From Minisyncoccia bacterium (GTDB taxonomy: Bacteria; Patescibacteriota; Minisyncoccia; Phycocordibacterales; UBA918), in the NCBI GenBank assembly GCA_046598345.1, contig JBKJIT010000001.1, positions 108,251 to 172,250 of the forward strand: a stretch of 64,000 nt of DNA. Reading direction: 5' to 3'. A program made the position numbers and the translations under genes. This document shows positions 1 through 64,000 of the stretch, piece after piece. Position 1 is the stretch's first letter, and each line of letters opens with the position of its first letter. The notes beneath the pieces were generated by a model that saw nothing but the letters and a program-made list of their open reading frames with translations, was not told where the DNA came from and did not search any database.

Positions 1-255
1 CGTGACTCCTTGGATACCAAACACCGTCATAAAAATATTGATAATTCCCCAGAATCCAATGATGATGACAAACGCAAGAATTCCCCAGAGTGCAAACGAC
101 TTTGCTTTTTTTTGAGAGTCCTCATCACCACCGTGAAGTATGAAATATTGGAACGTATTCCACATGAAAAAGAGGAATGCGAGTAGGAGAACAAAGGGAA
201 TGATCCGATTGTTCAAGAATGTAAAAAAAAGTTGGAGGTATTGCTGAATATCCAT
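1..255 (-). CDS. small integral membrane protein, C-terminus beyond window edge (two predicted TM helices; VirB2/TrbC-pilin-like architecture is only a guess)
   Basis: Reverse-strand ORF starting at the ATG complementary to 253-255. Translation begins MDIQQYLQLFFTFLNNRIIPFVLLLAFLFFMW and ends inside GFWGIINIFMTVFGIQGVT. It runs off the window start, so it is absent from the ORF track. Confidence 0.35.
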   Translation of the reverse strand, partial: MDIQQYLQLFFTFLNNRIIPFVLLLAFLFFMWNTFQYFILHGGDEDSQKKAKSFALWGILAFVIIIGFWGIINIFMTVFGIQGVT

Positions 256-303
256 ATCCACATAATACCCCAAATACGGCTTATTTTTTGACTCTTTTCA
301 CAT

Positions 304-330
304 TGACAAAATATCTAGTTATGGTATAAT
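304..330 (+). promoter_or_regulatory. sigma70-like promoter (TTGACA, 15 nt spacer, extended -10 TGgTATAAT)
   Basis: ttgacaaaatatctagttatggtataat lies directly upstream of the 381 start. It sits inside the track ORF 330..569, which argues that the real start is M381. Confidence 0.5.
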
Positions 331-380
331 TGACATTGGTAAAAATTCGATGTCCAACCGTTGAGACTCAAGGAGATGTC

Positions 381-569
381 ATGAAAACATCGCAATTGTT
401 TCTGGCAGGACTAGCAGCGGGAGTCATCATCTTTTCGGAGATGGTGTTCCCGTCAGAACCAATGACTTCCAGTGTGAATGATGAAGTGCATACGGGACAA
501 TGTCTCACAGTCGAAAAGGACGGCAAACCTTTGCCTTGTCAGTTCGTTTCGAAAATCGCAGACGAGTAG
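381..569 (+). CDS. small secreted/membrane protein (62 aa), hypothetical
   Basis: In-frame ATG at 381 preceded by AAGGAG (ctcaaggagatgtcATG). N-terminal hydrophobic segment MKTSQLFLAGLAAGVIIFS. Confidence 0.45.
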   Translation: MKTSQLFLAGLAAGVIIFSEMVFPSEPMTSSVNDEVHTGQCLTVEKDGKPLPCQFVSKIADE

Positions 570-591
570 TTCCTAAATCCAGGGAGAGAAA

Positions 592-750
592 GTGTTAAGA
601 ATTCTCGGATGGCTTCTTGTTGCGCTGGGTCTCGGAGTAATTGCTGAGATTCCAGGTTTGAAGTACCTCCCTCTTGCCCCGGTTCTTTTCGCTGGAGTGC
701 TGATTGCCGGGGTTGGTCTCGCACTCGCACTCCGAGGGAAGGGATGGTTT
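592..750 (+). CDS. very small membrane protein (52 aa), GTG start
   Basis: GGGAGAGAAA then GTG. Translation VLRILGWLLVALGLGVIAEIPGLKYLPLAPVLFAGVLIAGVGLALALRGKGWF is entirely hydrophobic. A GC-rich palindromic hairpin follows. Below the 60-aa track cutoff. Confidence 0.3.
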
Positions 751-908
751 TAGCACGGCAGGATGTGTCCAACAAAAGCCGGTTTGCGTTTACGCGGCCG
801 GCCTTTTTTAATGGTCCTCCGGATGTCTATCTCTTGCATACTCCTTTTTAACATGCTTTATTTGCAGTTAGATAGGATCGCTCACGTATCCTTAATTGGA
901 GGTTAAAA

Positions 909-1136
909 TTGAAGAAAATATTTCCTATAGTTCAGTGCGTCATTCAGTTCTTTGGGAATGCCTTCCTTATCATAGGAATGGCTCTGTATCTTTTTTCCTT
1001 CGAACCGTTTTTAGAACCTCCTACACTAGGGGTTGTAGACCTAGGTATCATAGGTGCTTCGTTGTTCTTGATCGGAGACCTTTTTAGGATTTTTGGAGGA
1101 GGAGGATCGATTTTTCACCCACGTATCAAATCGTAA
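909..1136 (+). CDS. small membrane protein (75 aa), TTG start
   Basis: GGAGG sits 6 nt upstream of TTG at 909. Two hydrophobic helices. Followed by terminator 1141..1174. Confidence 0.5.
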   Translation: MKKIFPIVQCVIQFFGNAFLIIGMALYLFSFEPFLEPPTLGVVDLGIIGASLFLIGDLFRIFGGGGSIFHPRIKS

Positions 1137-1140
1137 ACGA

Positions 1141-1174
1141 AGGCCGAGAGGTGTTTCACCCCTCGGCCTTTTTA
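1141..1174 (+). terminator. rho-independent terminator
   Basis: aggccgagagg tgtttcac ccctcggcc followed by ttttt. Confidence 0.6.
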
Positions 1175-1240
1175 CTTGTATGTAAAATGTTAAAGGCCAG
1201 ACGCGAAACTTCGCGTCTGGCCTCTGTGGGGGTTCGTGGA

Positions 1241-1432
1241 TCAACCAAGCAAAATGGGCTCCTGCTCATAGAACCGATGCTTGACCCTAAATTGCTTCGA
1301 AAGCCGCTTCCGGAGTTTCTTCTCCTTGGGCCGGTGACTTTTCTTGGTCTTTTTTTCCGGCCTCGCGCCATTGAGGCTCTTGCTTCTGGGTACACGCCGG
1401 GAACACGGTTTCGAACAATGACGTTTGGACAT
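1241..1432 (-). CDS. small highly basic protein (63 aa, K/R-rich), possible nucleic-acid-binding protein
   Basis: Reverse-strand ORF with a near-perfect SD: AAGAGGAGG, 6 nt, ATG (complement of 1430-1432). Protein MSKRHCSKPCSRRVPRSKSLNGARPEKKTKKSHRPKEKKLRKRLSKQ. The overlapping + ORF 1151..1456 spans two hairpins and is less plausible. Confidence 0.45.
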   Translation of the reverse strand: MSKRHCSKPCSRRVPRSKSLNGARPEKKTKKSHRPKEKKLRKRLSKQFRVKHRFYEQEPILLG

Positions 1433-1808
1433 CTACTGCCTCCTCTTCTTGATTGAACTACGGGAACTGCTCCTGAGCTGTGGGCTAGAGTACTCCCGAC
1501 TTATCTTTTTAGCAAGGTGTCAAAAGTTTATATTAATTGCTCAAATCCCCTTATTTTGCTAGTATCTCTGGGTCTTTGTAGGCCTCTCGTGAGGCTGTGG
1601 CTATAAAATGCAAACAGTTTTACGTTTTATCCGGTTCCGAGTGCGCGAGGAAATTCCTAATATCGAGTGGCAGCGAGACAAGGGAATAGGAATGGTTAGA
1701 GCGGTACAAATACAATTTAAAAACTTAGTGCGGCAGTGGCTATGAAGAGCAATGGGATTGCTTTTCATCCGTAGGGTGGTTCTTCAAAAATTAAATAGTA
1801 TAGTGTGC

Positions 1809-1833
1809 GGCCGTAGCTCAGGTGGTTAGAGTG
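1809..1833 (+). other. duplicated 5' fragment of a tRNA (acceptor stem + D-arm only), tRNA pseudogene remnant
   Basis: gcggccgtagctcaggtggttagag closely matches the 5' 25 nt of the downstream tRNA-Ile (gcggctgtagctcagatggttagag). It is then followed by a 12-bp AT-rich hairpin and has no anticodon or T arm. Confidence 0.35.
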
Positions 1834-1885
1834 GTAAAATAGAATAAAGATTCTATTTTACCTGATAACTCTTTGACAATTTCGT

Positions 1886-1959
1886 GCGGCTGTAGCTCAG
1901 ATGGTTAGAGCGCGTCACTGATAATGACGAGGTCCTAGGTTCGATTCCTAGCAGCCGCA
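1886..1959 (+). tRNA. tRNA-Ile (anticodon GAT)
   Basis: Hand-folded cloverleaf. Acceptor gcggctg/cagccgc, D-arm gctcagatggttagagc, anticodon stem cgtca/tgacg with loop ctGATaa, T-arm cctag-gttcgattc-ctagg (note: stem-loop string as written), discriminator A. No encoded CCA. Confidence 0.85.
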
Positions 1960-2350
1960 CAAAGCAGTCAAAGAGACAGACGAGGCCGTAGGCTAAATTA
2001 GTTCGGGGAACTAATTTAGGAGGTTGCCAGATATTTTGTGAGTGAAGCGAGACAAAATAGCGACAACCTGTACTGAACATGTAATGTTCGAGTCCTTACA
2101 GGACCTGTACACTTTTCGCAGAAACTGCTCAAAGTCTTAAAAATGACATTGAGTCATTTTTAACCTTCCGGCCGCACACTGAATGGTATTTAATTTTTGA
2201 AGAATACTCAGTTTAGAGATACCCTTTCGAAAGGTCTTGTTAGGAAGGTAAAATTACATTCATTGAATCCTCATACAAAGGAGTGTATATTCTGAGTTGG
2301 TTTTTTGTTTGTCTTTATTTCAATGTAGTTCTTTCTTAAAGGGAGTGGAA

Positions 2351-2695
2351 ATGTTGCCTCAACTGATACGTATGGACGAGCCACAGCGGAAATTGGGTGA
2401 ACTCGCAATGTACATGCCCCATGCCCCCACACAGGTGGTACTGTTTGGGGGAATTCTTGCTCAATATCTGCGGCTACCACTCCTTTCACCTGATGGCTTT
2501 GTCTTTGGCTGCGACATGGCTATTCTCGCTCTTATGAGGAGTGCACCGAGAGACGCCTCAGGAAACGCCACGGAGGGAATCGGTTTCTTGGAAAGCCAGA
2601 TCCCTGCAATCGCCGACGTGATTTTCGAAAAGGAAGACGCTGAACGAGTGCGTGCGAGCTTTGAACGGAGTCGTAACTCGCTAGCTGTGGCCTGA
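2351..2695 (+). CDS. hypothetical protein (114 aa)
   Basis: ATG at 2351 preceded by AAAGGGAGTGG. Followed by terminator 2728..2758. Confidence 0.5.
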   Translation: MLPQLIRMDEPQRKLGELAMYMPHAPTQVVLFGGILAQYLRLPLLSPDGFVFGCDMAILALMRSAPRDASGNATEGIGFLESQIPAIADVIFEKEDAERVRASFERSRNSLAVA

Positions 2696-2727
2696 ACAGG
2701 GGAGTGATTTCTGGAACGAATAACGCA

Positions 2728-2758
2728 CAGCGCACTCGAGGAGAGTGCGCTGTTTTTG
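2728..2758 (+). terminator. rho-independent terminator
   Basis: cagcgcactc gagga gagtgcgctg tttttg. Confidence 0.7.
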
Positions 2759-3087
2759 TACTGAGTAATTCTAGTTATGCAACGAAGATCGTAGCTCCAC
2801 GTACGCAATACCACTTAGATTGATGTCACCATGACAAGATCCTCAGCTATTTCTTGCGCGCGAATAGTGAAGGCAATAACAAACATGGAAAAGGCAATAA
2901 CTAAAAACCATGCGATGTAGGGAAACGGCTTGAATTCTTCGAGCTTTCTCATTGAGGTATCATACTATTTTTCATCATAAGCGATGCTGTTTCCCGGGGA
3001 TAATTAAAAAAGCATGTATTGACTAATAGAAAAAACGATGTATAGTTCTAAATAGAAATCAGTCATTCGGCTGATAGGGAGAACTAT

Positions 3088-3459
3088 ATGCTCTGGTTTA
3101 AAAGCTTGGGTCTTGGATTGTTATTCTGGTGTGTGGTAGTTGTAGTTGCAGCTGTCGGTGATTTGCTCGCGGTCATGGGGAACCCTGACATGTCTGATCG
3201 GGAAATGATGGTTCAGCTTGTCATAAACATACTCTTCGTGTGGATGGCTGCGGTAGGCTCATTCCTCCTCATCCACATCAAGAAAATCAAGCTCGGCTGG
3301 CGACCCTTTCTTGTACGCTCCGTGTTTATCTGGGTACCCATCTCGATTGGCTGGTGGGCAATGTCAAAAACAGGCGCTGTCGGCTGGTTTACACTGGGCG
3401 GCATGTTTTCGTCCGTCTTCTTTGCGTATGAAATGCTCGTACTTCGTACACGTACATAA
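3088..3459 (+). CDS. hypothetical integral membrane protein (123 aa, 4 TM)
   Basis: RBS GGGAGAACTAT then ATG. Translation is hydrophobic throughout. Terminator follows. Confidence 0.6.
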   Translation: MLWFKSLGLGLLFWCVVVVVAAVGDLLAVMGNPDMSDREMMVQLVINILFVWMAAVGSFLLIHIKKIKLGWRPFLVRSVFIWVPISIGWWAMSKTGAVGWFTLGGMFSSVFFAYEMLVLRTRT

Positions 3460-3491
3460 GGGGTCGGTGGTGTAGCTATACATATTGTTCC

Positions 3492-3525
3492 AGCGCCCGT
3501 AGTTGTATCTGCGGGCGCTTTTTTA
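3492..3525 (+). terminator. rho-independent terminator
   Basis: agcgcccg tagttgtatct gcgggcgct tttttt. Confidence 0.7.
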
Positions 3526-3546
3526 TACTCATGGTAAAATGCCCGA

Positions 3547-4893
3547 ATGAGCGATTTTGCTGCCTACTTTAAAGGGAAGAAGATAACTGTCATGCGAATT
3601 GGGCTCCTTGGCCGGGGTGTGGGGGACGCCGCCTTTTTGGCAGAATCTGGAGCAGTTGTTCTTGTAGTAGACGATGCTTCTCAGGAGGTTATGCAACCCT
3701 CAGTAGATGCTCTCAAAAAATATCCAAACATATCATTTAAATTTGGCCCTTACGATGTGACTGATTTTACTGAGGCTGATATGGTGCTCGTTGGAGCAGG
3801 GGCACCATTTGATTTGCCATGTCTTATTGCAGCAAAAAACGCAGGTGTACCACTTACAATGAGCGGAACACTTTTTGCAAAACTTTCGGGAGTTCCTATT
3901 ATTGGAATTACGGGTACGAGAGGAAAATCAACCGTGACGCACATGATTCACCATGTGCTTTCTGAAGCAACGGAGGGGGCCCCGGTGCTTCTTGGTGGAA
4001 ATGTCCGAGGTATCTCCAATTTGCAGCTTTTTAAAGATGTGGAGGAAGGATCGCTTGCGGTCATGGAACTCGATTCATGGCAACTCCAAGGATTTGGCTG
4101 GGCAGAAATAAGCCCGCACGTTGCGGTTTTTACCAACTTTATGGAGGATCATTTAAATTATTATCGGAAGAGCATGGCACTCTATTTCAGAGATAAGGCG
4201 AACATATTTAGATACCAGGAACCGGGGAGTACACTCGTGACTACGCAGGAAGTATTTGATCGGGCGAAAGCATTTGCTAAAGCGGAAGGATTCGAAATGG
4301 GCCAGGAGATTTCATTAGTAGATACTTCTATTTTGCCTCAGGACTGTCTTCTCGCGATGCCCGGAGAACACAATCGGTTAAATGCAGCGCTTGCGTATGA
4401 GGCACTTAAAGCGACAGGACTAGAGGACGAAGTGATTTTTGAAGGGCTCACCACATTCCCCGGAGTTCCGGGACGCCTAGAGTATTTGGGCGAAAAAGAC
4501 GGTGTGAAAATGTACAATGACAACAACGCAACAACCCCGACTGCGACACGAGCGGGACTAAAAGCGGTGGGGAATCCGGCAAACGAAGGAATGAACGTCG
4601 TTCTCATTATGGGCGGAGCAGGAAAGGATCTTGATCCGTCACCGCTTCTTGAAATCATTCCCGAATACTGCAAGAAAGTGATTCTGCTTCCGGGAACTGG
4701 AACGGATACGATTAAGGAAAAGATTGAGGCTGTGGAGGTTCCGTCACTGAAGGAAGCCGTGGAGGCCGCGCTCGGCGTAGCCGAGCGCGGCGATGTGATT
4801 CTTTTTAGTCCCGCGTTCGCATCATTTGGCCTCTTTAAAAATGAATATGACCGCGGTGACCAGTTCGTCGATCTTATAAAAAGTCGACTCTGA
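3547..4893 (+). CDS. murD: UDP-N-acetylmuramoyl-L-alanine--D-glutamate ligase
   Basis: N-terminal Rossmann-like KKITVMRIGLLGRGVG. Mur ligase P-loop GITGTRGKSTVTHMI. Central and C-terminal Mur ligase domains, 448 aa. Confidence 0.88.
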   Translation: MSDFAAYFKGKKITVMRIGLLGRGVGDAAFLAESGAVVLVVDDASQEVMQPSVDALKKYPNISFKFGPYDVTDFTEADMVLVGAGAPFDLPCLIAAKNAGVPLTMSGTLFAKLSGVPIIGITGTRGKSTVTHMIHHVLSEATEGAPVLLGGNVRGISNLQLFKDVEEGSLAVMELDSWQLQGFGWAEISPHVAVFTNFMEDHLNYYRKSMALYFRDKANIFRYQEPGSTLVTTQEVFDRAKAFAKAEGFEMGQEISLVDTSILPQDCLLAMPGEHNRLNAALAYEALKATGLEDEVIFEGLTTFPGVPGRLEYLGEKDGVKMYNDNNATTPTATRAGLKAVGNPANEGMNVVLIMGGAGKDLDPSPLLEIIPEYCKKVILLPGTGTDTIKEKIEAVEVPSLKEAVEAALGVAERGDVILFSPAFASFGLFKNEYDRGDQFVDLIKSRL

Positions 4894-5065
4894 TAACGCG
4901 GCCAGATTGTCGTGCTAGAGAAGTTGGGCGATACCCATCCATATTGGTACTGACAGGATTACGCTGATGATGATTGAGCGCGCTGCACCTAAACCTCTGC
5001 CTTCTATCTCGTCTTGAATCATGTTGCTCTCCCGGTGAAGGTCCATTAGATATTTTACCAGTTCA

Positions 5066-6427
5066 GTGTGGTCTTCAAAGGCGCATTCCACATTTCTTCA
5101 TTTGATAGTATATTCATTTATTATGGTACACACGGACATTCTCCAGCTTTCAAAAGTATCAAGCATCCATTTTATTGGTATTGGCGGTATTGGGATGTCC
5201 GGGCTTGCGAGGCTCTTTCTTCACGAAGGAAAGACAGTGAGCGGATCAGACCGCGCATCGTCCCAAATCACTGACGCTCTTCTAAAAGAAGGAGCTACTT
5301 TTTTCCCTTCACAAGAATCTAAAAATATTACGGGAGACATAGAAATGATTGTGTATACGGAGGCGATGTCGCCGGATCATGAGGAAATGGTGGCTGCGCG
5401 TGAGCTAGGAGTCCCGATGATGAATTACTTTGAAGCCCTGGGAATTGTGGCGAATGCGTATTATCTTATTGCAATTGCCGGTGCGCACGGAAAGACAACG
5501 ACAACTGCGATGCTCATTGATATTTTCGAAGAGGCTGGACTTGATCCATCTGGGATTGTTGGTTCACTCCGCGCGAAGACGAAAAGCAATTATCGCCCGG
5601 GAAAGAGCAAATATTTTATTGCAGAGGCGTGTGAGTACAAACGAGACTTTCTCTCCCTCCGGCCTGATGTGCTCGTGATTACCAATATTGAGCACGAACA
5701 TGTCGATTACTATAAAAATCTAGAAGCAGTGCAAGTGGCATTTCGCGAATTTGCACTACAGGTGCGTGAAGGAGGGACCGTGATTGTTAATTTTAGCGAT
5801 AAAAATATTGCTCCTATTCTTCAGGGAGTTACTGTGAGCGTAATTGACTACGGGGAGTATGTAGATCCACTTCGTGTACTTAAGGTGCCGGGTCTCCATA
5901 ACCAAATGAATGCAGCGGCGGCCGCAGCCGCCGCTGCCTGTGTCGGTATTGAAAAAGCAGTAGCACATACAGCACTCCAGAACTTTACCGGAACATGGCG
6001 TCGATTTGAATATAAGGGGGAAGTAAACGGCGCTAAAGTATACGATGACTACGGCCATCATCCCACTGAAATTAAAGCGACGATGCAGGGGGCACGGGAA
6101 TTATATCCCGATAGAAAAATAACGCTGGTGTACGAACCACATACCTACTCCCGTACGGAGGAACTGTTTACTGATTTTGTTTCAGTCTTGAGTCAGGCTG
6201 ATACGCTTTATTTACTTCCCATTTACGCTGCACGAGAAATAGATACGAAAGAAGTGTCGAGCGAAATGCTTATAACAGCGATTGCTCCCCATAATCCTCG
6301 GGCATTTATAGTTCCTGATTTTGATACAGTTATTGAAGAGATCCGAAGAACCGCAACACCCGGGGATCTCATCCTGGTGGAAGGAGCTGGAGGTATAACC
6401 CGGGTTGCAAGTGAGTTGACAAAGTAA
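5066..6427 (+). CDS. murC: UDP-N-acetylmuramate--L-alanine ligase (true start may be the ATG near 5123)
   Basis: Classic MurC N-terminus IHFIGIGGIGMSGLARLFLHEGKTVSGSD. Mur ligase P-loop IAIAGAHGKTTTTAM. 453 aa. Confidence 0.9.
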   Translation: MWSSKAHSTFLHLIVYSFIMVHTDILQLSKVSSIHFIGIGGIGMSGLARLFLHEGKTVSGSDRASSQITDALLKEGATFFPSQESKNITGDIEMIVYTEAMSPDHEEMVAARELGVPMMNYFEALGIVANAYYLIAIAGAHGKTTTTAMLIDIFEEAGLDPSGIVGSLRAKTKSNYRPGKSKYFIAEACEYKRDFLSLRPDVLVITNIEHEHVDYYKNLEAVQVAFREFALQVREGGTVIVNFSDKNIAPILQGVTVSVIDYGEYVDPLRVLKVPGLHNQMNAAAAAAAAACVGIEKAVAHTALQNFTGTWRRFEYKGEVNGAKVYDDYGHHPTEIKATMQGARELYPDRKITLVYEPHTYSRTEELFTDFVSVLSQADTLYLLPIYAAREIDTKEVSSEMLITAIAPHNPRAFIVPDFDTVIEEIRRTATPGDLILVEGAGGITRVASELTK

Positions 6428-6495
6428 ATTTTTCATACATAATTTCACTTGGACGAGTCTTGTACTCGATAGATAGCTTCTTGCAACGAGGAGGA

Positions 6496-7065
6496 ATGAT
6501 GGTAACTGAATGCGTGGTTGTATTGGGGCATGGACCTAAGAGTCCAGAACTTGACAAGCACTGTCGGATTCGACTCTCGAGAGCGCTTGCGGCAGTATGT
6601 GACTTTTTGCAGATGGGGAAGAAAGTTGTACTTATCCTTCCCACAGGGTCGCATCTGGACGCGGGAGAGACCATGGCCACACAGATGTACGACCATCTCA
6701 TCCAAATTGGCGGTGAGTGGTTGATGAAGCCAGAAATCCAGGTCATTATCAATCGGACTGAACGGCGGGTGTGGAGCACGCGCCTTGAAATGCAGTACGC
6801 TCAACGCGTTACCGAAAGGTTGGAAGGTGAGGTTCATTACCACTTTGTCACCAACGAGGTGCATGCGATACGCGTTATCTGCACCAACGATCTGATAGGG
6901 CTTCCTAACTGTCTGTTGATTCTGAGTAATGACGATCCACCACCGCGATTTCACGAGGCGCTCGCGTACATTAAATTACACCTCCAGAAGTTTGCTCCCT
7001 TTGAATACCTGAGTACTGCTATCGAAAATCGGAGGAGGGGAGCGCAGAAATACGTACGAGGGTAA
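6496..7065 (+). CDS. DUF218/YdcF-like (ElyC/SanA family) domain protein
   Basis: RBS GAGGAGGAATG-ATG. The VVLGHGP... core resembles the DUF218 fold. Family assignment from motif memory only. Confidence 0.45.
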   Translation: MMVTECVVVLGHGPKSPELDKHCRIRLSRALAAVCDFLQMGKKVVLILPTGSHLDAGETMATQMYDHLIQIGGEWLMKPEIQVIINRTERRVWSTRLEMQYAQRVTERLEGEVHYHFVTNEVHAIRVICTNDLIGLPNCLLILSNDDPPPRFHEALAYIKLHLQKFAPFEYLSTAIENRRRGAQKYVRG

Positions 7066-7085
7066 TGTGACTCTGAACAACTGGA

Positions 7086-7110
7086 AAGGCGGTGCATGCA
7101 CCGCCTTTTG
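7086..7110 (+). terminator. rho-independent terminator
   Basis: aaggcggtgca tgcaccgcc tttt. Confidence 0.65.
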
Positions 7111-7161
7111 TTATGTGTGGTACATTGAAAATTGGAATATTCCAAAGTCAGGAGCATTGGT

Positions 7162-7395
7162 ATGCGATCATGTTGTGAATGCAATGAACCAATTGAAGGT
7201 TGCATGGGGAGTGTGAATCCCACAGATTTCCTCGAACTCGAACAGGGTGACCGACATACATGTCGCGAACTGTGTGGGCGGTGCACACTCTTTTACCAGT
7301 CGAGGAACATGCGACCTCTTTGGACTCGTCAGCAAGTCCCTGTTTGGTCACCGGAAATCGTTAACCGCTACCCGGTCCTTGAAGCCACTTCATAG
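7162..7395 (+). CDS. small cysteine-rich protein (77 aa), putative zinc-ribbon
   Basis: MRSCCECNEPIEGCMG...HTCRELCGRCTLF has 9 Cys in CxC/CxxC spacings. RBS-like AGGAGCATTGGT then ATG. Confidence 0.4.
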   Translation: MRSCCECNEPIEGCMGSVNPTDFLELEQGDRHTCRELCGRCTLFYQSRNMRPLWTRQQVPVWSPEIVNRYPVLEATS

Positions 7396-7432
7396 TGGCT
7401 TTTTCTTTTGACTATGTTAGGTTGTATCGATT

Positions 7433-8149
7433 ATGGGGACACTTTTTGTTGTGGCGACGCCAATTGGGAATCTTGAAGACATCACGCTTCGGGCAATTCG
7501 TATTTTGAAAGAAGTTGACTATATACTCTGCGAGGATACACGGGTCACAGGAAAACTCCTCAAATACTACAACATTGAAACTAAGATGAAGCGCTATGAC
7601 GCGCATGCGTCGGAAAAAGTGCATGAGAGTATTTTGAAAGATTTAGAAGAAGGGAAGCACATCGCGCTCGTGTCTGACGCTGGGACACCTGGCGTGAGTG
7701 ACCCTGGGGTGCTTTTAGTTGCGCGCGCGCGCGAAGCTGGCGCGCGCATCGATGCGATTCCTGGACCTTCAGCACTTACCGCTGCGTTTTCGATCGCGGG
7801 ACTTACTGGAAATAACTTCGTGTTCTTAGGCTTCGCTCCTCAAAAGAAAGGTCGGCAGACTTTTTTTAAAAGTCTGCCGGGGTATGAAATCCCTGTCATT
7901 TTTTATGAAGCGCCCCACCGCATCATGAAGACTCTTGAATCGCTTGCTATGCATCTTGAAAATACTCCCACAATAGAAGACACTGAGGAAACGACTATTC
8001 CGGTTAACCGGAAGGTGGTGATCGCTCGCGAGCTTACTAAAATGTTTGAAGAGGTAGTTACGGGTTCGCCCAAGGAAGTTCTTCAGTACTTCTTGGAGTA
8101 TCCCGACCATATTCGGGGAGAATTTGTTGTTCTTGTGGAGGGACGGTAA
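7433..8149 (+). CDS. rsmI: 16S rRNA (cytidine1402-2'-O)-methyltransferase
   Basis: Tetrapyrrole-methylase fold N-terminus GTLFVVATPIGNLEDITLRAIRILKEVDYILCEDTR is typical of RsmI. Confidence 0.85.
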   Translation: MGTLFVVATPIGNLEDITLRAIRILKEVDYILCEDTRVTGKLLKYYNIETKMKRYDAHASEKVHESILKDLEEGKHIALVSDAGTPGVSDPGVLLVARAREAGARIDAIPGPSALTAAFSIAGLTGNNFVFLGFAPQKKGRQTFFKSLPGYEIPVIFYEAPHRIMKTLESLAMHLENTPTIEDTEETTIPVNRKVVIARELTKMFEEVVTGSPKEVLQYFLEYPDHIRGEFVVLVEGR

Positions 8150-8157
8150 GATAAGGT

Positions 8158-8400
8158 ATGTCACGTGAATCGTTTGTCTTTCTAGCAGGATTTGTTGTTT
8201 TCTTTGTTTCGTTCTTAGGCATCCCTATGGAATGGGAAAAATATATTCTTATTGGATCAGGTGTATTTCTTATGATTCTCGGGTACAGCCTTCGGCGCTC
8301 GTCGTTCCTCCGTTCTCTTAAAGCACACGATGGAGAGAGGAAGAGTGAGATGTTTGTGGAACAGGTTGCTCTGCGGGAGACTGAAGAAGAGAAAGAATGA
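8158..8400 (+). CDS. small membrane protein (80 aa), hypothetical
   Basis: Two TM helices then a charged tail. Tightly spaced after rsmI. Confidence 0.45.
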   Translation: MSRESFVFLAGFVVFFVSFLGIPMEWEKYILIGSGVFLMILGYSLRRSSFLRSLKAHDGERKSEMFVEQVALRETEEEKE

Positions 8401-8407
8401 TTCGTAT

Positions 8408-9712
8408 ATGTATCGTTATGGAGTAATTGGAATAGTTACACTCGGAACGCTTTTTGTCCTGCATGCGGGGCTCACGCGGATGACGACATACGAGTATGTA
8501 GCGGGCGAAACATCTGCAGAAGCTATCGCAGTGAACTCTGATGAAGCAAAGCACGTTGAAGCGATTCCCGTGGACACGAGAGAAGTAGTTACGCATGTAC
8601 CACTTCCAGCACAAGTAAAAAATATTTACATGACATCCTGTGTCGTCGGCACCACTGATTTCAGGAATCGGTTAGTGGCACTCATAGATGAGACTGAAAT
8701 CAATTCGGTCATTATTGATATCAAGGATTTTTCGGGAACGATTTCATTCCCTCCAAAATCAGCCGCCTGGCAACCTGCGTGGACTGATGCGAGATGCGGT
8801 ACCAGGGACATGAAAGAATTTATTGCAACTCTTCACGAAAAAGGGATATTCGTCATTGCGCGTATGACGGTGTTTCAAGATCCGTTCTACGCTCCGAAGC
8901 ATCCAGAACTCGCAGTCCTCAAGGCCTCTGACGGCAGTGTGTGGCGTGACGGGAAAGGACTCGCATTTATAGATGTTGCCGCAAAGGAGTATTGGGATCA
9001 CATCATTGAACTTTCCAAGGAAGTGTACAACATGGGCTATGACGAAATTAATTATGATTACGTGCGGTATCCTTCTGATGGAAATATGAAAGACATTGCG
9101 TTTCCCAGAAGTATGGCAGGAGAGTACGGTGCTGATAAGCAAGCTAACCTCGAGGCGTTTTTTAAATACTTAAACGAAAAGCTCGACGATCCGGAACTCT
9201 TTAATGAAGTTCGTCATGAAAATACTGGACGCGCGACCGCAACCCCGTATACCTCAGCTGATCTCTTCGGTATGACGACGACAAACACCGACGACCTTTC
9301 TATTGGGCAAGTACAGGAGCGCGCTGCGCCATACTTCGATTTTATCGCCCCTATGGTGTACCCATCTCATTATCCGAAAGCATTCCTTGGTCTTGGGAAT
9401 CCAAATGACTATCCGTACAAGGTGGTACATTACGCAATGAGTGGCGGTGTGGCCCGCATGATTGCATCGACAACCGTGGTACAAGGATTCCTCCATGAAC
9501 GCATTGGCACCTCAACACCGGCGGTGTATACAAAGCCTGTCTATACAGCCGATAAGTTTAGAACTTGGATTCAGGATTTTGATTACGGAGGAGACTACGA
9601 TGCTGCGGATGTGCGCGCTCAGATTCAGGCTAGCTATGATGCTGGAGTAAATAGTTTTATGATTTGGGCGCCTTCAAATATTTACACACGCGGGGCACTC
9701 CTCAATGAGTAA
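8408..9712 (+). CDS. putative glycoside hydrolase-like TIM-barrel protein (COG1306/DUF4015 type), N-terminal membrane anchor
   Basis: ATG at 8408 chosen because the track start 8330 overlaps the upstream gene. N-terminal TM. Motifs SVIIDIKDFSGTISF, FVIARMTVFQDP and GYDEINYDYVRYP resemble the uncharacterised putative-GH family. Confidence 0.55.
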   Translation: MYRYGVIGIVTLGTLFVLHAGLTRMTTYEYVAGETSAEAIAVNSDEAKHVEAIPVDTREVVTHVPLPAQVKNIYMTSCVVGTTDFRNRLVALIDETEINSVIIDIKDFSGTISFPPKSAAWQPAWTDARCGTRDMKEFIATLHEKGIFVIARMTVFQDPFYAPKHPELAVLKASDGSVWRDGKGLAFIDVAAKEYWDHIIELSKEVYNMGYDEINYDYVRYPSDGNMKDIAFPRSMAGEYGADKQANLEAFFKYLNEKLDDPELFNEVRHENTGRATATPYTSADLFGMTTTNTDDLSIGQVQERAAPYFDFIAPMVYPSHYPKAFLGLGNPNDYPYKVVHYAMSGGVARMIASTTVVQGFLHERIGTSTPAVYTKPVYTADKFRTWIQDFDYGGDYDAADVRAQIQASYDAGVNSFMIWAPSNIYTRGALLNE

Positions 9713-9769
9713 TTGCGGGGGAGTGAGTTTTGGTATACGCTTAAATTTGGATTAACAGGGGAGGAGAGT

Positions 9770-9994
9770 ATGGAACCAGCAACAGTGCACGGCATTGCGC
9801 ATGAAGCTGCAGTGAGCCTGAATGACATCGAGCTGATTCAGTTGTGGTCCACAATGACTGCAACTCGATCACCTGACGCGGTGCAAAAGGTGCTTCGGGG
9901 AGAGCCTGGTTCGGCAATCTCGGACGCGCGGCTCCGTGAAGTCGCTGATGCGATGAGTGAGCGAAATCTGTTCTCGTCGATGTGTCTCCTGTAA
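9770..9994 (+). CDS. small hypothetical protein (74 aa)
   Basis: Strong RBS GGGGAGGAGAGT then ATG at 9770. Followed by terminator 10008..10040. Confidence 0.45.
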   Translation: MEPATVHGIAHEAAVSLNDIELIQLWSTMTATRSPDAVQKVLRGEPGSAISDARLREVADAMSERNLFSSMCLL

Positions 9995-10007
9995 AGGAAC
10001 ACCAATA

Positions 10008-10040
10008 CGCCCCGCGGCCTTCAGGCAGCGGGGCGGTTTC
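10008..10040 (+). terminator. rho-independent terminator
   Basis: cgccccgc ggccttcaggca gcggggcg gtttctg. A TATACT -10-like hexamer follows, ahead of the 10056 start. Confidence 0.6.
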
Positions 10041-10055
10041 TGTTATACTTTCAAT

Positions 10056-11966
10056 ATGTCATTTGATCCAAACAAGATCACGTTCTTTGCGCAAACCGAT
10101 GCGCGCGGTAAAAACGTGAAGTTTGGTATTAAAGCGAAGGATAGGCAGCGGCACGTGTACGTCATTGGAAAGACGGGAATGGGGAAGTCGACCATGTTGG
10201 AAAACATGGCGGCGCAGGATATTCAAAATGGAGAGGGTTTGGCATTCATCGATCCACACGGGTCCTCGGCTGAAAGTCTTCTTAATTACGTACCTGAACA
10301 TCGAGTAAATGATGTGCTCTATTTTGCGCCATTTGATACCGACCACCCAATTTCGTTTAACGTCATGGAGGATGTGGGGGCAGACAAGCGGCACCTTGTT
10401 GTGTCTGGACTCATGTCGGTGTTTAAGAAAATATTCGTCGATCAGTGGTCGGCGCGTATGGAGTATATTCTTTCGAATACGCTCCTTGCGCTTCTTGAGT
10501 TTCCAGACTCGACGCTTCTTGGAGTTAACCGCATGCTTTCCGATAAGGACTACCGTAAGAAAGTAATTGATAACATCACCGACCCATCCGTAAAGTCTTT
10601 TTGGGTGGATGAGTTTTTGAAATACAACGAACGATACATGCAGGAGGCGGGTGATGCGATCAAGAATAAGATTGGGCAATTTACTGCAAATCCGGTTATT
10701 CGCAATATTATCGGACAACCGAAGTCGTCGTTTGATATTCGGAAGATCATGGATGAAAAAAAGATCATCATTATGAATCTTTCCAAGGGTCTTATTGGTG
10801 AAACCAATGCGAATCTCTTGGGGTCTATGCTGACGACGCGTATTTATCTTGCGGCGATGAGTCGTGCTGACCTTAGCCCTGAGAAGATGCGCGATATGCC
10901 CAATTTCTATTTTTACGTAGATGAGTTCCAGTCGTTTGCAAACGCAACCTTCGCGAATATTCTTTCTGAGGCTCGTAAGTACCATCTCAATCTCACGATT
11001 GCACACCAATACATCGAGCAAATGGAAGAGGATGTGCGCAATGCTGTTTTCGGTAACGTAGGCACGACGATTGCGTTTCGAGTGGGGCCATTTGACGCTG
11101 AAGTCCTTGAGACCATTTTTACCCCACAGTTTCTTGCCGCCGATATTGTTAATTTAGGGTTTGCACAAGTCTATCTCACCTTAATGATCGACGGTATTGG
11201 TTCTCAGCCATTTTCTGCGACAACGCTACCTCCGATTGAGCCTCCTCTCATTTCCCATAAAAATATGGTGGTTGCGGCGAGTCGCAGACAATTTTCTCGT
11301 CTTCGGCCAGAAGTTGAAGCTCAAATTTTAAAATTCCATGAGCCGGTTGTTTTTGTAAAGAAGTTAGAAGAAAAGCCTGCCCTTCCTAAGCCTTCACCTG
11401 TGGAGGAAAAGAAGCTCCCCTACGTTACCTTACAACCTAAAACGGCAAGTACTCCAACAGTCTCCCGTCCACCGGCCGGTGTTCTGCACCATGAAGAAAC
11501 CCCTCATCGCGAATCTTCTTCGCACGGAGAATTTCTAAAACGGGAAGAGCGAAGGCAGGCTGAACGTCGGCTAAGCGAGCGGCCATCTCCAGCTTCTCTG
11601 CCACATAAACCCAAGGAACATAATCTAAATGAACTCAGATCTGTGCTTAAAAATATTGTGAGAGTGGACACAGAAAAAAATACAGAGGAAAACAAGATCC
11701 CCCACAAAGCGGAAAAATTTGAGGAGTCGCGAGGCGAACTGAAGAATCTTCTCAGTTCTGTCCTTAAGACAGCTCCGCCTCCGACTGCGCCTATCCCCTC
11801 ACCAGCTGCAGCTATATCTCCACCCACACCCACACCCACACCGTCACAGCCTCCTCAGGTAGAGGAGCGCATACCACCCCAGCCACCGACACCAGAAAGT
11901 GCGGTAACTCCTAAAGAACTTGAACGGATGATGCGGGTGACGACTAGTGATACTTCGCCGCTCTAG
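10056..11966 (+). CDS. HerA/DUF87-like (FtsK-HerA superfamily) P-loop ATPase with low-complexity Pro/Thr-rich C-terminal tail
   Basis: Walker A VIGKTGMGKST, then FIDPHG about 17 aa later (HerA/DUF87-style DPHGEY-like motif). IIMNLSKG and a Walker-B-like FYFYVDEFQSF. C-terminal 150 aa is disordered: PTAPIPSPAAAISPPTPTPTPSQPPQ. Confidence 0.6.
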   Translation: MSFDPNKITFFAQTDARGKNVKFGIKAKDRQRHVYVIGKTGMGKSTMLENMAAQDIQNGEGLAFIDPHGSSAESLLNYVPEHRVNDVLYFAPFDTDHPISFNVMEDVGADKRHLVVSGLMSVFKKIFVDQWSARMEYILSNTLLALLEFPDSTLLGVNRMLSDKDYRKKVIDNITDPSVKSFWVDEFLKYNERYMQEAGDAIKNKIGQFTANPVIRNIIGQPKSSFDIRKIMDEKKIIIMNLSKGLIGETNANLLGSMLTTRIYLAAMSRADLSPEKMRDMPNFYFYVDEFQSFANATFANILSEARKYHLNLTIAHQYIEQMEEDVRNAVFGNVGTTIAFRVGPFDAEVLETIFTPQFLAADIVNLGFAQVYLTLMIDGIGSQPFSATTLPPIEPPLISHKNMVVAASRRQFSRLRPEVEAQILKFHEPVVFVKKLEEKPALPKPSPVEEKKLPYVTLQPKTASTPTVSRPPAGVLHHEETPHRESSSHGEFLKREERRQAERRLSERPSPASLPHKPKEHNLNELRSVLKNIVRVDTEKNTEENKIPHKAEKFEESRGELKNLLSSVLKTAPPPTAPIPSPAAAISPPTPTPTPSQPPQVEERIPPQPPTPESAVTPKELERMMRVTTSDTSPL

Positions 11967-12148
11967 AACTCATTCTAAACCCCCATCTAGATGCACGGGG
12001 TTGCGTTAAACAGAGCAAAAGAGCGTTGTTCTCTGTCCGTCTTTAATTTCTCTGTGAGGAGGAACCAAAGAAGCAGGGAGATGTATAGGCGATGCGCTTG
12101 GTCAATCTCCGTCACCTTTTCTTCATGAATTTGGTACTATAAGCGATT

Positions 12149-13015
12149 ATGGCTTCAGAAAAAACAGTGCTCATTACAGGAGGTGCGGGTTTCATTGGGT
12201 CCCATCTTTCGGAGCGACTATTAAAAGATGGGTACCGTGTCATCTCACTTGATAATTATTCCACTGGATCAAAGTCCAATCATATTGAGGGGGTCGAGTA
12301 TCGAGAAGGAGATACAAATGATATTGAGACTCTTGTATCTGAAACACCGGACCTAGTATTTCATCTGGGTGAATATGCGCGCGTCGAGCAAAGCTTCGGT
12401 GCGATTGAAAGAGTTCTTAAAAGTAATGTGATTGGGACAAAGCAGGTACTTGAATTTTGCAGAAAGCGGAAATGCAAATTAGTGTACGCAGGGTCGAGCA
12501 CAAAATTTGCCGACGGAGGTATTGGACGTGATCAGAGCCCGTATGCGTGGACAAAGGCAACGAACACAGAACTTGTACGCAACTATGGCGAATGGTTTGG
12601 TCTCAAATATGCTATTACCTATTTTTATAATGTGTACGGTGACAGAGAACGGAGTGATAGTGGCTCCGGAACAGTAATTGGAATATTCAAAGAACAGTAT
12701 GAGGCGGGAAAATCACTCACCGTACGCGCGCCAGGAACTCAGCGCAGAAATTTCACTCACGTTCACGACATTGTCGATGGGATTGTGCTCGTCGGGGAGC
12801 GCGGTGAGGGAGATGAATACGGTCTCGGACACAAGCATTCGTATTCTGTCCTTGAAGTGGCAGGAATGTTTGGGAGTGAAATTGAAATGCTCCCCGAGCG
12901 TCCCGGGAATCGCATGAATTCGTCAGTTGATTATAGCCGTGCCCGACTTGAACTTGGCTGGAAGCCTAAGCGCGATCTTCCGGATTACATCGCCTCCATC
13001 ACACACAATGGTTAA
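12149..13015 (+). CDS. NAD-dependent epimerase/dehydratase (short extended-SDR, 288 aa)
   Basis: TGGAGFIGSHL Rossmann motif. SDR fold. Confidence 0.8.
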   Translation: MASEKTVLITGGAGFIGSHLSERLLKDGYRVISLDNYSTGSKSNHIEGVEYREGDTNDIETLVSETPDLVFHLGEYARVEQSFGAIERVLKSNVIGTKQVLEFCRKRKCKLVYAGSSTKFADGGIGRDQSPYAWTKATNTELVRNYGEWFGLKYAITYFYNVYGDRERSDSGSGTVIGIFKEQYEAGKSLTVRAPGTQRRNFTHVHDIVDGIVLVGERGEGDEYGLGHKHSYSVLEVAGMFGSEIEMLPERPGNRMNSSVDYSRARLELGWKPKRDLPDYIASITHNG

Positions 13016-14177
13016 ACGCGTACTCGTTTTTTCTACTGACGATCATCTCTATCCTGCAGGAGGAGCAGAGCAGGCGTTTGGAAATATTAGTGAACGCATG
13101 CCCGACGTGGAATTTGATCTCATTTGTGCAAAGCTCCGAAAAGGAGTAAAAGGGTTTGAGCGCGTAAAAAACGTTAACATCTACCGCATGGGATTTGGTA
13201 TGCCCATAATCGACAGCATCGTTCTCGCTCTCTTTGGACACTTTTGTGCCTACAAACTTATGCGCACGCATACGTATGATCTCATATGGTCAATCATGGC
13301 ATCCTATGGAGCATTTGCTGCAGTGCGTGTAAAAAAGAAAACACACATTCCATTTTTGCTCACCCTCCAAGAGGGAGATGCATTCGAACATATTTATGCC
13401 CGCGTAAAATATGTTCGAAAGTCATTTAATGAAATTTTTCAATTGGCTGACGGGTTACAGGCCATTTCAAAGTATTTGCTTACGTGGGGTAAGGAGATGG
13501 GGTTTCGTGGCGCGGATGCAAAAGTAATTCCGAATGGAGTTGACGTTGACGTGTACCTTCGAGAGTACTCTCTCGAAGAGATTGCACGTGTACGCAATGC
13601 ATTTGGGTTCGAGGCCGGTTCAACGATTCTCATTACGAGCTCTCGCCTTGAAAAGAAAAATGGGGTTGCTGATGTAATTACAGCACTCTCAAAACTTCCA
13701 CCCAAGGTATGTTTTGTAATTTGCGGGAGCGGTTCACTCGAATCAGAACTGAAAGCGCAGGTGAAGCAACTCGACCTCTCCTCTCGAGTAACATTCTTAG
13801 GTTTTGTAGACCCAAGCGAGCTACCACTTCTCATGAAAGCTTCCGATATTTTTATTCGTCCATCGCTAACCGAAGGTTTGGGCATAGCATTTTTAGAGGG
13901 AATGGCCGCGATTGGAATTATTGTTGGAACACCGGTGGGTGGTATACCTGATTTCCTTACAGATGGAAAGACGGGATTTATGGTTACTGTAGAAGATCCA
14001 GACAGTATTAAAATGGTGATAGAAAAGATTATGAGCTTAAGCGAGTCAGAGAAGGGTCTGGTTCGCAGGGAAGCGCAGTCCGTAATTCGTGAGGTATATA
14101 ATTGGGACATTGTGACACGTCACATGCAAGAGCTTTTTGATGATATAACTAGGTCTCATGAGCGCACTCATTCTTGA
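13008..14177 (+). CDS. glycosyltransferase family 4 (GT-B)
   Basis: Start ATGGTTAA overlaps the upstream stop. C-terminal GT4 signature SLTEGLGIAFLEGMAAIGIIVGTPVGGIPDFLTDGKTGFMV. Confidence 0.8.
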   Translation: MVKRVLVFSTDDHLYPAGGAEQAFGNISERMPDVEFDLICAKLRKGVKGFERVKNVNIYRMGFGMPIIDSIVLALFGHFCAYKLMRTHTYDLIWSIMASYGAFAAVRVKKKTHIPFLLTLQEGDAFEHIYARVKYVRKSFNEIFQLADGLQAISKYLLTWGKEMGFRGADAKVIPNGVDVDVYLREYSLEEIARVRNAFGFEAGSTILITSSRLEKKNGVADVITALSKLPPKVCFVICGSGSLESELKAQVKQLDLSSRVTFLGFVDPSELPLLMKASDIFIRPSLTEGLGIAFLEGMAAIGIIVGTPVGGIPDFLTDGKTGFMVTVEDPDSIKMVIEKIMSLSESEKGLVRREAQSVIREVYNWDIVTRHMQELFDDITRSHERTHS

Positions 14178-15354
14178 CGGAGAACTTAAAAGCGCACTTT
14201 CTGCAATTCGCTCGCTTGGAAAGCGTGGCATTACCGTGGTATCGGGTTCGCTCCGCGAAAGCGCAATGGGACTCCATTCAAAATGTACGAATGAGTCTTT
14301 CGTGTATCCGTCACCATATGTAGATCAAGAGGGATTTGTGGCCTCGGTGCGTGAAGCTGCCCGACGTATTGGTGATACACCAGTTGTATTCGCGTTCAGT
14401 GACGCAACGTGGCTATCACTCTACGCACATCGCGAGGTGCTGAAGGAGGACATGACGCTTGTATTTCCGAATGATGACGCGGTTGCTATTGCATTCGATA
14501 AGGCTGCGACGTATTCTCTCGCTCGCGTTTCTGGTGTCCCTACCATAACCTCGCACACCGCGGAACTTCCGAGCGAAGTTCCGTATCTCGCTGATACGCT
14601 CACGTTCCCGCTTGTGGTAAAGCCAAGACGAAGTGTTGTGTGGCGGGAAGGTCGCGGTGTCTTCGGGAGTGCCAGCTTTGTGCATGACAAAGGCGAATTA
14701 GTCAGAAAATTTTCAGAACTCAAAGATGCTTGGGGTGAAGCACCGCTCATTCAAGACCTCCTTGTGGGTGAAGAGTACGGAGTTGAGATGATTGCGTCTG
14801 AAGGTAAACCACTTGCTATCGTGACACACCACCGACTTCGGTCACTCTCACCTACGGGCGGCGCATCGGTGCTCAAGGAAACGCTGGGGCAGGGGATTCT
14901 TCGGGAAACACTTGAGGCGCATGCGTTAACACTCATTCAAAAGATCTCGTGGAGTGGACCTATTATGGTTGAGTTTAAAGTTAATAGCGATACGAGAGAG
15001 CCGAAACTCATGGAAATAAATGGACGTTTCTGGGGCTCCCTTCCACTTTCGATAGCGGCGGGAGTTGATATGCCGTACATCTACTATGCACTTGCGGAGG
15101 GGACACATAGTGATACGGAAGTAATTCGCGGTAAAGACGGGGTGACCACGCGACATTTCTTGGGAGATGTCATGCACCTCACGAGAGTACTCTGTACGCG
15201 AGATAAGTTGCGCCATCTACTCTACCCAGAGCGAAGCAAAGCAATCCGTGATTTCTGTATACTTCCGAAAGGAACGAAAAGTGATGTATGGTCGCTTCAG
15301 GATCCAAAACCCGCTATCATGGAGTTCATTGATGCAGTTAAAAAACGAACATGA
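14158..15354 (+). CDS. ATP-grasp domain ligase
   Basis: FPLVVKP, EYGVEM, MVEFKVNSDTREPKLMEINGRFWGS match ATP-grasp motifs of the CPSase/D-Ala-D-Ala ligase type. Confidence 0.7.
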   Translation: MSALILDGELKSALSAIRSLGKRGITVVSGSLRESAMGLHSKCTNESFVYPSPYVDQEGFVASVREAARRIGDTPVVFAFSDATWLSLYAHREVLKEDMTLVFPNDDAVAIAFDKAATYSLARVSGVPTITSHTAELPSEVPYLADTLTFPLVVKPRRSVVWREGRGVFGSASFVHDKGELVRKFSELKDAWGEAPLIQDLLVGEEYGVEMIASEGKPLAIVTHHRLRSLSPTGGASVLKETLGQGILRETLEAHALTLIQKISWSGPIMVEFKVNSDTREPKLMEINGRFWGSLPLSIAAGVDMPYIYYALAEGTHSDTEVIRGKDGVTTRHFLGDVMHLTRVLCTRDKLRHLLYPERSKAIRDFCILPKGTKSDVWSLQDPKPAIMEFIDAVKKRT

Positions 15355-16154
15355 CCGTCACCGCAATTCTACATACTCATTCAACGTATTCGTACGATGC
15401 GAAGCTTTCGCTTAGGGATCTTAAAGCTCTCCTCGTCACGCGTGGGGTACAGGTTGCGTGCATGACTGAACACACGGATGAAATGACGCATGAGAGCGCG
15501 GCGGCGTTTGTGCGGGAATGCGAAATATTATCCGACGATTCGTTTTTATTCATTCCTGGTTTTGAGGTGCCGACATATAACCATGCGCACATTCTTATGA
15601 TTGGTATGCGAGAATTTCTTGGAAACTATGCAAGGAATTTGGAGGAACTCCGACCTTGGGCAGAACGAGCTGCGTTTGTTGTCCTTGCGCACCCGGTGCG
15701 AAATGATTTCTTGGTTGACGACGGACTCCTTAGAATGATTGATGGGCTTGAGGTATGGAACCAACAGTATGACGGCAAACGTGTGCCGCGCACCCATTCA
15801 CTTACGCTCTACGAAAAACTTCGCGCAAGAAAGCCAGAACTTCACGCAACGGGTGGCGTTGATTTACATAGGAAGGAGCACGCTGGGGCGCCCCACATTA
15901 CGCTTGAAGTTGAAAGTCTTAGAGAGTCGCACGTGCTTGAGAAACTAAAGGTAGGTGCATATACGGTGAATTCAAAGGAGACTTCGTTTTTTGGTACGCT
16001 TCCTAATCCTGGAATGTTGAAACGCGCTCACCGAGTGGAGAGTTTCATTTCAGTAACTATTATCGTGCTTGGCAAAACGGTAAACAAAACGCTGGCCGTC
16101 GTTGGAATTACGTTACCTAAATCACTGAAGGAGCTTGTTCGGAGGCGAGTGTAG
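15351..16154 (+). CDS. PHP-domain metal-dependent phosphoesterase
   Basis: N-terminal LHTHSTYSYDAK and downstream MTEHTD / FIPGFEV histidine/aspartate motifs of the PHP fold. Confidence 0.65.
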   Translation: MTVTAILHTHSTYSYDAKLSLRDLKALLVTRGVQVACMTEHTDEMTHESAAAFVRECEILSDDSFLFIPGFEVPTYNHAHILMIGMREFLGNYARNLEELRPWAERAAFVVLAHPVRNDFLVDDGLLRMIDGLEVWNQQYDGKRVPRTHSLTLYEKLRARKPELHATGGVDLHRKEHAGAPHITLEVESLRESHVLEKLKVGAYTVNSKETSFFGTLPNPGMLKRAHRVESFISVTIIVLGKTVNKTLAVVGITLPKSLKELVRRRV

Positions 16155-17130
16155 TGATGTCTTTCATTGATGCGCTCCCCATGCCATATTTTTCTTTGAG
16201 CATTTCAAAGTGTTCAAGAATTTCTTCAAGGTTTCTAAAATTTTCTTTTTGGTTTGTGCCCACATTGTGTGGATGCCACCAGAGGTGAAATATTTCACCG
16301 CACTTTGCTGCGTGCGTCATGCTGTCTTTTATTCGTTTCATACGCAGAGATTCAAAAGGTGAGAGAAATTTATTCCAGGGTCGCAAAAAACGGCTCGCTT
16401 TAATGTCGACAGGAAACGGAGGTGATTCTTCTGGAAGTGCATATGTGTGATGTCCACTTATATTTAGGTAGTGGTCGAGAAGACGAAGACCCCGAATAAA
16501 AAGAGTTTGCTCACTATCTTTCCTCGGGGCGTACAGAAAATGTGTTTCGTTTCCACGATACGCATGGATTCCATTTCTTTTGCACGTGCGCAGTGCCTCG
16601 TCGCTCGGCTGATTGCGCGGGAAGACCATTGATTCGGTTGTGACACCGTATGTCTCAGAGATTTTTTTGTGAGCCTCTAAATCCGCTTCAAAGACGTTCG
16701 GTGGGTTGTCGTGTCCGTCCATGCAGTAAAAATGCGAGAAGGTATGGTTGGCAATTTCTTGTCCCGGAGTCGCTAAGATTTTTTCAACAAGGGAAGATCC
16801 AAAATGATATGGATCAGATTTTTCATCGTCGCCAATTTCAGTCGTGTCGAGATGGTGGTAGGCGGAAACACGCTCGTCTTCATATGTTGGCCAGAGTTCA
16901 TGCGGGGGAAGCACGCCATACAGCTCTTCCTTATTTCGTGCCATGAGCATGCCGAGGGTTGCCCACGTGGCGTGGATGTTGTGTGATTTAAAAAGTTCGA
17001 GCATCCGGGGAATTGCCGTCTGTTCTCCGAGTACATGTGGGCCGTATTCCTTAAGTGAGACCTTATCAAACATGCCCCAGAAAAGCTCAAAATCGAGCGA
17101 TATGACGAGATATCCCGGTTTGTGATCCAT
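16117..17130 (-). CDS. polysaccharide deacetylase family protein (CE4/NodB-like)
   Basis: LVISLDFELFWG N-terminus and ANHTFSHF histidine motif. Convergent with the PHP gene. Confidence 0.6.
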   Translation of the reverse strand: MDHKPGYLVISLDFELFWGMFDKVSLKEYGPHVLGEQTAIPRMLELFKSHNIHATWATLGMLMARNKEELYGVLPPHELWPTYEDERVSAYHHLDTTEIGDDEKSDPYHFGSSLVEKILATPGQEIANHTFSHFYCMDGHDNPPNVFEADLEAHKKISETYGVTTESMVFPRNQPSDEALRTCKRNGIHAYRGNETHFLYAPRKDSEQTLFIRGLRLLDHYLNISGHHTYALPEESPPFPVDIKASRFLRPWNKFLSPFESLRMKRIKDSMTHAAKCGEIFHLWWHPHNVGTNQKENFRNLEEILEHFEMLKEKYGMGSASMKDITTLASEQAPSVI

Positions 17131-17155
17131 ATCTTCAACTATAGCCCAGCAATTT

Positions 17156-17204
17156 AAATCCTAAAAGTTTTAAGAAAGAAGCTTTTAGGGATTTCTGTTA
17201 TAAT
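17156..17204. promoter_or_regulatory. 13-bp inverted repeat (aaatcctaaaag / cttttagggattt) abutting a TTATAAT -10 element in a divergent intergenic region; candidate operator
   Basis: Near-perfect palindrome with a 14-nt spacer, 3 nt upstream of ttataat. Lies between the divergent genes 16117..17130(-) and 17239..(+). Confidence 0.4.
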
Positions 17205-17238
17205 TTAAGAGAATTAATAAATTATAATCTATTCTATT

Positions 17239-17601
17239 ATGACATTCGAAGGTCCCAGCCCATCTTCGTCTGAGAAAAAGATGTCAGCGGAGGAATTAGG
17301 GGTTCTTGAAAAAGAATTTGATACACAATTATCTAAAATCCTGTCTGGACAATCGGATATCGTAGCACGTGTAAGGGAATTTTTTAGTTATCCAAAGGCA
17401 GTTGAGAAAAAGCAGTTAGCGCTATCTTCAGCTTATGGCCCGCAGCCCTTCAGTGGCAACATGGAAAATGTGGTAGGACAAGAAACACTCGAGGGTCTTA
17501 TCCGGGATAGTGCTGGCACTGAAAAGCAAAAAGAATATCTTGCAATAAGAACAGAAATAGAAAAGTTACGGGAACAGTATCGATATAACGCGAACATTTA
17601 A
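17239..17601 (+). CDS. hypothetical protein (120 aa)
   Basis: Clean ORF in the intergenic gap. Predicted helical. No recognisable motif. Confidence 0.5.
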   Translation: MTFEGPSPSSSEKKMSAEELGVLEKEFDTQLSKILSGQSDIVARVREFFSYPKAVEKKQLALSSAYGPQPFSGNMENVVGQETLEGLIRDSAGTEKQKEYLAIRTEIEKLREQYRYNANI

Positions 17602-17715
17602 ATTAGCGGAATTATTTCCGACCATTCAGTGATGGTGTAAACATTTTGGAGAAATAAATAAATCCTAAGGTAAAAAAGCATTCATGCTTAAGTCTGCCAA
17701 TTGTAGCGTTTGTAT

Positions 17716-18828
17716 ATGAAAATCCTTATCGCGACAGGTTTATATCCTCCCGACATCGGAGGTCCTGCAACGCATACACTCTTTCTTGAAAAAAATCTTC
17801 CGACGCATGGCATTTCGTACGCTGTGGTTCCCTTTGGTTCCGTACGGAAATATCCTCCGCTCATTCGTCATCTCGTATATGCAGTAAAACTCCTTCGAGC
17901 GGGACGCTCATGTGATGCGCTCTATGCGCTCGATACGGTTTCAGTGGGTTTTCCTTGCATGCTCGCTGCAATACTCCTCCGCAAACCGTTCTATCTTCGT
18001 GTTCCGGGTGATTATGCGTGGGAGCAGGGCCAGCAGCGATGGGGACTTATGGAAACGCTCGATGCGTACCTTGAGGAACGAAAGCACGCGCCGTTTTTTG
18101 TTCGACTTTTTGCATTCATCCAAACGCGTGTGGCGCGTAGAGCGACGCATGTCATTGTGCCAAGTGACTACATGAAACGTGTGGTGACATCATGGGGTAT
18201 TGATGCTCATCGCATTACACGCGTCTACAGTGCTCTTCAATCTCTTGAAGTCCGTGAACCCAAAGAAGTGCTTCGGAAGCAATTTGGTTTAAAAGGATTT
18301 GTGGTCATGACCGCTGCGCGCCTCGTGCCGTGGAAGGGGGTGAGCGCGCTCATTGATGCAATTGCGTCCCTCAGAAAAGAAGGATTCGATGTATCGCTCC
18401 AGGTCGTGGGTGATGGTCCACTCCGAGAGACGCTGAGGAAACGTGCTTGGGAAAAGGGGATTGCAGAGTGTGTGTACTTTCAGGGCGCGGTGTCCCATGA
18501 CCTCCTTGCAAAGTATCTCAAAGCGTCTGATGCGTTTGTGCTTAACACCTCCTATGAGGGAATGTCACATCAACTTCTCGAAGTCATGAGTCTCGGGATT
18601 CCCGTTATTACGACGCCTGTGGGGGGAAACGAAGAACTCATTACCCATATGCAGGAGGGAATTCTTGTACCCTTTAATGATACAGAAAAAATTAAAGAAG
18701 CACTTAAGGAACTATGCGAAAGTGAACAACTTCGGAGCGCACTCGTGGCCCACGCGCGACTCCGACTCTCTGCTTTTTCTGAAGACACGAGCATACGAGA
18801 GATTGTGTCCGTCTTAAAAAACGGATAA
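17716..18828 (+). CDS. glycosyltransferase family 4
   Basis: MKILIATGLYPPDIGGPATH N-terminus. C-terminal EGMSHQLLEVMSLGIPVITTPVGGNEE. Confidence 0.8.
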   Translation: MKILIATGLYPPDIGGPATHTLFLEKNLPTHGISYAVVPFGSVRKYPPLIRHLVYAVKLLRAGRSCDALYALDTVSVGFPCMLAAILLRKPFYLRVPGDYAWEQGQQRWGLMETLDAYLEERKHAPFFVRLFAFIQTRVARRATHVIVPSDYMKRVVTSWGIDAHRITRVYSALQSLEVREPKEVLRKQFGLKGFVVMTAARLVPWKGVSALIDAIASLRKEGFDVSLQVVGDGPLRETLRKRAWEKGIAECVYFQGAVSHDLLAKYLKASDAFVLNTSYEGMSHQLLEVMSLGIPVITTPVGGNEELITHMQEGILVPFNDTEKIKEALKELCESEQLRSALVAHARLRLSAFSEDTSIREIVSVLKNG

Positions 18829-18887
18829 TTTTTAAAATGCGTTCAGGCTTGTAAAGATGCTGTAATAAGATATCGTACTCTCTATCT

Positions 18888-20030
18888 ATGCATGTTGTAA
18901 GCTTAGCGCTTGATCCAAAAACACTCGACCCTGAAAGCGTCGTGGCGTTTCGAAACCGTGCGTACGGGAGACTCACCGAGCACTATTCGATTGTTGTTCC
19001 ATCTCCCGCTACGATGGTGGTGCATCTTTCAGATAAGACTACGGTGTACGGCGTGGGTGGTTTTCATAAAGTGGTGCAGCTTATTTCTATGTACCGGCGC
19101 GCGAGGGCCCTCATTCGTGCAGGGAAGTGTGATGTGATTACCAGCCAGGATATGTACTTCCTCGGTCTCCTCGGTCTTTTCCTCGCGCGCCGGTACCACC
19201 TCGGCTTAGAAGTGCAGGTGCTTGGCATTGAAAAACTCACGCCGTTCCGAAAACGGATTGCGCTCTTTGTGCTACATCGCGCCGGAGTGGTGCGCGCACT
19301 CAGTGATCGTCTTAAAGATCGCCTCATTACTGAGTTTAATGTCCCTGAGAAACTCATTAACGTGGTCACGATCTATGTGGACGTACAGAAGCTTGGTCTT
19401 GATGTGCGATCCTTGAAAGGTAAAGACACAGAGGAGTTTGAACGTCTCACGCGTGCATTCCGCGAACAGTATGGAAGCCGGATGAATTTCCTCTCCGTTT
19501 CAAGGCTCGTGCCGATTAAGCGAATTGAGCTTCAGCTCGAAGCCATCGCTGCACTCAAACAGCGATTTCCGCAGGTAATGCTCCACATTGTAGGGGATGG
19601 TCCAGATGAAGTACGCATCAAGACACTCGTCTCAAACCTTGGACTCGAAAAGGAAGTACTATTCCATGGGTATCAAACCGGATACGCGCTCGGTATGTTC
19701 TACATTGAGTGTGATTGTTTTCTTCTTACTTCCGATTACGAAGGATGGGGGATGGTCATTATTGAGGCTGCGACAGCAGGACTTCCTATCATCATGACTG
19801 ATGTCGGGTGTGCACGTGAATTCATTCGGGATGAGAAAAGCGGGCTCGTCATTCCACCTCAGGATGGGCAGGCGCTCATAGGCGCAATGGAGCGAGTTAT
19901 TACAGACCCGGAATTGAGACAGAAACTCTCGGTCGGCGCAATACAGGCGCTTGCGCAACTACCGAGCTTTGATACGATTCTCATGCGTTATAAAGAAAAT
20001 TGGGAGGTTGCCTTGTCCAGACGGATGTAA
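18888..20030 (+). CDS. glycosyltransferase family 4
   Basis: EGWGMVIIEAATAGLPIIMTDVGCAREFI E-x7-E region. Confidence 0.8.
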   Translation: MHVVSLALDPKTLDPESVVAFRNRAYGRLTEHYSIVVPSPATMVVHLSDKTTVYGVGGFHKVVQLISMYRRARALIRAGKCDVITSQDMYFLGLLGLFLARRYHLGLEVQVLGIEKLTPFRKRIALFVLHRAGVVRALSDRLKDRLITEFNVPEKLINVVTIYVDVQKLGLDVRSLKGKDTEEFERLTRAFREQYGSRMNFLSVSRLVPIKRIELQLEAIAALKQRFPQVMLHIVGDGPDEVRIKTLVSNLGLEKEVLFHGYQTGYALGMFYIECDCFLLTSDYEGWGMVIIEAATAGLPIIMTDVGCAREFIRDEKSGLVIPPQDGQALIGAMERVITDPELRQKLSVGAIQALAQLPSFDTILMRYKENWEVALSRRM

Positions 20031-20039
20031 TTATTTTTT

Positions 20040-20975
20040 ATGAATATACTTATCACAGGAGGAGCAGGGTTTCAGGGAAGCCATCTCGCAGAACGCATGC
20101 TCGCAAAGGGACATTCAGTAACTATCCTCAATACCTTTTCTGATGAGAAAAAGCGCAACATCGCTTCATTCCAGGATAAGCTTAATGTCGTCTTTGGATC
20201 TATCACTGATCCAGTTCTCATTGAAAAGACCGTCCGTGGTCACGATGTGGTATTTCACCTCGCTGCGAATGTGAACGTTGATCACTCACTCTCTGATCCA
20301 AAGAGTTTTCTCGATGTGAACGTTATGGGAACGTTTAATATTTTGGAGCAGGTGCGGGCGCATGGCATCCGTATGATTCATGCATCAACGTGTGAAGTAT
20401 ACGGCGATGGGCATGACCTAAAGGACGGGGAACTGCTCGATGAGACCGCAGAGCTTAAGCCGAAGAGTCCATACGCGGCATCGAAGGCTGCAGCTGACCG
20501 TCTCTGCTACGCGTATCACGCGTCATTTGGGGTAAATGTAACTATCGTGCGCCCGTTTAATATTTTTGGGGAACGACAAAAGAGCGGAACGTTCGGAGCG
20601 CTCATTCCAATTCTCGTACGTAAGGCGATGTCGGGAGAAAAGCTTACGGTTTTTGGCGATGGTACTGCAACGCGTGATTATCTGCACGTCAGTGATCTCG
20701 TGAGTGCGTATGAGCTCGTAATGGATACATCAGGACTCGAAGGAAAAAGTATTAACTTTGCGAGCGGAAAGAACACATCCGTAAAAGAAATTGCAGAATA
20801 TATTGGAAAGAAGTTTAGTGCAGAAGTGAAGCATGGTCCTGCGCGTCCCGGAGAGGTGACGCGTTTCCCTGCAGATATTTCGTACGCAGAGAGTATTGGA
20901 TTTGCTCCACAAATTTCAATATGGAATGGCATCGACCGGTACATTGAATGGGCGAAAAAAGAAGCTCAAGTGTAA
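20040..20975 (+). CDS. NAD-dependent epimerase/dehydratase (dTDP-glucose 4,6-dehydratase / UDP-sugar epimerase family)
   Basis: ITGGAGFQGSHL. Catalytic YAASK (YxxxK) motif. 311 aa. Confidence 0.85.
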   Translation: MNILITGGAGFQGSHLAERMLAKGHSVTILNTFSDEKKRNIASFQDKLNVVFGSITDPVLIEKTVRGHDVVFHLAANVNVDHSLSDPKSFLDVNVMGTFNILEQVRAHGIRMIHASTCEVYGDGHDLKDGELLDETAELKPKSPYAASKAAADRLCYAYHASFGVNVTIVRPFNIFGERQKSGTFGALIPILVRKAMSGEKLTVFGDGTATRDYLHVSDLVSAYELVMDTSGLEGKSINFASGKNTSVKEIAEYIGKKFSAEVKHGPARPGEVTRFPADISYAESIGFAPQISIWNGIDRYIEWAKKEAQV

Positions 20976-21007
20976 GTAGGGTGAGTGGGTAGCTTTGAAT
21001 AGTCGCC

Positions 21008-22402
21008 TTGAACAGACGGTATACTATCTGTGTGCCAAAACGAGATCTCTCACAATTCATTCCACCTATTGATCCTGCAAAACATGCAGCGGGTGTTTTA
21101 AATTCAGTGTTAGAAAAAACGGGAACACAATCTCAATCGCCAGCGAGTGAAGACACTCTGGCACGTATGGAGAATGCATGGGGTCATATTGAGGCAGGAA
21201 AGGCGCTGACGGGAGGATCAGTTTTGGAGCGAAGTGCTTCCGGCCGTTCGCTCCGACTTCTCATTCTTTCGCGCGATCTTGCGCTCTTTGAAGGAGGAAG
21301 TCTTGCTCAGAATCAGCTTCTCGAACTTGCCGAGCGTTTTTCAGAAGTTCATGTCATCGTACTCTCAGTGACCGGGACGGGATCCAAAGTCCCTCTGCGC
21401 ATTCAGAATCAAGTATGGGTGTACCCGACGTACTCAAAGTACTGGTGGAAAACAGGCTTCGATGCGTATCGCATCGCGGAGGAGCAGCTATCATTTGCGC
21501 AGGGTTTTCGAGCAGATCTCGTCATTGCACACGATCCGTTTGAATCTGGAGTGGCCGCGCATTTCATTGCAAAAAAGTACGAGCGGCCACTCCAGATTCA
21601 TGTGCGCGAAGATTTTTACGATCCGCATTTTAAGCTTCTGGATGAACACAACAGTCTAAGGGTGTTTGTGGCGTCCTATGCACTCAGTCACGCAGAATCG
21701 ATTCGGACAAAGACAGCGTATATTCGTGAACGCTTGATCTCGGAGGATCCTCACCTGGAAAAGCGCACAGAAGTACTTCCAAACTATATTAATTTAAAAG
21801 CTTGGCGAGATGCCGTCCCAGCGTTCAGTCTGGAGATGCGCTATCCTCAATTTAAATTCATCATCGTTCATATTTCACAGATGACTAAAGCATCGCACAC
21901 GCAAGAGGTTATTAACGGTACGCTTCGACTCCTCAGTCAGTACCCTATGATGGGACTCGTCATTGTTGGCTCGGGGCCACTTCGTGCTACGTACGAGAAA
22001 TATGTTACTGAACTCAAGATGACGCGTCAGATTATTTTTGAACCCATGCCTGACGAAGTGCTCTCGCATTTAAAAACGGCGCACGTATGTATCCACCTCT
22101 CCATTGACGACGCGGAATCACACATCCCACTCATGGCGGCTGCGGCAAAGATCCCCATGATCATCAATGCAGAAGCAGGTAAGGAAATATTTAAAGACAA
22201 TGAATCTGCATTTCTCTGCGGAGCGACAGACGTAGAGTGTGTGGGGGCAAGGCTTAATACATTTCTTAATCAAAATGCGCTTCGGACAAGTTTTGGTGAT
22301 GAGGCAGAAAATGCTATCTTTACCCATATTGAGCAAGATTTTGAGTCATATATGGACGCCTATGCGGGAAGCATAGAACGTTCCTTTGCGCAGGCGAGTT
22401 AG
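21008..22402 (+). CDS. GT-B fold glycosyltransferase (GT4-like, divergent); start uncertain
   Basis: Two Rossmann-like halves (LRLLILSRDLALFEGGS ... GLVIVGSGP ... IPMIINAEAGKE). Low similarity to the canonical motif. Confidence 0.5.
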   Translation: MNRRYTICVPKRDLSQFIPPIDPAKHAAGVLNSVLEKTGTQSQSPASEDTLARMENAWGHIEAGKALTGGSVLERSASGRSLRLLILSRDLALFEGGSLAQNQLLELAERFSEVHVIVLSVTGTGSKVPLRIQNQVWVYPTYSKYWWKTGFDAYRIAEEQLSFAQGFRADLVIAHDPFESGVAAHFIAKKYERPLQIHVREDFYDPHFKLLDEHNSLRVFVASYALSHAESIRTKTAYIRERLISEDPHLEKRTEVLPNYINLKAWRDAVPAFSLEMRYPQFKFIIVHISQMTKASHTQEVINGTLRLLSQYPMMGLVIVGSGPLRATYEKYVTELKMTRQIIFEPMPDEVLSHLKTAHVCIHLSIDDAESHIPLMAAAAKIPMIINAEAGKEIFKDNESAFLCGATDVECVGARLNTFLNQNALRTSFGDEAENAIFTHIEQDFESYMDAYAGSIERSFAQAS

Positions 22403-22428
22403 GGTAAAGGCAGTAATGAGAATTTTGG

Positions 22429-23439
22429 ATGCGACTACTCATCACCACTCAGACAGTTGATACAGAAGACCCTATTCTTGGTTTTTTTCATGGGTGGCTG
22501 ATTGAACTCTCTAAGCATGTTGAACATATTCATGTGGTGTGTCTTCGTAAAGGAGCCTACACCCTTCCGCAAAACATCACCGTTCACTCGTTGGGAAAAG
22601 AAGATCGACAAAATCGGCTCGCGTACGTTCTTACCTTTTATAAAAATGTGTGGAAGCTCCGCAACGAATACGACATTGTGTTTTCTCATATGAATCCCCA
22701 CTACATTGTTCTTGCAGGATTATTTTGGCTCATAACCGGCAAACGAATCTTTCTCTGGAGAAATCATGCGAAGATGAACATGAAGAGTCGTATCGCGGCG
22801 TGGTTTTCAAGACGTGTGTTTTACACTTCTCCGTATGCATGTATGCGGCGATTCCGGCATTCTATGCAGATGCCGGTGGGAATTGATACGGAATTATTTA
22901 AGCCACAGCCAGAAATCGTGCGCGAAGAGGGAACAGTCCTTTTTCTCGGCCGTCTTTCTCCAGTGAAGCGTCCTGAACTCATGATGGAAAGCACAAAGCA
23001 TGTGCCGGAGCTTCGTATACATGTGTACGGGGACGAGCCCGGCGGCTCGCATACGTATGGTGACGCACTGAGGGCACAGAGTGGGGAAAACACTTCCTTT
23101 TTTCCTTCGCTTCCAAATTATAAAACTCCGAAAGTGTACGCTGCTCACGATATCTATGTAAATCTTACTCCAGAAGGAAGTATGGATAAAACGGTTCTTG
23201 AGGCCGCAGCATGCGGCACACTCGTGCTCGTTTCAAATCGCTCGTTCCAGGATGTATTACCACCGGAATGTACTCTCGCCCATGACCGACCGGAAGATAT
23301 TGGAGCAGCACTTCGAACACTCATACATCTTGCCCCAGAGAAAAAAAATAGCTATCGTGTAACCTTAAACCAAATGGTTCTTGAGTCCCATTCTCTAAAG
23401 AAACTTGTGAACACCCTCATTAGTCAGTTTGCATCATGA
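22429..23439 (+). CDS. glycosyltransferase (GT4/GT1-like)
   Basis: TVLFLGRLSPVKRPELMM and LEAAACGTLVLVSN GT-B C-terminal half. Confidence 0.6.
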   Translation: MRLLITTQTVDTEDPILGFFHGWLIELSKHVEHIHVVCLRKGAYTLPQNITVHSLGKEDRQNRLAYVLTFYKNVWKLRNEYDIVFSHMNPHYIVLAGLFWLITGKRIFLWRNHAKMNMKSRIAAWFSRRVFYTSPYACMRRFRHSMQMPVGIDTELFKPQPEIVREEGTVLFLGRLSPVKRPELMMESTKHVPELRIHVYGDEPGGSHTYGDALRAQSGENTSFFPSLPNYKTPKVYAAHDIYVNLTPEGSMDKTVLEAAACGTLVLVSNRSFQDVLPPECTLAHDRPEDIGAALRTLIHLAPEKKNSYRVTLNQMVLESHSLKKLVNTLISQFAS

Positions 23440-24278
23440 CACATATCGATTTCATAGGTATCGGAGCGCAAAAATCAGCCACATCGTGGGTGTATGCCTG
23501 TCTCTACGAACATCCGCAGATTTGTGCACCGATTAAGGAAATACACTTCTTTAGTCGCCCTCGCTTTAGCGAGGGAAAAGAGTGGTATGAAGATCATTTT
23601 AAACGCTGTGGAGAAGGAAAACTGTGTGGGGAATTTTCGACCTCGTATCTGTATTCGAAAGACGCGCCCCTGCGCATTCATTCTTTGTACCCGAACGCTA
23701 AACTTATTGCCATCCTTAGGAATCCTATTGATCGCGCATACTCGCACTATCGAAATGCAATCAAGGCGGGAGAAATCAAGGAATCAGAATCGTTTGAATC
23801 GTTCAGCGCACGGGAAGTGAGTGTGCTGGAGCAGGGTCTCTTCACACAGCAGCTCACGCGGTATTTCGAACTTTTCCCGCGCGAGCAAGTCCTCATTCTT
23901 ATTCAGGAAGATATTGAAAAAAGTCCGGAGGCATTTATGGAACGGATTTTTACGTTTCTAGGAGTCGACTCTACTTTTGTGCCAACTATGCTCCATACGC
24001 AAGTAAATGTTGGACGCATCCCAAAACGTGTGTTTATTGACCGCATGATGACGCACACTGCAGAATTTCTCCGAAAGATTGGATTTGATCGCTTTGTGTG
24101 GATTATTCGGAAACTTGGAATGCCCGACTTTGTGCGTTCATTTAATACTAAGGAGGGCAAGAAAGAAGGTAAGCCTCCCTATGATCGCGGAGCACTCGCA
24201 GCGTATTTTCGAGATGATGTGCGCGGCCTCACAGAATTTTTGGGGCGTGATATGGTAAAGGAATGGAACCTCGAGTAA
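23436..24278 (+). CDS. sulfotransferase family protein (PAPS-dependent)
   Basis: 5'-PSB motif GAQKSATSW near the N-terminus and 3'-PB-like ILRNPIDRAYSHY. 280 aa. Confidence 0.7.
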   Translation: MTHIDFIGIGAQKSATSWVYACLYEHPQICAPIKEIHFFSRPRFSEGKEWYEDHFKRCGEGKLCGEFSTSYLYSKDAPLRIHSLYPNAKLIAILRNPIDRAYSHYRNAIKAGEIKESESFESFSAREVSVLEQGLFTQQLTRYFELFPREQVLILIQEDIEKSPEAFMERIFTFLGVDSTFVPTMLHTQVNVGRIPKRVFIDRMMTHTAEFLRKIGFDRFVWIIRKLGMPDFVRSFNTKEGKKEGKPPYDRGALAAYFRDDVRGLTEFLGRDMVKEWNLE

Positions 24279-25087
24279 CACATACGCTACGCGATACCCT
24301 CGTAAGTCTCCTGGGGATTTTGGGTATTACAACTCTCTATAACCTGAGAGAAAAACGCCGCGGACCCCTCGTGCGTGTCCTCGTCTTTCATGATGTTACC
24401 GACGCCGTTTGGTTTGATTCTGTCATGAAGGAACTCAGTCTGCATGTTCATTTTCTCAGCCCGAGCGCCTTTGAAGCGGGTAATTTTATGTCGGATCGTG
24501 TAAATGTACTCGTAACCTTCGATGATGGGTACGCATCATGGGTAGAGATCTGTCTTTCGATTCTTGCTAAGTATAAATGCACTGCGGTATTTCTTGTAAA
24601 TTCAGGACTCCTCGATTCAAAAGACAAGAATACGAAAGCGACGTACGTACGTGAGCGCCTCCTCCTTTCCACAATGCGAGAGGTACTGACGTGGGATGGG
24701 CTGAGGGCGCTCGCTCACGAGGGACATACGATTGGGGGACACACGAGAACGCATGCGCGGCTCGGAGAGTTACAGGATGATGTGGCACTAGAAGAAATTC
24801 GAGGTGATAAAGCACGCGTTGAAGCAGAGCTTGACTCAACGCTCACCTGGTTTGCGTATCCCTTTGGAAATCCGGGAGACTACACGAAGCGTACCGCCGC
24901 GCTCGTTAGGGAATCGGGGTACCAGTATGCGTGCACAACTGAGGCGGCATTTGTGTCACCGGGAGGAGAGAGGATGGTGATCCCGCGTCTCTGTTTGCCA
25001 GACGGCCTTTCTCCACGCGCCGTTCGCTCGTGGGTGAGTGGAGGATATGATGTGCTTCGTAAACTAAAAAAACTATGTGTGGAATAA
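24263..25087 (+). CDS. polysaccharide deacetylase (CE4/NodB homology domain)
   Basis: VLVTFDDGYASW (TFDDG motif) and HTRTH histidine motif. Confidence 0.75.
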   Translation: MEPRVTHTLRDTLVSLLGILGITTLYNLREKRRGPLVRVLVFHDVTDAVWFDSVMKELSLHVHFLSPSAFEAGNFMSDRVNVLVTFDDGYASWVEICLSILAKYKCTAVFLVNSGLLDSKDKNTKATYVRERLLLSTMREVLTWDGLRALAHEGHTIGGHTRTHARLGELQDDVALEEIRGDKARVEAELDSTLTWFAYPFGNPGDYTKRTAALVRESGYQYACTTEAAFVSPGGERMVIPRLCLPDGLSPRAVRSWVSGGYDVLRKLKKLCVE

Positions 25088-26907
25088 ACGGTATTACGAC
25101 AAACGACCCGGCTCGCGTAGATCGAATGAACCAAGCAATTATTCATCGTGGTCCAGACGGTTCGCGGATTTGGGAAGGGAACGGGATTACTCTCGGCCAC
25201 AATCGACTTGCGATTATTGATCTTTCCGACCTTGCAATTCAGCCCATGGCAGGAATTGATGGTCGATACGAGATCGTTTTTAACGGAGAAATCTATAATT
25301 ATCGTGAACTCCGTGCACAGCTTGCATCTAAATACACTTTCAAAACGGAAAGTGATACGGAAGTGCTCATCACTGCGTACCACGAGTGGGGCGAAGCGAT
25401 GTTTGCACGCCTTCGGGGTATGTTCGCGTTTGGTCTCTGGGATAATCGGGAGAAGACGCTTACACTTGTGCGCGACCATATGGGCATTAAACCCCTCTAT
25501 TACACTCAAAAAGAGGGTGTGCTTGCGTTTTCGTCTGAAATACCTGGGTTGCTACAGGGGATAGAAAATCGTGTCCTCAATCGGCGGCGGGTTGGAATGT
25601 ACCTCTCAATGGAATATGTGCCAGGTCCCAAAACGCTCATTGAAGGAGTGTATAAGCTTCAACCCGGACATCTACTCGTGTATGCGCGCGGAGCATATAC
25701 AGTTCGCTCGTATCTTGACGCACTTCCAAAAAAACGTGTGGTCACGGAGGAGGAGATCTACCGTACGATTGATGAAGGAGTGCACCGGCAAATGGTGTCC
25801 GATCGTCCTATCGGCGCATACCTCTCTGGAGGGTTTGATTCTAGTATCGTGGTGCATCACATGGCGAAGCATTCACCGCACACTAAAACGTATTCCGTCG
25901 ATTTTGAAGCAGTGCGGGGTGAGGAGGAGGACAGTGTCAAATTTAATGCCGATGCAGCTCTTGCGAAGCAGACTGCCGCCTTTTATGGCACTGACCATAA
26001 GACTCTTACAATCGGGCTTCAAGACGTGCGCGAGAACATGGAACGTGTGCTTTCGTCCATGAATGAACCGGTCGCAAATTCCACTGCGATCACACAATTT
26101 CTCCTCAGTGATTTTGTACGAAAGGACGGTGTCATTGTTGTCTTAGGCGGCGATGGAGGAGATGAGCTCTTTGCTGGTTACACGCGACACCGACTTGCGA
26201 TGGGTGCGTATATGTACCAGCAACTGCCACACTTCCTTCAACGACTCGGTGGAAGCCTAAGTGCACGTGTTGGAAAGCTTTCCACGCCGTTCTACACGCC
26301 GCTTCACCGCACACTAATGATTAAGGACGAAAAGAAAATTGCTCCCTTTCTTACGAGTGGACTTTCCATTAATCATGAGGTGGAGACTTACTTCAATGCG
26401 CTCTACGAGGACCCGCAGTTTAATGGAGTGCACCCCCTTGATGTATTTATGAATGTCGATCGGAGAACGTGGCTCGCTGATGAGTGTTTCGTGCGTTCCG
26501 ATTACACATCTATGGCGCACGGCATTGAACTCCGAGTGCCACTCCTTGATCTTGATATTATCAAGCTCGCGGACCAACTCTCAATCTGGAAGAAGGTGCT
26601 ACCGCATGAGGGAAAGCGGATTATTCGGAGTACGTATAAACCGTATTTACCAGCCCATCTCTACAACCAACCTAAACGTGGTTGGCTCAGCCCAGCGGCA
26701 AAATGGTTTCGGGACCCCGAGATAAGTTCGTTTGCTCGCGAAGTATTTTCATCGGAGTATTACTCAGGTCTTGACGGTCTATTCAACTGGGAAAGTGTAC
26801 AGTCTATGCTGAATACACATATTGAAAAGAGAGGATATTATCTGTATCCACTTTGGAATATTCTTGTCCTGCAGGTCTGGGCACGGAAGCACAACATATT
26901 TACATGA
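25075..26907 (+). CDS. asparagine synthase (glutamine-hydrolysing) family amidotransferase
   Basis: N-terminal MCGI nucleophile. SGGFDSS PP-loop. 610 aa. Confidence 0.85.
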   Translation: MCGINGITTNDPARVDRMNQAIIHRGPDGSRIWEGNGITLGHNRLAIIDLSDLAIQPMAGIDGRYEIVFNGEIYNYRELRAQLASKYTFKTESDTEVLITAYHEWGEAMFARLRGMFAFGLWDNREKTLTLVRDHMGIKPLYYTQKEGVLAFSSEIPGLLQGIENRVLNRRRVGMYLSMEYVPGPKTLIEGVYKLQPGHLLVYARGAYTVRSYLDALPKKRVVTEEEIYRTIDEGVHRQMVSDRPIGAYLSGGFDSSIVVHHMAKHSPHTKTYSVDFEAVRGEEEDSVKFNADAALAKQTAAFYGTDHKTLTIGLQDVRENMERVLSSMNEPVANSTAITQFLLSDFVRKDGVIVVLGGDGGDELFAGYTRHRLAMGAYMYQQLPHFLQRLGGSLSARVGKLSTPFYTPLHRTLMIKDEKKIAPFLTSGLSINHEVETYFNALYEDPQFNGVHPLDVFMNVDRRTWLADECFVRSDYTSMAHGIELRVPLLDLDIIKLADQLSIWKKVLPHEGKRIIRSTYKPYLPAHLYNQPKRGWLSPAAKWFRDPEISSFAREVFSSEYYSGLDGLFNWESVQSMLNTHIEKRGYYLYPLWNILVLQVWARKHNIFT

Positions 26908-26937
26908 AGCTTTTATAAAAATAAATAGCTTACCCTC

Positions 26938-28056
26938 ATGTTCTCTTTTTTCAAAGACAAACAGATTGCCCTCATTTTACTCGCAGTGGTGAGCGTGATA
27001 ATCGCATTTACGTATGTCGACAGTCATGCCATAAACGCGATAGGAAGCCCGCGGGTATGGAGTCCGGATACACAAACCTATATAGAAGCAATGAAATTCA
27101 TAGAGGGAAGCAGCACAGGGCCTCTCGAGCCTGTTGTGGCGACCCGGCTCCTCACTTCACCGTTATTGCTCACCTCGGCGCTGGGAATAAAATACATAGT
27201 AGGGGACTACGGATACGGCATTTTGTTTCTAAATTTTGTGCTGTATTTAGTGTCCGTTATTCTTTTTTATCAGTTAGCCCTTCAAATATACAAACAGGAA
27301 AGAATAGCTTTCATCGCTGCTTTTTTATATATCACCAATTGGTGTCTGTTTTCATTTGGCACTACCTATCTTTCAGATATGGGTGGTTGGTTTTTCTTCT
27401 TGCTCACCTCACTCCTCAGTGTTCTGTACTATCTTAAAAATAGAAGCGTATATTTGTATGCCGCAATAGCTGCCGCATGTATTGGCGTGCTCTTTAAAGA
27501 ATACGGCGCGCTCGGGATTATCAGTTTAGGAATGCTTATCATACTAGGCGCTCGTACATGGGGGCAGAAGATTCGAGATATTTTAGTTGCAGGGGTTTCT
27601 TTTCTATTGGTCTTAGTGGCCTACCACGCATGGTTTTATTTCCAGTTTGACTGGAGCTATGTAGATTGGTACCAGTATAATCACCAGCAATATCGAGAGA
27701 ATACCTACAAAACACTTGGTGCTGCCATTAGTACACTTATAAAAGTTATCGGGTGGGTGTTTCTCGCAGGATGGCCTTTTTTCGCGATGGGAGTATGGTA
27801 TGAGATCAAAGATGTCCTAGGACGAAATTACAGTCGCGCTATTCTACTTCTAGGACTCTTGCCTGCCTCGCTCTTTTTCCTTGTGTGGCCTGCTTTTACT
27901 CAGCGTGTTGCATTCACACTCGTTCCGTGGGTTGCATTAATAGCGGCGTATGGTCTCTCAAAAATACAAAAAACATGGTTTCTTGTAGTGCTACTCCTCA
28001 TCTATGCACTCATAAACTATCACGTGGACATACTTATGATAGTAATTAATATATAA
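26938..28056 (+). CDS. polytopic integral membrane protein, putative GT-C-like glycosyltransferase / polymerase
   Basis: About 10 TM helices with one larger loop near the N-terminus. No soluble domain. Located inside the glycan cluster. Confidence 0.5.
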   Translation: MFSFFKDKQIALILLAVVSVIIAFTYVDSHAINAIGSPRVWSPDTQTYIEAMKFIEGSSTGPLEPVVATRLLTSPLLLTSALGIKYIVGDYGYGILFLNFVLYLVSVILFYQLALQIYKQERIAFIAAFLYITNWCLFSFGTTYLSDMGGWFFFLLTSLLSVLYYLKNRSVYLYAAIAAACIGVLFKEYGALGIISLGMLIILGARTWGQKIRDILVAGVSFLLVLVAYHAWFYFQFDWSYVDWYQYNHQQYRENTYKTLGAAISTLIKVIGWVFLAGWPFFAMGVWYEIKDVLGRNYSRAILLLGLLPASLFFLVWPAFTQRVAFTLVPWVALIAAYGLSKIQKTWFLVVLLLIYALINYHVDILMIVINI

Positions 28057-28061
28057 ATTGC

Positions 28062-29533
28062 TTAGTTGGTAGTTGTAACCTTATCTTTTAAATCTCCCTT
28101 TTCATAATATTCCTTTTCGCCTCCTATCGCATCGAAATCTGCTTTTTTGCCAGTTATGATACTTTCTGCTGCTGCAATTCCCATTTCGAGTGAATGATCC
28201 TGATTGTTGTAACGAAAACGGCCGGGACGCCCAATGTAAAACAGATTGCTGAAACGATCGAGAAAACCTTTGATGTGTCCGAGATTGGATTCGTAGTGTA
28301 GATCATAAATGGGGTACACGTCTTTTTGAGTGATGCGGTAATAAGTTCTCACCTCCTCTTTTTTCAAGAAGCCGGCTTTTTCGAGATGGGGAAGTATGTA
28401 CGCAAACAGTTCATCCTTATTCATAGACCAGACTGGCTCATCTTCAAAGCAGAAAAACTCAAGGAAGAGGGATGTTGTACCAGAGGGAGACATCCATGAA
28501 CTAAAATTTTTCATTTCTGACATTCGTGCGACAGGCACTTCTTTCTTGGGGAAATATATCCATTGATCTCTGGTCACGGATTCTTTGTTGAGCGTAATGA
28601 AGAGATATACTTGGTGCCGATATCGTAAATTTTTGAGGGCAGGCGGAACTTCTGGTGGAAGGGTAGTATCGAGAAGGTTTACAAAATTCACGATTGGTAT
28701 TGATTCAACTAGGTACTCACATTCAATCTCCAGCTCTTCTTCGCCGGCTCGTGCAATTACTTTGGTAATGCGGTTTTCTTCTATGCATATCTTTTGCACT
28801 TCGACATTGAACATAAAGAATACCCCTTTTGTTCCAGATTTTCTTGTATCGTCCGGTAAATAAGTCCCGTACCCTTACGAGGATAATAAAAGGTATCCAC
28901 AAGTGATTTTGGCTTATTTCGTGCCTTACTGGAGAATATTTTCAGTATCATGTCCTGCGCAATAGTACGGAGACTCAATCCTTTAATGCGTTGACCGGCC
29001 CAGTCGGGGTGAATGGTTGATGCGGGAATACCCCAGATCTTTTCTGTGTAGTTAATCATGTTGAACTCCCCCAATGTCCGACCAAAATTAGCGATCACAT
29101 AATCTTCAAAGTTTTTAATTTTCTTACCGAGAATGCCGTACTGCATCTTTGCTAGTGCGTAGTCGGTAAGGATGCGTATTGATGTAAAGAGTCCGATATT
29201 GCGCAGTGCCTGAATAGGATTCACCGGATAGTCATAAAATTTGCCATCAATGAACTGGCGAGTGTACCGATTAACGGTTATCCAGTCATCGTGGAGCACT
29301 TCTTCGATCATTTCGTACAGGTATGGATTTTTTGAAAAAAACCGATGGGGACCGTTGTCTGTATAAAAGGTTCCAACGTCTTCTTTGAAAGCATACGTTT
29401 TTGAAAGGCCTCCAACTTCAGAAGTCTTTTCCAGGACTAGGAATTTTTTACCAGCCTTTGCAAGCTCAAGTGCAGCGGCCATGCCTGCGGGCCCAGCGCC
29501 TATTATGAGCGTTTCTATCTTAATCCTGCGCAT
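28062..29533 (-). pseudogene. FAD-dependent oxidoreductase (amine-oxidase / phytoene-desaturase-like) split by a frameshift into two 250-aa ORFs (28781..29533 N-terminal half, 28062..28814 C-terminal half)
   Basis: The upstream ORF has the FAD dinucleotide motif IIGAGPAGMAAALELAKAG. The downstream ORF reads as the C-terminal substrate/FAD domain. The two ORFs overlap by 34 nt in different frames. Confidence 0.55.
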
Positions 29534-29701
29534 TATGTGTTTTTATAAAAAATGATGAGCTGTACATTATTCAAGCCTTCAATCTTCATGAATCGTTTCA
29601 TATGGTACTACGCAGCCAACACATTATCAATTTAAAACCTTTGTTTCGAATACATCTCGCAAAGAATATATGCGAATAGACATTTCCTTTCTGTTACATA
29701 C

Positions 29702-30151
29702 TTATTCTGCTGGAGTGGCGTGGGTATCTCGAAAAATCAAATACTTGTATATAAAAAAACTCCAAACAGCAATGGTCATCATGCAGGACATTTGGGCATA
29801 GATATCATACATCCCGAGTCGTTCCACAAAAACCACCATCAGTATGGTATTCATGTTGAGGTTTATCAGTGCCAGGACAAAGAAAAGACTGAATTGACCT
29901 GAGATGTTCTTGTCCCGATTCTCAAAGGTGACGTATTTTTGAAGTAAAAAGCTCACAATAACCGCTAATGTAAATGAAATCCCAGAAGCGAGAAGGTATT
30001 GAATATCAAAAATGCGCGACAGGATGTAGTAAACGATGAGTTGAAAAGTAGCCGCTGACCCTCCTGCAATAAGAAAAAGGATCAACCGTCGGAACTTCTT
30101 GATATTCCCAGTTATGAAATTACATATATTACCTGCATCCACACACAACAT
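29702..30151 (-). CDS. GtrA-like family membrane protein
   Basis: About 130-150 aa with 4 TM and GtrA-like hydrophobic pattern. Located in a glycan cluster. Start uncertain. Confidence 0.55.
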   Translation of the reverse strand: MLCVDAGNICNFITGNIKKFRRLILFLIAGGSAATFQLIVYYILSRIFDIQYLLASGISFTLAVIVSFLLQKYVTFENRDKNISGQFSLFFVLALINLNMNTILMVVFVERLGMYDIYAQMSCMMTIAVWSFFIYKYLIFRDTHATPAE

Positions 30152-30289
30152 TCTACTACAACTTCTACGCAGATGTTTTAATTATGTATGAATGGGGATG
30201 TGGGACTTTCGACGAGAGAACCTAATCTTTACTCACCGAGTTAAAGGTGGTAGTCTTCGTTCATAAACGTGACAAAATAAGGCTAAAAT

Positions 30290-31126
30290 ATGAAAATTGG
30301 ATTCATCGGACAAGGGTACGTTGGTAAAAACATAGCGAACGATTTTGAAGCACGTGGCCATGAAGTAGTCAGGTACTCTCTGGAGCCGGAATATATTTTG
30401 AATATGGATAAAATCCAGACGTGCGATATTGTCTTTATTGCTGTTCCCACACCCACAACCCCGGATGGTTTTGATTATTCAATAATTGAACAATCACTTC
30501 CGCTATGTAGGGAAGGGGCCAAAGTTGTTCTCAAATCAACACTGCTTCCAGGTACAACGGAAAAACTACAAAAGCTGTTTCCCCAGCTTTGCATACTTTT
30601 TTCGCCTGAATTTTTGTGTGAAGCGACGGCTGCTCATGATGCGGCAAACCCAGTCTTCAATATCATTGGGAGTCCTACGAACACAGCACTTCACGAAGAT
30701 GCTGCCAAAGAAATTATGAGCATTCTTCCTAAAGCTCAGCATTCCTTTCAAACGACCGCAACAGCAGCGGAGCTTTTTAAATATGTACACAACATTCAGG
30801 GGTATATGCGGGTCATTCTTTCGAACCTTTTTTATGACACCGCCACAACACTTGGCGTTGAGTGGGAAGACGTCCGTCGTATGATGGATGTGGACCCTAT
30901 GATGTCGCCGTACTACAACTCCCCGCTCCATAAGAGTGGTCGTGGCGCAGGAGGGCATTGTTTTATTAAAGACATGGCAGCATTTAGGATGCTCTATGAA
31001 AAGGCACTCCCTGAGGATGCTCTCGGTATTGAGGTATTCAAAGCCCTTGAAAGTAAGAACCTGGAGCTTTTAGCCTCCACTAACAAGGACCAGGGTCTTG
31101 TGAACGGGGTGTATGGACAAGATTAA
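30290..31126 (+). CDS. UDP-glucose/GDP-mannose dehydrogenase-family protein, short form (278 aa) lacking the C-terminal UDP-binding domain
   Basis: N-terminal MKIGFIGQGYVG Rossmann. Catalytic-Cys motif GGHCFIKD near residue 230. The ORF stops about 45 aa later, whereas full-length Ugd is about 430 aa. Confidence 0.65.
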   Translation: MKIGFIGQGYVGKNIANDFEARGHEVVRYSLEPEYILNMDKIQTCDIVFIAVPTPTTPDGFDYSIIEQSLPLCREGAKVVLKSTLLPGTTEKLQKLFPQLCILFSPEFLCEATAAHDAANPVFNIIGSPTNTALHEDAAKEIMSILPKAQHSFQTTATAAELFKYVHNIQGYMRVILSNLFYDTATTLGVEWEDVRRMMDVDPMMSPYYNSPLHKSGRGAGGHCFIKDMAAFRMLYEKALPEDALGIEVFKALESKNLELLASTNKDQGLVNGVYGQD

Positions 31127-31193
31127 GATTGAATAGAATATTTTCTGAAAGGAATGTGTTATAAAGAGAGTGCTATTAAAATAAAATTAACTC

Positions 31194-31778
31194 ATGCCGA
31201 AGATTGATTGGGAGGTGAATACAGTAAAAAATATATTTACAAGGAATGACCTATGGCCATGGAAGGATGACGAACTAGATTCTGTGTTGGATGTTGCTTG
31301 TGGTTTGTCATTTAAATCCAAGTTTATCCCTGCGAAAATTCGAGTGGGAGTTGATATATTTGAAAAATATTTCGATCATATTGAAACTGATGTGCCTTAT
31401 GTCGTTATAAAACACGACGTTCGTCGACTGAGTGAAATTTTTCTGCCTAAAAGCTTTGATCTCGTCATTGCTTTGGATATCATTGAACATCTCGAAAAGG
31501 AGGAGTCACTTGCTATGATCAGAGAGTGTGAGAAAATTGCTCGTAAGGCAGTAATTCTTGAAACACCGAAAGGATATGTACCACAAAATCTTGATATACA
31601 GGGTCATGGAGGTCATGAATTCCAGACACACCGATGCGGATGGGAAAAGGAAGAGTTAGAATCTTTGGGGTATAAGGTAATAGTAAGAGATTATGTCATG
31701 AGCAATGTTCAAAGACATACGGAACTAGATGTGGATCCTCATATCCAACTCATGGACGGCATTAAATTTATTCAATGA
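31194..31778 (+). CDS. class I SAM-dependent methyltransferase
   Basis: Motif I VLDVACG and post-I LVIALDIIEHL. Confidence 0.6.
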   Translation: MPKIDWEVNTVKNIFTRNDLWPWKDDELDSVLDVACGLSFKSKFIPAKIRVGVDIFEKYFDHIETDVPYVVIKHDVRRLSEIFLPKSFDLVIALDIIEHLEKEESLAMIRECEKIARKAVILETPKGYVPQNLDIQGHGGHEFQTHRCGWEKEELESLGYKVIVRDYVMSNVQRHTELDVDPHIQLMDGIKFIQ

Positions 31779-31782
31779 ACTC

Positions 31783-32736
31783 ATGGCACGAATTCTGATT
31801 ACTGGATCTAAGGGCGTAATAGGCACCTTTCTCACTGATTTCTTAACAAAGAGGGGGCATAGTATTTTCGGTATTGATCTTACTCATGGATTTGGAGAGG
31901 TGGGGTGGGAACATGCTATGGCAAAGAATGAGTTTACTTATTCTCGCTGTGATGTGAGCGACTTTCGACAACTCGAGCGTGTCTTTGAAGAAGCGGGGCC
32001 TTTTGATTTTGTGTATCACACCGCAGCAGAATTTGGTAGGTGGAATGGGGAAGATTTTTATGAACAACTCTGGCGAAGTAACGCAATTGGTACTAAAAAT
32101 ATTATTCGCCTTCAAGAAAAATTGAAGTTTAAATTAATTCACTTTTCTTCTTCGGAAGTATATGGAGATTTCCCTGGAATTATGGAGGAATCGGTAATGG
32201 ATACTGTAGAAATTAAACAAATGAATGATTACGCATTAACTAAATGGGTTAATGAACAACAAATTCGAAATTCTGTAATTAAAAATCAAACGGATAGTGT
32301 TATCGTCCGACTTTTCAACACGTATGGTCCGGGAGAGTGGTATCACCCGTACCGCAGCGTAAATTGTAAATTTACCTACCATGCTCTTCATGGTCTTCCG
32401 GTCACCGTCTATAAGAACCATACACGCACCTCTACCTACCTTGAGGATACATGTAATACACTCTCAAACATCGTTGATAACTTTATACCCAATTCAGTTT
32501 ATAATATTGGAGGCCGAGAATTGCATAACATGGAAACTCTAGTGGAGCTGATCTGGAAATACACTGGTGCTAATGTTGACCTCATAACTTACGCGGAATC
32601 AGAGATCCTTACAACAAAAGACAAAGTAGTGGACGTAAGCAAATCTGAACGTGATCTGCAGCATAAGAACAGTGTTACCTTAGAAGAAGGTGTCAAAAGG
32701 ACGGTGGACTGGATGCGTACGTTTTATGGCATGTAG
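31783..32736 (+). CDS. NAD-dependent epimerase/dehydratase
   Basis: MARILITGSKGVIG Rossmann. SDR fold. Track ORF 31729 trimmed to the first ATG after the upstream stop. Confidence 0.7.
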   Translation: MARILITGSKGVIGTFLTDFLTKRGHSIFGIDLTHGFGEVGWEHAMAKNEFTYSRCDVSDFRQLERVFEEAGPFDFVYHTAAEFGRWNGEDFYEQLWRSNAIGTKNIIRLQEKLKFKLIHFSSSEVYGDFPGIMEESVMDTVEIKQMNDYALTKWVNEQQIRNSVIKNQTDSVIVRLFNTYGPGEWYHPYRSVNCKFTYHALHGLPVTVYKNHTRTSTYLEDTCNTLSNIVDNFIPNSVYNIGGRELHNMETLVELIWKYTGANVDLITYAESEILTTKDKVVDVSKSERDLQHKNSVTLEEGVKRTVDWMRTFYGM

Positions 32737-32763
32737 CTATTAAAAGGTGGTTCGTCGCAATCT

Positions 32764-33885
32764 ATGCATATAGTTTACGTTGCTAACAGTCGCTTCCCAA
32801 GTGAACGGGCGCATATGACGCAGATAGTGCATATGTGTAATGCATTTGCTGAGAATGGGCACGAGGTCACTCTACTTGTAACTGATCGAAAGACTAATAT
32901 TGTTGAAGATCCGGAGACTTTTTTTGGTGTTCCCCTTACATTTTCGATAGAGCGGATCCAAGTTCCAGATATTGCAGGCCGCGCAAAAGACATACCTATA
33001 TTTCTGAGACCTCTTGCGTTCATGATTCAACGTCTCGTATTTACATTAAGGGCAAAAAAATACATAGAAAGAGAATCGTTTGATCTTATTTATGGACGCG
33101 ACGAATGGATTTTGTATTCCTTGAGCATACTTCAGAGTGTAAAAATAATTTGGGAATCTCACGAAGCGAAATATTCATTTCCTGCTCGTCTGCTTATTCC
33201 TCATGTTAAAAAACTAGTAGTTATCTCTGAGGGTATTTATACATTTTATATCAGTAAAGGAGTCTCAAACCAGAAAATGATTGTTGCGCATGATGCGGTG
33301 GATGCCCGTTTTTTTGACCCGCATATACCAAAAGATGAAGCCCGAAAAATGCTTGGCATTGCCACGACCAAGCCCGTCGTTATGTACATCGGAGGACTCG
33401 AGTCCTGGAAGGGAGTCGAAACACTTCTGAAAGCAGGGGATCAGTCAGATGCCTTTGAAGTCCATATTGTGGGTGGTAAAGAAAACGAGCTTTTGAAATA
33501 TCGTAAAATATATCCAAACGCTCACTTTCATGGCCCTTGGTTCTATCGAGAACTTCCAAAAATCCAACAGGCAGCTGATATTCTCGTGATTCCAAATACT
33601 GCAAAAGTGGCTCTCTCTGCAGAATATACATCACCCCTCAAGCTTTTTACATACATGACTTCAGGAAAGCCTATTGTTGCATCAAAAATTCCAAGTATTG
33701 CAAACATCCTGTCGGAGGAAGAAGTTTTTTTCTTTGAGCCTGATGATCCTGAGTCACTCTTTACAATCATACTTTCAGCAATCCAAAACAGCAGAGATGC
33801 TAAGGAGAGAACGGAGAGAGCCTACAGCAAGAGTTTCAAGTATACTTGGATACGACGTGCGGAAGAAATTACTAAATCCCTATAG
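32764..33885 (+). CDS. glycosyltransferase family 4
   Basis: GT-B architecture with VMYIGGLESWKG and C-terminal lysine/glutamate motifs. Confidence 0.7.
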   Translation: MHIVYVANSRFPSERAHMTQIVHMCNAFAENGHEVTLLVTDRKTNIVEDPETFFGVPLTFSIERIQVPDIAGRAKDIPIFLRPLAFMIQRLVFTLRAKKYIERESFDLIYGRDEWILYSLSILQSVKIIWESHEAKYSFPARLLIPHVKKLVVISEGIYTFYISKGVSNQKMIVAHDAVDARFFDPHIPKDEARKMLGIATTKPVVMYIGGLESWKGVETLLKAGDQSDAFEVHIVGGKENELLKYRKIYPNAHFHGPWFYRELPKIQQAADILVIPNTAKVALSAEYTSPLKLFTYMTSGKPIVASKIPSIANILSEEEVFFFEPDDPESLFTIILSAIQNSRDAKERTERAYSKSFKYTWIRRAEEITKSL

Positions 33886-34702
33886 TATGTTTCATATAAA
33901 TCTTGTCTTTAAAATACTCCCCAGACTTTCTGAGCGGTTAAGTAACTCGTTTTTTCAAACTGTGCGTCTGTACCTAAAATTTTTACTATTTTTAATCTCT
34001 AAGAAACTGCATAAGAAAGCTTCTCCATGGAGATTCGAATTTTATTTTGAAGGCAAAGAACTTAGAATAAAATTATTTGAAGGCAGTCCTGACATCGCTG
34101 CACTTGCTGAAATCTTTTTAGACGGAGAGTACGATTGGGATAGTATTAAAGAACCACAGATTATTATTGATCTTGGAGCACATACAGGAAACACTGCACT
34201 CTATTTTCACGCAAAATATCCGAATGCAGTAATTTATGCAGTTGAAGCATCGCCTCAAACCTTTTCGCATCTATTAGAAAATGTGCATGGTATAGCACAA
34301 ATAAAGCCCATCTTCGGAGCCATCTCAGACAGGAACGGAAAGATAACTTTTTATGAGTCGGAGAGTAGTTTAGGAAGTTCAATTTATAAACGAGCTAACA
34401 GTGTCGGGGTCGAGGTTCCCACATTCACATTAGACAGTCTCTTTTTGAAAGAAGGCTTAGGAAGAGCGGATTTTATAAAAATTGATATTGAAGGGGGCGA
34501 AGGGGATATCTTTCTCAGGGATTTACCTGAGAAATACGCTGAATGGTATATAGTCGAGGTTCACTCAGACCTTATGACAGAGCGTGTTGATTTCATACAG
34601 AGATTTTTCGCGAAATATGAGACCTTAACTAAATCTCTTGCCACCAAAGATCGCTATTTGCTGTATGCAAAGGCGACAATAACGAATGAAATAACCATGT
34701 AA
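33886..34702 (+). CDS. FkbM-family methyltransferase
   Basis: IIIDLGAHTGNTALYF and FIKIDIEGGEGDIF are FkbM-domain hallmarks. Start set at the ATG immediately after the upstream stop. Confidence 0.7.
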
Positions 34703-34737
34703 CTTTAGAGGAATGGGGTGTGTTATTATTGGAACCC

Positions 34738-35784
34738 ATGCAGCATATACTTATTACAGGAGGGGCAGGTTTTATCGGAGTGAACGCTACTCGGCGTTTT
34801 TTAAGAGACGGGTGGAAGGTTACTATTTTTGACAATTTGTCTCGAAAAGGCTCTGACATTAACTTAAGGCATTTGGAAATGGAAAATCACAAAAATCTTT
34901 TTGTGATGATTAATGATATTCGTACCGACAGAGAGGCGCTGAATCAGATTGCATCAGAATGTGATGTAATCCTACATCTTGCTGCACAGGTTGCGGTCAC
35001 CACCTCGATCATCGACCCTCAAACTGACTTCGACATTAACATATTAGGTACATTCAATGTCCTTGAAGCAGCGCGCAAAAGTGAGCGCAAGCCGCTCGTG
35101 ATTTATGCGTCAACGAACAAGGTCTTTGGAGCACTTGAAAATTATCCAGTGCGAGAAATGGAGACACGCTTTGAGTTTGAGCACGACCACTTCCATACGC
35201 ATGGAGTTCCTGGTGATCATCCACTCGATTTCCATTCTCCCTATGGCTGTTCGAAAGGCGCAGCTGATCAGTACGTGGTCGATTATGCACGCATCTATGG
35301 TCTAAACACTGTAGTTTTTCGGCAATCATGCATTTATGGTACCAATCAATTTGGAGTTGAAGATCAGGGATGGTTAGCATGGTTTGCTATTGCAACCATG
35401 TTGGGTAGACCTCTTACCCTCTACGGAACGGGCAAGCAGGTTCGTGACGCGCTCTTTGTCGATGATCTTGTTGATTTGTATGTCCATGCAGTTACAAATC
35501 GTGTTTCCATGAATGGAAATGCCTATGTGGTAGGTGGAGGTCCGAACAATACGCTCTCGCTACTAGAACTTTTGGATATGATTGAGAAAAAACTTCAAAA
35601 GAGGCCAGTTACAACTCTCGCTGCGATTCGCGCCGGCGATCAACCTATATTTGTGGCGGATGTACGAGCGCTTGAAAAAGATTTTAATTGGAAACCGCAG
35701 ATCACTGTGCACGAAGGTGTAGATCGCATGATTGAATGGATGCACGAACATGAGGCTGATATTAGAAAACTTTTTCAGGCTTAA
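34738..35784 (+). CDS. NAD-dependent epimerase/dehydratase (CDP-paratose 2-epimerase-like)
   Basis: ILITGGAGFIGVNA. SDR catalytic YGCSK. Confidence 0.8.
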   Translation: MQHILITGGAGFIGVNATRRFLRDGWKVTIFDNLSRKGSDINLRHLEMENHKNLFVMINDIRTDREALNQIASECDVILHLAAQVAVTTSIIDPQTDFDINILGTFNVLEAARKSERKPLVIYASTNKVFGALENYPVREMETRFEFEHDHFHTHGVPGDHPLDFHSPYGCSKGAADQYVVDYARIYGLNTVVFRQSCIYGTNQFGVEDQGWLAWFAIATMLGRPLTLYGTGKQVRDALFVDDLVDLYVHAVTNRVSMNGNAYVVGGGPNNTLSLLELLDMIEKKLQKRPVTTLAAIRAGDQPIFVADVRALEKDFNWKPQITVHEGVDRMIEWMHEHEADIRKLFQA

Positions 35785-35799
35785 TTTTCTCCCTAACGC

Positions 35800-36972
35800 A
35801 TGAACGTACTCCTGAGCTCGTCAACTATTGATCGTTCAAATGGGTATGGAAATATAACATATGAATTTTCTCGTTCTCTTGTTGAAAAGGGAGTCAGTGT
35901 AACTCTTCTGCTTCCTCGAGATACAAGGGACGAAATACCTGTGATTTCGGGTCTCAAAATTGAGAGAATATTACCACCGTACCTATTTCAGGCAATTCGC
36001 CCCAAGCTGTTTGAATACCTCCTATGGAAGTATGACAATAAGAGTAAATTTGATATTGTACATTCTCTTTTTGAAACCCCGTATGCTCCACTCATGGCCC
36101 GTGAGTCAAGGCGCCGTAAGATACCATTTGTAATGGGGGCACAGGGAACCTACGGAGTAAAACCCCTTACTGAGCAGCCTGAACGCTTCCTTCTGAAATA
36201 CGCGTATAGGACGGCAAAAACAATTATTGTACCGAGCGCGTATACTAAAAAGACTATCCTGAAGGAATCTGGTGAAAATTACGACATCACAGTGATTCAT
36301 AACGGTGTTGACTTTGACCGCTTCAACACCGCTACGGAAACCGGTGTAGAAATCAGAAAGCAATATCCGGGCAAGCAACTATTACTTACCGTTGGTCAGC
36401 TTAAAAATAGAAAGGGACAAGACATGGTGATAAAGGCACTTCCGGCAATTTTGAAACAGCACCCCGATACGATGTATCTTCTCGTGGGTGACGATGGTTG
36501 GAATGGGTATCTAAATCGTCTTGCGCAAGAGGTGGGTGTCTCTGACCATGTGGTATTTGTGGGCTCGGTAGCTGGGAAAGATGTACCAAAATACTTTCAT
36601 GGATGTGATGTCTATGTGCACACTGCACGCATTTCGGGAAAATATTATTTCGAGGGTTTTGGCATCGTGTATCTTGAGGCAGCTGCGTGTGGCAAGCCAT
36701 CCGTTGGTACCGACGCAGGAGGTATTACAGATGCCCTTCTTCATGAAAAAACTGGTTTTGTTGCAGAAAATGAGAATATTGAACAAGTAGCAGATTACAT
36801 AAATAAACTTCTGAGTGATCAGTACTTGCGTAAAAAGATGGGAAACGAGGCACAAGAGTATGCACGTCTTCATAGGTGGAGTCACATCACAGAGCAATAC
36901 CTAAAAGTATATGAAGATATTCTTAAAAAGGATCCTGTTCGAAAGACTATGAGTTATGGTAATTTAGTATAG
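35800..36972 (+). CDS. glycosyltransferase family 4
   Basis: EGFGIVYLEAAACGKPSVGTDAGGITDALLHEKTGFV. Confidence 0.8.
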   Translation: MNVLLSSSTIDRSNGYGNITYEFSRSLVEKGVSVTLLLPRDTRDEIPVISGLKIERILPPYLFQAIRPKLFEYLLWKYDNKSKFDIVHSLFETPYAPLMARESRRRKIPFVMGAQGTYGVKPLTEQPERFLLKYAYRTAKTIIVPSAYTKKTILKESGENYDITVIHNGVDFDRFNTATETGVEIRKQYPGKQLLLTVGQLKNRKGQDMVIKALPAILKQHPDTMYLLVGDDGWNGYLNRLAQEVGVSDHVVFVGSVAGKDVPKYFHGCDVYVHTARISGKYYFEGFGIVYLEAAACGKPSVGTDAGGITDALLHEKTGFVAENENIEQVADYINKLLSDQYLRKKMGNEAQEYARLHRWSHITEQYLKVYEDILKKDPVRKTMSYGNLV

Positions 36973-36975
36973 TCT

Positions 36976-37638
36976 ATGAGAATTCCCGAAAATATTAAAC
37001 GTTCACTTAGGCCTCTGTATGTCCCGATTACTAGTTGGTATTACAATACTTTCAAAGCTCCAAAGCGATATCATCATCTTTATGACACGATTCGTGCAAT
37101 TTCTGCAAAGAGTATTCTCGAAGTAGGGGTATGGAATGGCGGACGTGCGGTGAGAATGATCGAAGTTGCCAAAGAGCAGACTTCTCAGGTTTCGTACTTC
37201 GGTTATGATCTTTTCGAAGACTTAGGAGAAGTTGGGTACATCGCAGAGCTTTCAAAACGACCACCTACAGAACGTGAAGTTGCTGCACTTCTAAAAGCAA
37301 CTGGAGCAGAAGTCAAGCTTTTTCGTGGAAATACACTGGAGACGCTCTGTGTCTCAGTCGAGACACTTCCAAAGATTGACTTCGTCTTTATTGATGGGGG
37401 ACACAGTGTAAAAACGATTGCGAGTGACTGGAGCTATATAGAAAAAGTATTGCATAATAACTCAGTGGTTATTTTTGATGATTACTGGCGCAATCGCAGC
37501 GATGCCGGCTGTAAAGCCATTGTTGATGCTATCGATCGGTCTCAATACAATGTGGAGATCTTACCGGAAATAGATTCTTTTAATAATCCCGATTTCGGCA
37601 GATTAGAAATTAGTTTTGCTAAAGTAACCAAAAAATAG
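36976..37638 (+). CDS. class I SAM-dependent O-methyltransferase (TylF/MycF / Methyltransf_24-like)
   Basis: ILEVGVWNGGRAV and FVFIDGGHSVKTIASD / VVIFDDY motifs. Confidence 0.65.
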   Translation: MRIPENIKRSLRPLYVPITSWYYNTFKAPKRYHHLYDTIRAISAKSILEVGVWNGGRAVRMIEVAKEQTSQVSYFGYDLFEDLGEVGYIAELSKRPPTEREVAALLKATGAEVKLFRGNTLETLCVSVETLPKIDFVFIDGGHSVKTIASDWSYIEKVLHNNSVVIFDDYWRNRSDAGCKAIVDAIDRSQYNVEILPEIDSFNNPDFGRLEISFAKVTKK

Positions 37639-38385
37639 TTACGGTTTACGAATTACAAATTGGTCATTTTTCACCTCAAGTCTATTTTTCAAACCCTTCC
37701 TTTCCACGAATTCATACAATGCTTTCTGTACATCTGGGAGCCGATAATCGTCGCCACTAAGAATGCCGCCTGATTTTGTTTTCTCGTAGTATATCTTTAT
37801 ATCATTGAGCACATACTCGTAGTCATGATTGCCATCAATGTAGACAAAATCAAAATAGTTATCCGGGAAATGCACGGCTGCCTCTGTTGAGGTCTCACGG
37901 CGTATCTTTACTTTTTGGGTATTTATTTCATTTTGAAACATATTTATGACTTGCTTATATCGAGAATCTTGTGCTTCTTGAGTATATTTACCGATTTTCT
38001 TTTTATCAAAGTAGTTTTCCTTAGTGAAATAGAACCAGGGATCAATAAGTACAAGTTCTGATGGATTGCATATCTCATAGATACGTTTAGAAAAATCGCC
38101 TGTCCAAACCCCCACTTCGCAGCATTTTCCATTTTTAGGTACTCGCTTTAAGATGAAATCTCTGGGATAAGGTAAGAAGGAATTTATGTAACGGTATATT
38201 CCTCTGAAATATGGCTTAATGTAGGTTTTAATAAAGTGGTTTTCATTTGCATACGTGAGCAAAATTGCGCGCAATTTGTAATCATTGCGATATACCGCAT
38301 TGTTTTTGCTAGTTTTTTTGTCCATACATACATTATATATTATTATGTAAAGATTGAGTTTTCCATTGAAACAATTATGAATCAC
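37639..38385 (-). CDS. class I SAM-dependent methyltransferase (Methyltransf_24-like paralog); start possibly the internal Met (MDKKTS, about 38325)
   Basis: CCEVGVWTGDFS, FVYIDGNHDYEY, GGILSGDDY. Confidence 0.6.
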   Translation of the reverse strand: MIHNCFNGKLNLYIIIYNVCMDKKTSKNNAVYRNDYKLRAILLTYANENHFIKTYIKPYFRGIYRYINSFLPYPRDFILKRVPKNGKCCEVGVWTGDFSKRIYEICNPSELVLIDPWFYFTKENYFDKKKIGKYTQEAQDSRYKQVINMFQNEINTQKVKIRRETSTEAAVHFPDNYFDFVYIDGNHDYEYVLNDIKIYYEKTKSGGILSGDDYRLPDVQKALYEFVERKGLKNRLEVKNDQFVIRKP

Positions 38386-39354
38386 ATTTTCAAAAAATTA
38401 GGTTTAAGGATCCTACAACGGAAGCCGCATATGTACTCAAAGTCACTGATCTTTAATGTGCTAGGGATGCAAGTATATAGGACTGTAGTGTTTTATCTCT
38501 GGCGCGTACTACGAATACCAATACGCATTGATCCAAAATTTAAACCTCACCTCGAAAGCTTATTTGTAAACGGCTATATTGCGATTCCAAACTTCTTCGG
38601 ATCCAGCGAGTACAAAAAGATCTATGATGAATACTTCGCACTTCTGCCCCAGTTTGAAAAGAGCGGTAGTCCCGTTGATCTACCGCATGTTGACCGGATG
38701 GATATTTTGGATAACCGAGTTAGTGAGTTTTTCAGAAATTCTTTTTGTAGGAATGCTCTCATTCGTGGACTTGTAGCTGCGTATCTTAATCGTAATTTCA
38801 ATATGCCATATGAAGTTGATCTTACGCGCATATATCTTAAGAATCTTGAGGAAATGAAATTACCGCAAAACGGTGGCACTAACAATTGGCATTTCGATGC
38901 ACCGCTCCGTACGTTAAAGGCATTTTATTACGTAACTGATACTGCAAAGGAGAACGCTGCACTCCAATACTGTGTCGGTTCGAATAAGCGCAATACCCTA
39001 CGTCGTCTTTGGCTCGAATACAAATTGAGCATCCGATATGCTTATAATAAAAGAAATCCCAGCCATGGTGGAGAATACAAGGACGGCGAGCCGTGGGTAG
39101 TGCTTACCGATGCAGAAATGAAGGGCCATGATCTGAAGGAAATGTGTATGGAAGTTGAGGCAAATACCTTAGTCATTGTTGATATCGGTGGCTTTCATAA
39201 GCGCGGCGAATTCAGCTCAATTAAACCGCGAGATACCGTAGAACTTAACTTTCGTAACATTGATACCATTCGGAATGAACTCTATCCCATTGAAAGACAG
39301 TTTCGTAAGAAGTTACCCAAGTTTGACCATAAAGTCAGGACGAATGTTGCCTAG
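38377..39354 (+). CDS. putative 2OG-Fe(II) oxygenase of the phytanoyl-CoA dioxygenase (PhyH) family
   Basis: WHFDAP (His-x-Asp) and distal GFHKRGE His suggest the 2-His-1-carboxylate facial triad. Weak assignment. Confidence 0.45.
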   Translation: MNHIFKKLGLRILQRKPHMYSKSLIFNVLGMQVYRTVVFYLWRVLRIPIRIDPKFKPHLESLFVNGYIAIPNFFGSSEYKKIYDEYFALLPQFEKSGSPVDLPHVDRMDILDNRVSEFFRNSFCRNALIRGLVAAYLNRNFNMPYEVDLTRIYLKNLEEMKLPQNGGTNNWHFDAPLRTLKAFYYVTDTAKENAALQYCVGSNKRNTLRRLWLEYKLSIRYAYNKRNPSHGGEYKDGEPWVVLTDAEMKGHDLKEMCMEVEANTLVIVDIGGFHKRGEFSSIKPRDTVELNFRNIDTIRNELYPIERQFRKKLPKFDHKVRTNVA

Positions 39355-40149
39355 CCCGATTTCTTTTTTGATATCGGATTCATTTACGACTCCATCTTTT
39401 AAAGCTTTTTTCACAACGTCAAAGAAAAGGTTTTCAATCTGTCTATTAGGGTGGGGAGCATAATGTGTCGGGTACCTTCCTAGGAGCTTGTATATTGGCT
39501 CACGAGGAATGATACCTAGTATGGTCTTCATCTTATTTCGGGTGAAATCAATAGGTAGACCAGTCTTCCAGGGCTGAGTGAGTCTTCCTGTCATATGAAT
39601 CATTTTTGTTTCTTCCGTGTATTCATCGAGGTGATTCCAGATGCGGGGAAGCGGAGTGATTGATGTTTCTTTACGTAAGTCCATTAACTCCCGATATGTT
39701 AGGGCACGGTCATGAAGTGCAGCGAGGAAAGTCCGAATATTCCAATGTGTTAGTTTCGCACAATTAAGCAGCATCACACTCGTATCCCATGCATCTTTCT
39801 TAGGACATGCCGCTATTGCATGACCCTTTAGATCAAAAGAAAAAAGTTCCTCGATATTGGTGAGTGCAAAGATGTCTGGATCAATAACCACGGCAATTCC
39901 TTCGTACCCCATAAGTTCGGGCGTCATAAAGCGGGAAAGGGTAAAAGACTGCAAATCAGTGTTGGTATATATTCGCTCGTCACCCTCCACATACGTGTAT
40001 ACAGTACCTATAAAATTCTTGAAAATATCAATTTCATCCACGTTCATTATTTCAACATTGGATCCGGCCTTTGATTCGATGGCATACTTTGCTATACGAG
40101 CGCCAAAAAGCTGTTTATTGTTTGTTTGAATAAATACAGTAGGTTGCAT
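39313..40149 (-). CDS. GT-A fold glycosyltransferase, GT8-like
   Basis: DxD-like VVIDPDIF and C-terminal HMTGRLTQPW resembling the GT8 H-x-G-x-x-KPW motif. Confidence 0.45.
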   Translation of the reverse strand: MQPTVFIQTNNKQLFGARIAKYAIESKAGSNVEIMNVDEIDIFKNFIGTVYTYVEGDERIYTNTDLQSFTLSRFMTPELMGYEGIAVVIDPDIFALTNIEELFSFDLKGHAIAACPKKDAWDTSVMLLNCAKLTHWNIRTFLAALHDRALTYRELMDLRKETSITPLPRIWNHLDEYTEETKMIHMTGRLTQPWKTGLPIDFTRNKMKTILGIIPREPIYKLLGRYPTHYAPHPNRQIENLFFDVVKKALKDGVVNESDIKKEIGLGNIRPDFMVKLG

Positions 40150-40159
40150 AAGCCATATT

Positions 40160-41962
40160 CTACACTAACTCATACTCATGCATGAGTATTGCAAGGGAGA
40201 GATAGAAATGTAGTGCCTTACCGGGCCATTTTTCATCACGTTCGACAACCTGTTTGATTTTCTTCCAGTCAATAATTTCATTTTTGTGCTCCACTGCACT
40301 CAATATATCTAAGAAATGTTCTTTGTAGGTATCGTCGTACCACGCTTTTACAGGAGCACGCCAGCCGGTTTTTTCTTTCCTTTTAGAAATATACTGTGGA
40401 AGTTTTTGGTCATATATTTCACGTAGAAATATTTTATTTGAATCTGCGGAAATATACTGCTTCGATGAGATGTGTGTATCCATGTATGTTCGAAGGGGAG
40501 TGTAGGCAAGTGGACAGCGCATTTCCATCGACTGGCTCATATACAGTTTGTCTGAGCGTATAAAATTTTCTGACGCGAGCCAAAAGAAACGATCGAGAAG
40601 CATTGCTCGATATACGTCATCCGTTTTTTTGCTATAGATTGGCAAAAGCAGGTCTGTCGTTTCTTTAAGGTATTTCCGTACATTTGATTTTGTATTTTTC
40701 GTTGAAAAAGTTGAAGGTAGACCTCGAAAGTGTAAGAAAATATCCGAGATTTCACTGTAATCTGTATCATCATTATTACGAACACTTTTTATTACGTTTA
40801 CTCCGTATGATGTAAGCAGTCTTTTGTAGTTCTCAACCCTTTGTATGAGTCTGTAGTGAGGATATCCTCCAAACAGCTCGTCCCCACCGTCTCCGGAGAG
40901 TACAACGCGTAATCCTTGGCCATGTATTCCCTCAATGCATGCTGTCTGATAATAAATAGGAACAGAAATGTTATAGTTGGGCTCCTCAATTGCCTTGTAT
41001 GCGTTTATAAAGTTTCTTAGATATGACTCTTTCGTGATCTGAATGGGAGTAAATTCCTGATTAAAATCTTTAGCTAATTTCTCTGCAAGAAATGCATCAG
41101 CGTTATGAGATTCATCCCCGCCTTCAAATGTGGTACTGAAGGCATGTATGGTTCGCCCAGCTCGAACACTTTCATAGAAAATGAGTGAAGAGTCCAGGCC
41201 ACCACTTAGATTTATAGAAATTTCACGCTTACTCTGAAGATGGTCTACTATTGTTTGTGATATAGCCTCTCCTGGACTGAGACGGTCGTACTCGGATTCA
41301 CCGCTCGAAATAAACAATTCAGACGAAAGAAGGGATGTGTTCATGTCGAAAGTCATGACTTCAGACGGGTGTAGTTTACGAACATCAGAAATAAACGTTC
41401 TATTTCCTGGGACGTAACCGATACTTGTAGCAACTTCAATGGCTAAAAGATCAAGATCTCGCTTAATAAAGGGAAATTTTAGTATTGCCTTTAATTCCGA
41501 AGCAAAAACAAACTTCCCATTTACGAAGGCATAGTACAAGTTTTTTTGACCTGACTGATCACGGTAAAGACGTAGAACCTTTTCAGCCTTATTGTACAGG
41601 GCAATCGCAAACATTCCGTGAATATGCCTAGCAAAATCCCATCCATGCTTCTTTATAAGTCTAAAGAGGAGTAGCGTATCGACGGTCGTTGCAACCCCGG
41701 TAACTCCTAGATCACGTTGGATAGCTGCAGTGTTGTAAAGTTGTCCATTAAATGCGAGTACCCATGGACTCTCTTCATTCATTACAGGTTGAATAGACTC
41801 ACGAATGTCACCACGGATTGCTAGGAGGAGATGACTAATGAGGACATTCTGATCTTCAAAAGTTCCTATGTAGTCTGGTCCTCGATGATGTTGCGTTTCG
41901 CGGGCAGCATTAAAATCCCTTATTTCTAGCCCCCCTTTAGTAGCGCCGATGATGCCGCACAT
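40160..41962 (-). CDS. asparagine synthase (glutamine-hydrolysing) family amidotransferase, second paralog
   Basis: MCGIIG N-terminal nucleophile. SGGLDSS PP-loop. 600 aa. Confidence 0.85.
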   Translation of the reverse strand: MCGIIGATKGGLEIRDFNAARETQHHRGPDYIGTFEDQNVLISHLLLAIRGDIRESIQPVMNEESPWVLAFNGQLYNTAAIQRDLGVTGVATTVDTLLLFRLIKKHGWDFARHIHGMFAIALYNKAEKVLRLYRDQSGQKNLYYAFVNGKFVFASELKAILKFPFIKRDLDLLAIEVATSIGYVPGNRTFISDVRKLHPSEVMTFDMNTSLLSSELFISSGESEYDRLSPGEAISQTIVDHLQSKREISINLSGGLDSSLIFYESVRAGRTIHAFSTTFEGGDESHNADAFLAEKLAKDFNQEFTPIQITKESYLRNFINAYKAIEEPNYNISVPIYYQTACIEGIHGQGLRVVLSGDGGDELFGGYPHYRLIQRVENYKRLLTSYGVNVIKSVRNNDDTDYSEISDIFLHFRGLPSTFSTKNTKSNVRKYLKETTDLLLPIYSKKTDDVYRAMLLDRFFWLASENFIRSDKLYMSQSMEMRCPLAYTPLRTYMDTHISSKQYISADSNKIFLREIYDQKLPQYISKRKEKTGWRAPVKAWYDDTYKEHFLDILSAVEHKNEIIDWKKIKQVVERDEKWPGKALHFYLSLAILMHEYELV

Positions 41963-42015
41963 ATTTCATGTATTATATATTAAACTTTCTAAAAGGAGGT
42001 TTGGTTAAAGAAAAT

Positions 42016-42975
42016 ATGGATATTGATGCATCTGCTAGGTCAAGGAAGGTTATACGTGAAGCGATTAATTCCCTCAAGGAATTTCAGAATCTCGATGAGA
42101 GATTTTGGAACGAGTTGTGTTCCCGTGTTCAGAATCGCAAGGGTAAGCTTGTGCTTACGGGAGTGGGGAAGTCAGGTTACATCGCTATGAAAGTTGCTGC
42201 CACACTCACAAGTCTTGGAAATTTTGCGACGTTTATACATCCTGTTGAAGCAATGCATGGAGATTCCGGTGGGGTAACTGAGGGGGATACGGTAATTGCT
42301 TTCTCGTATTCTGGAAACACAAAAGAACTGATTCAGTTTATGCGTCACATCAAGGAAAGAATGGAAGTGTCTTTGATTGGTGTTACAGGTGCGAGGGATT
42401 CACAACTCGGCAAACTTTCAGATATGGTGATCCTTATTACAATTCAGGAAGAGGGTAGTCCGTATAACCTTGCTCCTATGGCATCCACCACAGCAATGCT
42501 TGTTGCCGGGGATGCACTTGCAGCGGGTCTAACTTCTCCACAGACTTTCACAAAAAATGATTTCGCTCGTTATCACCCAAGTGGTACACTCGGCTTTTCA
42601 CTCACCTCAGTGAAAGAAAGAATGTTACCTCATACTCCTGACGATATGGTTGGTGAAGATACTGAACTGCAAGAAGTGTTACTCCATATGAGCAACATTG
42701 GAAAGGGGATAATTGGGGTCATTTCCCCGAATGGCGCACTTACGGGAGCAATAACCGATGGTGACATACGGAGATTCCTATGCACAAATATTTCAATCGA
42801 AGGTGCACATGCAAAAGATGCAATGAATGTGACGCCAAAGTATGTTCAGCATAACCACACACTTAAAGATGCACTTGAGATGATGGAATCTTTTAAGATC
42901 ACAAATGTCTTTGTTATCAACGAGGAAAGCATACCAATTGGCATCCTTCACATGCATGATATTTTAAGCTCATGA
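42016..42975 (+). CDS. kpsF: arabinose-5-phosphate isomerase (KpsF/GutQ family: SIS + tandem CBS)
   Basis: RBS AAAAGGAGG. SIS domain LVLTGVGKSGYIAMKVAATLTSLG. Two C-terminal CBS-like repeats. Confidence 0.75.
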   Translation: MDIDASARSRKVIREAINSLKEFQNLDERFWNELCSRVQNRKGKLVLTGVGKSGYIAMKVAATLTSLGNFATFIHPVEAMHGDSGGVTEGDTVIAFSYSGNTKELIQFMRHIKERMEVSLIGVTGARDSQLGKLSDMVILITIQEEGSPYNLAPMASTTAMLVAGDALAAGLTSPQTFTKNDFARYHPSGTLGFSLTSVKERMLPHTPDDMVGEDTELQEVLLHMSNIGKGIIGVISPNGALTGAITDGDIRRFLCTNISIEGAHAKDAMNVTPKYVQHNHTLKDALEMMESFKITNVFVINEESIPIGILHMHDILSS

Positions 42976-44441
42976 GAGAAGAGATAGATTTTAGTTACGC
43001 CCTCGAATTTTATAATCGATTGGAAGCTGTCCACATGGACAATCTCCCCCTCACGAAATATTTTGAATGTGAAGGGTCTGACTATTGGCAATTTTACAAA
43101 CAGAGGATTTTTGAAGAAATTAAGACTTTTAGTCGAACAAAGCACATAGTGCGACCAAGGGCGAATCGTTTTAGTAAGACGGTAGATTTTTGCGTGTATG
43201 TCGGGGTCGTTCTCTCAACTGTGTTTTCTTTAATGCGTAAAAGAAAGGCGCTAGTGTATGCAATTGATAAAGTAGACCCAGTGCACAAGAGTGATTTTAG
43301 GCTTTCTACCGTGTATGCATTTCTTAAGAGAGCACAGATATCTTATCTAGAAATCTTCCATACCGTGATAGGGGGTGCGACCATCAAGCATTTCTTTCAG
43401 CGAAGGCGAATTGTTACCTACCTCGAAGCAGCCGATCGTCTCTATCCCATAGCAGTATGGCTCAAGCTCCATAAGCCTCTCGAGCTGGCTGTAGTTACAA
43501 ATATAGCCCTAGAAAATTTTAGTGAAAGAGAAAGAGAATTCGCCATTACTCTCATACAAAAATATCTACGTCAAATCGATATTTCTCGTTTTAAAATTAT
43601 GTTTTTTTCCTTTCTTATGCGAAAAAGCAAATGCAAAATATTTCTTGCAATTGACGATGCTCGTTATTATTACGAACTCTTAAGAGCGGCAAAACTTGCC
43701 AAGGTTCCAAGCTATGCCTTCCAGCATGGACACTTTACGAAATACCATGTTGGATGGCTTAGATCTAATAATCAGTATGGCGAGTCGACCTATCCAGATC
43801 ATTTTTTAGTTTCGAGTGAATATTGGAAACAGGAACTAACTAGGTTGGGTGGGATTATGCCATCACATACTATTCTTGTCTCTGGAGACAAGACGCCTAC
43901 ACCAGACACTGCGTTTAGGGACATGCGTGAGGAAAGTAAGATACATATTCTTATCCCTTACGAAACAGCGTGCCCAAAGCATGAAGTTGCAGTGTATATA
44001 CGCAGCTTTCTGAGTATAAAAAATGTTCATGTGATATTTAAGCTTCGCCCAGATATGTCTACAGCTGAACAATTGAAGGAGTACGGCCTACAAGAATTAA
44101 AGGACTCACGGTTTGAGACCGCGGTAGATATTGGGGAATGTATAGAAAGAGTAGATATAGTTGCTGGAGTCTATTCAACATTTCTATATGACATGATTTT
44201 ATATAAGAAGCGAGTTGTTATCCTTGACACCTCATCTGATTATGGTGAGGGCATGTACGAAAACGGCTTGGCGGATCTTTTGAAGCGAGGGCGTGATCTT
44301 GAGACTTTTATATGGCAAATTAAAAAATTGCCGGACTCACTAATTGTGGAAAGAAAAACAAAATTATTAGCTAATGGAATTACACTGGAACAGACATTGA
44401 AAGATATAGTTGAAAAACATATTCATGACCGATTACTTTAA
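42972..44441 (+). CDS. hypothetical protein, possibly a capsule-synthesis (KpsS/KpsC-like) or TagF-like glycosyl/phosphotransferase
   Basis: 489 aa with no clear motif. Placed by synteny between kpsF and a kdsB-like gene. A QHGHF motif is present. Confidence 0.35.
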   Translation: MREEIDFSYALEFYNRLEAVHMDNLPLTKYFECEGSDYWQFYKQRIFEEIKTFSRTKHIVRPRANRFSKTVDFCVYVGVVLSTVFSLMRKRKALVYAIDKVDPVHKSDFRLSTVYAFLKRAQISYLEIFHTVIGGATIKHFFQRRRIVTYLEAADRLYPIAVWLKLHKPLELAVVTNIALENFSEREREFAITLIQKYLRQIDISRFKIMFFSFLMRKSKCKIFLAIDDARYYYELLRAAKLAKVPSYAFQHGHFTKYHVGWLRSNNQYGESTYPDHFLVSSEYWKQELTRLGGIMPSHTILVSGDKTPTPDTAFRDMREESKIHILIPYETACPKHEVAVYIRSFLSIKNVHVIFKLRPDMSTAEQLKEYGLQELKDSRFETAVDIGECIERVDIVAGVYSTFLYDMILYKKRVVILDTSSDYGEGMYENGLADLLKRGRDLETFIWQIKKLPDSLIVERKTKLLANGITLEQTLKDIVEKHIHDRLL

Positions 44442-44558
44442 GGTAAGTCCTGTAAAAGATGTTTTCGACATTTTGTTTTCGTTATTTTTTCTAGATTGTT
44501 TTGATCGCGTGAGAAACCTTGCTCTGGAGACCAAATTGCTTTAACTAATCAGAGTAAT

Positions 44559-45818
44559 TTACTTAGGACGATACATTTTGAACAAAATATAGAGCATAAA
44601 ACAATGCACAATATAGAAAATTAGAAGGGAGAAGACAGCGCCCCATATACCATATATAGGTACTAAGATAATGAGCGGTATAATCCGAATCACTGGTTTT
44701 GTAATGTTGAGTATGTACAATTCTTTTTTACTTCCGAGTGAGGTTAGTGCTTGTGTATAAAGGGTAAGAGGAATAGTGAAGAGTGTAAGAGAAAGTACTT
44801 GGGAATATCTCACTGCTTCTTGATATTCAGGAAAAAAATGGATAAAGAGAAATTCAGCGAATGTAATATAAGAAAGAATAAGGACGATGCTAATAAGAAA
44901 AGTAATAAACATTTTATGTGGAAGCGCATCCCTCAGTTCTTCATAGGTGCGTGTACTAAATTTCGGCAATATAAGTGAACGAATGATCTTTGAAGTACCA
45001 TGAAGTTGCCGTATCGGAGCGAGAGCAATGGCATAGATAGCGAGAGAGGTTGCTCCTAGAAGCTGAAAAATAATGACTTTATCAATATATGTAGAAAAGT
45101 TAGAGAATGAATCCATGAGACTCAAGTGTTTTCCCAAAGAAAGAGATTTGTTGTCTACAAATGCATTTTTGTCGATCTTCCTGACCAAGAGAAAATAACG
45201 AACTGAAGAAATAATCATATTTGAAAGAAAGAGAGTGAGCACAGCATAAATGACATCTTCAGTGAGATAGGCAACCAGGATGACACTAGTTGTGATAGCA
45301 ATATTTTTGTATATGTTATCGTTAGCAATCTTAGTAAATTGTTTTTTGCCGTTAAAATATGATCCGTAGAGTGAGGATGCATATAAGAGAGGCGAGCAGA
45401 GCCCGATAATTAGGAGCGAGTATCCGAGAACATCATTATTCTTGTAAAGGTAGTATGATCCCCCCAGAAGTGTTAACAACGATACGGGAATGGTCCATTT
45501 AAGTTTAAGAAGGAAACCTTTTATTAGAGTACGCTCAGATCCACGGGCCACTGCTTGCGCTACTGAAATGTCCAATCCAGAGAGAGTAAATGCAGCAATC
45601 ATACTGGCGATTGAAAGAATATACGCATAAAATCCGTACTCAGCTGGATTAAAGATTCGTACCAGGCAAAGGGTAAGTACAAATCCAGAGATACCGGCAA
45701 AGATTTGACCAATAGTAAGTACCATAGTTCCTTTAGCCAAATACCGGACATCTGTCTTAAGGTAAGGCTGTAATCTACTTGCAAGACGATTAAGAATATA
45801 AATTGATCTTTTTTTCAT
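44559..45818 (-). CDS. Wzx-like oligosaccharide flippase (MOP/polysaccharide biosynthesis protein family)
   Basis: 419 aa, 12 to 14 TM. N-terminal LAKGTMVLTIGQIFAGISGF typical of Wzx/PST family. Confidence 0.7.
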   Translation of the reverse strand: MKKRSIYILNRLASRLQPYLKTDVRYLAKGTMVLTIGQIFAGISGFVLTLCLVRIFNPAEYGFYAYILSIASMIAAFTLSGLDISVAQAVARGSERTLIKGFLLKLKWTIPVSLLTLLGGSYYLYKNNDVLGYSLLIIGLCSPLLYASSLYGSYFNGKKQFTKIANDNIYKNIAITTSVILVAYLTEDVIYAVLTLFLSNMIISSVRYFLLVRKIDKNAFVDNKSLSLGKHLSLMDSFSNFSTYIDKVIIFQLLGATSLAIYAIALAPIRQLHGTSKIIRSLILPKFSTRTYEELRDALPHKMFITFLISIVLILSYITFAEFLFIHFFPEYQEAVRYSQVLSLTLFTIPLTLYTQALTSLGSKKELYILNITKPVIRIIPLIILVPIYGIWGAVFSLLIFYIVHCFMLYILFKMYRPK

Positions 45819-45908
45819 TGGTATATATAACGCTAGGTAGCTTCGCTTTGTTCTATATATTTAACCTTAAATATAGTATAGTTTTGAAGAAAAATATCAT
45901 ACATTAAC

Positions 45909-47015
45909 GTGGAACAAGAAAGAAAACTTAAAGTCTTATCAGTTTTTCGGTCGCATCTCCTTGAAAACCGCGGGACGCCACTTCGCGTTAAATCACTTAT
46001 TAGTCACTTTAGGGGGGATGTCGACCTAGAATGGCATACGTGCACCCTGGATAGGGAGAGTCCGCTCGGTTTGCCGCATATCTCAATAATGCATGATCAT
46101 TTATATGATATTCGGAAGATCGCTTCGTATGCCGAAAAAAACAATATCAATGTTTTGATCTTCCACAGTGTCGCTGCAGCATTCTATCTTCCTTTTTTAA
46201 AACTGCTAATGCCCCGGAAAAAATTTGTGCTTGAGATGCACGGGTTTCGTGAAGAGGAAAGTCTTCTCTATGGAAGTATTTCAAAATTTACGTATAATCG
46301 CGATCGTCTCTTTTATAGCGTGATCTACAGGCTCGCCAATCTCATTACTACGTGCAGCGAAACTGCAAGTCAACGAATGAGGAAATATAATAAGAATGTT
46401 GTAACCGTTTATGGTGGTTTTGATCCAGTTTTATTTAATTCACATGTTTCTTCCGGAAACTTTATACAAAGAAATGCCGAAGATATTATCGTTGGATATG
46501 CGGGCGATGGTCGGAAATGGCAAGGTCTACCTTTTCTATTGGATGCGTTTGATAAGCTAGTTCAACTACATCCGAAGTTTAAGCTAGCACTGCTTTTAAG
46601 TGAAAACCGTAAGATTCCTGAGCGACCATACATTCAAGTCTTAGGGGCACTACCACATGATATGGTAGCCAGGTTTACTGTTGATTGTGACATCTTAGTC
46701 ATCCCCCGTATTCATTCACCTGTAAATGAACTTGGGTATCCCTCTAAATTAATGGAATACATGGCGATGGGAAAACCTGTGGTAGGAAGTAGAACAAGTG
46801 ATATTCACAAAATAATTCGTTCAGGGGAAAATGGAGTTCTTTTTAATCCTGAAGATGTAGAAGGCTTCATTGAAGCAACAAGTAGTTTGACAGAGAAGGA
46901 AGTGCGTAAAACAATTGGGAAAAGAGCAGAAGAAACCGCCTTTGCCGGATTTACGTGGGAAATACAGGGTGCTCTTTTTAAAGATGCTATTTTTAAGATA
47001 GGAAGAAGATATTGA
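45909..47015 (+). CDS. glycosyltransferase family 4
   Basis: VGYAGDGRKWQG and GYPSKLMEYMAMGKPVVGSRTSDI. Confidence 0.75.
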   Translation: MEQERKLKVLSVFRSHLLENRGTPLRVKSLISHFRGDVDLEWHTCTLDRESPLGLPHISIMHDHLYDIRKIASYAEKNNINVLIFHSVAAAFYLPFLKLLMPRKKFVLEMHGFREEESLLYGSISKFTYNRDRLFYSVIYRLANLITTCSETASQRMRKYNKNVVTVYGGFDPVLFNSHVSSGNFIQRNAEDIIVGYAGDGRKWQGLPFLLDAFDKLVQLHPKFKLALLLSENRKIPERPYIQVLGALPHDMVARFTVDCDILVIPRIHSPVNELGYPSKLMEYMAMGKPVVGSRTSDIHKIIRSGENGVLFNPEDVEGFIEATSSLTEKEVRKTIGKRAEETAFAGFTWEIQGALFKDAIFKIGRRY

Positions 47016-47079
47016 TTTATTTCTATTTGTATTGTATAATATCTAGGTAAGTTCATTTCATCTTTAGAAAGGGGTTCAA

Positions 47080-47670
47080 ATGTCTGCTCAAAGACCGATG
47101 GAGCAAGTTGTTGATAGCGATTCAGTACAGTTGGTGGCAAACCAGAAATTTCACCACCTTGGCAAAAACGGGGTACCTTATTTTCGTTTGAGGGTGCAGA
47201 GGTTGCCGAATGGGGATGTGTATCCCATGATCTCCACACCGGATGCGGCAAGCGTGCTCCCCGTTGAATGTGACGCAGCGGGACTCATAGTTGGGGCTCA
47301 CTTCCTTTGTCAGGAAAGACCGGAGTCTGAAGGTGTGATTACCAAGGCGGTGGGTGGGTACTGCAACCTTGGTGAAACCCGGGAGGAAGCTGCAATTCGA
47401 ACACTTCGGGCTAAGATGGGGATTGTTACGGAAGTCAAAGATCTGATCCCCTGTGGTGAGGCATATGGCTATGGTGACCAATACAGATTTCCGGTCTCAT
47501 GCTATGTATCGAAGGCGTTCTTCGTTGATCAAGACGCGGTTTTAGGCTCGGGGTGTAAGCGTCGTTTCATGACGATTAAGGAGGTTGCGGACACCCATCG
47601 CAAGAATCGATTCTTCAGTGATGACACTGTGCACTTGATCGCTACGATCATGTTGCGAAATGCGATGTGA
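47080..47670 (+). CDS. NUDIX hydrolase
   Basis: Nudix box GGYCNLGETREEAAIRTLRAKMGI (Gx5Ex7REUxEExGU). Confidence 0.65.
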   Translation: MSAQRPMEQVVDSDSVQLVANQKFHHLGKNGVPYFRLRVQRLPNGDVYPMISTPDAASVLPVECDAAGLIVGAHFLCQERPESEGVITKAVGGYCNLGETREEAAIRTLRAKMGIVTEVKDLIPCGEAYGYGDQYRFPVSCYVSKAFFVDQDAVLGSGCKRRFMTIKEVADTHRKNRFFSDDTVHLIATIMLRNAM

Positions 47671-48853
47671 GATGCATACGAGTGGTAAATTGAATGGCCG
47701 GGGATCTCCCCGGTCTTTTTCTTATTCAGAATTAGCTTGCATATTCTTGCTGTGTGTGGAGAATGAATGGGTGTCAAAACGGTCATTTCTTGTTGTGTTG
47801 GGAGCGCGTCCGAATTTCGTAAAGGCAGCGCCCTTTTTTCGTCGTGCAAAAGAGTACCCAGAATTTGAATTTAAGCTGGTCCATACTGGACAACATTTTG
47901 ATGACAATATGTCTAAAATCTTTTTCGAGGAGATGCAAATCCCCAAACCGGATATCCATTTAGACATAAAGGGTGATTTTCACACAGAAAAAATAGGCAA
48001 AATGTTTACAGCTCTAAAAGAGGTGGTCCGCACTCACGGACAGGATGGTGTAATTGTTTTTGGAGACATTAACTCGACCCTCGCTGGGGCTGTTGCTGCT
48101 GCTACTGAACGAAAGCGGATCATTCATATAGAATCCGGTCTACGTAGCCACGACCGAAGAATGCCTGAGGAAATCAATAGAGCGATCGTTGATCACCTCA
48201 GTGACCTACTTTTTGTGACCGAAGAATCCGGGAAGGAGAATTTACTCAAGGAAGGTATATCTGAGGAAAGGATTCATGTTGTAGGAAACATTATGATTGA
48301 GAGTATTGAGCTTTTTAAAAACCATTTTCATAGTTCAAATGTGCACGAACAACTCTTAACCACTCCCCAAGATTATTATGTTGCCACTATACATCGTTCT
48401 GAAAATACTGATGATGTGCACATTTTAGAGAAGATTATGAATATTCTAGATGCACTTTCAAAAGAAAAGCCGATTGTTATGCCACTTCATCCAGGAACTC
48501 GTCAGAAATTACTGAATTTTGGACTTGAAAAAAAATTGCAAGGAATTAAAGTAATCGAACCATTGGGTTACATAGATTTTATGAAACTCGTTATCGATTC
48601 ATCCGGTGTAGTAACAGACTCGGGAGGTATTCAGGAAGAAACTTCTCATTTGGGCATTCCATGTAGTACGCTACGGGAGAACACCGAGCGCCCAATAACC
48701 GTATCTTTAGGATCTAATAAGTTGTTTAACATTGATGACATTTCTTTAGAGGCTCTCATTGCCCATTTGGGAAGGAAAGATTTTAAGTCGAATCATATTC
48801 CACTTTGGGATAAGGATGTCAGTAAAAGGATTTTAGATATTTTAAGAAAATGA
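47660..48853 (+). CDS. UDP-N-acetylglucosamine 2-epimerase (WecB/NeuC family); probable GTG start near 47771
   Basis: LGARPNFVK...HTGQHFD..MS..FF family signature. 397 aa in track. Confidence 0.8.
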   Translation: MRCEMHTSGKLNGRGSPRSFSYSELACIFLLCVENEWVSKRSFLVVLGARPNFVKAAPFFRRAKEYPEFEFKLVHTGQHFDDNMSKIFFEEMQIPKPDIHLDIKGDFHTEKIGKMFTALKEVVRTHGQDGVIVFGDINSTLAGAVAAATERKRIIHIESGLRSHDRRMPEEINRAIVDHLSDLLFVTEESGKENLLKEGISEERIHVVGNIMIESIELFKNHFHSSNVHEQLLTTPQDYYVATIHRSENTDDVHILEKIMNILDALSKEKPIVMPLHPGTRQKLLNFGLEKKLQGIKVIEPLGYIDFMKLVIDSSGVVTDSGGIQEETSHLGIPCSTLRENTERPITVSLGSNKLFNIDDISLEALIAHLGRKDFKSNHIPLWDKDVSKRILDILRK

Positions 48854-49602
48854 AACAAAAAAAAGTATTGGGAATTATACCAGCACGACTTAACTCAACA
48901 CGGCTTCCGCGCAAAATGCTGCAAGATATTTGTGGGAAGCCGATGATTCAGTGGACGTACGAGAGTGTAAAAAAGGCAAAAATTTTGGATGCTGTTGTTG
49001 TGGCAACTGACTCTATAGAAATCGCCGATGCGGTGAAAGCGGTTGGTGGTATGGTACTTATGACTTCTTCCAAACCCAAGAATGGGACAGAAAGGGTAGC
49101 TGAAGCTGCGCGACTATTTAACGGCTTTAAACCCGATATTGTTATCAACATCCAAGGAGATGAACCCATGATGCCTGTTTCTGCAATTACGAAAACGGTA
49201 GAACTACTGCTCGCAGATGGAAAAACAGTCATGTCTACAGTAGCCCGGCCATTTCCCAAAGGAGGTAACTTAGCGGAACCAGGGCAGGTAAAAGTAGTCC
49301 TTGATAAAGATAATTATGCGCTTTATTTCTCAAGGTCAAAGATTCCATATGAGAGAACGCCGTATGCCAAATTTTATAATCATATTGGAATTTATGGATA
49401 CCAGTATGAGTTTTTGCAAAAATTTGTAACCTTTAGGCAGACACCGTTAGAAAAAGCAGAACTTCTTGAGCAACTTCGTGCGCTTGAAAACGGATTCAAA
49501 ATCAAGGTGGGAATAGGAAAGTATGAAAGGCTTGAAGTAAATGAGCCGCATGAGTTAGAGGCTGTGCGTAAAATGATGGCAAGACGCTTGAAATCAAGGT
49601 AA
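48850..49602 (+). CDS. kdsB: 3-deoxy-manno-octulosonate cytidylyltransferase-like (CMP-Kdo synthetase family; CMP-sugar synthetase)
   Basis: IIPARLNSTRLPRKML and NIQGDEPMM. 250 aa, the expected KdsB length. Confidence 0.7.
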   Translation: MKQKKVLGIIPARLNSTRLPRKMLQDICGKPMIQWTYESVKKAKILDAVVVATDSIEIADAVKAVGGMVLMTSSKPKNGTERVAEAARLFNGFKPDIVINIQGDEPMMPVSAITKTVELLLADGKTVMSTVARPFPKGGNLAEPGQVKVVLDKDNYALYFSRSKIPYERTPYAKFYNHIGIYGYQYEFLQKFVTFRQTPLEKAELLEQLRALENGFKIKVGIGKYERLEVNEPHELEAVRKMMARRLKSR

Positions 49603-49674
49603 CTTTTTGGCTGAGAATCGGTTATACTCTCTGAGAAATTTAGCAGTATTTTTAATTGATCGAGGAAATAGCGT

Positions 49675-51321
49675 ATGCAGAATGAAGAGCAAAAAGAGGA
49701 TATTCTGAACCTTCCGCGCCTTAATGTTAAAGGTCGTCAACTTCACGATCTTGAGGTAATGCTCGTAGGTGGATTTTTCCCAGTTGAGGGCTTCATGGAT
49801 GAGGCAGACTACAATGCTGTCGTCGAGACTATGCACCTCGCAGATGGACAGATTTTTCCTATTCCTATTGTCCTCGACGTGCCACACGATAGCCCATATC
49901 ACGTAGGGGATCGAATCCTCCTCTGTGATCCGTTTGGAAATCCGCTTGCGATCATGAACGTGAGTTCGCGATTTACGCCAGATAAGCAAAACGAAGTACT
50001 AAAGGTCTATGGTACAGATGACCCAATGCATCCGGGTGTTCAGTATGTCCTCGATGAAATGCATGATACCTATATTGGTGGACCGGTAGCACATTTGGCA
50101 CTTCCAGTACGTCATGATTTTAAGCAGTGGAGACGGACACCGGCAGAACTCAAGGCACTTTTTAAAGAACGAGGTTGGGACAAGGTCGTTGGGTTCCAAA
50201 CACGTAACCCAATGCACCGCGCACATTTTGAGCTCGTGAAGCGTGCGTCAGAGACGGTTGGCGCACCAGTCCTCATTCATCCTGTAGTTGGTATGACGAA
50301 ACCGGGCGACATTGATTATGTCACTCGTGTGCGAACGTATAATGTTGTGCATTCAAAGTATGGAAAAGACTTTACAGAACTTTCGCTCTTACCGCTTGCA
50401 ATGCGAATGGCGGGACCGCGTGAGGCAGTGTGGCACTCGATCATTAGGCGAAACTACGGCTGCACGCACTTCATTGTGGGGCGCGATCATGCGGGGCCAG
50501 GAAAGGGAAGTGACGGCAAAGATTTTTACGGTCCGTATGAGGCCAGAGATCTTGCGCTTACTTGTGCGGACGAAGTAGGAATCACCATTGTGCCTTCGGA
50601 CGAACTCGCATATTCAAAGACACGCGATGCGTATGTTTCGACGAGTGAAGTAACTCCGGAGGACGAGATTGAGAATATTTCCGGCACTGAATTCCGACGC
50701 CGACTCTTTGCAGGAGAAGAAATTCCCGATTGGTTTTCATTTAAGGAAAGCATTGATATTTTACGCCAAAGTGTGAAGCGCGATACGCGCCCTGGAGTAG
50801 CTGTGTTTTTTACGGGTCTTTCATGTTCCGGAAAATCAACGCTTGCAAACCTTCTCCTTGCACGACTCCAGGAAATCCAAGACAGAGAGATTACACTCCT
50901 CGATGGCGATTTGATTCGGGCACACCTTTCAAAAGGACTTGGATTCTCAAAGGAGGATCGGGATGAAAATGTGAAGCGTGTCGGGTTTGTGGCGAGCGAA
51001 ATTGTGCGACACGGGGGTATTGTAATTTGCGCCCTTATTGCACCGTACAAGGATGCACGTCGCTACGTACGCAACCTGATCGAGCAGCACGGTGAATTCG
51101 TTGAAATTTTTGTCGAGACCTCGCTCGAAGAATGTGCTCGTCGCGATACAAAGGGTCTCTATGAAAAGGCGAAGCAGGGACTCATTAAAAATTTCACGGG
51201 CGTTGATGATCCGTATGAGATTCCTGAAAGCCCTGAACTTGTGGCCAAAACGGAGGAGGCGACTCCTGAGATGCTTGTCGAAGAAATCATTTCTAGCTTG
51301 AAAGACCGCAAGGTACTGTAA
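49675..51321 (+). CDS. bifunctional sulfate adenylyltransferase (Sat-type ATP sulfurylase) / adenylylsulfate kinase (CysC): PAPS synthase
   Basis: GFQTRNPMHRAHFEL and GRDHAG motifs of ATP sulfurylase. C-terminal APS kinase P-loop GLSCSGKSTLAN. Confidence 0.85.
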   Translation: MQNEEQKEDILNLPRLNVKGRQLHDLEVMLVGGFFPVEGFMDEADYNAVVETMHLADGQIFPIPIVLDVPHDSPYHVGDRILLCDPFGNPLAIMNVSSRFTPDKQNEVLKVYGTDDPMHPGVQYVLDEMHDTYIGGPVAHLALPVRHDFKQWRRTPAELKALFKERGWDKVVGFQTRNPMHRAHFELVKRASETVGAPVLIHPVVGMTKPGDIDYVTRVRTYNVVHSKYGKDFTELSLLPLAMRMAGPREAVWHSIIRRNYGCTHFIVGRDHAGPGKGSDGKDFYGPYEARDLALTCADEVGITIVPSDELAYSKTRDAYVSTSEVTPEDEIENISGTEFRRRLFAGEEIPDWFSFKESIDILRQSVKRDTRPGVAVFFTGLSCSGKSTLANLLLARLQEIQDREITLLDGDLIRAHLSKGLGFSKEDRDENVKRVGFVASEIVRHGGIVICALIAPYKDARRYVRNLIEQHGEFVEIFVETSLEECARRDTKGLYEKAKQGLIKNFTGVDDPYEIPESPELVAKTEEATPEMLVEEIISSLKDRKVL

Positions 51322-51515
51322 TACGCAAAGGGTGCGGGGTATTGAAGCCACTCGAAGATTCCACTTCGTGAATGCTGCCGTTGATACACTCATGAATCCC
51401 GTCTGCCCCCATTTTTACGTGGTTGCAAGGGCGAATCCTATCTTTGCGTATCCAGCTCGCCATATGAAGGAGCTCGAGGGGTATGTAGGCATGCGCGGGA
51501 ATATTGACACTAAGG

Positions 51516-51540
51516 TAAACCTGTAACCAGGTTTTGTCTC
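51516..51540 (+). terminator. hairpin aacctg-taac-caggtt followed by a T-rich stretch; weak terminator
   Basis: Sits about 200 bp downstream of the PAPS synthase stop. Confidence 0.35.
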
Positions 51541-51608
51541 TCTTTATACAGGGGAGGGTATCTCGTGGTATAGTCTTCGACACATGAATCCCATTAAGAG
51601 TAGAGGGA

Positions 51609-53843
51609 TTGCGCAAAGAGTTACTAACTTTTAATTTCACTCGGATGAAAGATATTGCAAAAGGAATAGTGTATTTGGGAGTTTTTGCCATCCCATTTAT
51701 TCCCCTCATTATTTCCAACACAATGTTTTTTCCCTTTATTACGGGAAAAAATTTCACCTTCCGCGTCATTGTTGAAATTATTTTTGCAGCATGGATACTA
51801 CTCGCTCTCTATGAACCTCTCTATAGGCCACGTTTTTCGTGGATAGTCGCTGGGTTTACATCGCTCCTCGTCGTAATGTTTTTTGCGAATCTTTTCGGGG
51901 CAAACCCGCTCCAGAGTTTTTGGAGCAATTTCGAACGTATGGAAGGGTATGTCACCTTGGTGCATATGTTCCTCTACTTTCTTGTGGCTGGGAGTGTACT
52001 TACTACTGATAAGCTTTGGAACCGTTTTTTCAACACAACACTTTTTGCAGCAGTACTCCTCTCGCTCTATGCATTTGCGCAGCTTTCTGGGAATATTGTT
52101 ATCAATCAGGGAGGATGGCGTCTCGATGGAACTCTGGGTAATTCAGCGTATATGGCAATCTATATGCTTTTCCACAGCTTCATAGCGCTCTTTATGCTTG
52201 TACGGACGCGTACTCGAGGACTTCAATACACGTATGGGGCGCTTTTAATTCTATTCATTTTTCTTCTCATACAGACAGCGACTCGCGGTTCAATAATCGG
52301 ATTTTTCGGGGGCCTCTTTGTGACAACGCTCTACATCACGCTATTTATCAAGGATCATCCACGAGTTCGTAAGGTAGCAATATCTTCACTCGTTGCTGTG
52401 GTTGCTCTTGTTGGACTCTTTGTTGCATTTAGGGACTCAGCACTTATTCAAAGCAACCCCTACCTCGGTCGAGTCGCGAACATAACGCTGAGTGAAGGAA
52501 ATGTACGTTTTAAAGTGTGGAATATGGCGATTGAAGGATTTAAGGAACGCCCAGTTCTTGGATGGGGACAGAGTAATTTCAACTACGTTTTCAATGAGCA
52601 CTATGATCCATCAATCTACTTTGCTGAATCATGGTATGACCGGGTGCACGATATTGCATTCGATTGGCTCATTGCAGGGGGTGTCTTAGGATTCATTGCG
52701 TACTTCTCGATTCTAGCTGCAGCACTCTACTACCTTTTCTTTAGACCACTCTTTAAGAAAGACGATGAGTCAATGACTGTGGTTGAGCGGGGTGTGCTCC
52801 TCGGTCTCCTTGCGGGATATGTCTTCCATAATATTTTCGTGTTCGACAACATCGTAAGTTATGTCTATTACGGAACCATCCTCGCATTTATTCATTCACG
52901 TGTTGCGTCGGCAATACCCAAGGTGGCAGCAGCAAAATTTGACACGCGTGTACTCGAACAGATTGCTACACCTGTTGTTGGGGTCGCACTCTTGTTTGTG
53001 ATCTACTTTGTGAATGCACCGGGTATTCGAGCTGCGAGTGACATTATTGATGCATTTTCAACACAGTCTCCAGACGCAGCCTTCCAACAGTTTGACGAAG
53101 CACTCTCGCGTAATTCATTTGGAAACCAGGAAATCCGGGAACAGCTCACGAGACAGGCACAAGCACTCATCCAGGATCCTAAAGCCGATGCAGCTCTTAA
53201 GGAAAAGGTGAAAGCACGTGTGGAAGAAGAGCTCATTAAGCAGATTGAGGAAAAGCCTAATGATGCACGTGTGCATGTATTCATTAGCTCCTTCTATCGA
53301 ATGACGGGGGATATTGATAAGGCAATCGAACAACTCGAAATAGCTCGTTCTCTTTCTCCACAAAAGCAGCAAATTATTTTTGAACAGGGGCTCGCGCATC
53401 TCCAGAAGGGTGAGAACGACATAGCACTCGCATACTTTAAAGAGGCGTATGATCTTGCACCTTCTTACTCGGAAGCCGCAGTATTCTATGCAGTTGCAGG
53501 ACTTTTCGCGGGGAAGCCAGAGATTATAGACGAAGTTCTTACCACCAAAGAGCTTAGAGATAGCTTCTCAGAAAATGATCTTGCCGTGCAAGCTGCGTAC
53601 AGCACGAAGCAATTTGATGTTCTCGAAAATATATTTAAGACTCGAATAGAACGGAAACCGGAAGATCCTCAGGCACGTACCAATCTTGCGTTTATCCTGA
53701 ATGAACAGGGTAAAACAACCGAGGCGATTGAAATTCTGAACCAAGCAGCGAAAGATATTCCGTCATTTGAAGGACAGTCACAGCAGTTTATTGCGAGTCT
53801 CCTTGCGGGAAACAGTCCAACGACGAGCCCTGTAGCACCGTAG
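51609..53843 (+). CDS. O-antigen ligase-domain (Wzy_C) membrane protein fused to C-terminal TPR repeats; putative O-oligosaccharyltransferase or polymerase
   Basis: About 12 TM N-terminal half with TATRGSIIGFFGGL (Wzy_C-like loop). The C-terminal 300 aa is soluble, helical and TPR-like. Confidence 0.65.
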   Translation: MRKELLTFNFTRMKDIAKGIVYLGVFAIPFIPLIISNTMFFPFITGKNFTFRVIVEIIFAAWILLALYEPLYRPRFSWIVAGFTSLLVVMFFANLFGANPLQSFWSNFERMEGYVTLVHMFLYFLVAGSVLTTDKLWNRFFNTTLFAAVLLSLYAFAQLSGNIVINQGGWRLDGTLGNSAYMAIYMLFHSFIALFMLVRTRTRGLQYTYGALLILFIFLLIQTATRGSIIGFFGGLFVTTLYITLFIKDHPRVRKVAISSLVAVVALVGLFVAFRDSALIQSNPYLGRVANITLSEGNVRFKVWNMAIEGFKERPVLGWGQSNFNYVFNEHYDPSIYFAESWYDRVHDIAFDWLIAGGVLGFIAYFSILAAALYYLFFRPLFKKDDESMTVVERGVLLGLLAGYVFHNIFVFDNIVSYVYYGTILAFIHSRVASAIPKVAAAKFDTRVLEQIATPVVGVALLFVIYFVNAPGIRAASDIIDAFSTQSPDAAFQQFDEALSRNSFGNQEIREQLTRQAQALIQDPKADAALKEKVKARVEEELIKQIEEKPNDARVHVFISSFYRMTGDIDKAIEQLEIARSLSPQKQQIIFEQGLAHLQKGENDIALAYFKEAYDLAPSYSEAAVFYAVAGLFAGKPEIIDEVLTTKELRDSFSENDLAVQAAYSTKQFDVLENIFKTRIERKPEDPQARTNLAFILNEQGKTTEAIEILNQAAKDIPSFEGQSQQFIASLLAGNSPTTSPVAP

Positions 53844-53902
53844 TGGATTGTGCGCTTGACGCAGGAAGTCTAGCAGCTATACTTACGCATGAGTCCACGT
53901 TG

Positions 53903-54190
53903 TGGAGCTCTAAATTTGAAAGTTTAACGTAAAGATCCCCGGGGTGGGGATTTTTGCGTTTTAGGGTGTGCCTCAACGTAGAAATCCTCACCCCGGGTGG
54001 GTGAGACAGTCTGGGGGAGTGTCGCAAGACTTTGAACTCTAATTTAGTCTCCCAGACTAAATTAGTATGAAAAGTTACAGCCGCTGTATGCGGTTTTTGC
54101 GTTTTAGGGATGGTATACTACGAGGAGCTCGTCTTTCGATATGGCTAGTAGCGGCGCTCACAATATTTAAACTTTCAATTAATTTGGAGT
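53903..54190. repeat. MITE-like non-coding element: imperfect terminal inverted repeats (ggagctctaaatttgaaagtttaa ... ttaaactttcaattaatttggagtcc) enclosing internal palindromes and a 16-nt direct repeat
   Basis: Internal perfect hairpin ctaatttagtct-ccc-agactaaattag. Palindrome atccccggggtggggat. tttttgcgttttaggg appears at about 53950 and about 54097. Confidence 0.4.
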
Positions 54191-54230
54191 CCTGCCCCTA
54201 CTGGCCATATTGGCAGATGAGTTTTATTGT

Positions 54231-55319
54231 ATGCCTTCTACTGTAAGAGAAAAGGTCCCCTTGGCCCCGTACACCACGCTTGGGATTGGTGGGGTTGCAG
54301 AATATTTTGTAGACCTGGAACATATATCGTTGTTTACAGATGTTGCAGAGTGGGCACGTGAGAAGAAACTCCCTATAACAATTCTCGGGGGAGGATCGAA
54401 TGTACTTATAGCTGATGAAGGAATTCAAGGACTCGTGATACACATGAGGACTACGGGCGTCAGGGTTCTCCATGAGGATGAGGATACCGTAGTGATTGCC
54501 GCTGCTGCAGGAGAATCGTGGGATACACTAGTGAATTTCGCAGCGGAATCGGGATACTGGGGTCTAGAAAATCTCTCGGGTATTCCGGGAAGCGTCGGCG
54601 CAGCTCCCATTCAAAATATCAATGCGTATGGAATAAGTGTAGGGGACTCTGTGTCTCACGTGCAGGCAGTCAATCTACTGACCTTAGAGGAAGTGAGTTT
54701 TTCAAAAGAAGAGTGTGCGTTTCAGTATCGCGATAGTTTTTTCAAATCAGAGAAAGGACGTGAGTTTCTTATAACCACTGTGAATGTTGTATTGCAAAAA
54801 AGACGAGGCGCAGTACTCAAGTATCGGAGTTCGTCACAGAGCATCGAACGACTTCTTTCGGAAGAAGGGATAACCGACCCAACTCCTCGTGATATACGAA
54901 GGGGAATTCTCCATATGCGACGAAACATTGGCATGCTTCTTGGGATGTATCAATCCGCAGGGTCATTCTTTAAAAATGTTCTCCTAAGTCAAGAGGAGTT
55001 TACGCGGCTCGCTGAAATAGTTGCAGCGAAGTACGGAGAAAAATCTGGAATACTTTCTCCCTGGCACTGGGAAGTGGAAGGGGGGCTTTATAAAGTGTCT
55101 ACAGCGTTTCTCATGGAGTGCACTGCATACAACAAAACGGATTTTAAAGAAAAAAGCTTTAGGGGTGTGGTGGGTATTTCACCAGGTCATACACTCTCGC
55201 TCGTTAATCAGGGCAGCGCACACGCAGCAGATGTTCGTGCGTTTGCAAAAGAGATACAGGAGACTGTACATGCAACATTTAATATTCTTATTGAACCTGA
55301 AGTACTTTTTCTTCCCTAG
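54231..55319 (+). CDS. murB: UDP-N-acetylenolpyruvoylglucosamine reductase
   Basis: LAPYTTLGIGGVAEYF and ILGGGSNVLI FAD-binding motifs. C-terminal MurB domain. Confidence 0.8.
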   Translation: MPSTVREKVPLAPYTTLGIGGVAEYFVDLEHISLFTDVAEWAREKKLPITILGGGSNVLIADEGIQGLVIHMRTTGVRVLHEDEDTVVIAAAAGESWDTLVNFAAESGYWGLENLSGIPGSVGAAPIQNINAYGISVGDSVSHVQAVNLLTLEEVSFSKEECAFQYRDSFFKSEKGREFLITTVNVVLQKRRGAVLKYRSSSQSIERLLSEEGITDPTPRDIRRGILHMRRNIGMLLGMYQSAGSFFKNVLLSQEEFTRLAEIVAAKYGEKSGILSPWHWEVEGGLYKVSTAFLMECTAYNKTDFKEKSFRGVVGISPGHTLSLVNQGSAHAADVRAFAKEIQETVHATFNILIEPEVLFLP

Positions 55320-55529
55320 TTTGCATTAAAAAACTTTTCAAAAAATATTTTATAAAAATTTTCAGTGCAGAAATTTTTTTACAAAATTATTTATCCACAT
55401 ATATTTTTTATTTTTTCTTGTATGAATTTTTTTTTAATAGATAATGTAATTAAGCAACGTTCTCTCAATGCTCTTTGAAAAGAGAACAATGCGGTCGAGT
55501 TGTTAAGACTAATTAATTCAAACTCAATC

Positions 55530-55622
55530 ATGGCAGCAAAAAAGAAGGCAGCTAAGAAGACAGCTAAGCGAAAGGCAGCTAAGAAGACCGCAAAGCGAAA
55601 GACAACTGCAAAGCGAAAATAA
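55530..55622 (+). CDS. 30-aa lysine/alanine-rich basic peptide (MAAKKKAAKKTAKRKAAKKTAKRKTTAKRK)
   Basis: ATG at 55530, TAA at 55620. Three tandem KAAKKTAKR-like repeats. Own terminator at 55643..55669. Preceded by a 200-bp AT-rich region. No obvious SD. Confidence 0.3.
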   Translation: MAAKKKAAKKTAKRKAAKKTAKRKTTAKRK

Positions 55623-55642
55623 TTTCGTTTACGCTAAACAAA

Positions 55643-55669
55643 AACACTCCCACAAGGGAGTGTTTTTGT
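55643..55669 (+). terminator. rho-independent terminator
   Basis: aacactccc acaa gggagtgtt tttg. Confidence 0.6.
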
Positions 55670-55732
55670 TTCTCTAGGACAGTTTTTTGGAGAGCATTTT
55701 TCATGCTATGCTGGGTACACTTTTAAATCCAT

Positions 55733-58267
55733 ATGTCATTTCTCGATAGATTTTTCGGCCCCACTTACGAAAAGGAGCTTAAGGAAATTAAGCCTATTGT
55801 GGCAAAAATTAATGAGCTGGGAGAAGTCATGAAAGCCCTCAGTGATGCAGATTTGTCTGCGAAAACTGATGCGTTTAAAGCACTTCTTACAGAAGGAAAG
55901 ACACTCGACGACATACTTCCTCAGGCATTTGCTGCGGTCCGCGAGGCTAGTACCCGAACGCTTGGGCAACGTCACTACGATGAGCAGCTCATCGGTGGAA
56001 TCATTCTTCATCGCGGCAAGATTACTGAGATGCGTACGGGAGAAGGAAAGACATTGGTAGGAACTTTGCCTGCGTACCTCAATGCACTCTCTGGAGAGGG
56101 TGTGCACGTGATCACCGTGAACGATTACCTCGCGCGTCGTGACGCGGTGTGGATGGGTCAAATTTATGCAAAACTTGGATTACGTGTCGGTATCATAAAT
56201 CAAAATGAATCGTATCTCTATGATCCAGAACATCAGAACAAGGATTCTGAACGTGATGCCGAAGGTTCGTTCAGGGTTGTGTATGAATTTCTTCGACCGA
56301 CATCACGTAAGGACGCATATGCTGCTGACATTACGTACGGAACAAACAATGAGTACGGTTTTGATTATCTCCGTGACAATATTGAATTTGATGCAGATCG
56401 ACTTCGACAGCGAGGACATCATTTTGCGATTATCGACGAAGTTGACTCTATTTTAATTGACGAAGCGAGAACCCCACTTATTATCTCCGCCCCCGCTGAA
56501 GACTCAGAGGATCTCTATACGGTTTTTGCTGGTATCGCAGGAAAGCTCATGCCAGAAACGCATTACAATATTGATGAGAAACTGAAAAGCGCGACTTTGA
56601 CCGACGAAGGGGTGGAGTTTGCGGAAAAGATTTTAGGCATTGGAAACATTTATACCGATAAAGGTATTAAGTACGTGCATCATCTTGAAACGGCCGTGCG
56701 CGCAAAGGCGCTCTACAGTCGTGACAAAGAATATGTCGTGAAGGATAACGAGGTCGTTATTGTGGATGAATTTACGGGACGGCTGCAACCTGGACGACGG
56801 TGGTCTGATGGACTACATCAGGCGGTTGAAGCAAAGGAAGGGGTCTCGATTCAGAAAGAGTCACGTACGTACGCTTCGATTACATTTCAAAACTATTTTA
56901 GAATGTACGAAAAGCTCGCTGGTATGACTGGTACAGCACTTACCTCACAGGAAGAATTTTACTCCGTGTACAAACTGGATGTAATTCCTGTACCAACGCA
57001 TCTTCCCGTAAAGCGCACCGACCGCAATGATCTTATCTTCCAGACGGAGCGCGGGAAGATAGAGGCGATCATTCGAAAGATCAAGGAGGTACACGAGACC
57101 GGGCAGCCAATGCTTATCGGTACCGCATCGATTGATAAAAACGAACTCCTCGCCACTCACTTAGCGAAAGCGGGGGTTCCATTCCAAATGCTTAATGCGA
57201 AGAACCACGAACGAGAAGGAGAGATAATTGCGGAAGCGGGTGAGAAGGGCCGCGTGACACTCGCAACGAATATGGCGGGTCGTGGTGTCGACATCAAGCT
57301 CGGCGGTGTGCATGCGACCAAGGAAGAGGCTGAGGAAGTCAAAGCACTAGGAGGACTTTTCGTCCTTGGTACTGAGCGTCACGAAGCAAGACGCATTGAT
57401 AATCAGCTCCGTGGTCGTGCAGGACGTCAGGGAGATTTCGGAGAGACACAGTTTTTTGTATCCATGGAGGATTCTTTGATGCGCGTGTTTGCAAGCGACA
57501 TGGTAAAAAATATGATGGGGCGCTTAGGTATTCCAGAGGATCAGCCTATCGAAAATACTATGATCACGAGGTCGCTTGAATCAGCGCAAAAAAAGATTGA
57601 AGGGTTTCACTTTGATGCAAGGAAGCAAGTCCTCGCCTACGACAATGTGCTTAACCAACAGCGACATATAATCTATGAACGACGGGAAAAGCTACTCTCG
57701 GGTCACGTAGAAGATGTCGAACGGTTGCTTGCTGAAGTTGTCGCATTTGCGCCAGGCGTGGAGCGTGCGATTGAATCTCGAAAACATGAGCTCGGAGAGA
57801 CTGCTTGGATGGAAGTGGTTCGTAGACTCATGCTTCAAGTAAACGATATCCTTTGGGTAGAGCACCTTGAAGTTATGCAACATACACGTTCGAGCGTGAG
57901 TCTACGTGCATACGGTCAGCAGGATCCATTAATTGAGTACCGCAAGGAGGCAATTCGTTTATTTCGAGAAATGGAAGAAGCTGCACTTCACCGGATTGCT
58001 GAGCTCATTCCTACCGTGCGTGTGGAGGCTGTAGAGAAAGAAGAAGAGGCCCTCCGAAAAGCACAGGCTCACGCACAAATTGCAGGGGGATCCCTCGCTG
58101 CAGTGGACGCGCAATCAGGAATTCCGGGAACGCCTGTACGCAAGGAAGATCGTACGGGACGCAATGAGTTTGTAACGATCACGAATGGTAACGAGACAAA
58201 GGAGATGAAATACAAGAAAGCCGAACCTCTCCTCCAAAGTGGGGAGTGGACACTCGTGACGAAATAG
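55733..58267 (+). CDS. secA: preprotein translocase ATPase SecA
   Basis: 844 aa. N-terminal MSFLDRFFG. DEAD-like motor motifs MRTGEGKT and DEVDSILIDEARTPLIIS. Confidence 0.92.
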   Translation: MSFLDRFFGPTYEKELKEIKPIVAKINELGEVMKALSDADLSAKTDAFKALLTEGKTLDDILPQAFAAVREASTRTLGQRHYDEQLIGGIILHRGKITEMRTGEGKTLVGTLPAYLNALSGEGVHVITVNDYLARRDAVWMGQIYAKLGLRVGIINQNESYLYDPEHQNKDSERDAEGSFRVVYEFLRPTSRKDAYAADITYGTNNEYGFDYLRDNIEFDADRLRQRGHHFAIIDEVDSILIDEARTPLIISAPAEDSEDLYTVFAGIAGKLMPETHYNIDEKLKSATLTDEGVEFAEKILGIGNIYTDKGIKYVHHLETAVRAKALYSRDKEYVVKDNEVVIVDEFTGRLQPGRRWSDGLHQAVEAKEGVSIQKESRTYASITFQNYFRMYEKLAGMTGTALTSQEEFYSVYKLDVIPVPTHLPVKRTDRNDLIFQTERGKIEAIIRKIKEVHETGQPMLIGTASIDKNELLATHLAKAGVPFQMLNAKNHEREGEIIAEAGEKGRVTLATNMAGRGVDIKLGGVHATKEEAEEVKALGGLFVLGTERHEARRIDNQLRGRAGRQGDFGETQFFVSMEDSLMRVFASDMVKNMMGRLGIPEDQPIENTMITRSLESAQKKIEGFHFDARKQVLAYDNVLNQQRHIIYERREKLLSGHVEDVERLLAEVVAFAPGVERAIESRKHELGETAWMEVVRRLMLQVNDILWVEHLEVMQHTRSSVSLRAYGQQDPLIEYRKEAIRLFREMEEAALHRIAELIPTVRVEAVEKEEEALRKAQAHAQIAGGSLAAVDAQSGIPGTPVRKEDRTGRNEFVTITNGNETKEMKYKKAEPLLQSGEWTLVTK

Positions 58268-58327
58268 TGCTGTCGAGCACAAAAAATCCTGAGCCTCCGC
58301 TCAGGATTTTTTGTGCTCGACAGCACT
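58267..58327. terminator. long perfect palindrome (about 28-bp stem) acting as bidirectional terminator after secA
   Basis: gtgctgtcgagcacaaaaaatcctgagc ctccg gctcaggattttttgtgctcgacagcac. Confidence 0.65.
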
Positions 58328-58350
58328 CTGAAAGGGAGTACTATGTACCC

Positions 58351-58686
58351 ATGCATTTTATTCTTCGCACCGTTGCCACCGCACTCGCACTCATCCTCGT
58401 TGCGTACCTGCTTCCAGGAATCGAGGTTACGGGCATATATCCTGCAATTATTGCAGCTCTTATTTTGGGCCTTCTCAATGCGATTGTTCGACCAATTCTT
58501 ATTTTTCTCACACTCCCAGTAACAATAGTAACTCTCGGCCTCTTTATTTTTGTGATTAACGCCGTACTGTTTTCCTGGGTTGCGACCTTTGTTGATGGAT
58601 TTGAAATTACGGGTGGTTTTCTCGCATCCCTCATAGGCTCCATCCTCGTGAGTATCGTGAGTTCGCTCATGAGTAAAATCGCTTAA
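58351..58686 (+). CDS. DUF360/YvlD-like small membrane protein (phage-holin-4 superfamily fold)
   Basis: 4 TM about 110 aa. Conserved GIEVTG and LPVTIVTLGLF patterns. Confidence 0.5.
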   Translation: MHFILRTVATALALILVAYLLPGIEVTGIYPAIIAALILGLLNAIVRPILIFLTLPVTIVTLGLFIFVINAVLFSWVATFVDGFEITGGFLASLIGSILVSIVSSLMSKIA

Positions 58687-58706
58687 GTATGAAGGAGGTT
58701 CGGCAC

Positions 58707-59342
58707 ATGGGTATTTTGGTGCTCATTGTATGCCTCATAGTCGTATCCCTTGTGGGCGTCATGTGGGACATTCCACTTGATCACATTGTTGCCTATGCAG
58801 AAACACACAGGCTCTTAGGAGCGTTCCTTTTTGCACTCCTCATGTTCGCTTCTACCGTGTTTGCTCCACTCACGACACTTCCTCTCGTTCCACTCCTTGC
58901 ACCCATCCTGGGTCCGTTCACTACAGCGATAGCAAGCATTATCGGATGGACTACGGGTGCCACAGTCGCATTTCTTATTGCGCGTCACGGGGGACGCCCG
59001 GCACTCCTTCGGCATGTTGATCTACAGAAGGTTGAGCGATACGAATCTCTGCTTCCCAAGGAAACACACTTCCTCGCACTCGTCATGCTTCGCATGCTTA
59101 TACCGGTTGATCTACTCAGCTACGCGCTCGGGTTTTTAAGTACCGTAAAACTCGGGGAGTACGTGCTCACAACGATTATTGGTGTGTCGTGGTTCTCGTT
59201 TGCCTTTGCGTACATGGGGGATGCCATCATGAGTCGGAACTATGTACTTTTGGGCGGGATCGGTGTAGCATCAATCCTCGTGCTCAGTATTGCGTACAGC
59301 TATCTACGGAAAGGAAAACGCAAAAACACTGATCCCACATAA
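58707..59342 (+). CDS. TVP38/TMEM64 (DedA-like) family membrane protein
   Basis: RBS GAAGGAGG then ATG at 58707. Multi-TM. Confidence 0.55.
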   Translation: MGILVLIVCLIVVSLVGVMWDIPLDHIVAYAETHRLLGAFLFALLMFASTVFAPLTTLPLVPLLAPILGPFTTAIASIIGWTTGATVAFLIARHGGRPALLRHVDLQKVERYESLLPKETHFLALVMLRMLIPVDLLSYALGFLSTVKLGEYVLTTIIGVSWFSFAFAYMGDAIMSRNYVLLGGIGVASILVLSIAYSYLRKGKRKNTDPT

Positions 59343-59345
59343 ACT

Positions 59346-60350
59346 ATGTTTGTTGATGAATTAGAAATTGCAGCCATCGCGGGAACGGGGGGGCCGGGAG
59401 TCGTCCGTTGGCGACGCGAAAAGTCTGAACCTCTCGGAGGGCCTAATGGTGGAAATGGAGGAAGGGGCGGCGACGTTTATATGCGTGCTGTCAGGGATCT
59501 AAGCCTGCTTTCCAAATATACAGGATCAAAGGAATTTGCGGCAGGAAACGGTGATGCCGGAGGCAATAGTAGTCAGCATGGGCATGACGGAAAGGATTAC
59601 ATCATAGATGTCCCGGTAGGCGCTACAGTGACCGATTTGGCTCGTGAACGCGTTTTTACATTTAATACAGTTGGTGAGACCCACAAGATACTCCAAGGTG
59701 GGCACGGTGGTCTCGGAAATGAGTATTTCAAATCGTCCACTAATCGGTCTCCCGATCGTGCGACTACTGGAAAAGCGGGGGAGACGGGAAGGTTCTTAAT
59801 TGAACTTTCGCTTATTGTTGATGTTGGACTTGTCGGTTTTCCAAATGCTGGAAAATCAACACTTATTAATGCGCTCACGAATACGAGGGCTAAAGTAGGT
59901 GCGTATCCCTTTACGACCTTAGAGCCTCATCTCGGGGATTTGTATGGATTTGTTATTGCAGACATCCCAGGGCTTATTGAGGGTGCCTCAGAAGGAAAAG
60001 GATTGGGACATAAATTTCTGCGTCATGTGAGCCGTACCAAGATGATCCTACATTTAATTTCACTTGAACAAGAGGATGTTCTAGATGCCTACCGCATAAT
60101 TCACGAAGAGCTCGAAAAACATGACCCTGCACTGCTTCAAAAAAATGAGTGGGTACTCCTTACAAAAAGTGATCTGGTTTCAGGAGATGATGCTGAGGCT
60201 GCAAAGAAACTTCTCGCTAAAATCAGCCCTAATGTATTTGTTGTCTCATCAGAAACAGGGGAGTCCATAAAAGAACTCTCTGACTCGCTCGTGCTGTACC
60301 TTCGAAATAGTGAAAAAGAGGATGAAAAAAGTGCGACCTCTCCAAAATAA
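59346..60350 (+). CDS. obg: GTPase Obg/CgtA
   Basis: Gly-rich N-terminal Obg fold GGPNGGNGGRGGDVY. G1 GFPNAGKST. G3 DIPG. Confidence 0.9.
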   Translation: MFVDELEIAAIAGTGGPGVVRWRREKSEPLGGPNGGNGGRGGDVYMRAVRDLSLLSKYTGSKEFAAGNGDAGGNSSQHGHDGKDYIIDVPVGATVTDLARERVFTFNTVGETHKILQGGHGGLGNEYFKSSTNRSPDRATTGKAGETGRFLIELSLIVDVGLVGFPNAGKSTLINALTNTRAKVGAYPFTTLEPHLGDLYGFVIADIPGLIEGASEGKGLGHKFLRHVSRTKMILHLISLEQEDVLDAYRIIHEELEKHDPALLQKNEWVLLTKSDLVSGDDAEAAKKLLAKISPNVFVVSSETGESIKELSDSLVLYLRNSEKEDEKSATSPK

Positions 60351-60501
60351 TTTCTGTACCAACCGCGACATTATTTTTATAAAAGAGGTTTTATTTATAT
60401 TTTAAGCCGTACAATTCTAGCCTGGAAACAGGATATTGACATAAATGAGAAACGTGTGATTTTAACTTGCCAAATAGCCCTGTAACGCTACTATACACAC
60501 C

Positions 60502-61935
60502 ATGCAAACGGAGGAAAAAACTACAGATACAGTCTACCGACCGACAATTGGAATTGAAGTTCATGCAGAACTGAAGACCAAAACAAAAATGTTTTGTGAT
60601 TCTGCTAATGCTCCACACACTGGGGAACCAAATACGCACATTTGTCCGGTCTGTCTCGCTCATCCGGGGACTCTTCCTGTCATTAATAAAGAGGCAGTAA
60701 AGCATGTGCTTAAAGTAGGACTAGCACTCGGTAGTGAGCTCGCCTCGTATACAGAGTTTGATCGCAAAAATTATTTTTATCCAGATATTCCGAAAGGGTA
60801 TCAAATTAGTCAGTACATCTATCCGTTGGTAAAAGGTGGTGTTCTTGAAGGAGTCGCGATTACCAGAGTTCATCTTGAGGAAGACACTGCACGTTCACAG
60901 CATGAATCGGGAGAAGGAAGTCTCATTGATTATAATCGGGCAGGAGTTCCGCTCATGGAACTGGTTACCGAACCAGTAATTCATTCTGCAAAAGATGCAG
61001 CAAACTTTGCACGTGAACTTCAGCTTCTTCTCCGGACTCTCGGGGTTTCAGACGCAAACATGGAACAGGGGGAAATGCGAGTTGAAGCAAATATCTCTAT
61101 AAGTAGTACGGATACATTTGGTACTAAAGTAGAAGTAAAAAACTTAAATTCATTCAAGTCCGTCGAAAGTGCGATTATCTATGAAATTGACCGCCAGAAA
61201 GAACTCCTTGAGAAGGGTGAAATGGTGGTTCAGGAAACAAGGGGATGGGACGAGATTAAATCGCGCACGTTCTCACAACGCCTAAAAGAAACCGCGCACG
61301 AGTACCGCTACTTCCCAGATCCTGATTTGCCTAAGTTGGATTTAACGTCGTATTCTGAATTTTCAGTATCTCGTCTACAGCAGGAAATACCACTTTTACC
61401 CTCAATTCTGCGCGAAAAATATAGTTATCTTGGATTGACGAGAGAACACATTGAAATAATTATTGCTGATACAGTCTTGCGAGTATTTTTTGCTGCAGTG
61501 CTTCTGCATACGAATGATAATCAGAAGCTCGCAACTCTTTCTGCGAATTATCTGACTTCTGATATTGGGCAACTTCGTATGAATGGATTGGTTCTTAATC
61601 CAAGTCGTTCAGAGGCCTTTGTTTCTTTGATGAAAATGGTGGAGGAAGGTAAAATCACCTCACGAGTTGCTAAAGATTTACTTTTGGAAGTATTGGAAAG
61701 TGAAGTAAATCCTCAGGATTTAGCTGAATCTCGTGGACTCTTACAAAATAATTCTAGTGATGCACTTCGGGTTGTGGTTTTGGAGGTTATTGCACTGAAC
61801 GAGAGTGTGGTTCTGGAATACCGAGCAGGGAAGATCACATCACTGCAATTTCTTGTTGGACAGGGTATGAAGGCAACTAAGGGATCTGCCAATCCAACAC
61901 TACTCGCAGAACTGTTTGTCGCGGAGCTTCAGTAA
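60502..61935 (+). CDS. gatB: Asp-tRNA(Asn)/Glu-tRNA(Gln) amidotransferase subunit B
   Basis: IGIEVHAEL, CPVCLAHPGTLPV, C-terminal YqeY-like tail. 477 aa. Confidence 0.9.
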   Translation: MQTEEKTTDTVYRPTIGIEVHAELKTKTKMFCDSANAPHTGEPNTHICPVCLAHPGTLPVINKEAVKHVLKVGLALGSELASYTEFDRKNYFYPDIPKGYQISQYIYPLVKGGVLEGVAITRVHLEEDTARSQHESGEGSLIDYNRAGVPLMELVTEPVIHSAKDAANFARELQLLLRTLGVSDANMEQGEMRVEANISISSTDTFGTKVEVKNLNSFKSVESAIIYEIDRQKELLEKGEMVVQETRGWDEIKSRTFSQRLKETAHEYRYFPDPDLPKLDLTSYSEFSVSRLQQEIPLLPSILREKYSYLGLTREHIEIIIADTVLRVFFAAVLLHTNDNQKLATLSANYLTSDIGQLRMNGLVLNPSRSEAFVSLMKMVEEGKITSRVAKDLLLEVLESEVNPQDLAESRGLLQNNSSDALRVVVLEVIALNESVVLEYRAGKITSLQFLVGQGMKATKGSANPTLLAELFVAELQ

Positions 61936-62035
61936 AATAAATCGTTATCTCGGATTGACGCTGTAAAGCTATCCACCATGTATTTGCATGATATCTCTGG
62001 TATTCCAGGGCGGTTCTTGTATACTTGTCGTGATG

Positions 62036-62983
62036 GATACACTCGTTCTTGATGGGAAGAGTTTTATGAAAGCGTCTAAGGCTGCGCGAGATCTCGGCTA
62101 CACTGCTGATTACGTTGGTCAACTTTGTAGAAGTGGAAAGGTCCCTGCACACCTTGTGGGAAGAACCTGGTACGTGGATGCAGCACACCTCGGTGAGCAT
62201 CGGGTTGAAAAGAAGCGTATGGCACGAGTTAAAGCTCGTGAGCAGGCACACAAAGCACTTGAGGAACACAGGTTACTTCGAATTCAGACGGAAACTGATC
62301 CAAAGCCAGGGCGGCGAATTGCCTATGCAGAAGATCGGAGTGAGCTGATTCCAAAGCCCCGTAAGCTTACTATTGCAAGTGAGTACGAGCCTCGAGAGCC
62401 TGTTGTTTTAGAGGAAACTGCTGATCCTTTTATTATCGAAAATAAGGGAGAGAAAATCCTCATGGAGGGCAAAATTAAGATTTTTGATGCAAATGATGAT
62501 GCGCTTACTGACCCAGACACAATAATTCTTCATCCAAAAATACAGAGAAAACATGGAAAACCTGAAGTAATAGAAGTGAGCGAGAAGAAAACACCAACAG
62601 CCCATGAGGTGCACTTAATTGTTTCCGAGGAAATAGGGGAAACTGAGGTTGATCTACCTATTCAGACCGATTCAGTACCTTCTAAGCCCGCCTTTGCAAG
62701 CTTTGCTGATCGTCTTGAGAGCATGGAAGACACAAAAGTTCCTGCAGTAAGTAGTAAGCCTATTCCAGATCAAGAACCAGTAGTTTCACCAGTTAAACCA
62801 CCTAGGAAATCGATCGCTGTTCCGCTAAGCGTCATCTTTCTAGCGGTTATCATTATCGTTCTATCATTCGGAGTTGGAAGTCTGTGGCAGGTTACGACAA
62901 GTCAGGATACCTCTGGACTACTCAGTATCTCGTACTACTTCGAAACACAGTCAACCATTAACTTTATATTAAGCAAAATATAG
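62036..62983 (+). CDS. membrane-anchored protein with N-terminal HTH-like domain, basic coiled linker and C-terminal TM
   Basis: KSFMKASKAARDLGYTADYVGQLCRSGKVPAHLVGRTWYV (HTH-like). KR-rich linker. TM IAVPLSVIFLAVIIIVLSF. Paralog of the 63428 gene. Confidence 0.5.
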   Translation, partial: DTLVLDGKSFMKASKAARDLGYTADYVGQLCRSGKVPAHLVGRTWYVDAAHLGEHRVEKKRMARVKAREQAHKALEEHRLLRIQTETDPKPGRRIAYAEDRSELIPKPRKLTIASEYEPREPVVLEETADPFIIENKGEKILMEGKIKIFDANDDALTDPDTIILHPKIQRKHGKPEVIEVSEKKTPTAHEVHLIVSEEIGETEVDLPIQTDSVPSKPAFASFADRLESMEDTKVPAVSSKPIPDQEPVVSPVKPPRKSIAVPLSVIFLAVIIIVLSFGVGSLWQVTTSQDTSGLLSISYYFETQSTINFILSKI

Positions 62984-63261
62984 GTATCTCGTCTAAACTA
63001 TATTAAAAATACTCATAACCTTTGCTTAGGTCACCAGCAAGTGGCGTGTTTCTGGAAGCTGGTGCGCTATTTTGAGATTGTCACTGAGGTGGCATATTTT
63101 CTTTGTAAGGTTACAGACCCTATTCGCCCGTGCTTTTCGAAAATGAACGCCAGCTAGGAAATGTATTCAAAAGTACTGAATGTATGCTGACCGAAGTAAA
63201 AGCGCTGGGTCTGTTTTTTGGATATGTTTCTGTACACATTTCTGTTTCAAAATTCTAATAG

Positions 63262-63285
63262 AAATCCCGTTCGGGATTTTTCTTG
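63262..63285 (+). terminator. rho-independent terminator in the intergenic region, about 280 bp after the nearest upstream stop
   Basis: aaatcccg ttcg ggattttt. Confidence 0.45.
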
Positions 63286-63427
63286 TTTTCGACTGATTTA
63301 TTCGGGTACTTTTTTAAACCTCTCGATTTATTTTTTCCTCCAAAATTCTATTTGGAAAATGTTAATAACTTTCGTATAGAACTAGGCAAAAAAGCTATAT
63401 AATTTATAGACATTTTGTTTTTTGTTC

Positions 63428-64000
63428 ATGTCTGAAACATTGTCACTTTCTGGTCAGGAATTCATCCCCGCAACTATTGCGGGGAAGCACTTTGGATACA
63501 CCGGTGATTACATTTCAAAACTAGCTCGCGAGGGTCAGGTGGAGGGTACGAAAATTGGTAATCAGTGGTTTGTGACGAATGCATCCGTTCAGGCATTTGT
63601 CGAGCATAAGACCATTGAGAAAACTGAACACTATGCGCGTGTACGTGAGGCGCGTAAACGAGAGCTTGTTGAGTACGCAACGAAAAATGAAGAAGCACAT
63701 GCGGAGAAATCGAGAACACACCGGATGTCTGCACTTATTCAAACACTCGTCATTTTAATCCTCGGACTTTCCGTAGGTGCGAGCGGGTACATCATCCGCA
63801 CGACACCTCTTCCGCAAAATGCATCACTCGCAAGCACTTCGTTTTCTGGTCTCGAACGTCTTGCGGTCATGGTCTATACGTTCGTGTCTGGCGAGAAAAA
63901 AACAGCGCCAGCAATCAATACGTTTACGGTTCCTACCGCAGATCTCGCTGCTACACCGGCGTATGCAACAACGACGCACACATCCCTTGTAGTTGCTCCT
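63428..64000 (+). CDS. paralogous HTH-like membrane protein, 3' end beyond the window
   Basis: QEFIPATIAGKHFGYTGDYISKLAREGQVEGTKIGNQWFV aligns with the N-terminus of the 62036 protein. Followed by a KR-rich segment and TM LIQTLVILILGLSVGASGYII. No stop before the window end, so it is absent from the track. Confidence 0.45.
   Translation, partial: MSETLSLSGQEFIPATIAGKHFGYTGDYISKLAREGQVEGTKIGNQWFVTNASVQAFVEHKTIEKTEHYARVREARKRELVEYATKNEEAHAEKSRTHRMSALIQTLVILILGLSVGASGYIIRTTPLPQNASLASTSFSGLERLAVMVYTFVSGEKKTAPAINTFTVPTADLAATPAYATTTHTSLVVAP

What the first reader, a model, noticed from the sequence alone, without database searches (positions are those of the whole stretch)
23436..24278. Sulfotransferase embedded among glycosyltransferases, with a PAPS synthase 25 kb downstream: predicted sulfated glycan
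The ORF carries the PAPS 5'-phosphosulfate binding motif (GAQKSATSW) and the 3'-phosphate binding region (RNPIDRAYSHY) of cytosolic/carbohydrate-type sulfotransferases. It sits between a GT and a CE4 deacetylase. The same cluster encodes a fused ATP sulfurylase/APS kinase (49675..51321) that would make the PAPS donor. Bacterial glycan sulfation is uncommon (Nod factors, some mycobacterial and marine glycans). It would be essentially undescribed for a small-genome or CPR-type bacterium.
Basis: partly seen in the sequence, partly recalled or inferred. Interest (0 to 1): 0.8.

Follow-up and report, generated by a model that had tools for sequence, protein, structure and literature searches.

The report
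Glycan sulfation module in CPR bacteria
A tiny-genome (CPR/Patescibacteria) bacterium carries a heparan-sulfate-type sugar sulfotransferase inside a 40-kb surface-glycan locus that also encodes its own PAPS (activated sulfate) synthase, so this lineage very probably decorates a surface glycan with sulfate, which has not been described for these organisms.

Summary

The gene is translationally coupled to a GT4 glycosyltransferase upstream and to a CE4 deacetylase downstream. The CE4 model resembles the GlcNAc de-N-acetylases PplD, PgaB and IcaB.

ORF 49675-51321 is a bifunctional ATP sulfurylase/APS kinase above NCBIfam's equivalog cutoff, with all catalytic motifs intact.

The GT-ST-CE4 arrangement recurs in over 20 CPR species (Kaiserbacteria/Paceibacterota), including a closed 1.05-Mb genome. 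The sulfotransferase and Sat/CysC share contigs, 4-38 kb apart, bracketing a variable glycan region. No cysH or sulfite reductase lies in the window or next to Sat/CysC in relatives.

GT4-sulfotransferase fusion proteins exist in the wider family. No searchable paper describes sulfation in CPR.

This is a new member of a known kind of system. The sulfation position (N or O) and the acceptor sugar remain unknown.

The parts
23436..24278 (+). PAPS-dependent carbohydrate sulfotransferase, 280 aa, with no TM segment or signal peptide. Key residues: PSB loop G8-S17 (Lys13), catalytic Glu35/His37 in KEIHFF, and 3'-PB Arg95/Ser103.
22429..23439 (+). GT4-like glycosyltransferase. Its stop codon overlaps the sulfotransferase start codon (ATGA).
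   Evidence: Pfam Glyco_trans_1_2 / Glycos_transf_1. Junction sequence. Adjacent upstream of the ST in 21 of 23 CPR loci. A homologous GT is fused to an ST domain in P0251, E 6e-16.
24263..25087 (+). CE4 metal-dependent GlcNAc de-N-acetylase of the PplD/PgaB/IcaB structural type. Its start lies 16 nt inside the end of the sulfotransferase gene.
25075..26907 (+). AsnB-type glutamine amidotransferase that overlaps the CE4 stop. It belongs to the conserved block and is probably a carboxylate amidation step.
   Evidence: Pfam. NCBIfam asn_synth_AEB 410.6 bits (cutoff 267.1), and similar to the XrtA/PEP-CTERM EPS amidotransferase. Conserved after the CE4 gene in relatives.
49675..51321 (+). Bifunctional ATP sulfurylase / APS kinase (Sat/CysC), the PAPS synthase.
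   Evidence: Pfam. NCBIfam NF004040 778.6 bits against a cutoff of 669. Motifs QTRNP, HRAH, GRDHAG, GLSCSGKS, DGD all present. Lies on the same contigs as the ST in relatives.
51609..53843 (+). Polytopic Wzy_C (O-antigen ligase/polymerase family) protein with a C-terminal TPR domain. It always follows Sat/CysC directly, and is the candidate polymerase or ligase for the glycan.
   Evidence: Pfam. 13 hydrophobic segments. The order Sat/CysC - Wzy_C/TPR - murB is conserved in L026-L031.
44559..45818 (-). Wzx-type flippase (Polysacc_synt), implying export of a lipid-linked unit that was modified in the cytoplasm.
   Evidence: Pfam. 11 hydrophobic segments.
12149..22402 (.). Conserved 5' block of the locus: epimerase, GT4, ATP-grasp, PHP-like metallohydrolase, a second CE4 (- strand), three GT4s, epimerase/dehydratase, GT4.
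   Evidence: Pfam. Collinear in about 20 CPR loci at 30-83% identity and in the closed Kaiserbacteria genome.
26938..49602 (.). Middle region of the locus, which varies between species: GT-C/PMT_2, GtrA, UGM-like, UGDH-like, methyltransferases, SDR enzymes, GT4s, GT8, a second AsnB-like gene, KpsF/KdsB, WecB.
   Evidence: Pfam/NCBIfam. Gene content differs between relatives. GC content is lower here, 0.36-0.43 against 0.44-0.50 in the flanks.

Best explanation
This is the sulfation module of a large surface-glycan locus (about 12-54 kb) in a Kaiserbacteria/Paceibacteria-type CPR bacterium.

Shown here:
- ORF 23436-24278 has the fold, the PAPS-binding loops and the catalytic Glu/His of the heparan-sulfate glucosaminyl sulfotransferase clade.
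- It is translationally coupled to a GT4 upstream and to a PgaB/IcaB/PplD-type GlcNAc de-N-acetylase downstream.
- A catalytically intact bifunctional Sat/CysC is encoded at the 3' end of the same locus.
- This arrangement is conserved across many CPR species.

Inferred:
1. Sat/CysC converts sulfate plus 2 ATP into PAPS in the cytoplasm.
2. GT4 enzymes build an oligosaccharide that contains a GlcNAc-type hexosamine, on a lipid carrier at the inner face of the membrane.
3. The soluble sulfotransferase moves the sulfuryl group from PAPS onto that hexosamine. Lys13 and Ser103 hold the donor and Glu35 deprotonates the acceptor. The CE4 enzyme removes the N-acetyl group of the same or a neighbouring residue.
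4. The modified unit is flipped by the Wzx-type protein, then polymerised or ligated by the Wzy_C-TPR protein.

Whether the sulfate goes on the freed amine (N-sulfation) or on a hydroxyl (O-sulfation) is not resolved.
For: Sulfotransferase identity:
- Pfam PF00685 E 4e-18.
- Family profile against PDB: 3rnl E 2.8e-33, 3-OST-3A1 E 2.5e-23, NDST1 NST domain E 2.9e-20.
- Invariant Q12, T16, S17, E35, H37, F38, F39, R95, S103.

Glycan acceptor:
- ATGA overlap with the upstream GT and a 16-nt overlap with the CE4 gene.
- GT-ST-CE4 is conserved in 20-21 of 22-23 CPR loci and in closed genome CP064968.1.
- GT4-ST, ST-GT4 and DUF2334-MT-GT4-ST fusion proteins occur in the wider family. One has an ST domain 46% identical to the window's. 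Another has a GT homologous to the window's upstream GT.
- The distant Elusimicrobiota homologue also sits in a glycan cluster.

Hexosamine acceptor:
- The nearest characterised sulfotransferases act on glucosamine.

PAPS supply:
- NF004040 equivalog above cutoff, with all motifs intact.
- Coordinates were verified on JAWVHE010000111.1 (19 kb apart) and on Ga0456293_0000003 (38 kb apart). The distance is 4 kb in L011.
- Sat/CysC is always followed by Wzy_C-TPR and murB, and never accompanied by cysH/cysJI.

Cytoplasmic location: neither the ST nor the CE4 has a TM-like segment.
Against: - There is no biochemical evidence of any kind, and the acceptor sugar and sulfation position are unknown.
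- No sulfate transporter, PAP phosphatase or priming (initiating) glycosyltransferase was found in the window.
- Absence of cysH or sulfite reductase could be checked only in 64 kb plus about 20-kb stretches of relatives, not in a whole genome.
- The PSB lysine is arginine in 3 of 27 family members.
- A lysine of 3-OST-3 in the 'MEKTPSYF' segment aligns with Phe67 here, so acceptor recognition must differ from the animal enzymes.
- The CE4 partner's closest structural relatives (PgaB, IcaB, PplD) work outside the cytoplasm. If this CE4 does too, it is not directly coupled to the sulfotransferase.
- Distant family members occur without a CE4 neighbour (L023, L015).
Confidence: 0.75

Rival explanations
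1. Sub-variant A, split NDST-like N-sulfation. The CE4 enzyme de-N-acetylates a GlcNAc residue of the lipid-linked intermediate in the cytoplasm, and the sulfotransferase then sulfates the freed amine to give GlcNS. This matches what animal NDST does within one polypeptide.
For: - The ST and CE4 genes overlap or abut in 20 of 22 loci.
- Local motifs resemble NST: GAQKSATS against GPQKTGTT, and NPIDRAYSHY against NPADRAYSWY.
- The CE4 belongs to the GlcNAc de-N-acetylase structural group.
- Both proteins lack TM segments and signal peptides.
Against: - Overall profile scores slightly favour 3-OST-3 (86 bits) over NST (76 bits).
- The catalytic motif has the His of the 3-OSTs (EIHFF), not the Gln of NST (EIQFF).
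- Related sulfotransferases occur without a CE4.
- To my knowledge, N-sulfated sugars have not been reported in bacterial glycans.
Confidence: 0.28
2. Sub-variant B, O-sulfation. The sulfotransferase sulfates a hydroxyl of a hexosamine or another sugar, as the 3-OSTs or NodH do. The CE4 makes an independent modification, for example leaving a free amine that gives a zwitterionic glycan.
For: - The best characterised sequence match is 3-OST-3A1, and the E-x-H-F-F catalytic motif carries the 3-OST-type His.
- All characterised bacterial glycan sulfotransferases (NodH, KpsS, Stf0) are O-sulfotransferases (PMC11625862).
- Family members occur in clusters without a CE4.
Against: The very tight and conserved ST-CE4 coupling is left unexplained. 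The Asp of the 3-OST Glu-His-Asp network (HFFD) is Ser40 here.
Confidence: 0.45
3. Sat/CysC serves ordinary assimilatory sulfate reduction, with cysH and sulfite reductase located elsewhere in the genome. Its position in the glycan locus is incidental, and the sulfotransferase merely draws on that PAPS pool.
For: - Only part of the genome could be inspected.
- Sat/CysC is more conserved (71-83% identity) than the sulfotransferase (57-72%), as a housekeeping gene might be.
- It lies at the boundary with housekeeping genes (murB, secA).
Against: - No PAPS/APS reductase, sulfite reductase or cysteine synthase is in the 64-kb window or within 10 kb of Sat/CysC in five related contexts.
- The gene always lies between glycan genes and the Wzy_C-TPR gene.
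- In L011 it is only 4 kb from the ST.
- From general knowledge, CPR genomes largely lack amino-acid biosynthesis.
Confidence: 0.12
4. The sulfotransferase acts on a non-glycan acceptor (lipid, small metabolite, peptide or protein tyrosine), and its place among the GT genes is coincidental.
For: The Sulfotransfer_1 superfamily includes small-molecule and polyketide enzymes. In L015 the gene sits away from any glycan locus, next to phosphatase and NUDIX genes.
Against: - Synteny with GTs is conserved and translationally coupled.
- GT4-ST fusion proteins exist.
Confidence: 0.07

Closest known systems
Animal heparan-sulfate glucosaminyl sulfotransferases: 3-OST-1/-3/-5, and the NST domain of NDST1
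   Same: - Same 5'-PSB loop with Lys.
- Same E-x-(H/Q)-F-F catalytic segment.
- Same 3'-PB R/N-P-x-x-R-A-x-S-x-Y segment.
- PAPS is the donor and a hexosamine in a glycan is the acceptor (inferred here).
   Different: - Only 23-27% identity.
- Soluble and cytoplasmic, not a Golgi type-II membrane protein.
- Has a roughly 100-residue helical C-terminal region shared only with 3rnl.
- An acceptor-region Lys of 3-OST-3 is Phe67 here.
PDB 3rnl, an uncharacterised sulfotransferase from Alicyclobacillus acidocaldarius
   Different: Its function is unknown, so it says nothing about the acceptor. It comes from a different phylum, and its genomic context was not examined.
Rhizobial Nod-factor sulfation (NodH sulfotransferase, NodPQ PAPS synthesis, NodB CE4 deacetylase)
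   Same: The same logic: a dedicated PAPS-making enzyme, a CE4 GlcNAc de-N-acetylase and a carbohydrate sulfotransferase encoded together to modify a GlcNAc-based glycan in the cytoplasm (NodH described in PMC11625862; the rest is general knowledge).
   Different: - NodH is a PF13469-type enzyme with an RXG PSB motif, whereas the CPR enzyme is PF00685/HS-type.
- NodPQ is a CysD/CysN-CysC type enzyme, whereas this one is a Sat-CysC fusion.
- After NodB the amine is acylated, not sulfated.
- The Nod product is a secreted lipo-chitooligosaccharide, not a Wzx/Wzy-type glycan.
Synechan (xss) cluster of Synechocystis sp. PCC 6803
   Same: A Wzx/Wzy-type polysaccharide cluster containing sulfotransferase genes (XssA, XssE) among many GTs. 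It is the experimentally established model for a bacterial sulfated exopolysaccharide (PMC8205485).
   Different: - It is cyanobacterial and plasmid-borne, with its own XssQRS regulators.
- No PAPS synthase or CE4 in the cluster is described in the passages read.
- Sequence relatedness between the sulfotransferases was not tested here.
Mesorhizobium loti KpsS, and mycobacterial Stf0/Stf1
   Same: Characterised bacterial PAPS-dependent sulfotransferases that act on capsule, glycolipid or trehalose.

Membership tests
PAPS-dependent sulfotransferase superfamily (Pfam Sulfotransfer_1, PF00685) | Profile score above the curated gathering threshold | tested here: met
   66.2 bits against a cutoff of 22, E 4e-18, residues 5-180.
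PAPS-dependent sulfotransferase superfamily (Pfam Sulfotransfer_1, PF00685) | 5'-phosphosulfate-binding (PSB) P-loop with a conserved Lys, and a 3'-phosphate-binding (PB) Arg/Ser | tested here: met
   G8-x-G-A-Q-K13-S-A-T16-S17 aligns with the PSB loops of 3-OST-3 and NDST1. R95 and S103 align with their 3'-PB residues. All are invariant in the family, except that K13 is Arg in 3 of 27 members.
PAPS-dependent sulfotransferase superfamily (Pfam Sulfotransfer_1, PF00685) | Alpha/beta sulfotransferase fold | tested here: met
   [not shown]
PAPS-dependent sulfotransferase superfamily (Pfam Sulfotransfer_1, PF00685) | PAPS-dependent sulfuryl transfer activity | not testable with these tools
   Requires an enzyme assay.
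Heparan-sulfate glucosaminyl sulfotransferase clade (3-OSTs / NST) | Closest structural and sequence similarity, and a catalytic Glu in the E-x-(H/Q)-F-F segment | tested here: met
   [not shown]
Heparan-sulfate glucosaminyl sulfotransferase clade (3-OSTs / NST) | Conserved acceptor-binding residues for heparan sulfate, and the Asp of the 3-OST Glu-His-Asp network | tested here: not met
   The Lys in the 3-OST-3 segment 'MEKTPSYF' aligns with Phe67. The Asp in 'HFFD' aligns with Ser40. The roles of those residues are recalled from the literature and were not tested.
Heparan-sulfate glucosaminyl sulfotransferase clade (3-OSTs / NST) | Golgi-lumenal type-II membrane topology, with heparan sulfate as substrate | tested here: not met
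   There is no hydrophobic segment, and the P-loop starts at residue 8. The host is bacterial. The substrate is not testable.
Bifunctional N-deacetylase/N-sulfotransferase (NDST) | Deacetylase and sulfotransferase fused in one polypeptide | tested here: not met
   Two separate, overlapping genes. All 120 best homologues are about 275-285 aa with sulfotransferase domains only. The fusions found in the wider family are with GT4, and with DUF2334 once, but not with CE4.
Bifunctional N-deacetylase/N-sulfotransferase (NDST) | Deacetylase homologous to the NDST deacetylase domain | tested here: not met
   [not shown]
Bifunctional N-deacetylase/N-sulfotransferase (NDST) | N-sulfation of the de-N-acetylated glucosamine | not testable with these tools
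   Needs an enzyme assay and product analysis.
Bifunctional sulfate adenylyltransferase/adenylylsulfate kinase (NCBIfam NF004040) | Equivalog model score above the curated cutoff | tested here: met
   778.6 bits against a cutoff of 669.
Bifunctional sulfate adenylyltransferase/adenylylsulfate kinase (NCBIfam NF004040) | Intact catalytic motifs in both domains, as opposed to a regulatory APS-kinase-like domain | tested here: met
   QTRNP175, HRAH181, GRDHAG269, P-loop GLSCSGKS381, DGD410, LIAP454, KGLY493. The motif definitions come from general knowledge.
CE4 GlcNAc de-N-acetylases of the PgaB/IcaB/PplD type (partner gene 24263-25087) | PF01522 above threshold, Asp-His-His metal triad motifs, and closest fold | tested here: met
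   [not shown]
CE4 GlcNAc de-N-acetylases of the PgaB/IcaB/PplD type (partner gene 24263-25087) | Extracytoplasmic location (signal peptide or membrane anchor) | tested here: inconclusive
   No segment reaches the hydropathy threshold. Residues 12-26 form a short hydrophobic helix that the model packs against the barrel with pLDDT above 95. No dedicated signal-peptide predictor was available.

The most novel reading that the evidence does not exclude
Kaiserbacteria/Paceibacteria-type CPR bacteria make a glycosaminoglycan-like surface glycan that carries N-sulfated glucosamine (GlcNS). They would do this with a natural prokaryotic 'split NDST': a cytoplasmic PgaB/IcaB-type CE4 de-N-acetylase translationally coupled to a heparan-sulfate-type sulfotransferase. 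The pair would be fed by a PAPS synthase that these reduced genomes keep solely for this purpose, possibly to mediate attachment to host cells. That would be the first N-sulfated glycan outside animals, and a ready-made bacterial enzyme pair for heparin bioengineering.
Probability: 0.22. Interest if true: 0.8.

Novelty: new member of a known kind. Interest (0 to 1): 0.55.

Why it matters
CPR/Patescibacteria are ultrasmall episymbionts with genomes of about 1 Mb that have lost most biosynthesis. Here about 40 kb, roughly 4% of such a genome, is devoted to a surface-glycan locus, and an ATP-expensive PAPS synthase appears to be retained for it. That points to sulfated surface glycans as a conserved and probably important trait, for example for host attachment, charge, metal binding or phage evasion.

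Very few bacterial polysaccharide sulfotransferases have been characterised (reviewed in PMC11625862), and none comes from CPR.

The family is abundant: more than 1000 clusters at 90% identity. It is soluble, small, and structurally in the heparan-sulfate clade. It is also naturally paired with a bacterial GlcNAc de-N-acetylase. The heparin-biomanufacturing field currently builds that enzyme combination artificially, because animal NDST expresses poorly in bacteria (PMC13353177).

The prediction is directly testable with recombinant proteins.

Tried and rejected
- **PHP-like protein (15351-16154) as the missing PAP phosphatase.** Only a sub-threshold CehA/McbA metallohydrolase hit (60.9 bits, cutoff 80) and no informative PDB sequence match. 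Not supported.
- **IMPase-family gene next to the out-of-context sulfotransferase in L015, as CysQ.** CysQ score 58 against a cutoff of 229, and it scores better as HisN/IMPase. Inconclusive.
- **A second sulfotransferase in the window.** A family-profile search of all six frames finds only the one gene.
- **Rfam and tRNA scans.** Only tRNA-Ile at 1886-1960. No riboswitch near the sulfur genes.
- **Promoter/terminator consensus scan of 17-31 kb.** No more sites than in shuffled sequence, so uninformative.
- **NCBIfam classification of the SDR enzymes and GT4s, to deduce the sugars.** Every hit is below cutoff except WecB, KdsB and KpsF.
- **Literature searches for sulfation in CPR.** Four queries and two CPR metabolism papers returned nothing relevant.
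- **Whole-genome check for cysH / sulfite reductase.** Not possible. A repeat look-up of P0126 returned the same context again.
- **Sequence-only discrimination of N- from O-sulfation.** Profile scores (86 against 76 bits) and motifs give mixed signals.
Full report
**The observation**

ORF 23436..24278 (+ strand, ATG, 280 aa) exists as described. GAQKSATSW is residues 10-18 and RNPIDRAYSHY is residues 95-105. Pfam gives Sulfotransfer_1 at E 4e-18 (66 bits, cutoff 22) and Sulfotransfer_3 at E 1e-16.

The upstream ORF 22429..23439 is a GT4-type glycosyltransferase. The downstream ORF 24263..25087 is a CE4 polysaccharide deacetylase. The junctions are tight. The GT stop and the ST start share ATGA. 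The CE4 ATG lies 16 nt before the ST stop, with AAGGA immediately upstream.

ORF 49675..51321 has PUA_2, ATP-sulfurylase and APS_kinase domains. It passes the NCBIfam equivalog NF004040, 'bifunctional sulfate adenylyltransferase/adenylylsulfate kinase' (778.6 bits, cutoff 669). The catalytic motifs of both halves are present: QTRNP, HRAH, GRDHAG, P-loop GLSCSGKS, DGD. So this is not the inactive, regulatory kinase-like domain seen in some fusions.

**Genomic setting**

Every ORF of the window was scanned against Pfam.
- Positions about 12.1-53.8 kb form one glycan-biosynthesis locus, almost entirely on the + strand.
- It contains at least nine GT4s, a GT8-like gene, a GT-C/PMT_2 protein, GtrA, four SDR epimerase/dehydratases, two CE4s, two AsnB-type amidotransferases, an ATP-grasp enzyme and several methyltransferases.
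- It also contains WecB, KdsB, a KpsF-type isomerase, a Wzx-type flippase (44559-45818, - strand), and a 744-aa Wzy_C protein with a TPR tail (51609-53843).
- Housekeeping genes flank it: tRNA-Ile, murD and murC on the left; murB, secA, obg and gatB on the right.
- There is no PAPS/APS reductase, sulfite reductase, cysteine synthase, CysQ or sulfate transporter anywhere in the 64 kb.
- The middle of the locus (28-50 kb) has lower GC (0.36-0.43) than the two ends (0.44-0.50).

**What the protein is**

The closest solved structures by sequence are an uncharacterised Alicyclobacillus sulfotransferase (3rnl, E 5e-23) and then the heparan-sulfate enzymes. These are 3-OST-3A1 (E 1e-18), the NDST1 N-sulfotransferase domain (E 9e-14), 3-OST-5 and 3-OST-1. 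Cytosolic SULTs score only around E 1e-3. With a 27-sequence family profile the values become 2.8e-33, 2.5e-23 and 2.9e-20.

- then a drop to 15.7 (olefin-synthase ST), about 14 (tyrosylprotein STs), 13 or less (cytosolic SULTs), 10.7-12.9 (mycobacterial Stf0/1/9) and 7.9 (HS 2-OST).

Residue mapping from the printed alignments:

| Element | This protein | NDST1 | 3-OST-3 |
|---|---|---|---|
| PSB loop | GAQK13SATS | GPQKTGTT | GVKKGGTR |
| Catalytic segment | KE35IH37FF | EEIQFF | AEPHFF |
| 3'-PB segment | R95NPIDRAYS103HY | INPADRAYSWY | RDPVTRAISDY |

Q12, T16, S17, E35, H37, F38, F39, R95 and S103 are invariant in the family. K13 is Lys in 24 of 27 members and Arg in 3.

Two residues of the animal enzymes are not kept: Phe67 replaces the Lys of 'MEKTPSYF', and Ser40 replaces the Asp of 'HFFD'. 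The protein has no hydrophobic segment, and its P-loop starts at residue 8. It is therefore a soluble cytoplasmic enzyme, which fits a PAPS-dependent reaction.

**Who has it**

The sulfotransferase has 1279 cluster-level homologues at E<=1e-5. The best 120 are 57-72% identical and 266-285 aa long.

A scan of one genome per species returned 24 loci. All are from CPR MAGs (Candidatus Kaiserbacteria, Candidatus Paceibacterota, MAGs labelled 'uncultured Candidatus Saccharibacteria', and Candidatus Magasanikbacteria at 43%), apart from one Elusimicrobiota hit at 37%. Candidatus Paceibacterota resolves to the phylum Minisyncoccota, formerly Patescibacteria/CPR.

A CE4 orthologue lies on the closed 1,054,716-bp chromosome CP064968.1, which NCBI names Candidatus Kaiserbacteria bacterium. 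That chromosome shows the same block, including the sulfotransferase.

At greater distance the superfamily is very large: 3308 representatives of 50%-identity clusters at E<=1e-30.

**Conserved neighbourhood**

tblastn of all window proteins against the loci shows a collinear block:

epimerase - GT4 - ATP-grasp - PHP-like hydrolase - CE4 (- strand) - GT4 - GT4 - (epimerase) - GT4 - GT4-like - ST - CE4 - AsnB-like - truncated UGDH-like - GT4

Across 23 CPR loci:
- The CE4 gene follows the ST directly in 20 of 22 evaluable cases, and a 21st (L006) has a truncated copy.
- The spacing between the two is -37 to +9 nt.
- The GT4-like gene precedes the ST in 21 of 23.

**Fusion proteins**

Among the best distant relatives are multidomain proteins:
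- GT4-ST (P0246, 666 aa; P0251, 537 aa);
- ST-GT4 (P0254, 684 aa);
- DUF2334-methyltransferase-GT4-ST (P0252, 1150 aa).

The ST domain of P0246 is 46% identical to the window protein over its full length. The GT part of P0251 aligns with the window's upstream GT at E 6e-16, in the same GT-then-ST order.

The Elusimicrobiota homologue sits in an ABC-transporter-type glycan cluster with a GT2, a second sulfotransferase and an FkbM methyltransferase, but no CE4. So the glycan association holds for the whole family, while the CE4 pairing is specific to the CPR lineage.

**Link to PAPS synthesis**

The best 120 Sat/CysC homologues are 71-83% identical. Where a name is given, it is 'bifunctional sulfate adenylyltransferase/adenylylsulfate kinase [Candidatus Paceibacter...]'.

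Nine contig lengths recur in both hit lists: 174316, 72963, 83090, 72791, 128545, 40632, 65334, 56959 and 88317. Two further Sat/CysC contigs equal the contigs of ST loci L004 (83253) and L016 (204587).

Coordinates confirm this:

| Contig | ST position | Sat/CysC position | Distance |
|---|---|---|---|
| JAWVHE010000111.1 | 27448-28281 | 47372-49012 | 19 kb |
| Ga0456293_0000003 | 26574-27410 | 65069-66709 | 38 kb |
| L011 | 10001-10822 | 14935-16548 | 4 kb |
| Window | 23436-24278 | 49675-51321 | 25 kb |

In every context Sat/CysC is followed by the Wzy_C-TPR gene (directly, or after one small methyltransferase gene in L030 and L031), then murB and secA. It is preceded by variable glycan genes, and no cysH/cysJI appears.

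The locus therefore has three parts: a conserved 5' block containing ST-CE4, a variable middle, and a conserved 3' block beginning with Sat/CysC. The two halves of the sulfation pathway mark the two conserved ends.

**Mechanism**

Shown: the fold, the donor-binding and catalytic residues, the operon structure, conservation, physical linkage to an intact PAPS synthase, and the fusion to GTs.

Inferred:
1. Sat/CysC makes PAPS.
2. GT4 enzymes assemble a hexosamine-containing oligosaccharide on a lipid carrier at the cytoplasmic face.
3. The sulfotransferase sulfates it, and the CE4 de-N-acetylates the same or a nearby GlcNAc.
4. Wzx flips the unit, and the Wzy_C-TPR protein polymerises or ligates it.

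N- versus O-sulfation cannot be decided. The CE4 coupling and the NST-like PSB and PB motifs favour N-sulfation. The slightly better 3-OST score, the 3-OST-type His, the precedent of bacterial O-sulfotransferases, and CE4-less relatives favour O-sulfation.

My estimates:
- 0.9 that it is an active PAPS-dependent sulfotransferase;
- about 0.8 that the acceptor is the locus glycan;
- about 0.75 for the whole picture;
- 0.25-0.3 for N-sulfation specifically.

**Comparison with known systems, and novelty**

It works like the rhizobial NodH/NodPQ/NodB set and like the synechan xss cluster (PMC8205485). Its catalytic domain is nearest to the animal HS sulfotransferases. It is not a member of the NDST family: the genes are not fused and the deacetylase is not homologous. 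It also lacks the HS-binding residues and the Golgi topology of the 3-OSTs.

A 2024 review lists only a handful of bacterial polysaccharide or glycolipid sulfotransferases (NodH, KpsS, Stf0) and six bacterial genera with sulfated polysaccharides (PMC11625862). Searches combining 'sulfotransferase' with CPR, Patescibacteria or lineage names found nothing relevant. Two CPR metabolism papers do not mention PAPS or sulfation.

I classify it as a new member of a known kind: a PAPS-dependent glycan sulfation module, in a lineage where it has not been described. If N-sulfation is proven it would be upgraded.

The applied angle is real. Engineers currently fuse bacterial CE-family deacetylases to animal NST because NDST expresses poorly in bacteria (PMC13353177).

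**Limits**

Everything is computational. Absence of assimilatory genes was checked only in the window and in short stretches of relatives. No sulfate importer, PAP phosphatase or priming transferase was identified. Topology calls rest on a simple hydropathy scan.

Noticed in passing
window 48850-49602 and 41968-42975: KdsB (CMP-Kdo synthetase; NF003952 280.9 bits, cutoff 193) and a KpsF/GutQ-family arabinose-5-phosphate isomerase with CBS domains (TIGR00393 233 bits, cutoff 203.7) lie in the variable part of the locus. This indicates a Kdo-like ulosonic acid in a bacterium that is not expected to have LPS. No kdsA was seen in the window.
   Followed up: partly
window 12149-53843; L026-L033: The locus has the architecture of an O-antigen or capsule locus. 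The 5' and 3' blocks are conserved. The middle has lower GC (0.36-0.43 against 0.44-0.50), and its gene content and length (4-38 kb) differ between related species. It is inserted between murC/murD and murB.
   Followed up: partly
window 51609-53843: A 744-aa Wzy_C protein with about 13 hydrophobic segments and a C-terminal TPR domain always follows Sat/CysC. CPR bacteria are not expected to have an outer membrane, so it could be a polymerase or a PglL-like O-oligosaccharyltransferase that glycosylates surface proteins.
   Followed up: no
window 30290-31126: A nucleotide-sugar dehydrogenase-like protein of only 278 aa has the N-terminal and central domains but lacks the C-terminal UDP-binding domain. 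It is conserved at 62-68% identity and the same length in relatives.
   Followed up: no
window 28062-29533 (- strand): A UDP-galactopyranose-mutase-like gene appears split into two overlapping 250-aa ORFs: an NAD_binding_8 N-terminal part and a weak GLF C-terminal part. An independent Logan assembly shows the same split. It may be a frameshift or a pseudogene.
   Followed up: no
window 14158-16154: An ATP-grasp enzyme (ATPgrasp_Ter) and a PHP-like / CehA-McbA-type metallohydrolase form a conserved pair in the 5' block of the locus in nearly all relatives. Their function is unknown.
   Followed up: partly
window 9957-11966: A VirD4/TrwB-like type IV secretion coupling protein (669 aa) lies just upstream of the glycan locus.
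   Followed up: no
window 58246-58686; L028 18183-18518: A small 4-TM protein of the PF04020 family ('mycobacterial 4 TMS phage holin', E 2e-31) is conserved between secA and obg, in a housekeeping rather than a prophage context.
   Followed up: no
L015 7763-11619: In one CPR MAG the sulfotransferase (56% identical) lies outside any glycan locus, next to an IMPase-family phosphatase, a histidine-phosphatase-family protein and a NUDIX hydrolase. The IMPase-family protein scores below the CysQ cutoff.
   Followed up: partly
L012 1675-3153: The CE4 ORF downstream of the sulfotransferase in this Kaiserbacteria MAG is about 492 aa, nearly twice the usual length. This suggests a CE4 fused to an extra C-terminal domain, or a missed stop codon.
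   Followed up: no
window 25075-26907 and 40160-41962 (- strand): The locus contains two AsnB-type glutamine amidotransferases. The first resembles the XrtA/PEP-CTERM exopolysaccharide amidotransferase family, which suggests amidated carboxylates in the glycan.
   Followed up: no

What the first reader, a model, noticed from the sequence alone, without database searches (positions are those of the whole stretch)
25075..26907. Two AsnB-type glutamine amidotransferases plus an ATP-grasp ligase in the cluster: predicted amidated or amino-acylated sugars
The cluster carries two full-length AsnB paralogs (25075..26907 and 40160..41962, both with MCGI N-terminus and SGGxDSS PP-loop) and an ATP-grasp enzyme (14158..15354). 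In known O-antigen and capsule loci, AsnB homologs amidate uronic acids (WbpS-like) and ATP-grasp enzymes attach amino acids to sugars. The adjacent CE4 deacetylases and PHP phosphoesterase fit a pathway that generates free amines then re-acylates them. The truncated Ugd-like dehydrogenase at 30290 would supply the uronic acid.
Basis: inference. Interest (0 to 1): 0.6.

Follow-up and report, generated by a model that had tools for sequence, protein, structure and literature searches.

The report
AsnB-type amidotransferases in CPR glycan locus
Two asparagine-synthetase-like enzymes lie inside a large, conserved cell-surface sugar-polymer gene cluster of a small-genome Parcubacteria (CPR) bacterium, where they most likely turn acid groups on the polymer into amides rather than make asparagine, and one of them has an unusually rebuilt nitrogen-donor pocket.

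Summary

The organism is a Parcubacteria/CPR bacterium. AsnB1 and AsnB2 share only 27% identity. Each forms its own CPR clade (bootstrap 100). Neither belongs to E. coli-type AsnB or to the WbpS/TIGR03108 family.

AsnB1 sits in a module found in 8 of 8 long contexts: GT4 x4, a heparan-sulfate-like sulfotransferase, CE4, then AsnB1, with CE4, PHP and ATP-grasp upstream. A 13-nt CE4/AsnB1 overlap recurs in 5 loci. This supports a glycan-modifying carboxylate amidotransferase, not housekeeping Asn synthesis. The acceptor is unknown.

AsnB2 is always paired with a GT8-like gene and usually lies near KpsF. It has lost two glutamine-anchoring residues (R49L in 119/119, E76Q in 118/119) and gained Arg53 (119/119).

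The "truncated" Ugd is a conserved short form lacking the UDP-binding domain, and it accompanies AsnB1 in only 4 of 8 loci. Interest is moderate.

The parts
25075..26907 (+). AsnB1: full-length class-II glutamine amidotransferase plus PP-loop synthetase, belonging to a CPR-specific clade
   Evidence: It keeps Cys1, R49, N74, G75, E76 and D98 and has SGGFDSS. TIGR01536 scores 410.6 (>267.1). The clade has bootstrap 100.
24263..25087 (+). CE4b NodB-type deacetylase whose stop overlaps the AsnB1 start by 13 nt
   Evidence: PF01522, 9e-21. TFDDGY and HTRTH motifs are present. The same 13-nt overlap occurs in L001, L003, L005 and L105.
23436..24278 (+). PAPS-type carbohydrate sulfotransferase, closest to the heparan-sulfate 3-OST/NST type
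   Evidence: PF00685, 4e-18; 3RNL 5e-23, HS 3-OST 1.4e-18, NDST1 NST domain 9e-14. Found upstream of AsnB1 in 8 of 8 loci.
17710..23439 (+). Four GT4 glycosyltransferases (17710-18828, 18888-20030, 21008-22402, 22429-23439) and an SDR epimerase (20040-20975) forming the core of module A
16117..17130 (-). CE4a: second, divergent polysaccharide deacetylase
   Evidence: PF01522, 4.9e-7. It is 50-69% identical in 6 related loci.
15351..16154 (+). PHP-like metallohydrolase whose start overlaps the ATP-grasp stop by 4 nt
   Evidence: PF02811 is below the gathering score; NF038032 scores 60.9 (<80). It is 60-64% identical in L001, L005, L090 and L105.
14158..15354 (+). ATP-grasp ligase of an uncharacterised subfamily
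   Evidence: It shares 20 long contigs with AsnB1 orthologues.
30290..31126 (+). Short Ugd-like dehydrogenase with a Rossmann domain and a central domain carrying GGHCFIKD, but no UDP-binding domain
40160..41962 (-). AsnB2: divergent AsnB paralogue with a remodelled glutamine pocket (R49L, V53R, E76Q)
39313..40149 (-). GT8-like protein with a DPD motif, the invariant downstream partner of AsnB2
   Evidence: It is immediately downstream of AsnB2 in 5 of 6 loci and within 3 kb in 6 of 6.
41968..44441 (+). KpsF/GutQ-family sugar-phosphate isomerase (41968-42975) and a conserved 489-aa protein with no family match (42972-44441), transcribed divergently from AsnB2
   Evidence: TIGR00393 scores 233 (>204). 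Also.
44559..45818 (-). Wzx-type flippase
   Evidence: 8 TM-like segments
48850..49602 (+). KdsB-type CMP-Kdo synthetase
   Evidence: TIGR00466 scores 208 (>155) and NF003952 scores 281 (>193).
49675..51321 (+). Bifunctional ATP sulfurylase/APS kinase (PAPS supply)
51609..53843 (+). Wzy_C/O-antigen-ligase-like membrane protein with TPR repeats, marking the end of the locus
   Evidence: The same gene marks the locus end in L088 and L107.

Best explanation
The window carries a roughly 42-kb (12.1-53.8 kb) Wzx/Wzy-type surface-glycan locus of a Parcubacteria (CPR) bacterium. The two AsnB-like genes are glycan-tailoring amidotransferases, not asparagine synthetases.

AsnB1 has a complete class-II glutaminase site and a PP-loop adenylating site. 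It most likely hydrolyses glutamine, adenylates a carboxylate on a cytoplasmic nucleotide-linked or lipid-linked sugar intermediate, and converts it to a carboxamide. It works in fixed stoichiometry with the CE4 deacetylase and the PAPS-dependent sulfotransferase encoded just upstream. All three proteins lack predicted membrane segments by a hydropathy scan, and they use ATP, glutamine or PAPS. The modifications therefore precede Wzx flipping.

AsnB2 belongs to a separate module (GT8-like partner, KpsF, unknown 489-aa protein, near KdsB). It performs an analogous adenylation and amidation on a second acidic residue. Its nitrogen-donor pocket is rebuilt (R49L, V53R, E76Q).

What is shown: domain architecture, catalytic residues, clade structure and synteny. 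What is inferred: the reaction, the acceptor (a hexuronic acid, a Kdo-type acid, or an acid appended by the ATP-grasp) and the timing.
For: - Family and catalytic residues.
- CPR origin and tight orthologue clades; bootstrap 100 for each clade.
- AsnB1 synteny: the GT4 x4, sulfotransferase, CE4, AsnB1 order holds in 8 of 8 long contexts at 50-74% identity.
- An identical 13-nt CE4/AsnB1 overlap occurs in 5 loci.
- 20 long contigs are shared between AsnB1 and ATP-grasp orthologues.
- AsnB2 is paired with the GT8-like gene in 6 of 6 loci.
- Some loci carry up to three AsnB paralogues in one glycan cluster.
- Neither protein is E. coli-type AsnB (bootstrap 0 for AsnB1+E. coli).
- The closest solved structure to AsnB1 is TsnB9 (7YLZ), which amidates a non-amino-acid carboxylate.
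- Precedents: WbpS, WbqG and PGN_1234 make uronamides in glycan loci (PMC7468200, PMC6025236).
- gatB is present, so a tRNA-dependent Asn route is possible.
- KdsB and KpsF pass their curated cut-offs, so an acidic ulosonic sugar is plausibly present.
Against: - AsnB1 passes the NCBI 'asparagine synthase' equivalog TIGR01536 (410.6 > 267.1).
- It keeps every synthetase-site residue compared, including the acidic pocket that binds the aspartate amino group in ASNS (D351, E352, D384; E348 is conservatively Asp, PMC6748925). Asn synthesis therefore cannot be excluded from sequence.
- Neither protein reaches the WbpS-family model cut-off.
- No canonical UDP-sugar 6-dehydrogenase is present. The short Ugd-like gene lacks a UDP-binding domain and is absent from within 10 kb in 4 of 8 AsnB1 loci.
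- KdsA was not seen in the window.
- No acceptor-specific residues could be identified.
- No biochemical data exist for any CPR member.
Confidence: 0.6

Rival explanations
1. AsnB1 (and/or AsnB2) is a genuine glutamine-dependent asparagine synthetase that supplies free Asn. Its position in the glycan locus would be incidental or regulatory.
For: TIGR01536 is passed by AsnB1 and missed by AsnB2 by only 1.7 bits. All catalytic and Asp-pocket residues are retained in AsnB1. The B. subtilis AsnB, AsnH and AsnO proteins, of this broad family, all complement Asn auxotrophy (PMC8554201).
Against: AsnB1 sits in glycan context in 8 of 8 loci, with a conserved translational overlap to a CE4. Two or three paralogues occur per glycan locus. 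E. coli-type membership fails. AsnB2 lacks two glutamine-anchoring residues. gatB is present.
Confidence: 0.12
2. One paralogue amidates the peptidoglycan stem peptide (the mDAP epsilon-carboxyl or a similar group), as B. subtilis and Listeria AsnB and Corynebacterium LtsA do.
For: The whole locus lies between murD/murC (3.5-6.4 kb) and murB (54.2 kb). The same flanks occur in L088 and L107. AsnB-family enzymes are proven mDAP amidotransferases (PMC5485061, PMC8554201).
Against: The immediate, translationally coupled partners are a sulfotransferase, CE4 and GT4s for AsnB1 and a GT8-like gene for AsnB2, not mur genes. The L107 version of the locus lacks AsnB1 altogether. In the NJ tree the AsnB1 clade does not sit with the Bacillales/Actinobacteria sequences, but those could not be labelled as mDAP-type.
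Confidence: 0.1
3. The carboxylate amidated by AsnB1 is not a sugar acid. It is the free carboxyl of an amino or organic acid that the ATP-grasp ligase first attaches to a CE4-deacetylated amino sugar. This would be analogous to the ATP-grasp (Ngg) plus AsnB-like (AsnO) pair in N-acetylglutaminylglutamine amide synthesis.
For: ATP-grasp and AsnB1 orthologues co-occur on 20 long contigs. Two CE4 genes sit in the module. The short Ugd-like gene is absent from half of the loci. The Ngg/AsnO precedent is described in PMC8070244. TIGR03104 aligns to AsnB1 end to end (351 bits).
Against: TIGR03104 is below its cut-off (351 < 570). The ATP-grasp lies 10 kb from AsnB1, not adjacent. The ATP-grasp substrate is unknown, and structure search shows only generic similarity to the biotin-carboxylase/CPS fold.
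Confidence: 0.15

Closest known systems
WbpS (P. aeruginosa O6), WbqG (E. coli O121) and PGN_1234 (P. gingivalis): uronamide-forming AsnB homologues of the eps_aminotran_1/TIGR03108 family
   Same: They are full-length AsnB architecture with Cys1, encoded inside surface-glycan loci, and convert a sugar carboxylate to a carboxamide (PMC7468200, PMC6025236). This is the best functional analogue for AsnB1.
   Different: AsnB1 scores 412 bits and AsnB2 199 bits against TIGR03108 (cut-off 817). The partner genes here are a sulfotransferase and CE4, not WbpO/WbpP-type enzymes.
E. coli AsnB and human ASNS (housekeeping asparagine synthetase)
   Same: The fold is the same, as are Cys1, the PP-loop, K429/K449, and D351/E352/D384/R387. 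AsnB1 keeps the whole glutamine-binding network.
   Different: Identity is about 31%, NF006949 is failed, E348 is Asp, and the TTIR aspartate-loop region is replaced. The genomic context is a glycan locus.
B. subtilis and Listeria AsnB and Corynebacterium LtsA (peptidoglycan mDAP amidotransferases)
   Same: They belong to the same broad TIGR01536-type family and show that 'asparagine synthase' annotations hide envelope-modifying amidotransferases (PMC5485061, PMC8554201).
   Different: There is no direct linkage to mur genes, and the proteins here form distinct CPR clades.
TsnB9 hydroxyamidotransferase (PDB 7YLZ)
   Same: It is the closest solved structure to AsnB1 by sequence (2.2e-47). It is an AsnB-like enzyme acting on a non-amino-acid carboxylate.
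   Different: It belongs to a secondary-metabolite pathway and uses a different donor. It aligns only over residues 18-378.
C. jejuni Cj1438C amidoligase plus Cj1435 phosphatase (glucuronamide decoration of capsule)
   Same: It is an ATP-dependent ligase followed by a phosphatase that decorates a sugar carboxylate after its incorporation (PMC11800397). Here the ATP-grasp and PHP-like genes overlap by 4 nt.
   Different: Cj1438C is a TupA-like ATP-grasp (PF14305) unrelated at the profile level to this ATP-grasp (hhalign probability 0.1%). Cj1435 is a HAD enzyme, not PHP.
Heparan sulfate NDST and 3-O-sulfotransferases
   Same: The sulfotransferase next to CE4b is closest, among functionally characterised solved structures, to HS 3-OST (1.4e-18) and the NDST1 NST domain (9e-14). 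A deacetylase next to a sulfotransferase mirrors the NDST logic.
   Different: The proteins here are separate. The deacetylase is CE4, unlike the NDST deacetylase domain. The substrate is unknown.

Membership tests
AsnB family (class-II/Ntn glutamine amidotransferase fused to a PP-loop synthetase) | N-terminal nucleophile Cys1 directly after the initiator Met | tested here: met
   Both proteins begin MCGI. Cys1 is present in all orthologues with a complete N-terminus.
AsnB family (class-II/Ntn glutamine amidotransferase fused to a PP-loop synthetase) | Glutamine-recognition network R49, V53, N74, G75, E76, D98 in E. coli numbering (human R48, V52, N74, G75, E76, D96; PMC6748925) | tested here: not met
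   AsnB1 keeps all of these residues (117/117). AsnB2 does not: R49L in 119/119, V/I53R in 119/119, E76Q in 118/119. N74, G75 and D98 are kept.
AsnB family (class-II/Ntn glutamine amidotransferase fused to a PP-loop synthetase) | PP-loop SGGxDSS and the catalytic lysines K429 and K449 | tested here: met
   SGGFDSS in AsnB1 and SGGLDSS in AsnB2. K429 and K449 are invariant in both clades.
NCBIfam TIGR01536 asparagine synthase (glutamine-hydrolyzing) | Score above the curated cut-off of 267.1 bits | tested here: met
   AsnB1 scores 410.6 and passes. AsnB2 scores 265.4, just below the cut-off. The model is broad: every outgroup protein tested passes it.
E. coli-type asparagine synthetase B (NF006949) | Score above the 499-bit cut-off and clustering with E. 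coli AsnB | tested here: not met
   Scores are 270.8 and 158.5 bits. AsnB1+E. coli has bootstrap 0; AsnB2+E. coli has bootstrap 41, which is unresolved.
WbpS/WbqG uronamide amidotransferases (TIGR03108 eps_aminotran_1) | Score above the 816.9-bit cut-off and placement in that clade | tested here: not met
   Scores are 412.1 and 199.3 bits. The true member L018 scores 1073, and its clade (bootstrap 100) excludes both CPR clades.
WbpS/WbqG uronamide amidotransferases (TIGR03108 eps_aminotran_1) | Encoded in a surface-glycan locus together with a nucleotide-sugar 6-dehydrogenase that makes the uronic acid | tested here: inconclusive
   The glycan-locus context is met in 8 of 8 loci. The dehydrogenase partner is only the short Ugd-like form without a UDP-binding domain, present in 4 of 8 loci.
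mDAP-amidating AsnB/LtsA | Extra loop characteristic of mDAP-amidating homologues and clustering with B. subtilis AsnB or LtsA (PMC8554201) | not tested
   No reference sequences were obtainable. The Geobacillus homologue L016 could not be labelled, because its context is ETF, FixC and a two-component system rather than the asnB locus.
   Both proteins carry the GATase_6/7 domain. No such model appears among the NCBIfam hits at E<=0.01.
NAGGN amidotransferase AsnO (TIGR03104) | Score above the 570.1-bit cut-off | tested here: not met
   Scores are 351.3 and 170.3 bits.
ATP-grasp superfamily | Three-domain ATP-grasp fold | tested here: met
   The AF2 model has pLDDT 92.8. Foldseek matches biotin carboxylase and CPS at E about 1e-17, TM about 0.6. 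PF15632 matches at 5.8e-13.
TupA-like ATP-grasp sugar-acid amidoligases (Cj1438C) | Match to PF14305 or profile similarity to Cj1438C | tested here: not met
   Cj1438C matches PF14305 at 1.3e-37. The window protein does not match it. hhalign probability is 0.14%.
UDP-glucose/GDP-mannose dehydrogenase family | N-terminal NAD-binding domain, central domain with the catalytic Cys, and C-terminal UDP-binding domain | tested here: not met
   The N-terminal and central domains and the GGHCFIKD motif are present. The C-terminal domain is absent, TIGR03026 scores 122 (<189.8), and the short length is conserved in orthologues.
PHP phosphoesterase | Pfam PF02811 above its gathering score | tested here: inconclusive
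   PF02811 scores 23.9 (<26.4). NF038032 CehA/McbA metallohydrolase scores 60.9 (<80). The pAp-phosphatase model matches only at E=1.4e-3. There are no PDB sequence relatives.

The most novel reading that the evidence does not exclude
The AsnB2 clade is a previously undescribed kind of class-II amidotransferase. It keeps the Cys1 nucleophile and oxyanion hole but has moved the substrate-anchoring arginine (R49L plus V53R) and neutralised E76. It would therefore draw nitrogen from a donor other than free L-glutamine, or bind glutamine in a new way. With its invariant GT8-like partner it would amidate a Kdo-type acidic sugar. Together with AsnB1, a heparan-sulfate-like sulfotransferase/CE4 pair and an ATP-grasp/PHP pair, it would build a sulfated, amidated, glycosaminoglycan-like surface polymer. 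That polymer is encoded in a hypervariable island at a fixed chromosomal site in Parcubacteria, and could be the surface these episymbionts present to their hosts.
Probability: 0.2. Interest if true: 0.7.

Novelty: new variant of a known kind. Interest (0 to 1): 0.45.

Why it matters
CPR/Parcubacteria have genomes of about 1 Mb and almost no biosynthetic capacity. This one nonetheless devotes about 42 kb to a surface glycan with sulfation, deacetylation, methylation and at least two amidation enzymes. No paper in the searched library describes this.

If the inferred chemistry holds, these organisms make a charge-tuned polymer in which sulfate is added and carboxylates are neutralised. The locus is built like an O-antigen or capsule island, with conserved flanks and variable content. 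That would make it a concrete candidate for host attachment or phage and host recognition.

Practically, the result warns that 'asparagine synthase' calls in CPR metabolic reconstructions should not be counted as amino-acid biosynthesis. The AsnB2 pocket substitutions give a testable entry point into donor specificity of Ntn amidotransferases.

Tried and rejected
- The genome-contig scan with AsnB1 was saturated by the generic FNGEIYNY motif. It returned only 30-37% identical outgroups, which were used as a reference set rather than as context.
- The metagenome scan with the sulfotransferase returned only one close locus (L090). The other twelve were distant sulfotransferases without AsnB.
- I tried to read acceptor specificity from synthetase-site residues. 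D351, E352, D384, K429 and K449 are conserved across all clades, so they do not discriminate. The E. coli TTIR loop is replaced in every non-E. coli-type protein.
- I tried to label a 'mDAP-type' clade through the Geobacillus locus L016. Its context is not the asnB locus, so no label was given.
- Real WbpS, WbqG, LtsA and B. subtilis AsnB sequences could not be obtained. The TIGR03108 HMM and one bona fide member served as proxy.
- PDB sequence searches for the PHP-like protein and the 489-aa protein found nothing useful.
- A single-sequence AlphaFold model of the 489-aa protein was unusable (pLDDT 34).
- Promoter and terminator scans were at or near shuffle background.
- Foldseek for the ATP-grasp gave only generic biotin-carboxylase/CPS matches with no substrate clue.
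- I considered and rejected lasso-peptide or beta-lactam-type cyclases, because Cys1 is retained and NF033535 scores far below its cut-off.
Full report
**Observation.** The two ORFs exist as described. 25075..26907(+) gives a 610-aa protein beginning MCGING with LSGGFDSS. 40160..41962(-) gives a 600-aa protein beginning MCGIIG with LSGGLDSS. Pfam finds Asn_synthase plus GATase_6/7 in both, at 2.6e-70 and 1.1e-45. Both align end to end with many orthologues, so they are intact genes and not chance ORFs. The ATP-grasp (14158..15354), the two CE4 deacetylases (16117..17130 minus strand; 24263..25087) and gatB (60502..61935) are also confirmed. The PHP assignment is weak, below Pfam's gathering score.

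**What surrounds them.** Pfam and NCBIfam annotation of about 50 ORFs shows one continuous surface-glycan locus from about 12.1 to 53.8 kb. It contains:
- about ten GT4 glycosyltransferases and several SDR epimerases;
- five methyltransferases;
- a sulfotransferase and a bifunctional PAPS synthase;
- KpsF and a KdsB that passes its equivalog cut-off;
- a Wzx flippase and a Wzy_C/TPR membrane protein.

The flanks are murD/murC plus a VirD4-like ATPase on one side and murB/secA on the other. The nearest named relatives are Candidatus Kaiserbacteria, Pacebacteria/Paceibacterota, Minisyncoccia and Patescibacteria. The organism is therefore a Parcubacteria-type CPR bacterium.

**The two AsnBs are deep paralogues in separate, conserved modules.** They share only 27% identity. 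AsnB1 orthologues (50-74% identity) were examined in seven further long contexts: L001, L003, L005, L090, L103, L104 and L105. All show GT4 x4, sulfotransferase, CE4, AsnB1, and most have CE4a, PHP and the ATP-grasp upstream. The CE4 stop overlaps the AsnB1 start by exactly 13 nt in the window and in L001, L003, L005 and L105. Twenty contigs of 18 kb or more are shared between the AsnB1 and ATP-grasp orthologue lists.

AsnB2 orthologues (44-60% identity) in L086, L087, L088, L106 and L107 are followed by a 283-285-aa GT8-like gene. It is immediately adjacent in 5 of 6 loci and within 3 kb in 6 of 6. In 5 of 6 loci (all but L107) a family-less protein of about 490 aa lies upstream and a KpsF gene lies nearby. 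AsnB1 and AsnB2 share only 4 long contigs, so the modules assort independently. Some loci carry a third AsnB paralogue. L107 has the same flanking genes but a locus of only about 17 kb without module A. The locus therefore behaves like a variable glycan island at a fixed site.

**Family placement.**
- AsnB1 passes the broad TIGR01536 model (410.6 > 267.1). AsnB2 just misses it (265.4).
- Neither reaches E. coli-type AsnB (271 and 158 against 499), the WbpS-containing TIGR03108 (412 and 199 against 817) or the NAGGN amidotransferase model.
- I built an NJ tree of 123 sequences: the CPR clades, 78 diverse outgroups, E. coli AsnB, and two extra CPR paralogues.
- In it, AsnB1 and AsnB2 each form clades with bootstrap 100.
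- A bona fide TIGR03108 clade (L018 scores 1073 bits) is separate, also with bootstrap 100.
- AsnB1+E. coli has bootstrap 0. AsnB2's deeper position is unresolved.

Membership of the WbpS family is not met either.

**Active sites (E. coli numbering).** AsnB1 keeps Cys1, R49, N74, G75, E76 and D98. This is the glutamine-recognition network described for human ASNS (PMC6748925). It also keeps the PP-loop, D351, E352, D384, R387, K429 and K449. E348 is Asp. It is thus a competent glutamine-dependent, adenylate-forming amidotransferase.

AsnB2 keeps Cys1, N74, G75, D98 and the synthetase residues. However, it shows R49L in 119/119 orthologues, E76Q in 118/119 and V/I53R in 119/119. All 197 other sequences in the alignment keep R49 and E76. 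Three of the six network residues are therefore changed, with the arginine apparently relocated. This is the most unusual sequence feature found. Its consequence (a different donor, a new binding mode, or use of ammonia only) is inferred and not shown.

**Acceptor.** Sequence does not reveal it, because the synthetase-pocket residues are conserved across all clades. The closest solved relative of AsnB1 is TsnB9 (7YLZ), which amidates a non-amino-acid carboxylate, ahead of E. coli AsnB. Candidate carboxylates are:
- a hexuronic acid;
- a Kdo-type acid, since KdsB and KpsF pass their cut-offs, though KdsA was not seen;
- an acid attached by the ATP-grasp.

The Ugd-like gene keeps the Rossmann motif and GGHCFIKD. 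It lacks the UDP-binding domain, and its orthologues are equally short (277-285 aa). It is a conserved short form, present beside AsnB1 in only 4 of 8 loci. It therefore cannot be assumed to supply UDP-uronic acid.

**Accessory genes.** The ATP-grasp fold is confirmed (pLDDT 92.8; Foldseek matches biotin carboxylase and CPS). It is unrelated to the TupA-like Cj1438C amidoligase. The 4-nt overlap between the ATP-grasp and the PHP-like gene recalls the C. jejuni ligase-plus-phosphatase pair (PMC11800397), but this is only an analogy. Among functionally characterised solved structures, the sulfotransferase is closest to heparan-sulfate 3-O-sulfotransferases and the NDST1 N-sulfotransferase domain; an unnamed sulfotransferase structure, 3RNL, scores higher. 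It sits directly beside a canonical NodB-type CE4, which suggests deacetylation coupled to sulfation. CE4b, the sulfotransferase and AsnB1 lack predicted membrane segments by a hydropathy scan. Together with their ATP, glutamine and PAPS requirements, this places the tailoring in the cytoplasm before Wzx export. This is an inference.

**Verdict.** The most likely reading is that both proteins are glycan-tailoring carboxylate amidotransferases. They work like WbpS, WbqG and PGN_1234 (PMC7468200, PMC6025236) but form new CPR-specific clades, and AsnB2 is a pocket variant. The rivals are promiscuous or true Asn synthesis, peptidoglycan stem-peptide amidation (PMC5485061, PMC8554201), and amidation of an ATP-grasp-appended acid as in AsnO/Ngg (PMC8070244). 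None of these is excluded. I found no paper in the searched library linking CPR bacteria with these enzymes. Interest is moderate. AsnB homologues in glycan loci are a known kind. The conserved CPR module, its heparan-like sulfation partners and the rebuilt AsnB2 donor site are new and testable.

Noticed in passing
window 23436-25087, with 49675-51321: The sulfotransferase is closest, among functionally characterised solved structures, to heparan-sulfate 3-O-sulfotransferases and the NDST1 N-sulfotransferase domain. It is translationally coupled to a canonical CE4 deacetylase, and a PAPS synthase lies in the same locus. This is an NDST-like deacetylate-and-sulfate arrangement in a CPR bacterium.
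   Followed up: partly
window 30290-31126; L001 12708-13565; L003 11846-12697; L105 11870-12703: The 'truncated' Ugd is a conserved family of 277-285 aa. It has the Rossmann domain and the catalytic-Cys motif GGHCFIKD but no UDP-binding domain. In L001 (16618-18252) a related module is fused to a methyltransferase.
   Followed up: partly
window 9957-11966 and 51609-58267; L107 1-21836; L088 1-2899: The glycan locus is bracketed by the same genes in other genomes: a Mur ligase plus a VirD4-like coupling ATPase on one side, and Wzy_C-TPR, murB and secA on the other. Its content and length differ, from about 17 kb in L107 to about 42 kb here. It is a variable island at a fixed site.
   Followed up: partly
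window 41968-42975 and 48850-49602: KpsF/GutQ-family isomerase and KdsB (CMP-Kdo synthetase) pass their curated cut-offs in an organism expected to lack LPS. No KdsA or NeuB-type synthase was seen in the window.
   Followed up: partly
window 42972-44441; L086 7500-8972; L087 7497-8981; L088 8462-9931; L106 1171-2634: A conserved protein of about 490 aa has no Pfam, NCBIfam or PDB match. It carries the invariant motif QHGHFTKYH and IDD, and is usually transcribed divergently from AsnB2. The single-sequence AlphaFold model failed (pLDDT 34).
   Followed up: partly
L086 18685-20535; L105 15489-17339; L088 16487-18313: Some related loci carry a third AsnB paralogue (608-616 aa) beside GT2/GT4 and methyltransferase genes. 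The L088 copy is sister to the AsnB1 clade (bootstrap 98).
   Followed up: partly
window 28062-29533 (minus strand): A GLF/amine-oxidase-like flavoprotein is split into two overlapping 250-aa ORFs in different frames. This may be a frameshift or a pseudogene. It lies in a PMT_2/GtrA-containing segment (26938-30151) that separates AsnB1 from the short Ugd-like gene, which is adjacent in other genomes.
   Followed up: no
window 28000-50000: GC content drops from about 0.46-0.50 (12-28 kb, module A) to about 0.36-0.43 (28-50 kb, including AsnB2). This is consistent with a variable or exchanged part of the locus.
   Followed up: no
L001 515-1096; L005 762-1334: In two related loci a PaaX_M-like gene of about 190 aa is inserted between the ATP-grasp and PHP-like genes. 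In the window those two genes overlap by 4 nt.
   Followed up: no
window 58246-58686: A small ORF matches the Phage_holin_4_2 family (2e-31) between secA and a VTT-domain protein.
   Followed up: no

What the first reader, a model, noticed from the sequence alone, without database searches (positions are those of the whole stretch)
28062..29533. FAD-dependent oxidoreductase gene split by a frameshift into two 250-aa ORFs
ORF 28781..29533 (-) carries the N-terminal FAD-binding GxGxxG region (IIGAGPAGMAAALELAKAG). ORF 28062..28814 (-) reads as the matching C-terminal domain. The two overlap by 34 nt in different frames. This is either a sequencing or assembly indel, a recent inactivating mutation (pseudogene) in an otherwise intact cluster, or a programmed frameshift. 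An amine-oxidase-type flavoenzyme inside a glycan locus is itself unusual (possible sugar amine oxidation or UDP-galactopyranose-mutase-like role).
Basis: seen in the sequence. Interest (0 to 1): 0.55.

Follow-up and report, generated by a model that had tools for sequence, protein, structure and literature searches.

The report
Frameshifted UGM-like flavoenzyme gene
One gene for a sugar-ring-contracting (UDP-galactopyranose-mutase-like) flavoenzyme in a cell-surface glycan locus is broken in two by a single missing base, which is most likely a very recent inactivating mutation or, less likely, a sequencing error: an ordinary finding.

Summary
ORFs 28781..29533(-) and 28062..28814(-) are the two halves of one gene. 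Adding one base gives a 490-aa protein. It matches NCBIfam NF005548 (PRK07208 family) end to end above its cutoff, and thousands of homologues are single 480-500-aa proteins. The break is not in the AAAAGGGG run. Homologue alignment places it at codons 239-240 (TCTTTA, 28814..28819), probably TTTT>TTT. Everything else about the gene is intact, with no excess loss of conserved residues, and I saw no other split gene among the ~50 long ORFs of the window. So there is one very recent lesion. The same sequence occurs in an NCBI contig and in an independent Logan assembly, which favours a real mutation over an assembly artefact. Only the reads can settle this. Programmed frameshifting is unlikely: the split is not conserved, there is no downstream structure, and 0-frame coding continues past the only good slippery site (A_AAG_GGG). 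Low-level leaky rescue at that site remains possible. The enzyme is not an amine oxidase. By sequence, fold and active-site residues it is closest to eukaryote-type UDP-galactopyranose mutases. It sits next to a GtrA gene, which is plausible for a glycan locus.

The parts
28062..29533 (-). Whole disrupted gene for a ~490-aa UGM-like FAD enzyme (NCBIfam NF005548 / PRK07208 family)
   Evidence: The repaired product scores 405.1 bits against a cutoff of 389, in one stretch 7-484. It hits Pfam Amino_oxidase and NAD_binding_8. Homologues are single 480-500-aa proteins.
28781..29533 (-). N-terminal ORF (250 aa). Residues 1-240 are genuine; the last 10 residues (CSMSKCKRYA) are out-of-frame read-through ending at TAG 28781..28783.
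   Evidence: Family homology in this frame ends at ...EQKGYS(L).
29483..29500 (-). GxGxxG dinucleotide-binding motif (GAGPAG, residues 12-17)
   Evidence: G12, G14 and G17 are invariant in the family alignment.
28062..28814 (-). C-terminal ORF (250 aa) in the -1 frame. It corresponds to residues 241-490 of the intact protein and carries the R337, Y407, R436, Y442 and N444 active-site equivalents and the C-terminal FAD-binding segment GRPGRFRYNNQDHS.
28814..28819 (-). Frameshift site, codons 239-240 (TCT TTA in the 0 frame), with one base missing. The probable ancestral state is TCT TTT ATG (T4), now TCT TT ATG (T3 run at 28815..28817).
   Evidence: The 0-frame Tyr238 (TAT 28820..28822) matches the family (Y in 89 of 120 homologues). 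The -1 frame matches from residue 240/241 onward, and the residue spacing to the conserved position 246 is exact with a +1 base repair. The closest homologue has TTT at codon 240.
28823..28829 (-). A_AAG_GGG heptamer in the 0 frame (Lys236-Gly237). It is a -1 slippery motif located 6 nt upstream of the lesion and could allow leaky rescue. It is not shown to be used.
   Evidence: Sequence. The motif is listed among the 15 best -1 heptamers in E. coli, with 0.57% in a native gene context (PMC4066793). The same in-frame heptamer occurs in two intact genes of the window.
28784..28874 (-). Frameshift-permissive window (91 nt), running from just after the last -1-frame stop (TAA 28875..28877) to just before the 0-frame stop (TAG 28781..28783). 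Any -1 slip here would yield a full-length product.
29702..30151 (-). Upstream same-strand gene for a GtrA-family membrane protein (149 aa). It is a likely functional partner.
   Evidence: Pfam GtrA_DPMS_TM, 75.7 bits. A GtrA domain is fused to the C-terminus of the same enzyme in P0060, P0072, P0074 and P0091.

Best explanation
This is one gene, not two. It encodes a ~490-aa FAD enzyme of the PRK07208/NF005548 family whose closest characterised relatives are eukaryote-type UDP-galactopyranose mutases. Such enzymes use reduced flavin to contract a sugar ring from pyranose to furanose on a diphosphate-linked sugar. Relative to the intact family, one base is missing at codons 239-240, most likely one T of a TTTT run (TCT TTT ATG became TCT TT ATG). 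A ribosome starting at 29533 therefore reads Tyr238-Ser239, then ten wrong residues, and stops at TAG 28781..28783. The resulting 250-aa fragment has the Rossmann/GxGxxG part and His63/Arg182. It lacks Trp325, Tyr327, Arg337, Tyr407, Arg436, Tyr442 and the C-terminal FAD-binding segment, so it cannot be active alone. Shown: the split, its position, the single-polypeptide nature of the family, and the absence of any other damage. Inferred: the missing base is real in the DNA of the sequenced population, which makes this a very young pseudogene (or a null allele that became dominant). A small fraction of ribosomes may slip -1 inside the 91-nt permissive window, for example at A_AAG_GGG, and still make some full-length enzyme.
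For: The split and its frames are confirmed. The repaired protein passes the NF005548 cutoff in one stretch. The best 120 of 4564 homologues are 470-633 aa, 105 of them 480-499 aa, 55-65% identical over 95-100% of the query. The 0 frame still encodes the family's Tyr238 and a polar residue at 239, and the -1 frame fits from residue 240/241 with exact spacing. There is no decay: the protein deviates at only 3 of 151 columns that are >=95% conserved (homologue controls: median 1, 75th percentile 2, 90th percentile 5), and the C-half/N-half identity ratio is 0.873 against 0.895 for homologue pairs. In the AlphaFold model (pLDDT 85), the break falls inside the FAD-binding domain, between helix 223-235 and strand 239-242, not at a linker. 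Identical DNA, including the lesion, is found in a 174-kb NCBI contig and in a separately assembled 21-kb Logan contig of run SRR31159418, 100% identical over 8025 bp. No other pair of adjacent same-strand ORFs in the ORF map of the window (about 50 ORFs of 190 aa or more) looks like a split gene. The 30 neighbouring proteins scanned against Pfam gave whole-domain matches, apart from two with no match and one dehydrogenase-like protein that lacks its C-terminal domain. The assembly therefore does not look indel-prone.
Against: No reads were available, so a systematic read error cannot be excluded. The two assemblies may also derive from the same run. The lesion sits in a short homopolymer, where both true slippage mutations and platform errors occur. 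No relative closer than 65% identity exists in any collection searched, so there is no sister genome to show an intact or a broken allele. A gene with zero secondary damage is also what an artefact would look like.
Confidence: 0.6

Rival explanations
1. Sequencing or consensus error. The real genome has TTTT and an intact 490-aa gene, and one T was lost in the reads or in polishing.
For: The lesion is a single base in a homopolymer. The gene shows no other damage. The two assemblies that share it may rest on the same reads. Other public contigs of this family do carry obvious technical breaks: an A8-run shift in L016 and a scaffold N-gap in L014.
Against: The run is only 3-4 bases long. An independent k-mer-based Logan assembly gives the identical sequence in a 21-kb contig. 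From my own knowledge of that method, this implies accurate reads with repeated support. No other adjacent same-strand ORF pair in the 64-kb window looks like a split gene, and the Pfam-scanned neighbours give whole-domain matches. An indel-prone assembly would be expected to show several broken genes.
Confidence: 0.22
2. Programmed -1 ribosomal frameshifting. Ribosomes slip at A_AAG_GGG (28823..28829) and make the full-length enzyme (...EQKG-VFF-MFNVEV...) at a set ratio to the 250-aa N-terminal product.
For: The heptamer is in the correct (0) frame, in the correct direction, and inside the permissive window. A_AAG_GGG is one of the 15 most efficient -1 motifs in E. coli (PMC4066793).
Against: The split is unique to this genome. 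All close homologues are single ORFs, and other broken copies break elsewhere for unrelated reasons. The 0 frame goes on encoding the family's Tyr238 and a polar residue 239 after the heptamer, whereas a slip there would give Val-Phe (V occurs in <=2 of 120 homologues at 238). This indicates a recent deletion downstream, not an old recoding site. There is no stimulatory structure: 60-nt windows starting 0-15 nt downstream fold at -4.8 to -7.9 kcal/mol, about the gene's median. The longer fold (z = -2.9) is a long-range helix, not a spaced hairpin. The genome hardly uses SD sequences (2 of 34 starts), so SD stimulation is unlikely. The same in-frame heptamer occurs in two intact genes here. Without a strong stimulator the motif gives about 0.1-0.6% in E. 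coli.
Confidence: 0.06
3. A two-piece enzyme. The C-terminal half is translated on its own from ATG 28814 (by coupling or re-initiation) and associates with the N-terminal fragment to rebuild activity.
For: The C-half ORF starts with ATG, with GGGG 8 nt upstream. Initiation in this genome is mostly SD-independent, so an internal ATG could in principle be used.
Against: No homologue is naturally split at this point. The Met is simply residue 241 of the family, a position that is L/F/M. The cut lies between a helix and a strand of the Rossmann-type FAD-binding domain. The N fragment would also carry a 10-residue nonsense tail.
Confidence: 0.04

Closest known systems
Eukaryote-type UDP-galactopyranose mutase (Aspergillus fumigatus UGM, PDB 3ute/3ukh; Trypanosoma cruzi UGM, PDB 4dsg)
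   Same: Both are ~490-510-aa single-chain FAD enzymes with the same three-domain fold (Foldseek E ~1e-32, TM 0.77-0.83). Sequence alignment covers residues 4-463 (E 3e-27). Equivalents of His63, Arg91, Tyr104, Trp167, Arg182, Trp315, Tyr317, Arg327, Tyr419, Arg447, Tyr453 and Asn457 are present and invariant in the family. The roles of His62, Arg176, Arg327, Tyr395 and Tyr429 in TcUGM are described in PMC4192007.
   Different: Identity is only ~22%. The protein scores far below the bacterial UGM equivalog TIGR00031 (50.9 against 303.75 bits) and just below the Pfam GLF cutoff (24.6 against 26.3). The Gln107 (uridine side) and Asn207 (flap) equivalents are not aligned. The substrate is unknown, and the GtrA linkage hints at a membrane or lipid-linked context. 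The copy in this window is frameshifted.
NCBIfam NF005548 (PRK07208.1-4), 'hypothetical protein' / FAD-dependent oxidoreductase family, common in Patescibacteria
   Same: It is 55-65% identical to thousands of members. The closest homologue sits in the same kind of glycan-locus context.
   Different: The members listed are single ORFs. This copy needs a one-base repair. No member has a tested function.
-1 programmed frameshift sites of bacterial genes (dnaX, IS3/IS911 type)
   Same: An X_XXZ_ZZN heptamer (A_AAG_GGG) lies in the 0 frame, upstream of the point where the -1 frame must be entered.
   Different: There is no conserved overlap architecture, no spaced downstream hairpin or pseudoknot, and no usable SD stimulator. 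Coding in the 0 frame continues past the heptamer.
Single-base-deletion alleles with non-programmed frameshift suppression (Springstein et al. 2024, PMC10861913)
   Same: A 1-bp deletion needs a -1 slip. In E. coli test genes such deletions were suppressed at an aggregate 1-10% by slips at many codons. The 91-nt permissive window here would allow the same.
   Different: Nothing has been measured for this organism or this sequence. This is an analogy only.

Membership tests
NCBIfam NF005548 / PRK07208 FAD-dependent oxidoreductase family | Whole-protein HMM score above the curated cutoff, over the full profile | tested here: met
   405.1 bits against a cutoff of 389; residues 7-484 against profile positions 5-475 of 488, in one stretch.
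NCBIfam NF005548 / PRK07208 FAD-dependent oxidoreductase family | Encoded as one polypeptide of ~480-500 aa | tested here: not met
   As written in the window, the gene is two 250-aa ORFs. The best 120 homologues are single proteins. This copy is a disrupted member.
NCBIfam NF005548 / PRK07208 FAD-dependent oxidoreductase family | Family-invariant residues retained | tested here: met
   148 of 151 columns that are >=95% conserved are retained, which is within the range of intact members.
UDP-galactopyranose mutase (EC 5.4.99.9) | UGM three-domain fold with the FAD Rossmann domain | tested here: met
   AlphaFold model with pLDDT 85.2 and pTM 0.85. The top 34 PDB matches are all A. fumigatus or T. 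cruzi UGM, at E 1e-30 to 1e-32 and TM 0.75-0.83, ahead of protoporphyrinogen oxidases at E ~1e-24.
UDP-galactopyranose mutase (EC 5.4.99.9) | Catalytic and diphosphate-binding residues (AfUGM His63, Arg182, Tyr317, Arg327, Tyr419, Arg447, Tyr453, Asn457; TcUGM His62, Arg176, Arg327, Tyr395, Arg423, Tyr429, Asn433) | tested here: met
   Pairwise HMMER alignment to AfUGM places H63, R182, Y327, R337, Y407, R436, Y442 and N444 of the window protein at these positions. All are invariant in 60 family members. Residue roles are from PMC4192007 and from the PDB mutant entries listed. The Asn207/Asn201 flap residue is not matched.
UDP-galactopyranose mutase (EC 5.4.99.9) | Curated sequence models for UGM (TIGR00031 equivalog; Pfam GLF) | tested here: not met
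   TIGR00031 scores 50.9 bits against a cutoff of 303.75, N-terminal part only. Pfam GLF scores 24.6 against 26.3. I therefore call it UGM-like, not a UGM.
UDP-galactopyranose mutase (EC 5.4.99.9) | Interconverts UDP-Galp and UDP-Galf | not testable with these tools
   This needs an enzyme assay on the repaired protein. The substrate could be another NDP-sugar or a lipid-linked sugar.
Flavin amine oxidase (Pfam PF01593 sensu stricto) | Full-length similarity to amine or amino-acid oxidases | tested here: not met
   The Pfam Amino_oxidase model is hit (73.8 bits). However, solved amine and L-amino-acid oxidases match only residues ~8-80, the FAD-binding start (E 1e-8 to 1e-3). UGMs match residues 4-463.
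Programmed -1 ribosomal frameshift site | Slippery X_XXZ_ZZN heptamer in the 0 frame within the overlap | tested here: met
   A_AAG_GGG at 28823..28829. It is efficient in E. coli.
Programmed -1 ribosomal frameshift site | Stimulatory RNA structure 5-9 nt downstream (or an SD-like element upstream) | tested here: not met
   Local 60-nt folds of -4.8 to -7.9 kcal/mol fall at the 47th-78th percentile of the gene. SD motifs are found at only 2 of 34 gene starts.
Programmed -1 ribosomal frameshift site | Frameshift architecture conserved among relatives | tested here: not met
   No homologue shares the split. Three look-alike fragments break elsewhere or are truncated. No relative closer than 65% identity was available.
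Recent pseudogene (frameshift null allele) | ORF disrupted relative to intact homologues, with the lesion real in the DNA | tested here: inconclusive
   The disruption is shown. Two assemblies agree, but the reads could not be inspected.

The most novel reading that the evidence does not exclude
The gene is still functional. A substantial fraction of ribosomes shift -1 at the efficient A_AAG_GGG heptamer, 6 nt before the lesion, and make full-length UGM-like enzyme. The 'pseudogene' would then be a recoded (or frameshift-rescued) gene in a Patescibacteria-like bacterium, producing both a 250-aa FAD-domain fragment and the full enzyme.
Probability: 0.07. Interest if true: 0.45.

Novelty: new member of a known kind. 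Interest (0 to 1): 0.14.

Why it matters
It matters mainly for annotation. The two 'proteins' now in public databases (P0121 and P0210, sources NCBI and Logan) are halves of one disrupted gene. They should be flagged as a frameshifted UGM-like flavoenzyme, not counted as two novel 250-aa proteins. Biologically, if the lesion is real, this organism has just lost, or strongly reduced, one tailoring step of its surface glycan. That step is probably formation of a furanose sugar, and the rest of a ~40-kb glycan locus looks intact. That would be an ordinary example of glycan-locus micro-evolution. The family itself may deserve more attention than the frameshift. It consists of bacterial relatives of eukaryote-type UGM, abundant in Patescibacteria, sometimes fused to GtrA, and has no tested function.

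Tried and rejected
(1) I first placed the indel in the AAAAGGGG run (28823..28830). I rejected this because the 0-frame Tyr238-Ser239 downstream of that run still match the family.

(2) I looked for the same organism or a near relative to see an intact or a split allele. GTDB species genomes gave a best hit of 51%. JGI metagenomes gave a best of 55%. The protein database queried with the repaired protein gave a best of 65%. Queried with the C-half alone, it returned only the identical sequence and then 57-59%. An exact look-up found only one Logan contig plus an NCBI contig. No sister allele exists in these collections.

(3) Three short database proteins (P0125, P0128, P0132) start with Met at exactly the same alignment position as the C-half ORF, which suggested a recurrent split. 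Inspection of their contigs showed a scaffold N-gap with other shifts (L014), a 5' truncation (L015), and a shift in an A8 run ~40 codons upstream (L016). The shared Met is only the gene caller's first ATG.

(4) Downstream stimulatory RNA structure: none was found locally. The 93-nt fold with z = -2.9 is closed by a long-range helix that starts 2 nt after the site.

(5) The U_UUA tetramer at the lesion as a slip site: it is only 1.8-3.6x background even with a pseudoknot in E. coli.

(6) Stop-codon reassignment: the 0-frame stop is TAG and the frames differ, so no alternative code joins the ORFs.

(7) Transcriptional slippage or phase variation: the runs are only A4, G4 and T3, too short by established knowledge.

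(8) A literature search for the run accession found nothing. Searches linking this family or UGM to GtrA or Patescibacteria found nothing specific.

(9) tblastn of GtrA against four homologous loci found no neighbouring GtrA. The GtrA link therefore rests on this window and on four fused proteins only.

Full report
**Observation.** ORF 28781..29533(-) is 250 aa and starts MRRIKIETLIIGAGPAGMAAALELAKAG. ORF 28062..28814(-) is also 250 aa. They overlap by 34 nt, and the second lies in the -1 frame relative to the first. The window is 44% G+C.

**One gene or two?** Adding a single base at the junction gives a 490-aa protein.
- It matches NCBIfam NF005548 (PRK07208.1-4) in one uninterrupted stretch, residues 7-484 against profile positions 5-475 of 488, at 405.1 bits against a curated cutoff of 389.
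- It hits Pfam Amino_oxidase and NAD_binding_8, with a sub-threshold GLF match.
- A search of the 5.8-billion-cluster protein database gave 4564 hits at E<=1e-20. The best 120 are 470-633 aa, 105 of them 480-499 aa, and cover 95-100% of the query at 55-65% identity. They come mostly from Patescibacteria/Paceibacteria MAGs.
- None of them is a natural pair of half-size genes.

**Where the frame breaks.** My first guess was the AAAAGGGG run, and it was wrong.
- In the alignment with 120 homologues, the upstream frame keeps matching through Lys236-Gly237-Tyr238-Ser239. Tyr is found at position 238 in 89 of 120 homologues. Val, which the -1 frame would give, is found in at most 2. Position 239 is mostly polar.
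- The downstream frame matches from residue 240/241 onward ([L/F]-M-F-N-V-E-V). A one-base repair reproduces the family's residue spacing to the conserved position 246 exactly.
- The missing base therefore lies in TCTTTA, window 28814..28819.
- The closest homologue's DNA reads GGA TAC CAG TTT ATT TTT AAT at this spot. The likely ancestral sequence was TCT TTT ATG, and one T of a T4 run was lost.
- The lesion requires a -1 shift, or one added base, to restore the frame. The stretch in which any -1 slip would give a full-length product runs from 28874 to 28784. It is bounded by TAA at 28875..28877 in the -1 frame and TAG at 28781..28783 in the 0 frame.

**State of the rest of the gene and of the window.**
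- Of 151 alignment columns that are >=95% conserved among 120 homologues, the window protein deviates at 3. Intact homologues tested the same way deviate at a median of 1, with a 75th percentile of 2 and a 90th percentile of 5.
- The C-terminal half is no more diverged than expected. The C/N identity ratio is 0.873, against 0.895 for homologue pairs. The frameshift is the only defect.
- In the ORF map of the window (about 50 ORFs of 190 aa or more), no other pair of adjacent same-strand ORFs looks like a split gene. Apparent gaps in my first map turned out to be intact genes that my greedy ORF choice had skipped.
- Pfam scans of 30 neighbouring proteins gave whole-domain matches. The exceptions are two with no match and one dehydrogenase-like protein that lacks its C-terminal domain.
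- The surrounding 12-51 kb is one large glycan locus. It holds many GT4/GT1 glycosyltransferases, epimerases/dehydratases, methyltransferases, deacetylases and two AsnB-like amidotransferases. It also holds a Wzx-like flippase, a sulfotransferase and a PAPS-synthesis gene.

**Artefact, mutation or recoding?**

*Independent sequence evidence.* The two half-proteins occur with exactly these sequences in an NCBI assembly (contig of 174,316 bp) and in a Logan assembly of run SRR31159418 (21,233-bp contig). The Logan contig is 100% identical to the window over the 8,025 bp I could fetch, lesion included. Its ends differ from those of the window, so it is a separate assembly. Whether it rests on the same reads I cannot tell. 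From my own knowledge of how Logan contigs are built (k-mer unitigs with a multiplicity filter), a 21-kb error-free contig implies accurate reads that repeatedly support the TTT allele. Together with the absence of other visibly broken genes, this favours a real deletion over a technical one. A 3-4-base homopolymer is nevertheless where a rare technical indel would fall, and only the reads can decide.

*No sister allele.* No relative closer than 65% amino-acid identity exists in GTDB species genomes, JGI metagenomes or the protein database. No sister genome could be consulted.

*Programmed frameshifting: the point in its favour.* The 0-frame heptamer A_AAG_GGG (28823..28829) lies 6 nt before the lesion. 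It fits X_XXZ_ZZN, and Sharma et al. 2014 (PMC4066793) list it among the 15 most efficient -1 motifs in E. coli. They measured 0.57% in a native gene context against a 0.046% background.

*Programmed frameshifting: the points against.*
- The split is not conserved.
- Three database fragments begin with Met at the same alignment position as the C-half. They proved to be a scaffold N-gap case, a 5' truncation, and an A8-run shift ~40 codons upstream.
- The 0 frame continues to encode the family's Tyr-Ser after the heptamer. That is what a recent downstream deletion predicts, not an old recoding site.
- RNA folding shows no spaced stimulatory hairpin. 60-nt windows fold at -4.8 to -7.9 kcal/mol, around the gene's median.
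- SD-like motifs precede only 2 of 34 gene starts, so SD stimulation is implausible.
- The same in-frame heptamer occurs in two intact genes of the window.
- The tetramer at the lesion itself (U_UUA) is nearly inert in E. coli.

*What remains plausible.* Non-programmed leakiness is still possible. Springstein et al. 2024 (PMC10861913) found that single-base deletions in E. coli test genes were suppressed at an aggregate 1-10% by -1 slips at many codons. The 91-nt window here contains a good heptamer.

**What the enzyme is.**
- By sequence, the nearest solved structures are eukaryote-type UDP-galactopyranose mutases. A. fumigatus UGM scores E 3e-27 over residues 4-463, and T. cruzi UGM scores E 1e-26. 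Amine and amino-acid oxidases match only the first ~80 residues.
- An AlphaFold model built on 60 family members (pLDDT 85.2, pTM 0.85) finds the same enzymes as its top 34 PDB matches (TM 0.75-0.83, E ~1e-30 to 1e-32). They rank ahead of protoporphyrinogen oxidases.
- In the pairwise alignment, the equivalents of AfUGM His63, Arg91, Tyr104, Trp167, Arg182, Trp315, Tyr317, Arg327, Tyr419, Arg447, Tyr453 and Asn457 are all present. All are invariant in the family. The catalytic and diphosphate-holding roles of the corresponding TcUGM residues are described in PMC4192007.
- These residues are spread over both halves, and the break falls between helix 223-235 and strand 239-242 of the FAD-binding domain. 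Neither half could work alone.
- The protein fails the curated UGM models: TIGR00031 at 50.9 against 303.75 bits, and GLF at 24.6 against 26.3. It also lacks aligned equivalents of Gln107 and Asn207. I call it UGM-like with unknown substrate.
- A GtrA-family membrane protein is encoded immediately upstream on the same strand (29702..30151). In four relatives a GtrA domain is fused to the enzyme's C-terminus. This hints at a membrane-associated, possibly lipid-linked-sugar step. That is inference only, and GtrA was not found next to the gene in four other loci.
- The closest homologue (65% identity, GCA_040959485.1) also sits among GT4 transferases and epimerases. A flavoenzyme of this kind in a glycan locus is normal, not unusual.

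**Verdict.** The finding is real and correctly read: one gene cut by a one-base frameshift. My ranking is as follows.
- A genuine, very recent inactivating deletion, possibly leaky: about 0.6.
- A read-level or consensus error: about 0.2.
- Programmed -1 frameshifting: about 0.06.
- A functional two-piece enzyme: about 0.04.

This is an ordinary event in a MAG-type genome, and its main practical consequence is for annotation. Interest is low. The uncharacterised UGM-like/GtrA family is the more interesting lead.

Noticed in passing
window 12149..51321: There is one large (~40 kb) glycan-biosynthesis locus whose scanned genes give whole-domain Pfam matches. It holds many GT4/GT1 transferases, four NDP-sugar epimerase/dehydratases, FkbM and Methyltransf_24 methyltransferases, and two polysaccharide deacetylases. 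It also has an ATP-grasp plus PHP pair, a Wzx-like flippase (44559..45818 -) and a UDP-GlcNAc 2-epimerase.
   Followed up: partly
window 23436..24278 (+) and 49675..51321 (+): A sulfotransferase sits inside the glycan locus, and a bifunctional ATP sulfurylase/APS kinase (PAPS synthesis) sits at its edge. Together they suggest a sulfated surface glycan in a Patescibacteria-like genome.
   Followed up: no
window 30290..31126 (+): A UDP-glucose/GDP-mannose dehydrogenase-like protein is only 278 aa. It has the N-terminal and central domains but no C-terminal UDP-binding domain, and there is no room for one before the next gene at 31194. I did not check whether this is a natural short family or a truncation.
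   Followed up: no
window 25075..26907 (+) and 40160..41962 (-): Two AsnB-like glutamine amidotransferase/asparagine synthase paralogues (610 and 600 aa) lie inside the glycan locus. They may amidate a sugar acid or a peptide stem.
   Followed up: no
window-wide (34 gene starts): Only 2 of 34 confident start codons are preceded by a GGAG/GAGG/AGGA motif. Leaders are A/T-rich, so translation initiation in this organism appears largely Shine-Dalgarno-independent.
   Followed up: partly
window 29702..30151 (-); proteins P0060, P0072, P0074, P0091: A GtrA/DPMS transmembrane domain is a separate upstream gene here. In several relatives (~616-633 aa) it is fused to the C-terminus of the same UGM-like enzyme. 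This functional link is, as far as I could find, undescribed.
   Followed up: partly
L016:180-420; L014:840-1010; L015:1-240: Other public contigs carry broken copies of the same family at other positions: a shift in an A8 run (L016), a scaffold N-gap plus further shifts (L014), and a 5' truncation with unrelated upstream sequence (L015).
   Followed up: yes
window 9957..11966 (+): There is a TraG/VirD4/TrwB-like coupling ATPase with a long Pro/Ser/Thr-rich C-terminal tail. A homologous TraG-like gene also lies upstream of the closest homologue's glycan locus (L006), which suggests partial synteny.
   Followed up: no
window 570..3090: This stretch has low coding density, with only short ORFs and a single tRNA-Ile(GAT) at 1886..1960. 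No Rfam family other than the tRNA was found.
   Followed up: no
window 30086 (end of Logan contig SRR31159418_86183): The independent Logan contig ends inside the GtrA gene, at window position 30086, whereas the window's assembly continues. This could reflect strain variation or a coverage break there.
   Followed up: no
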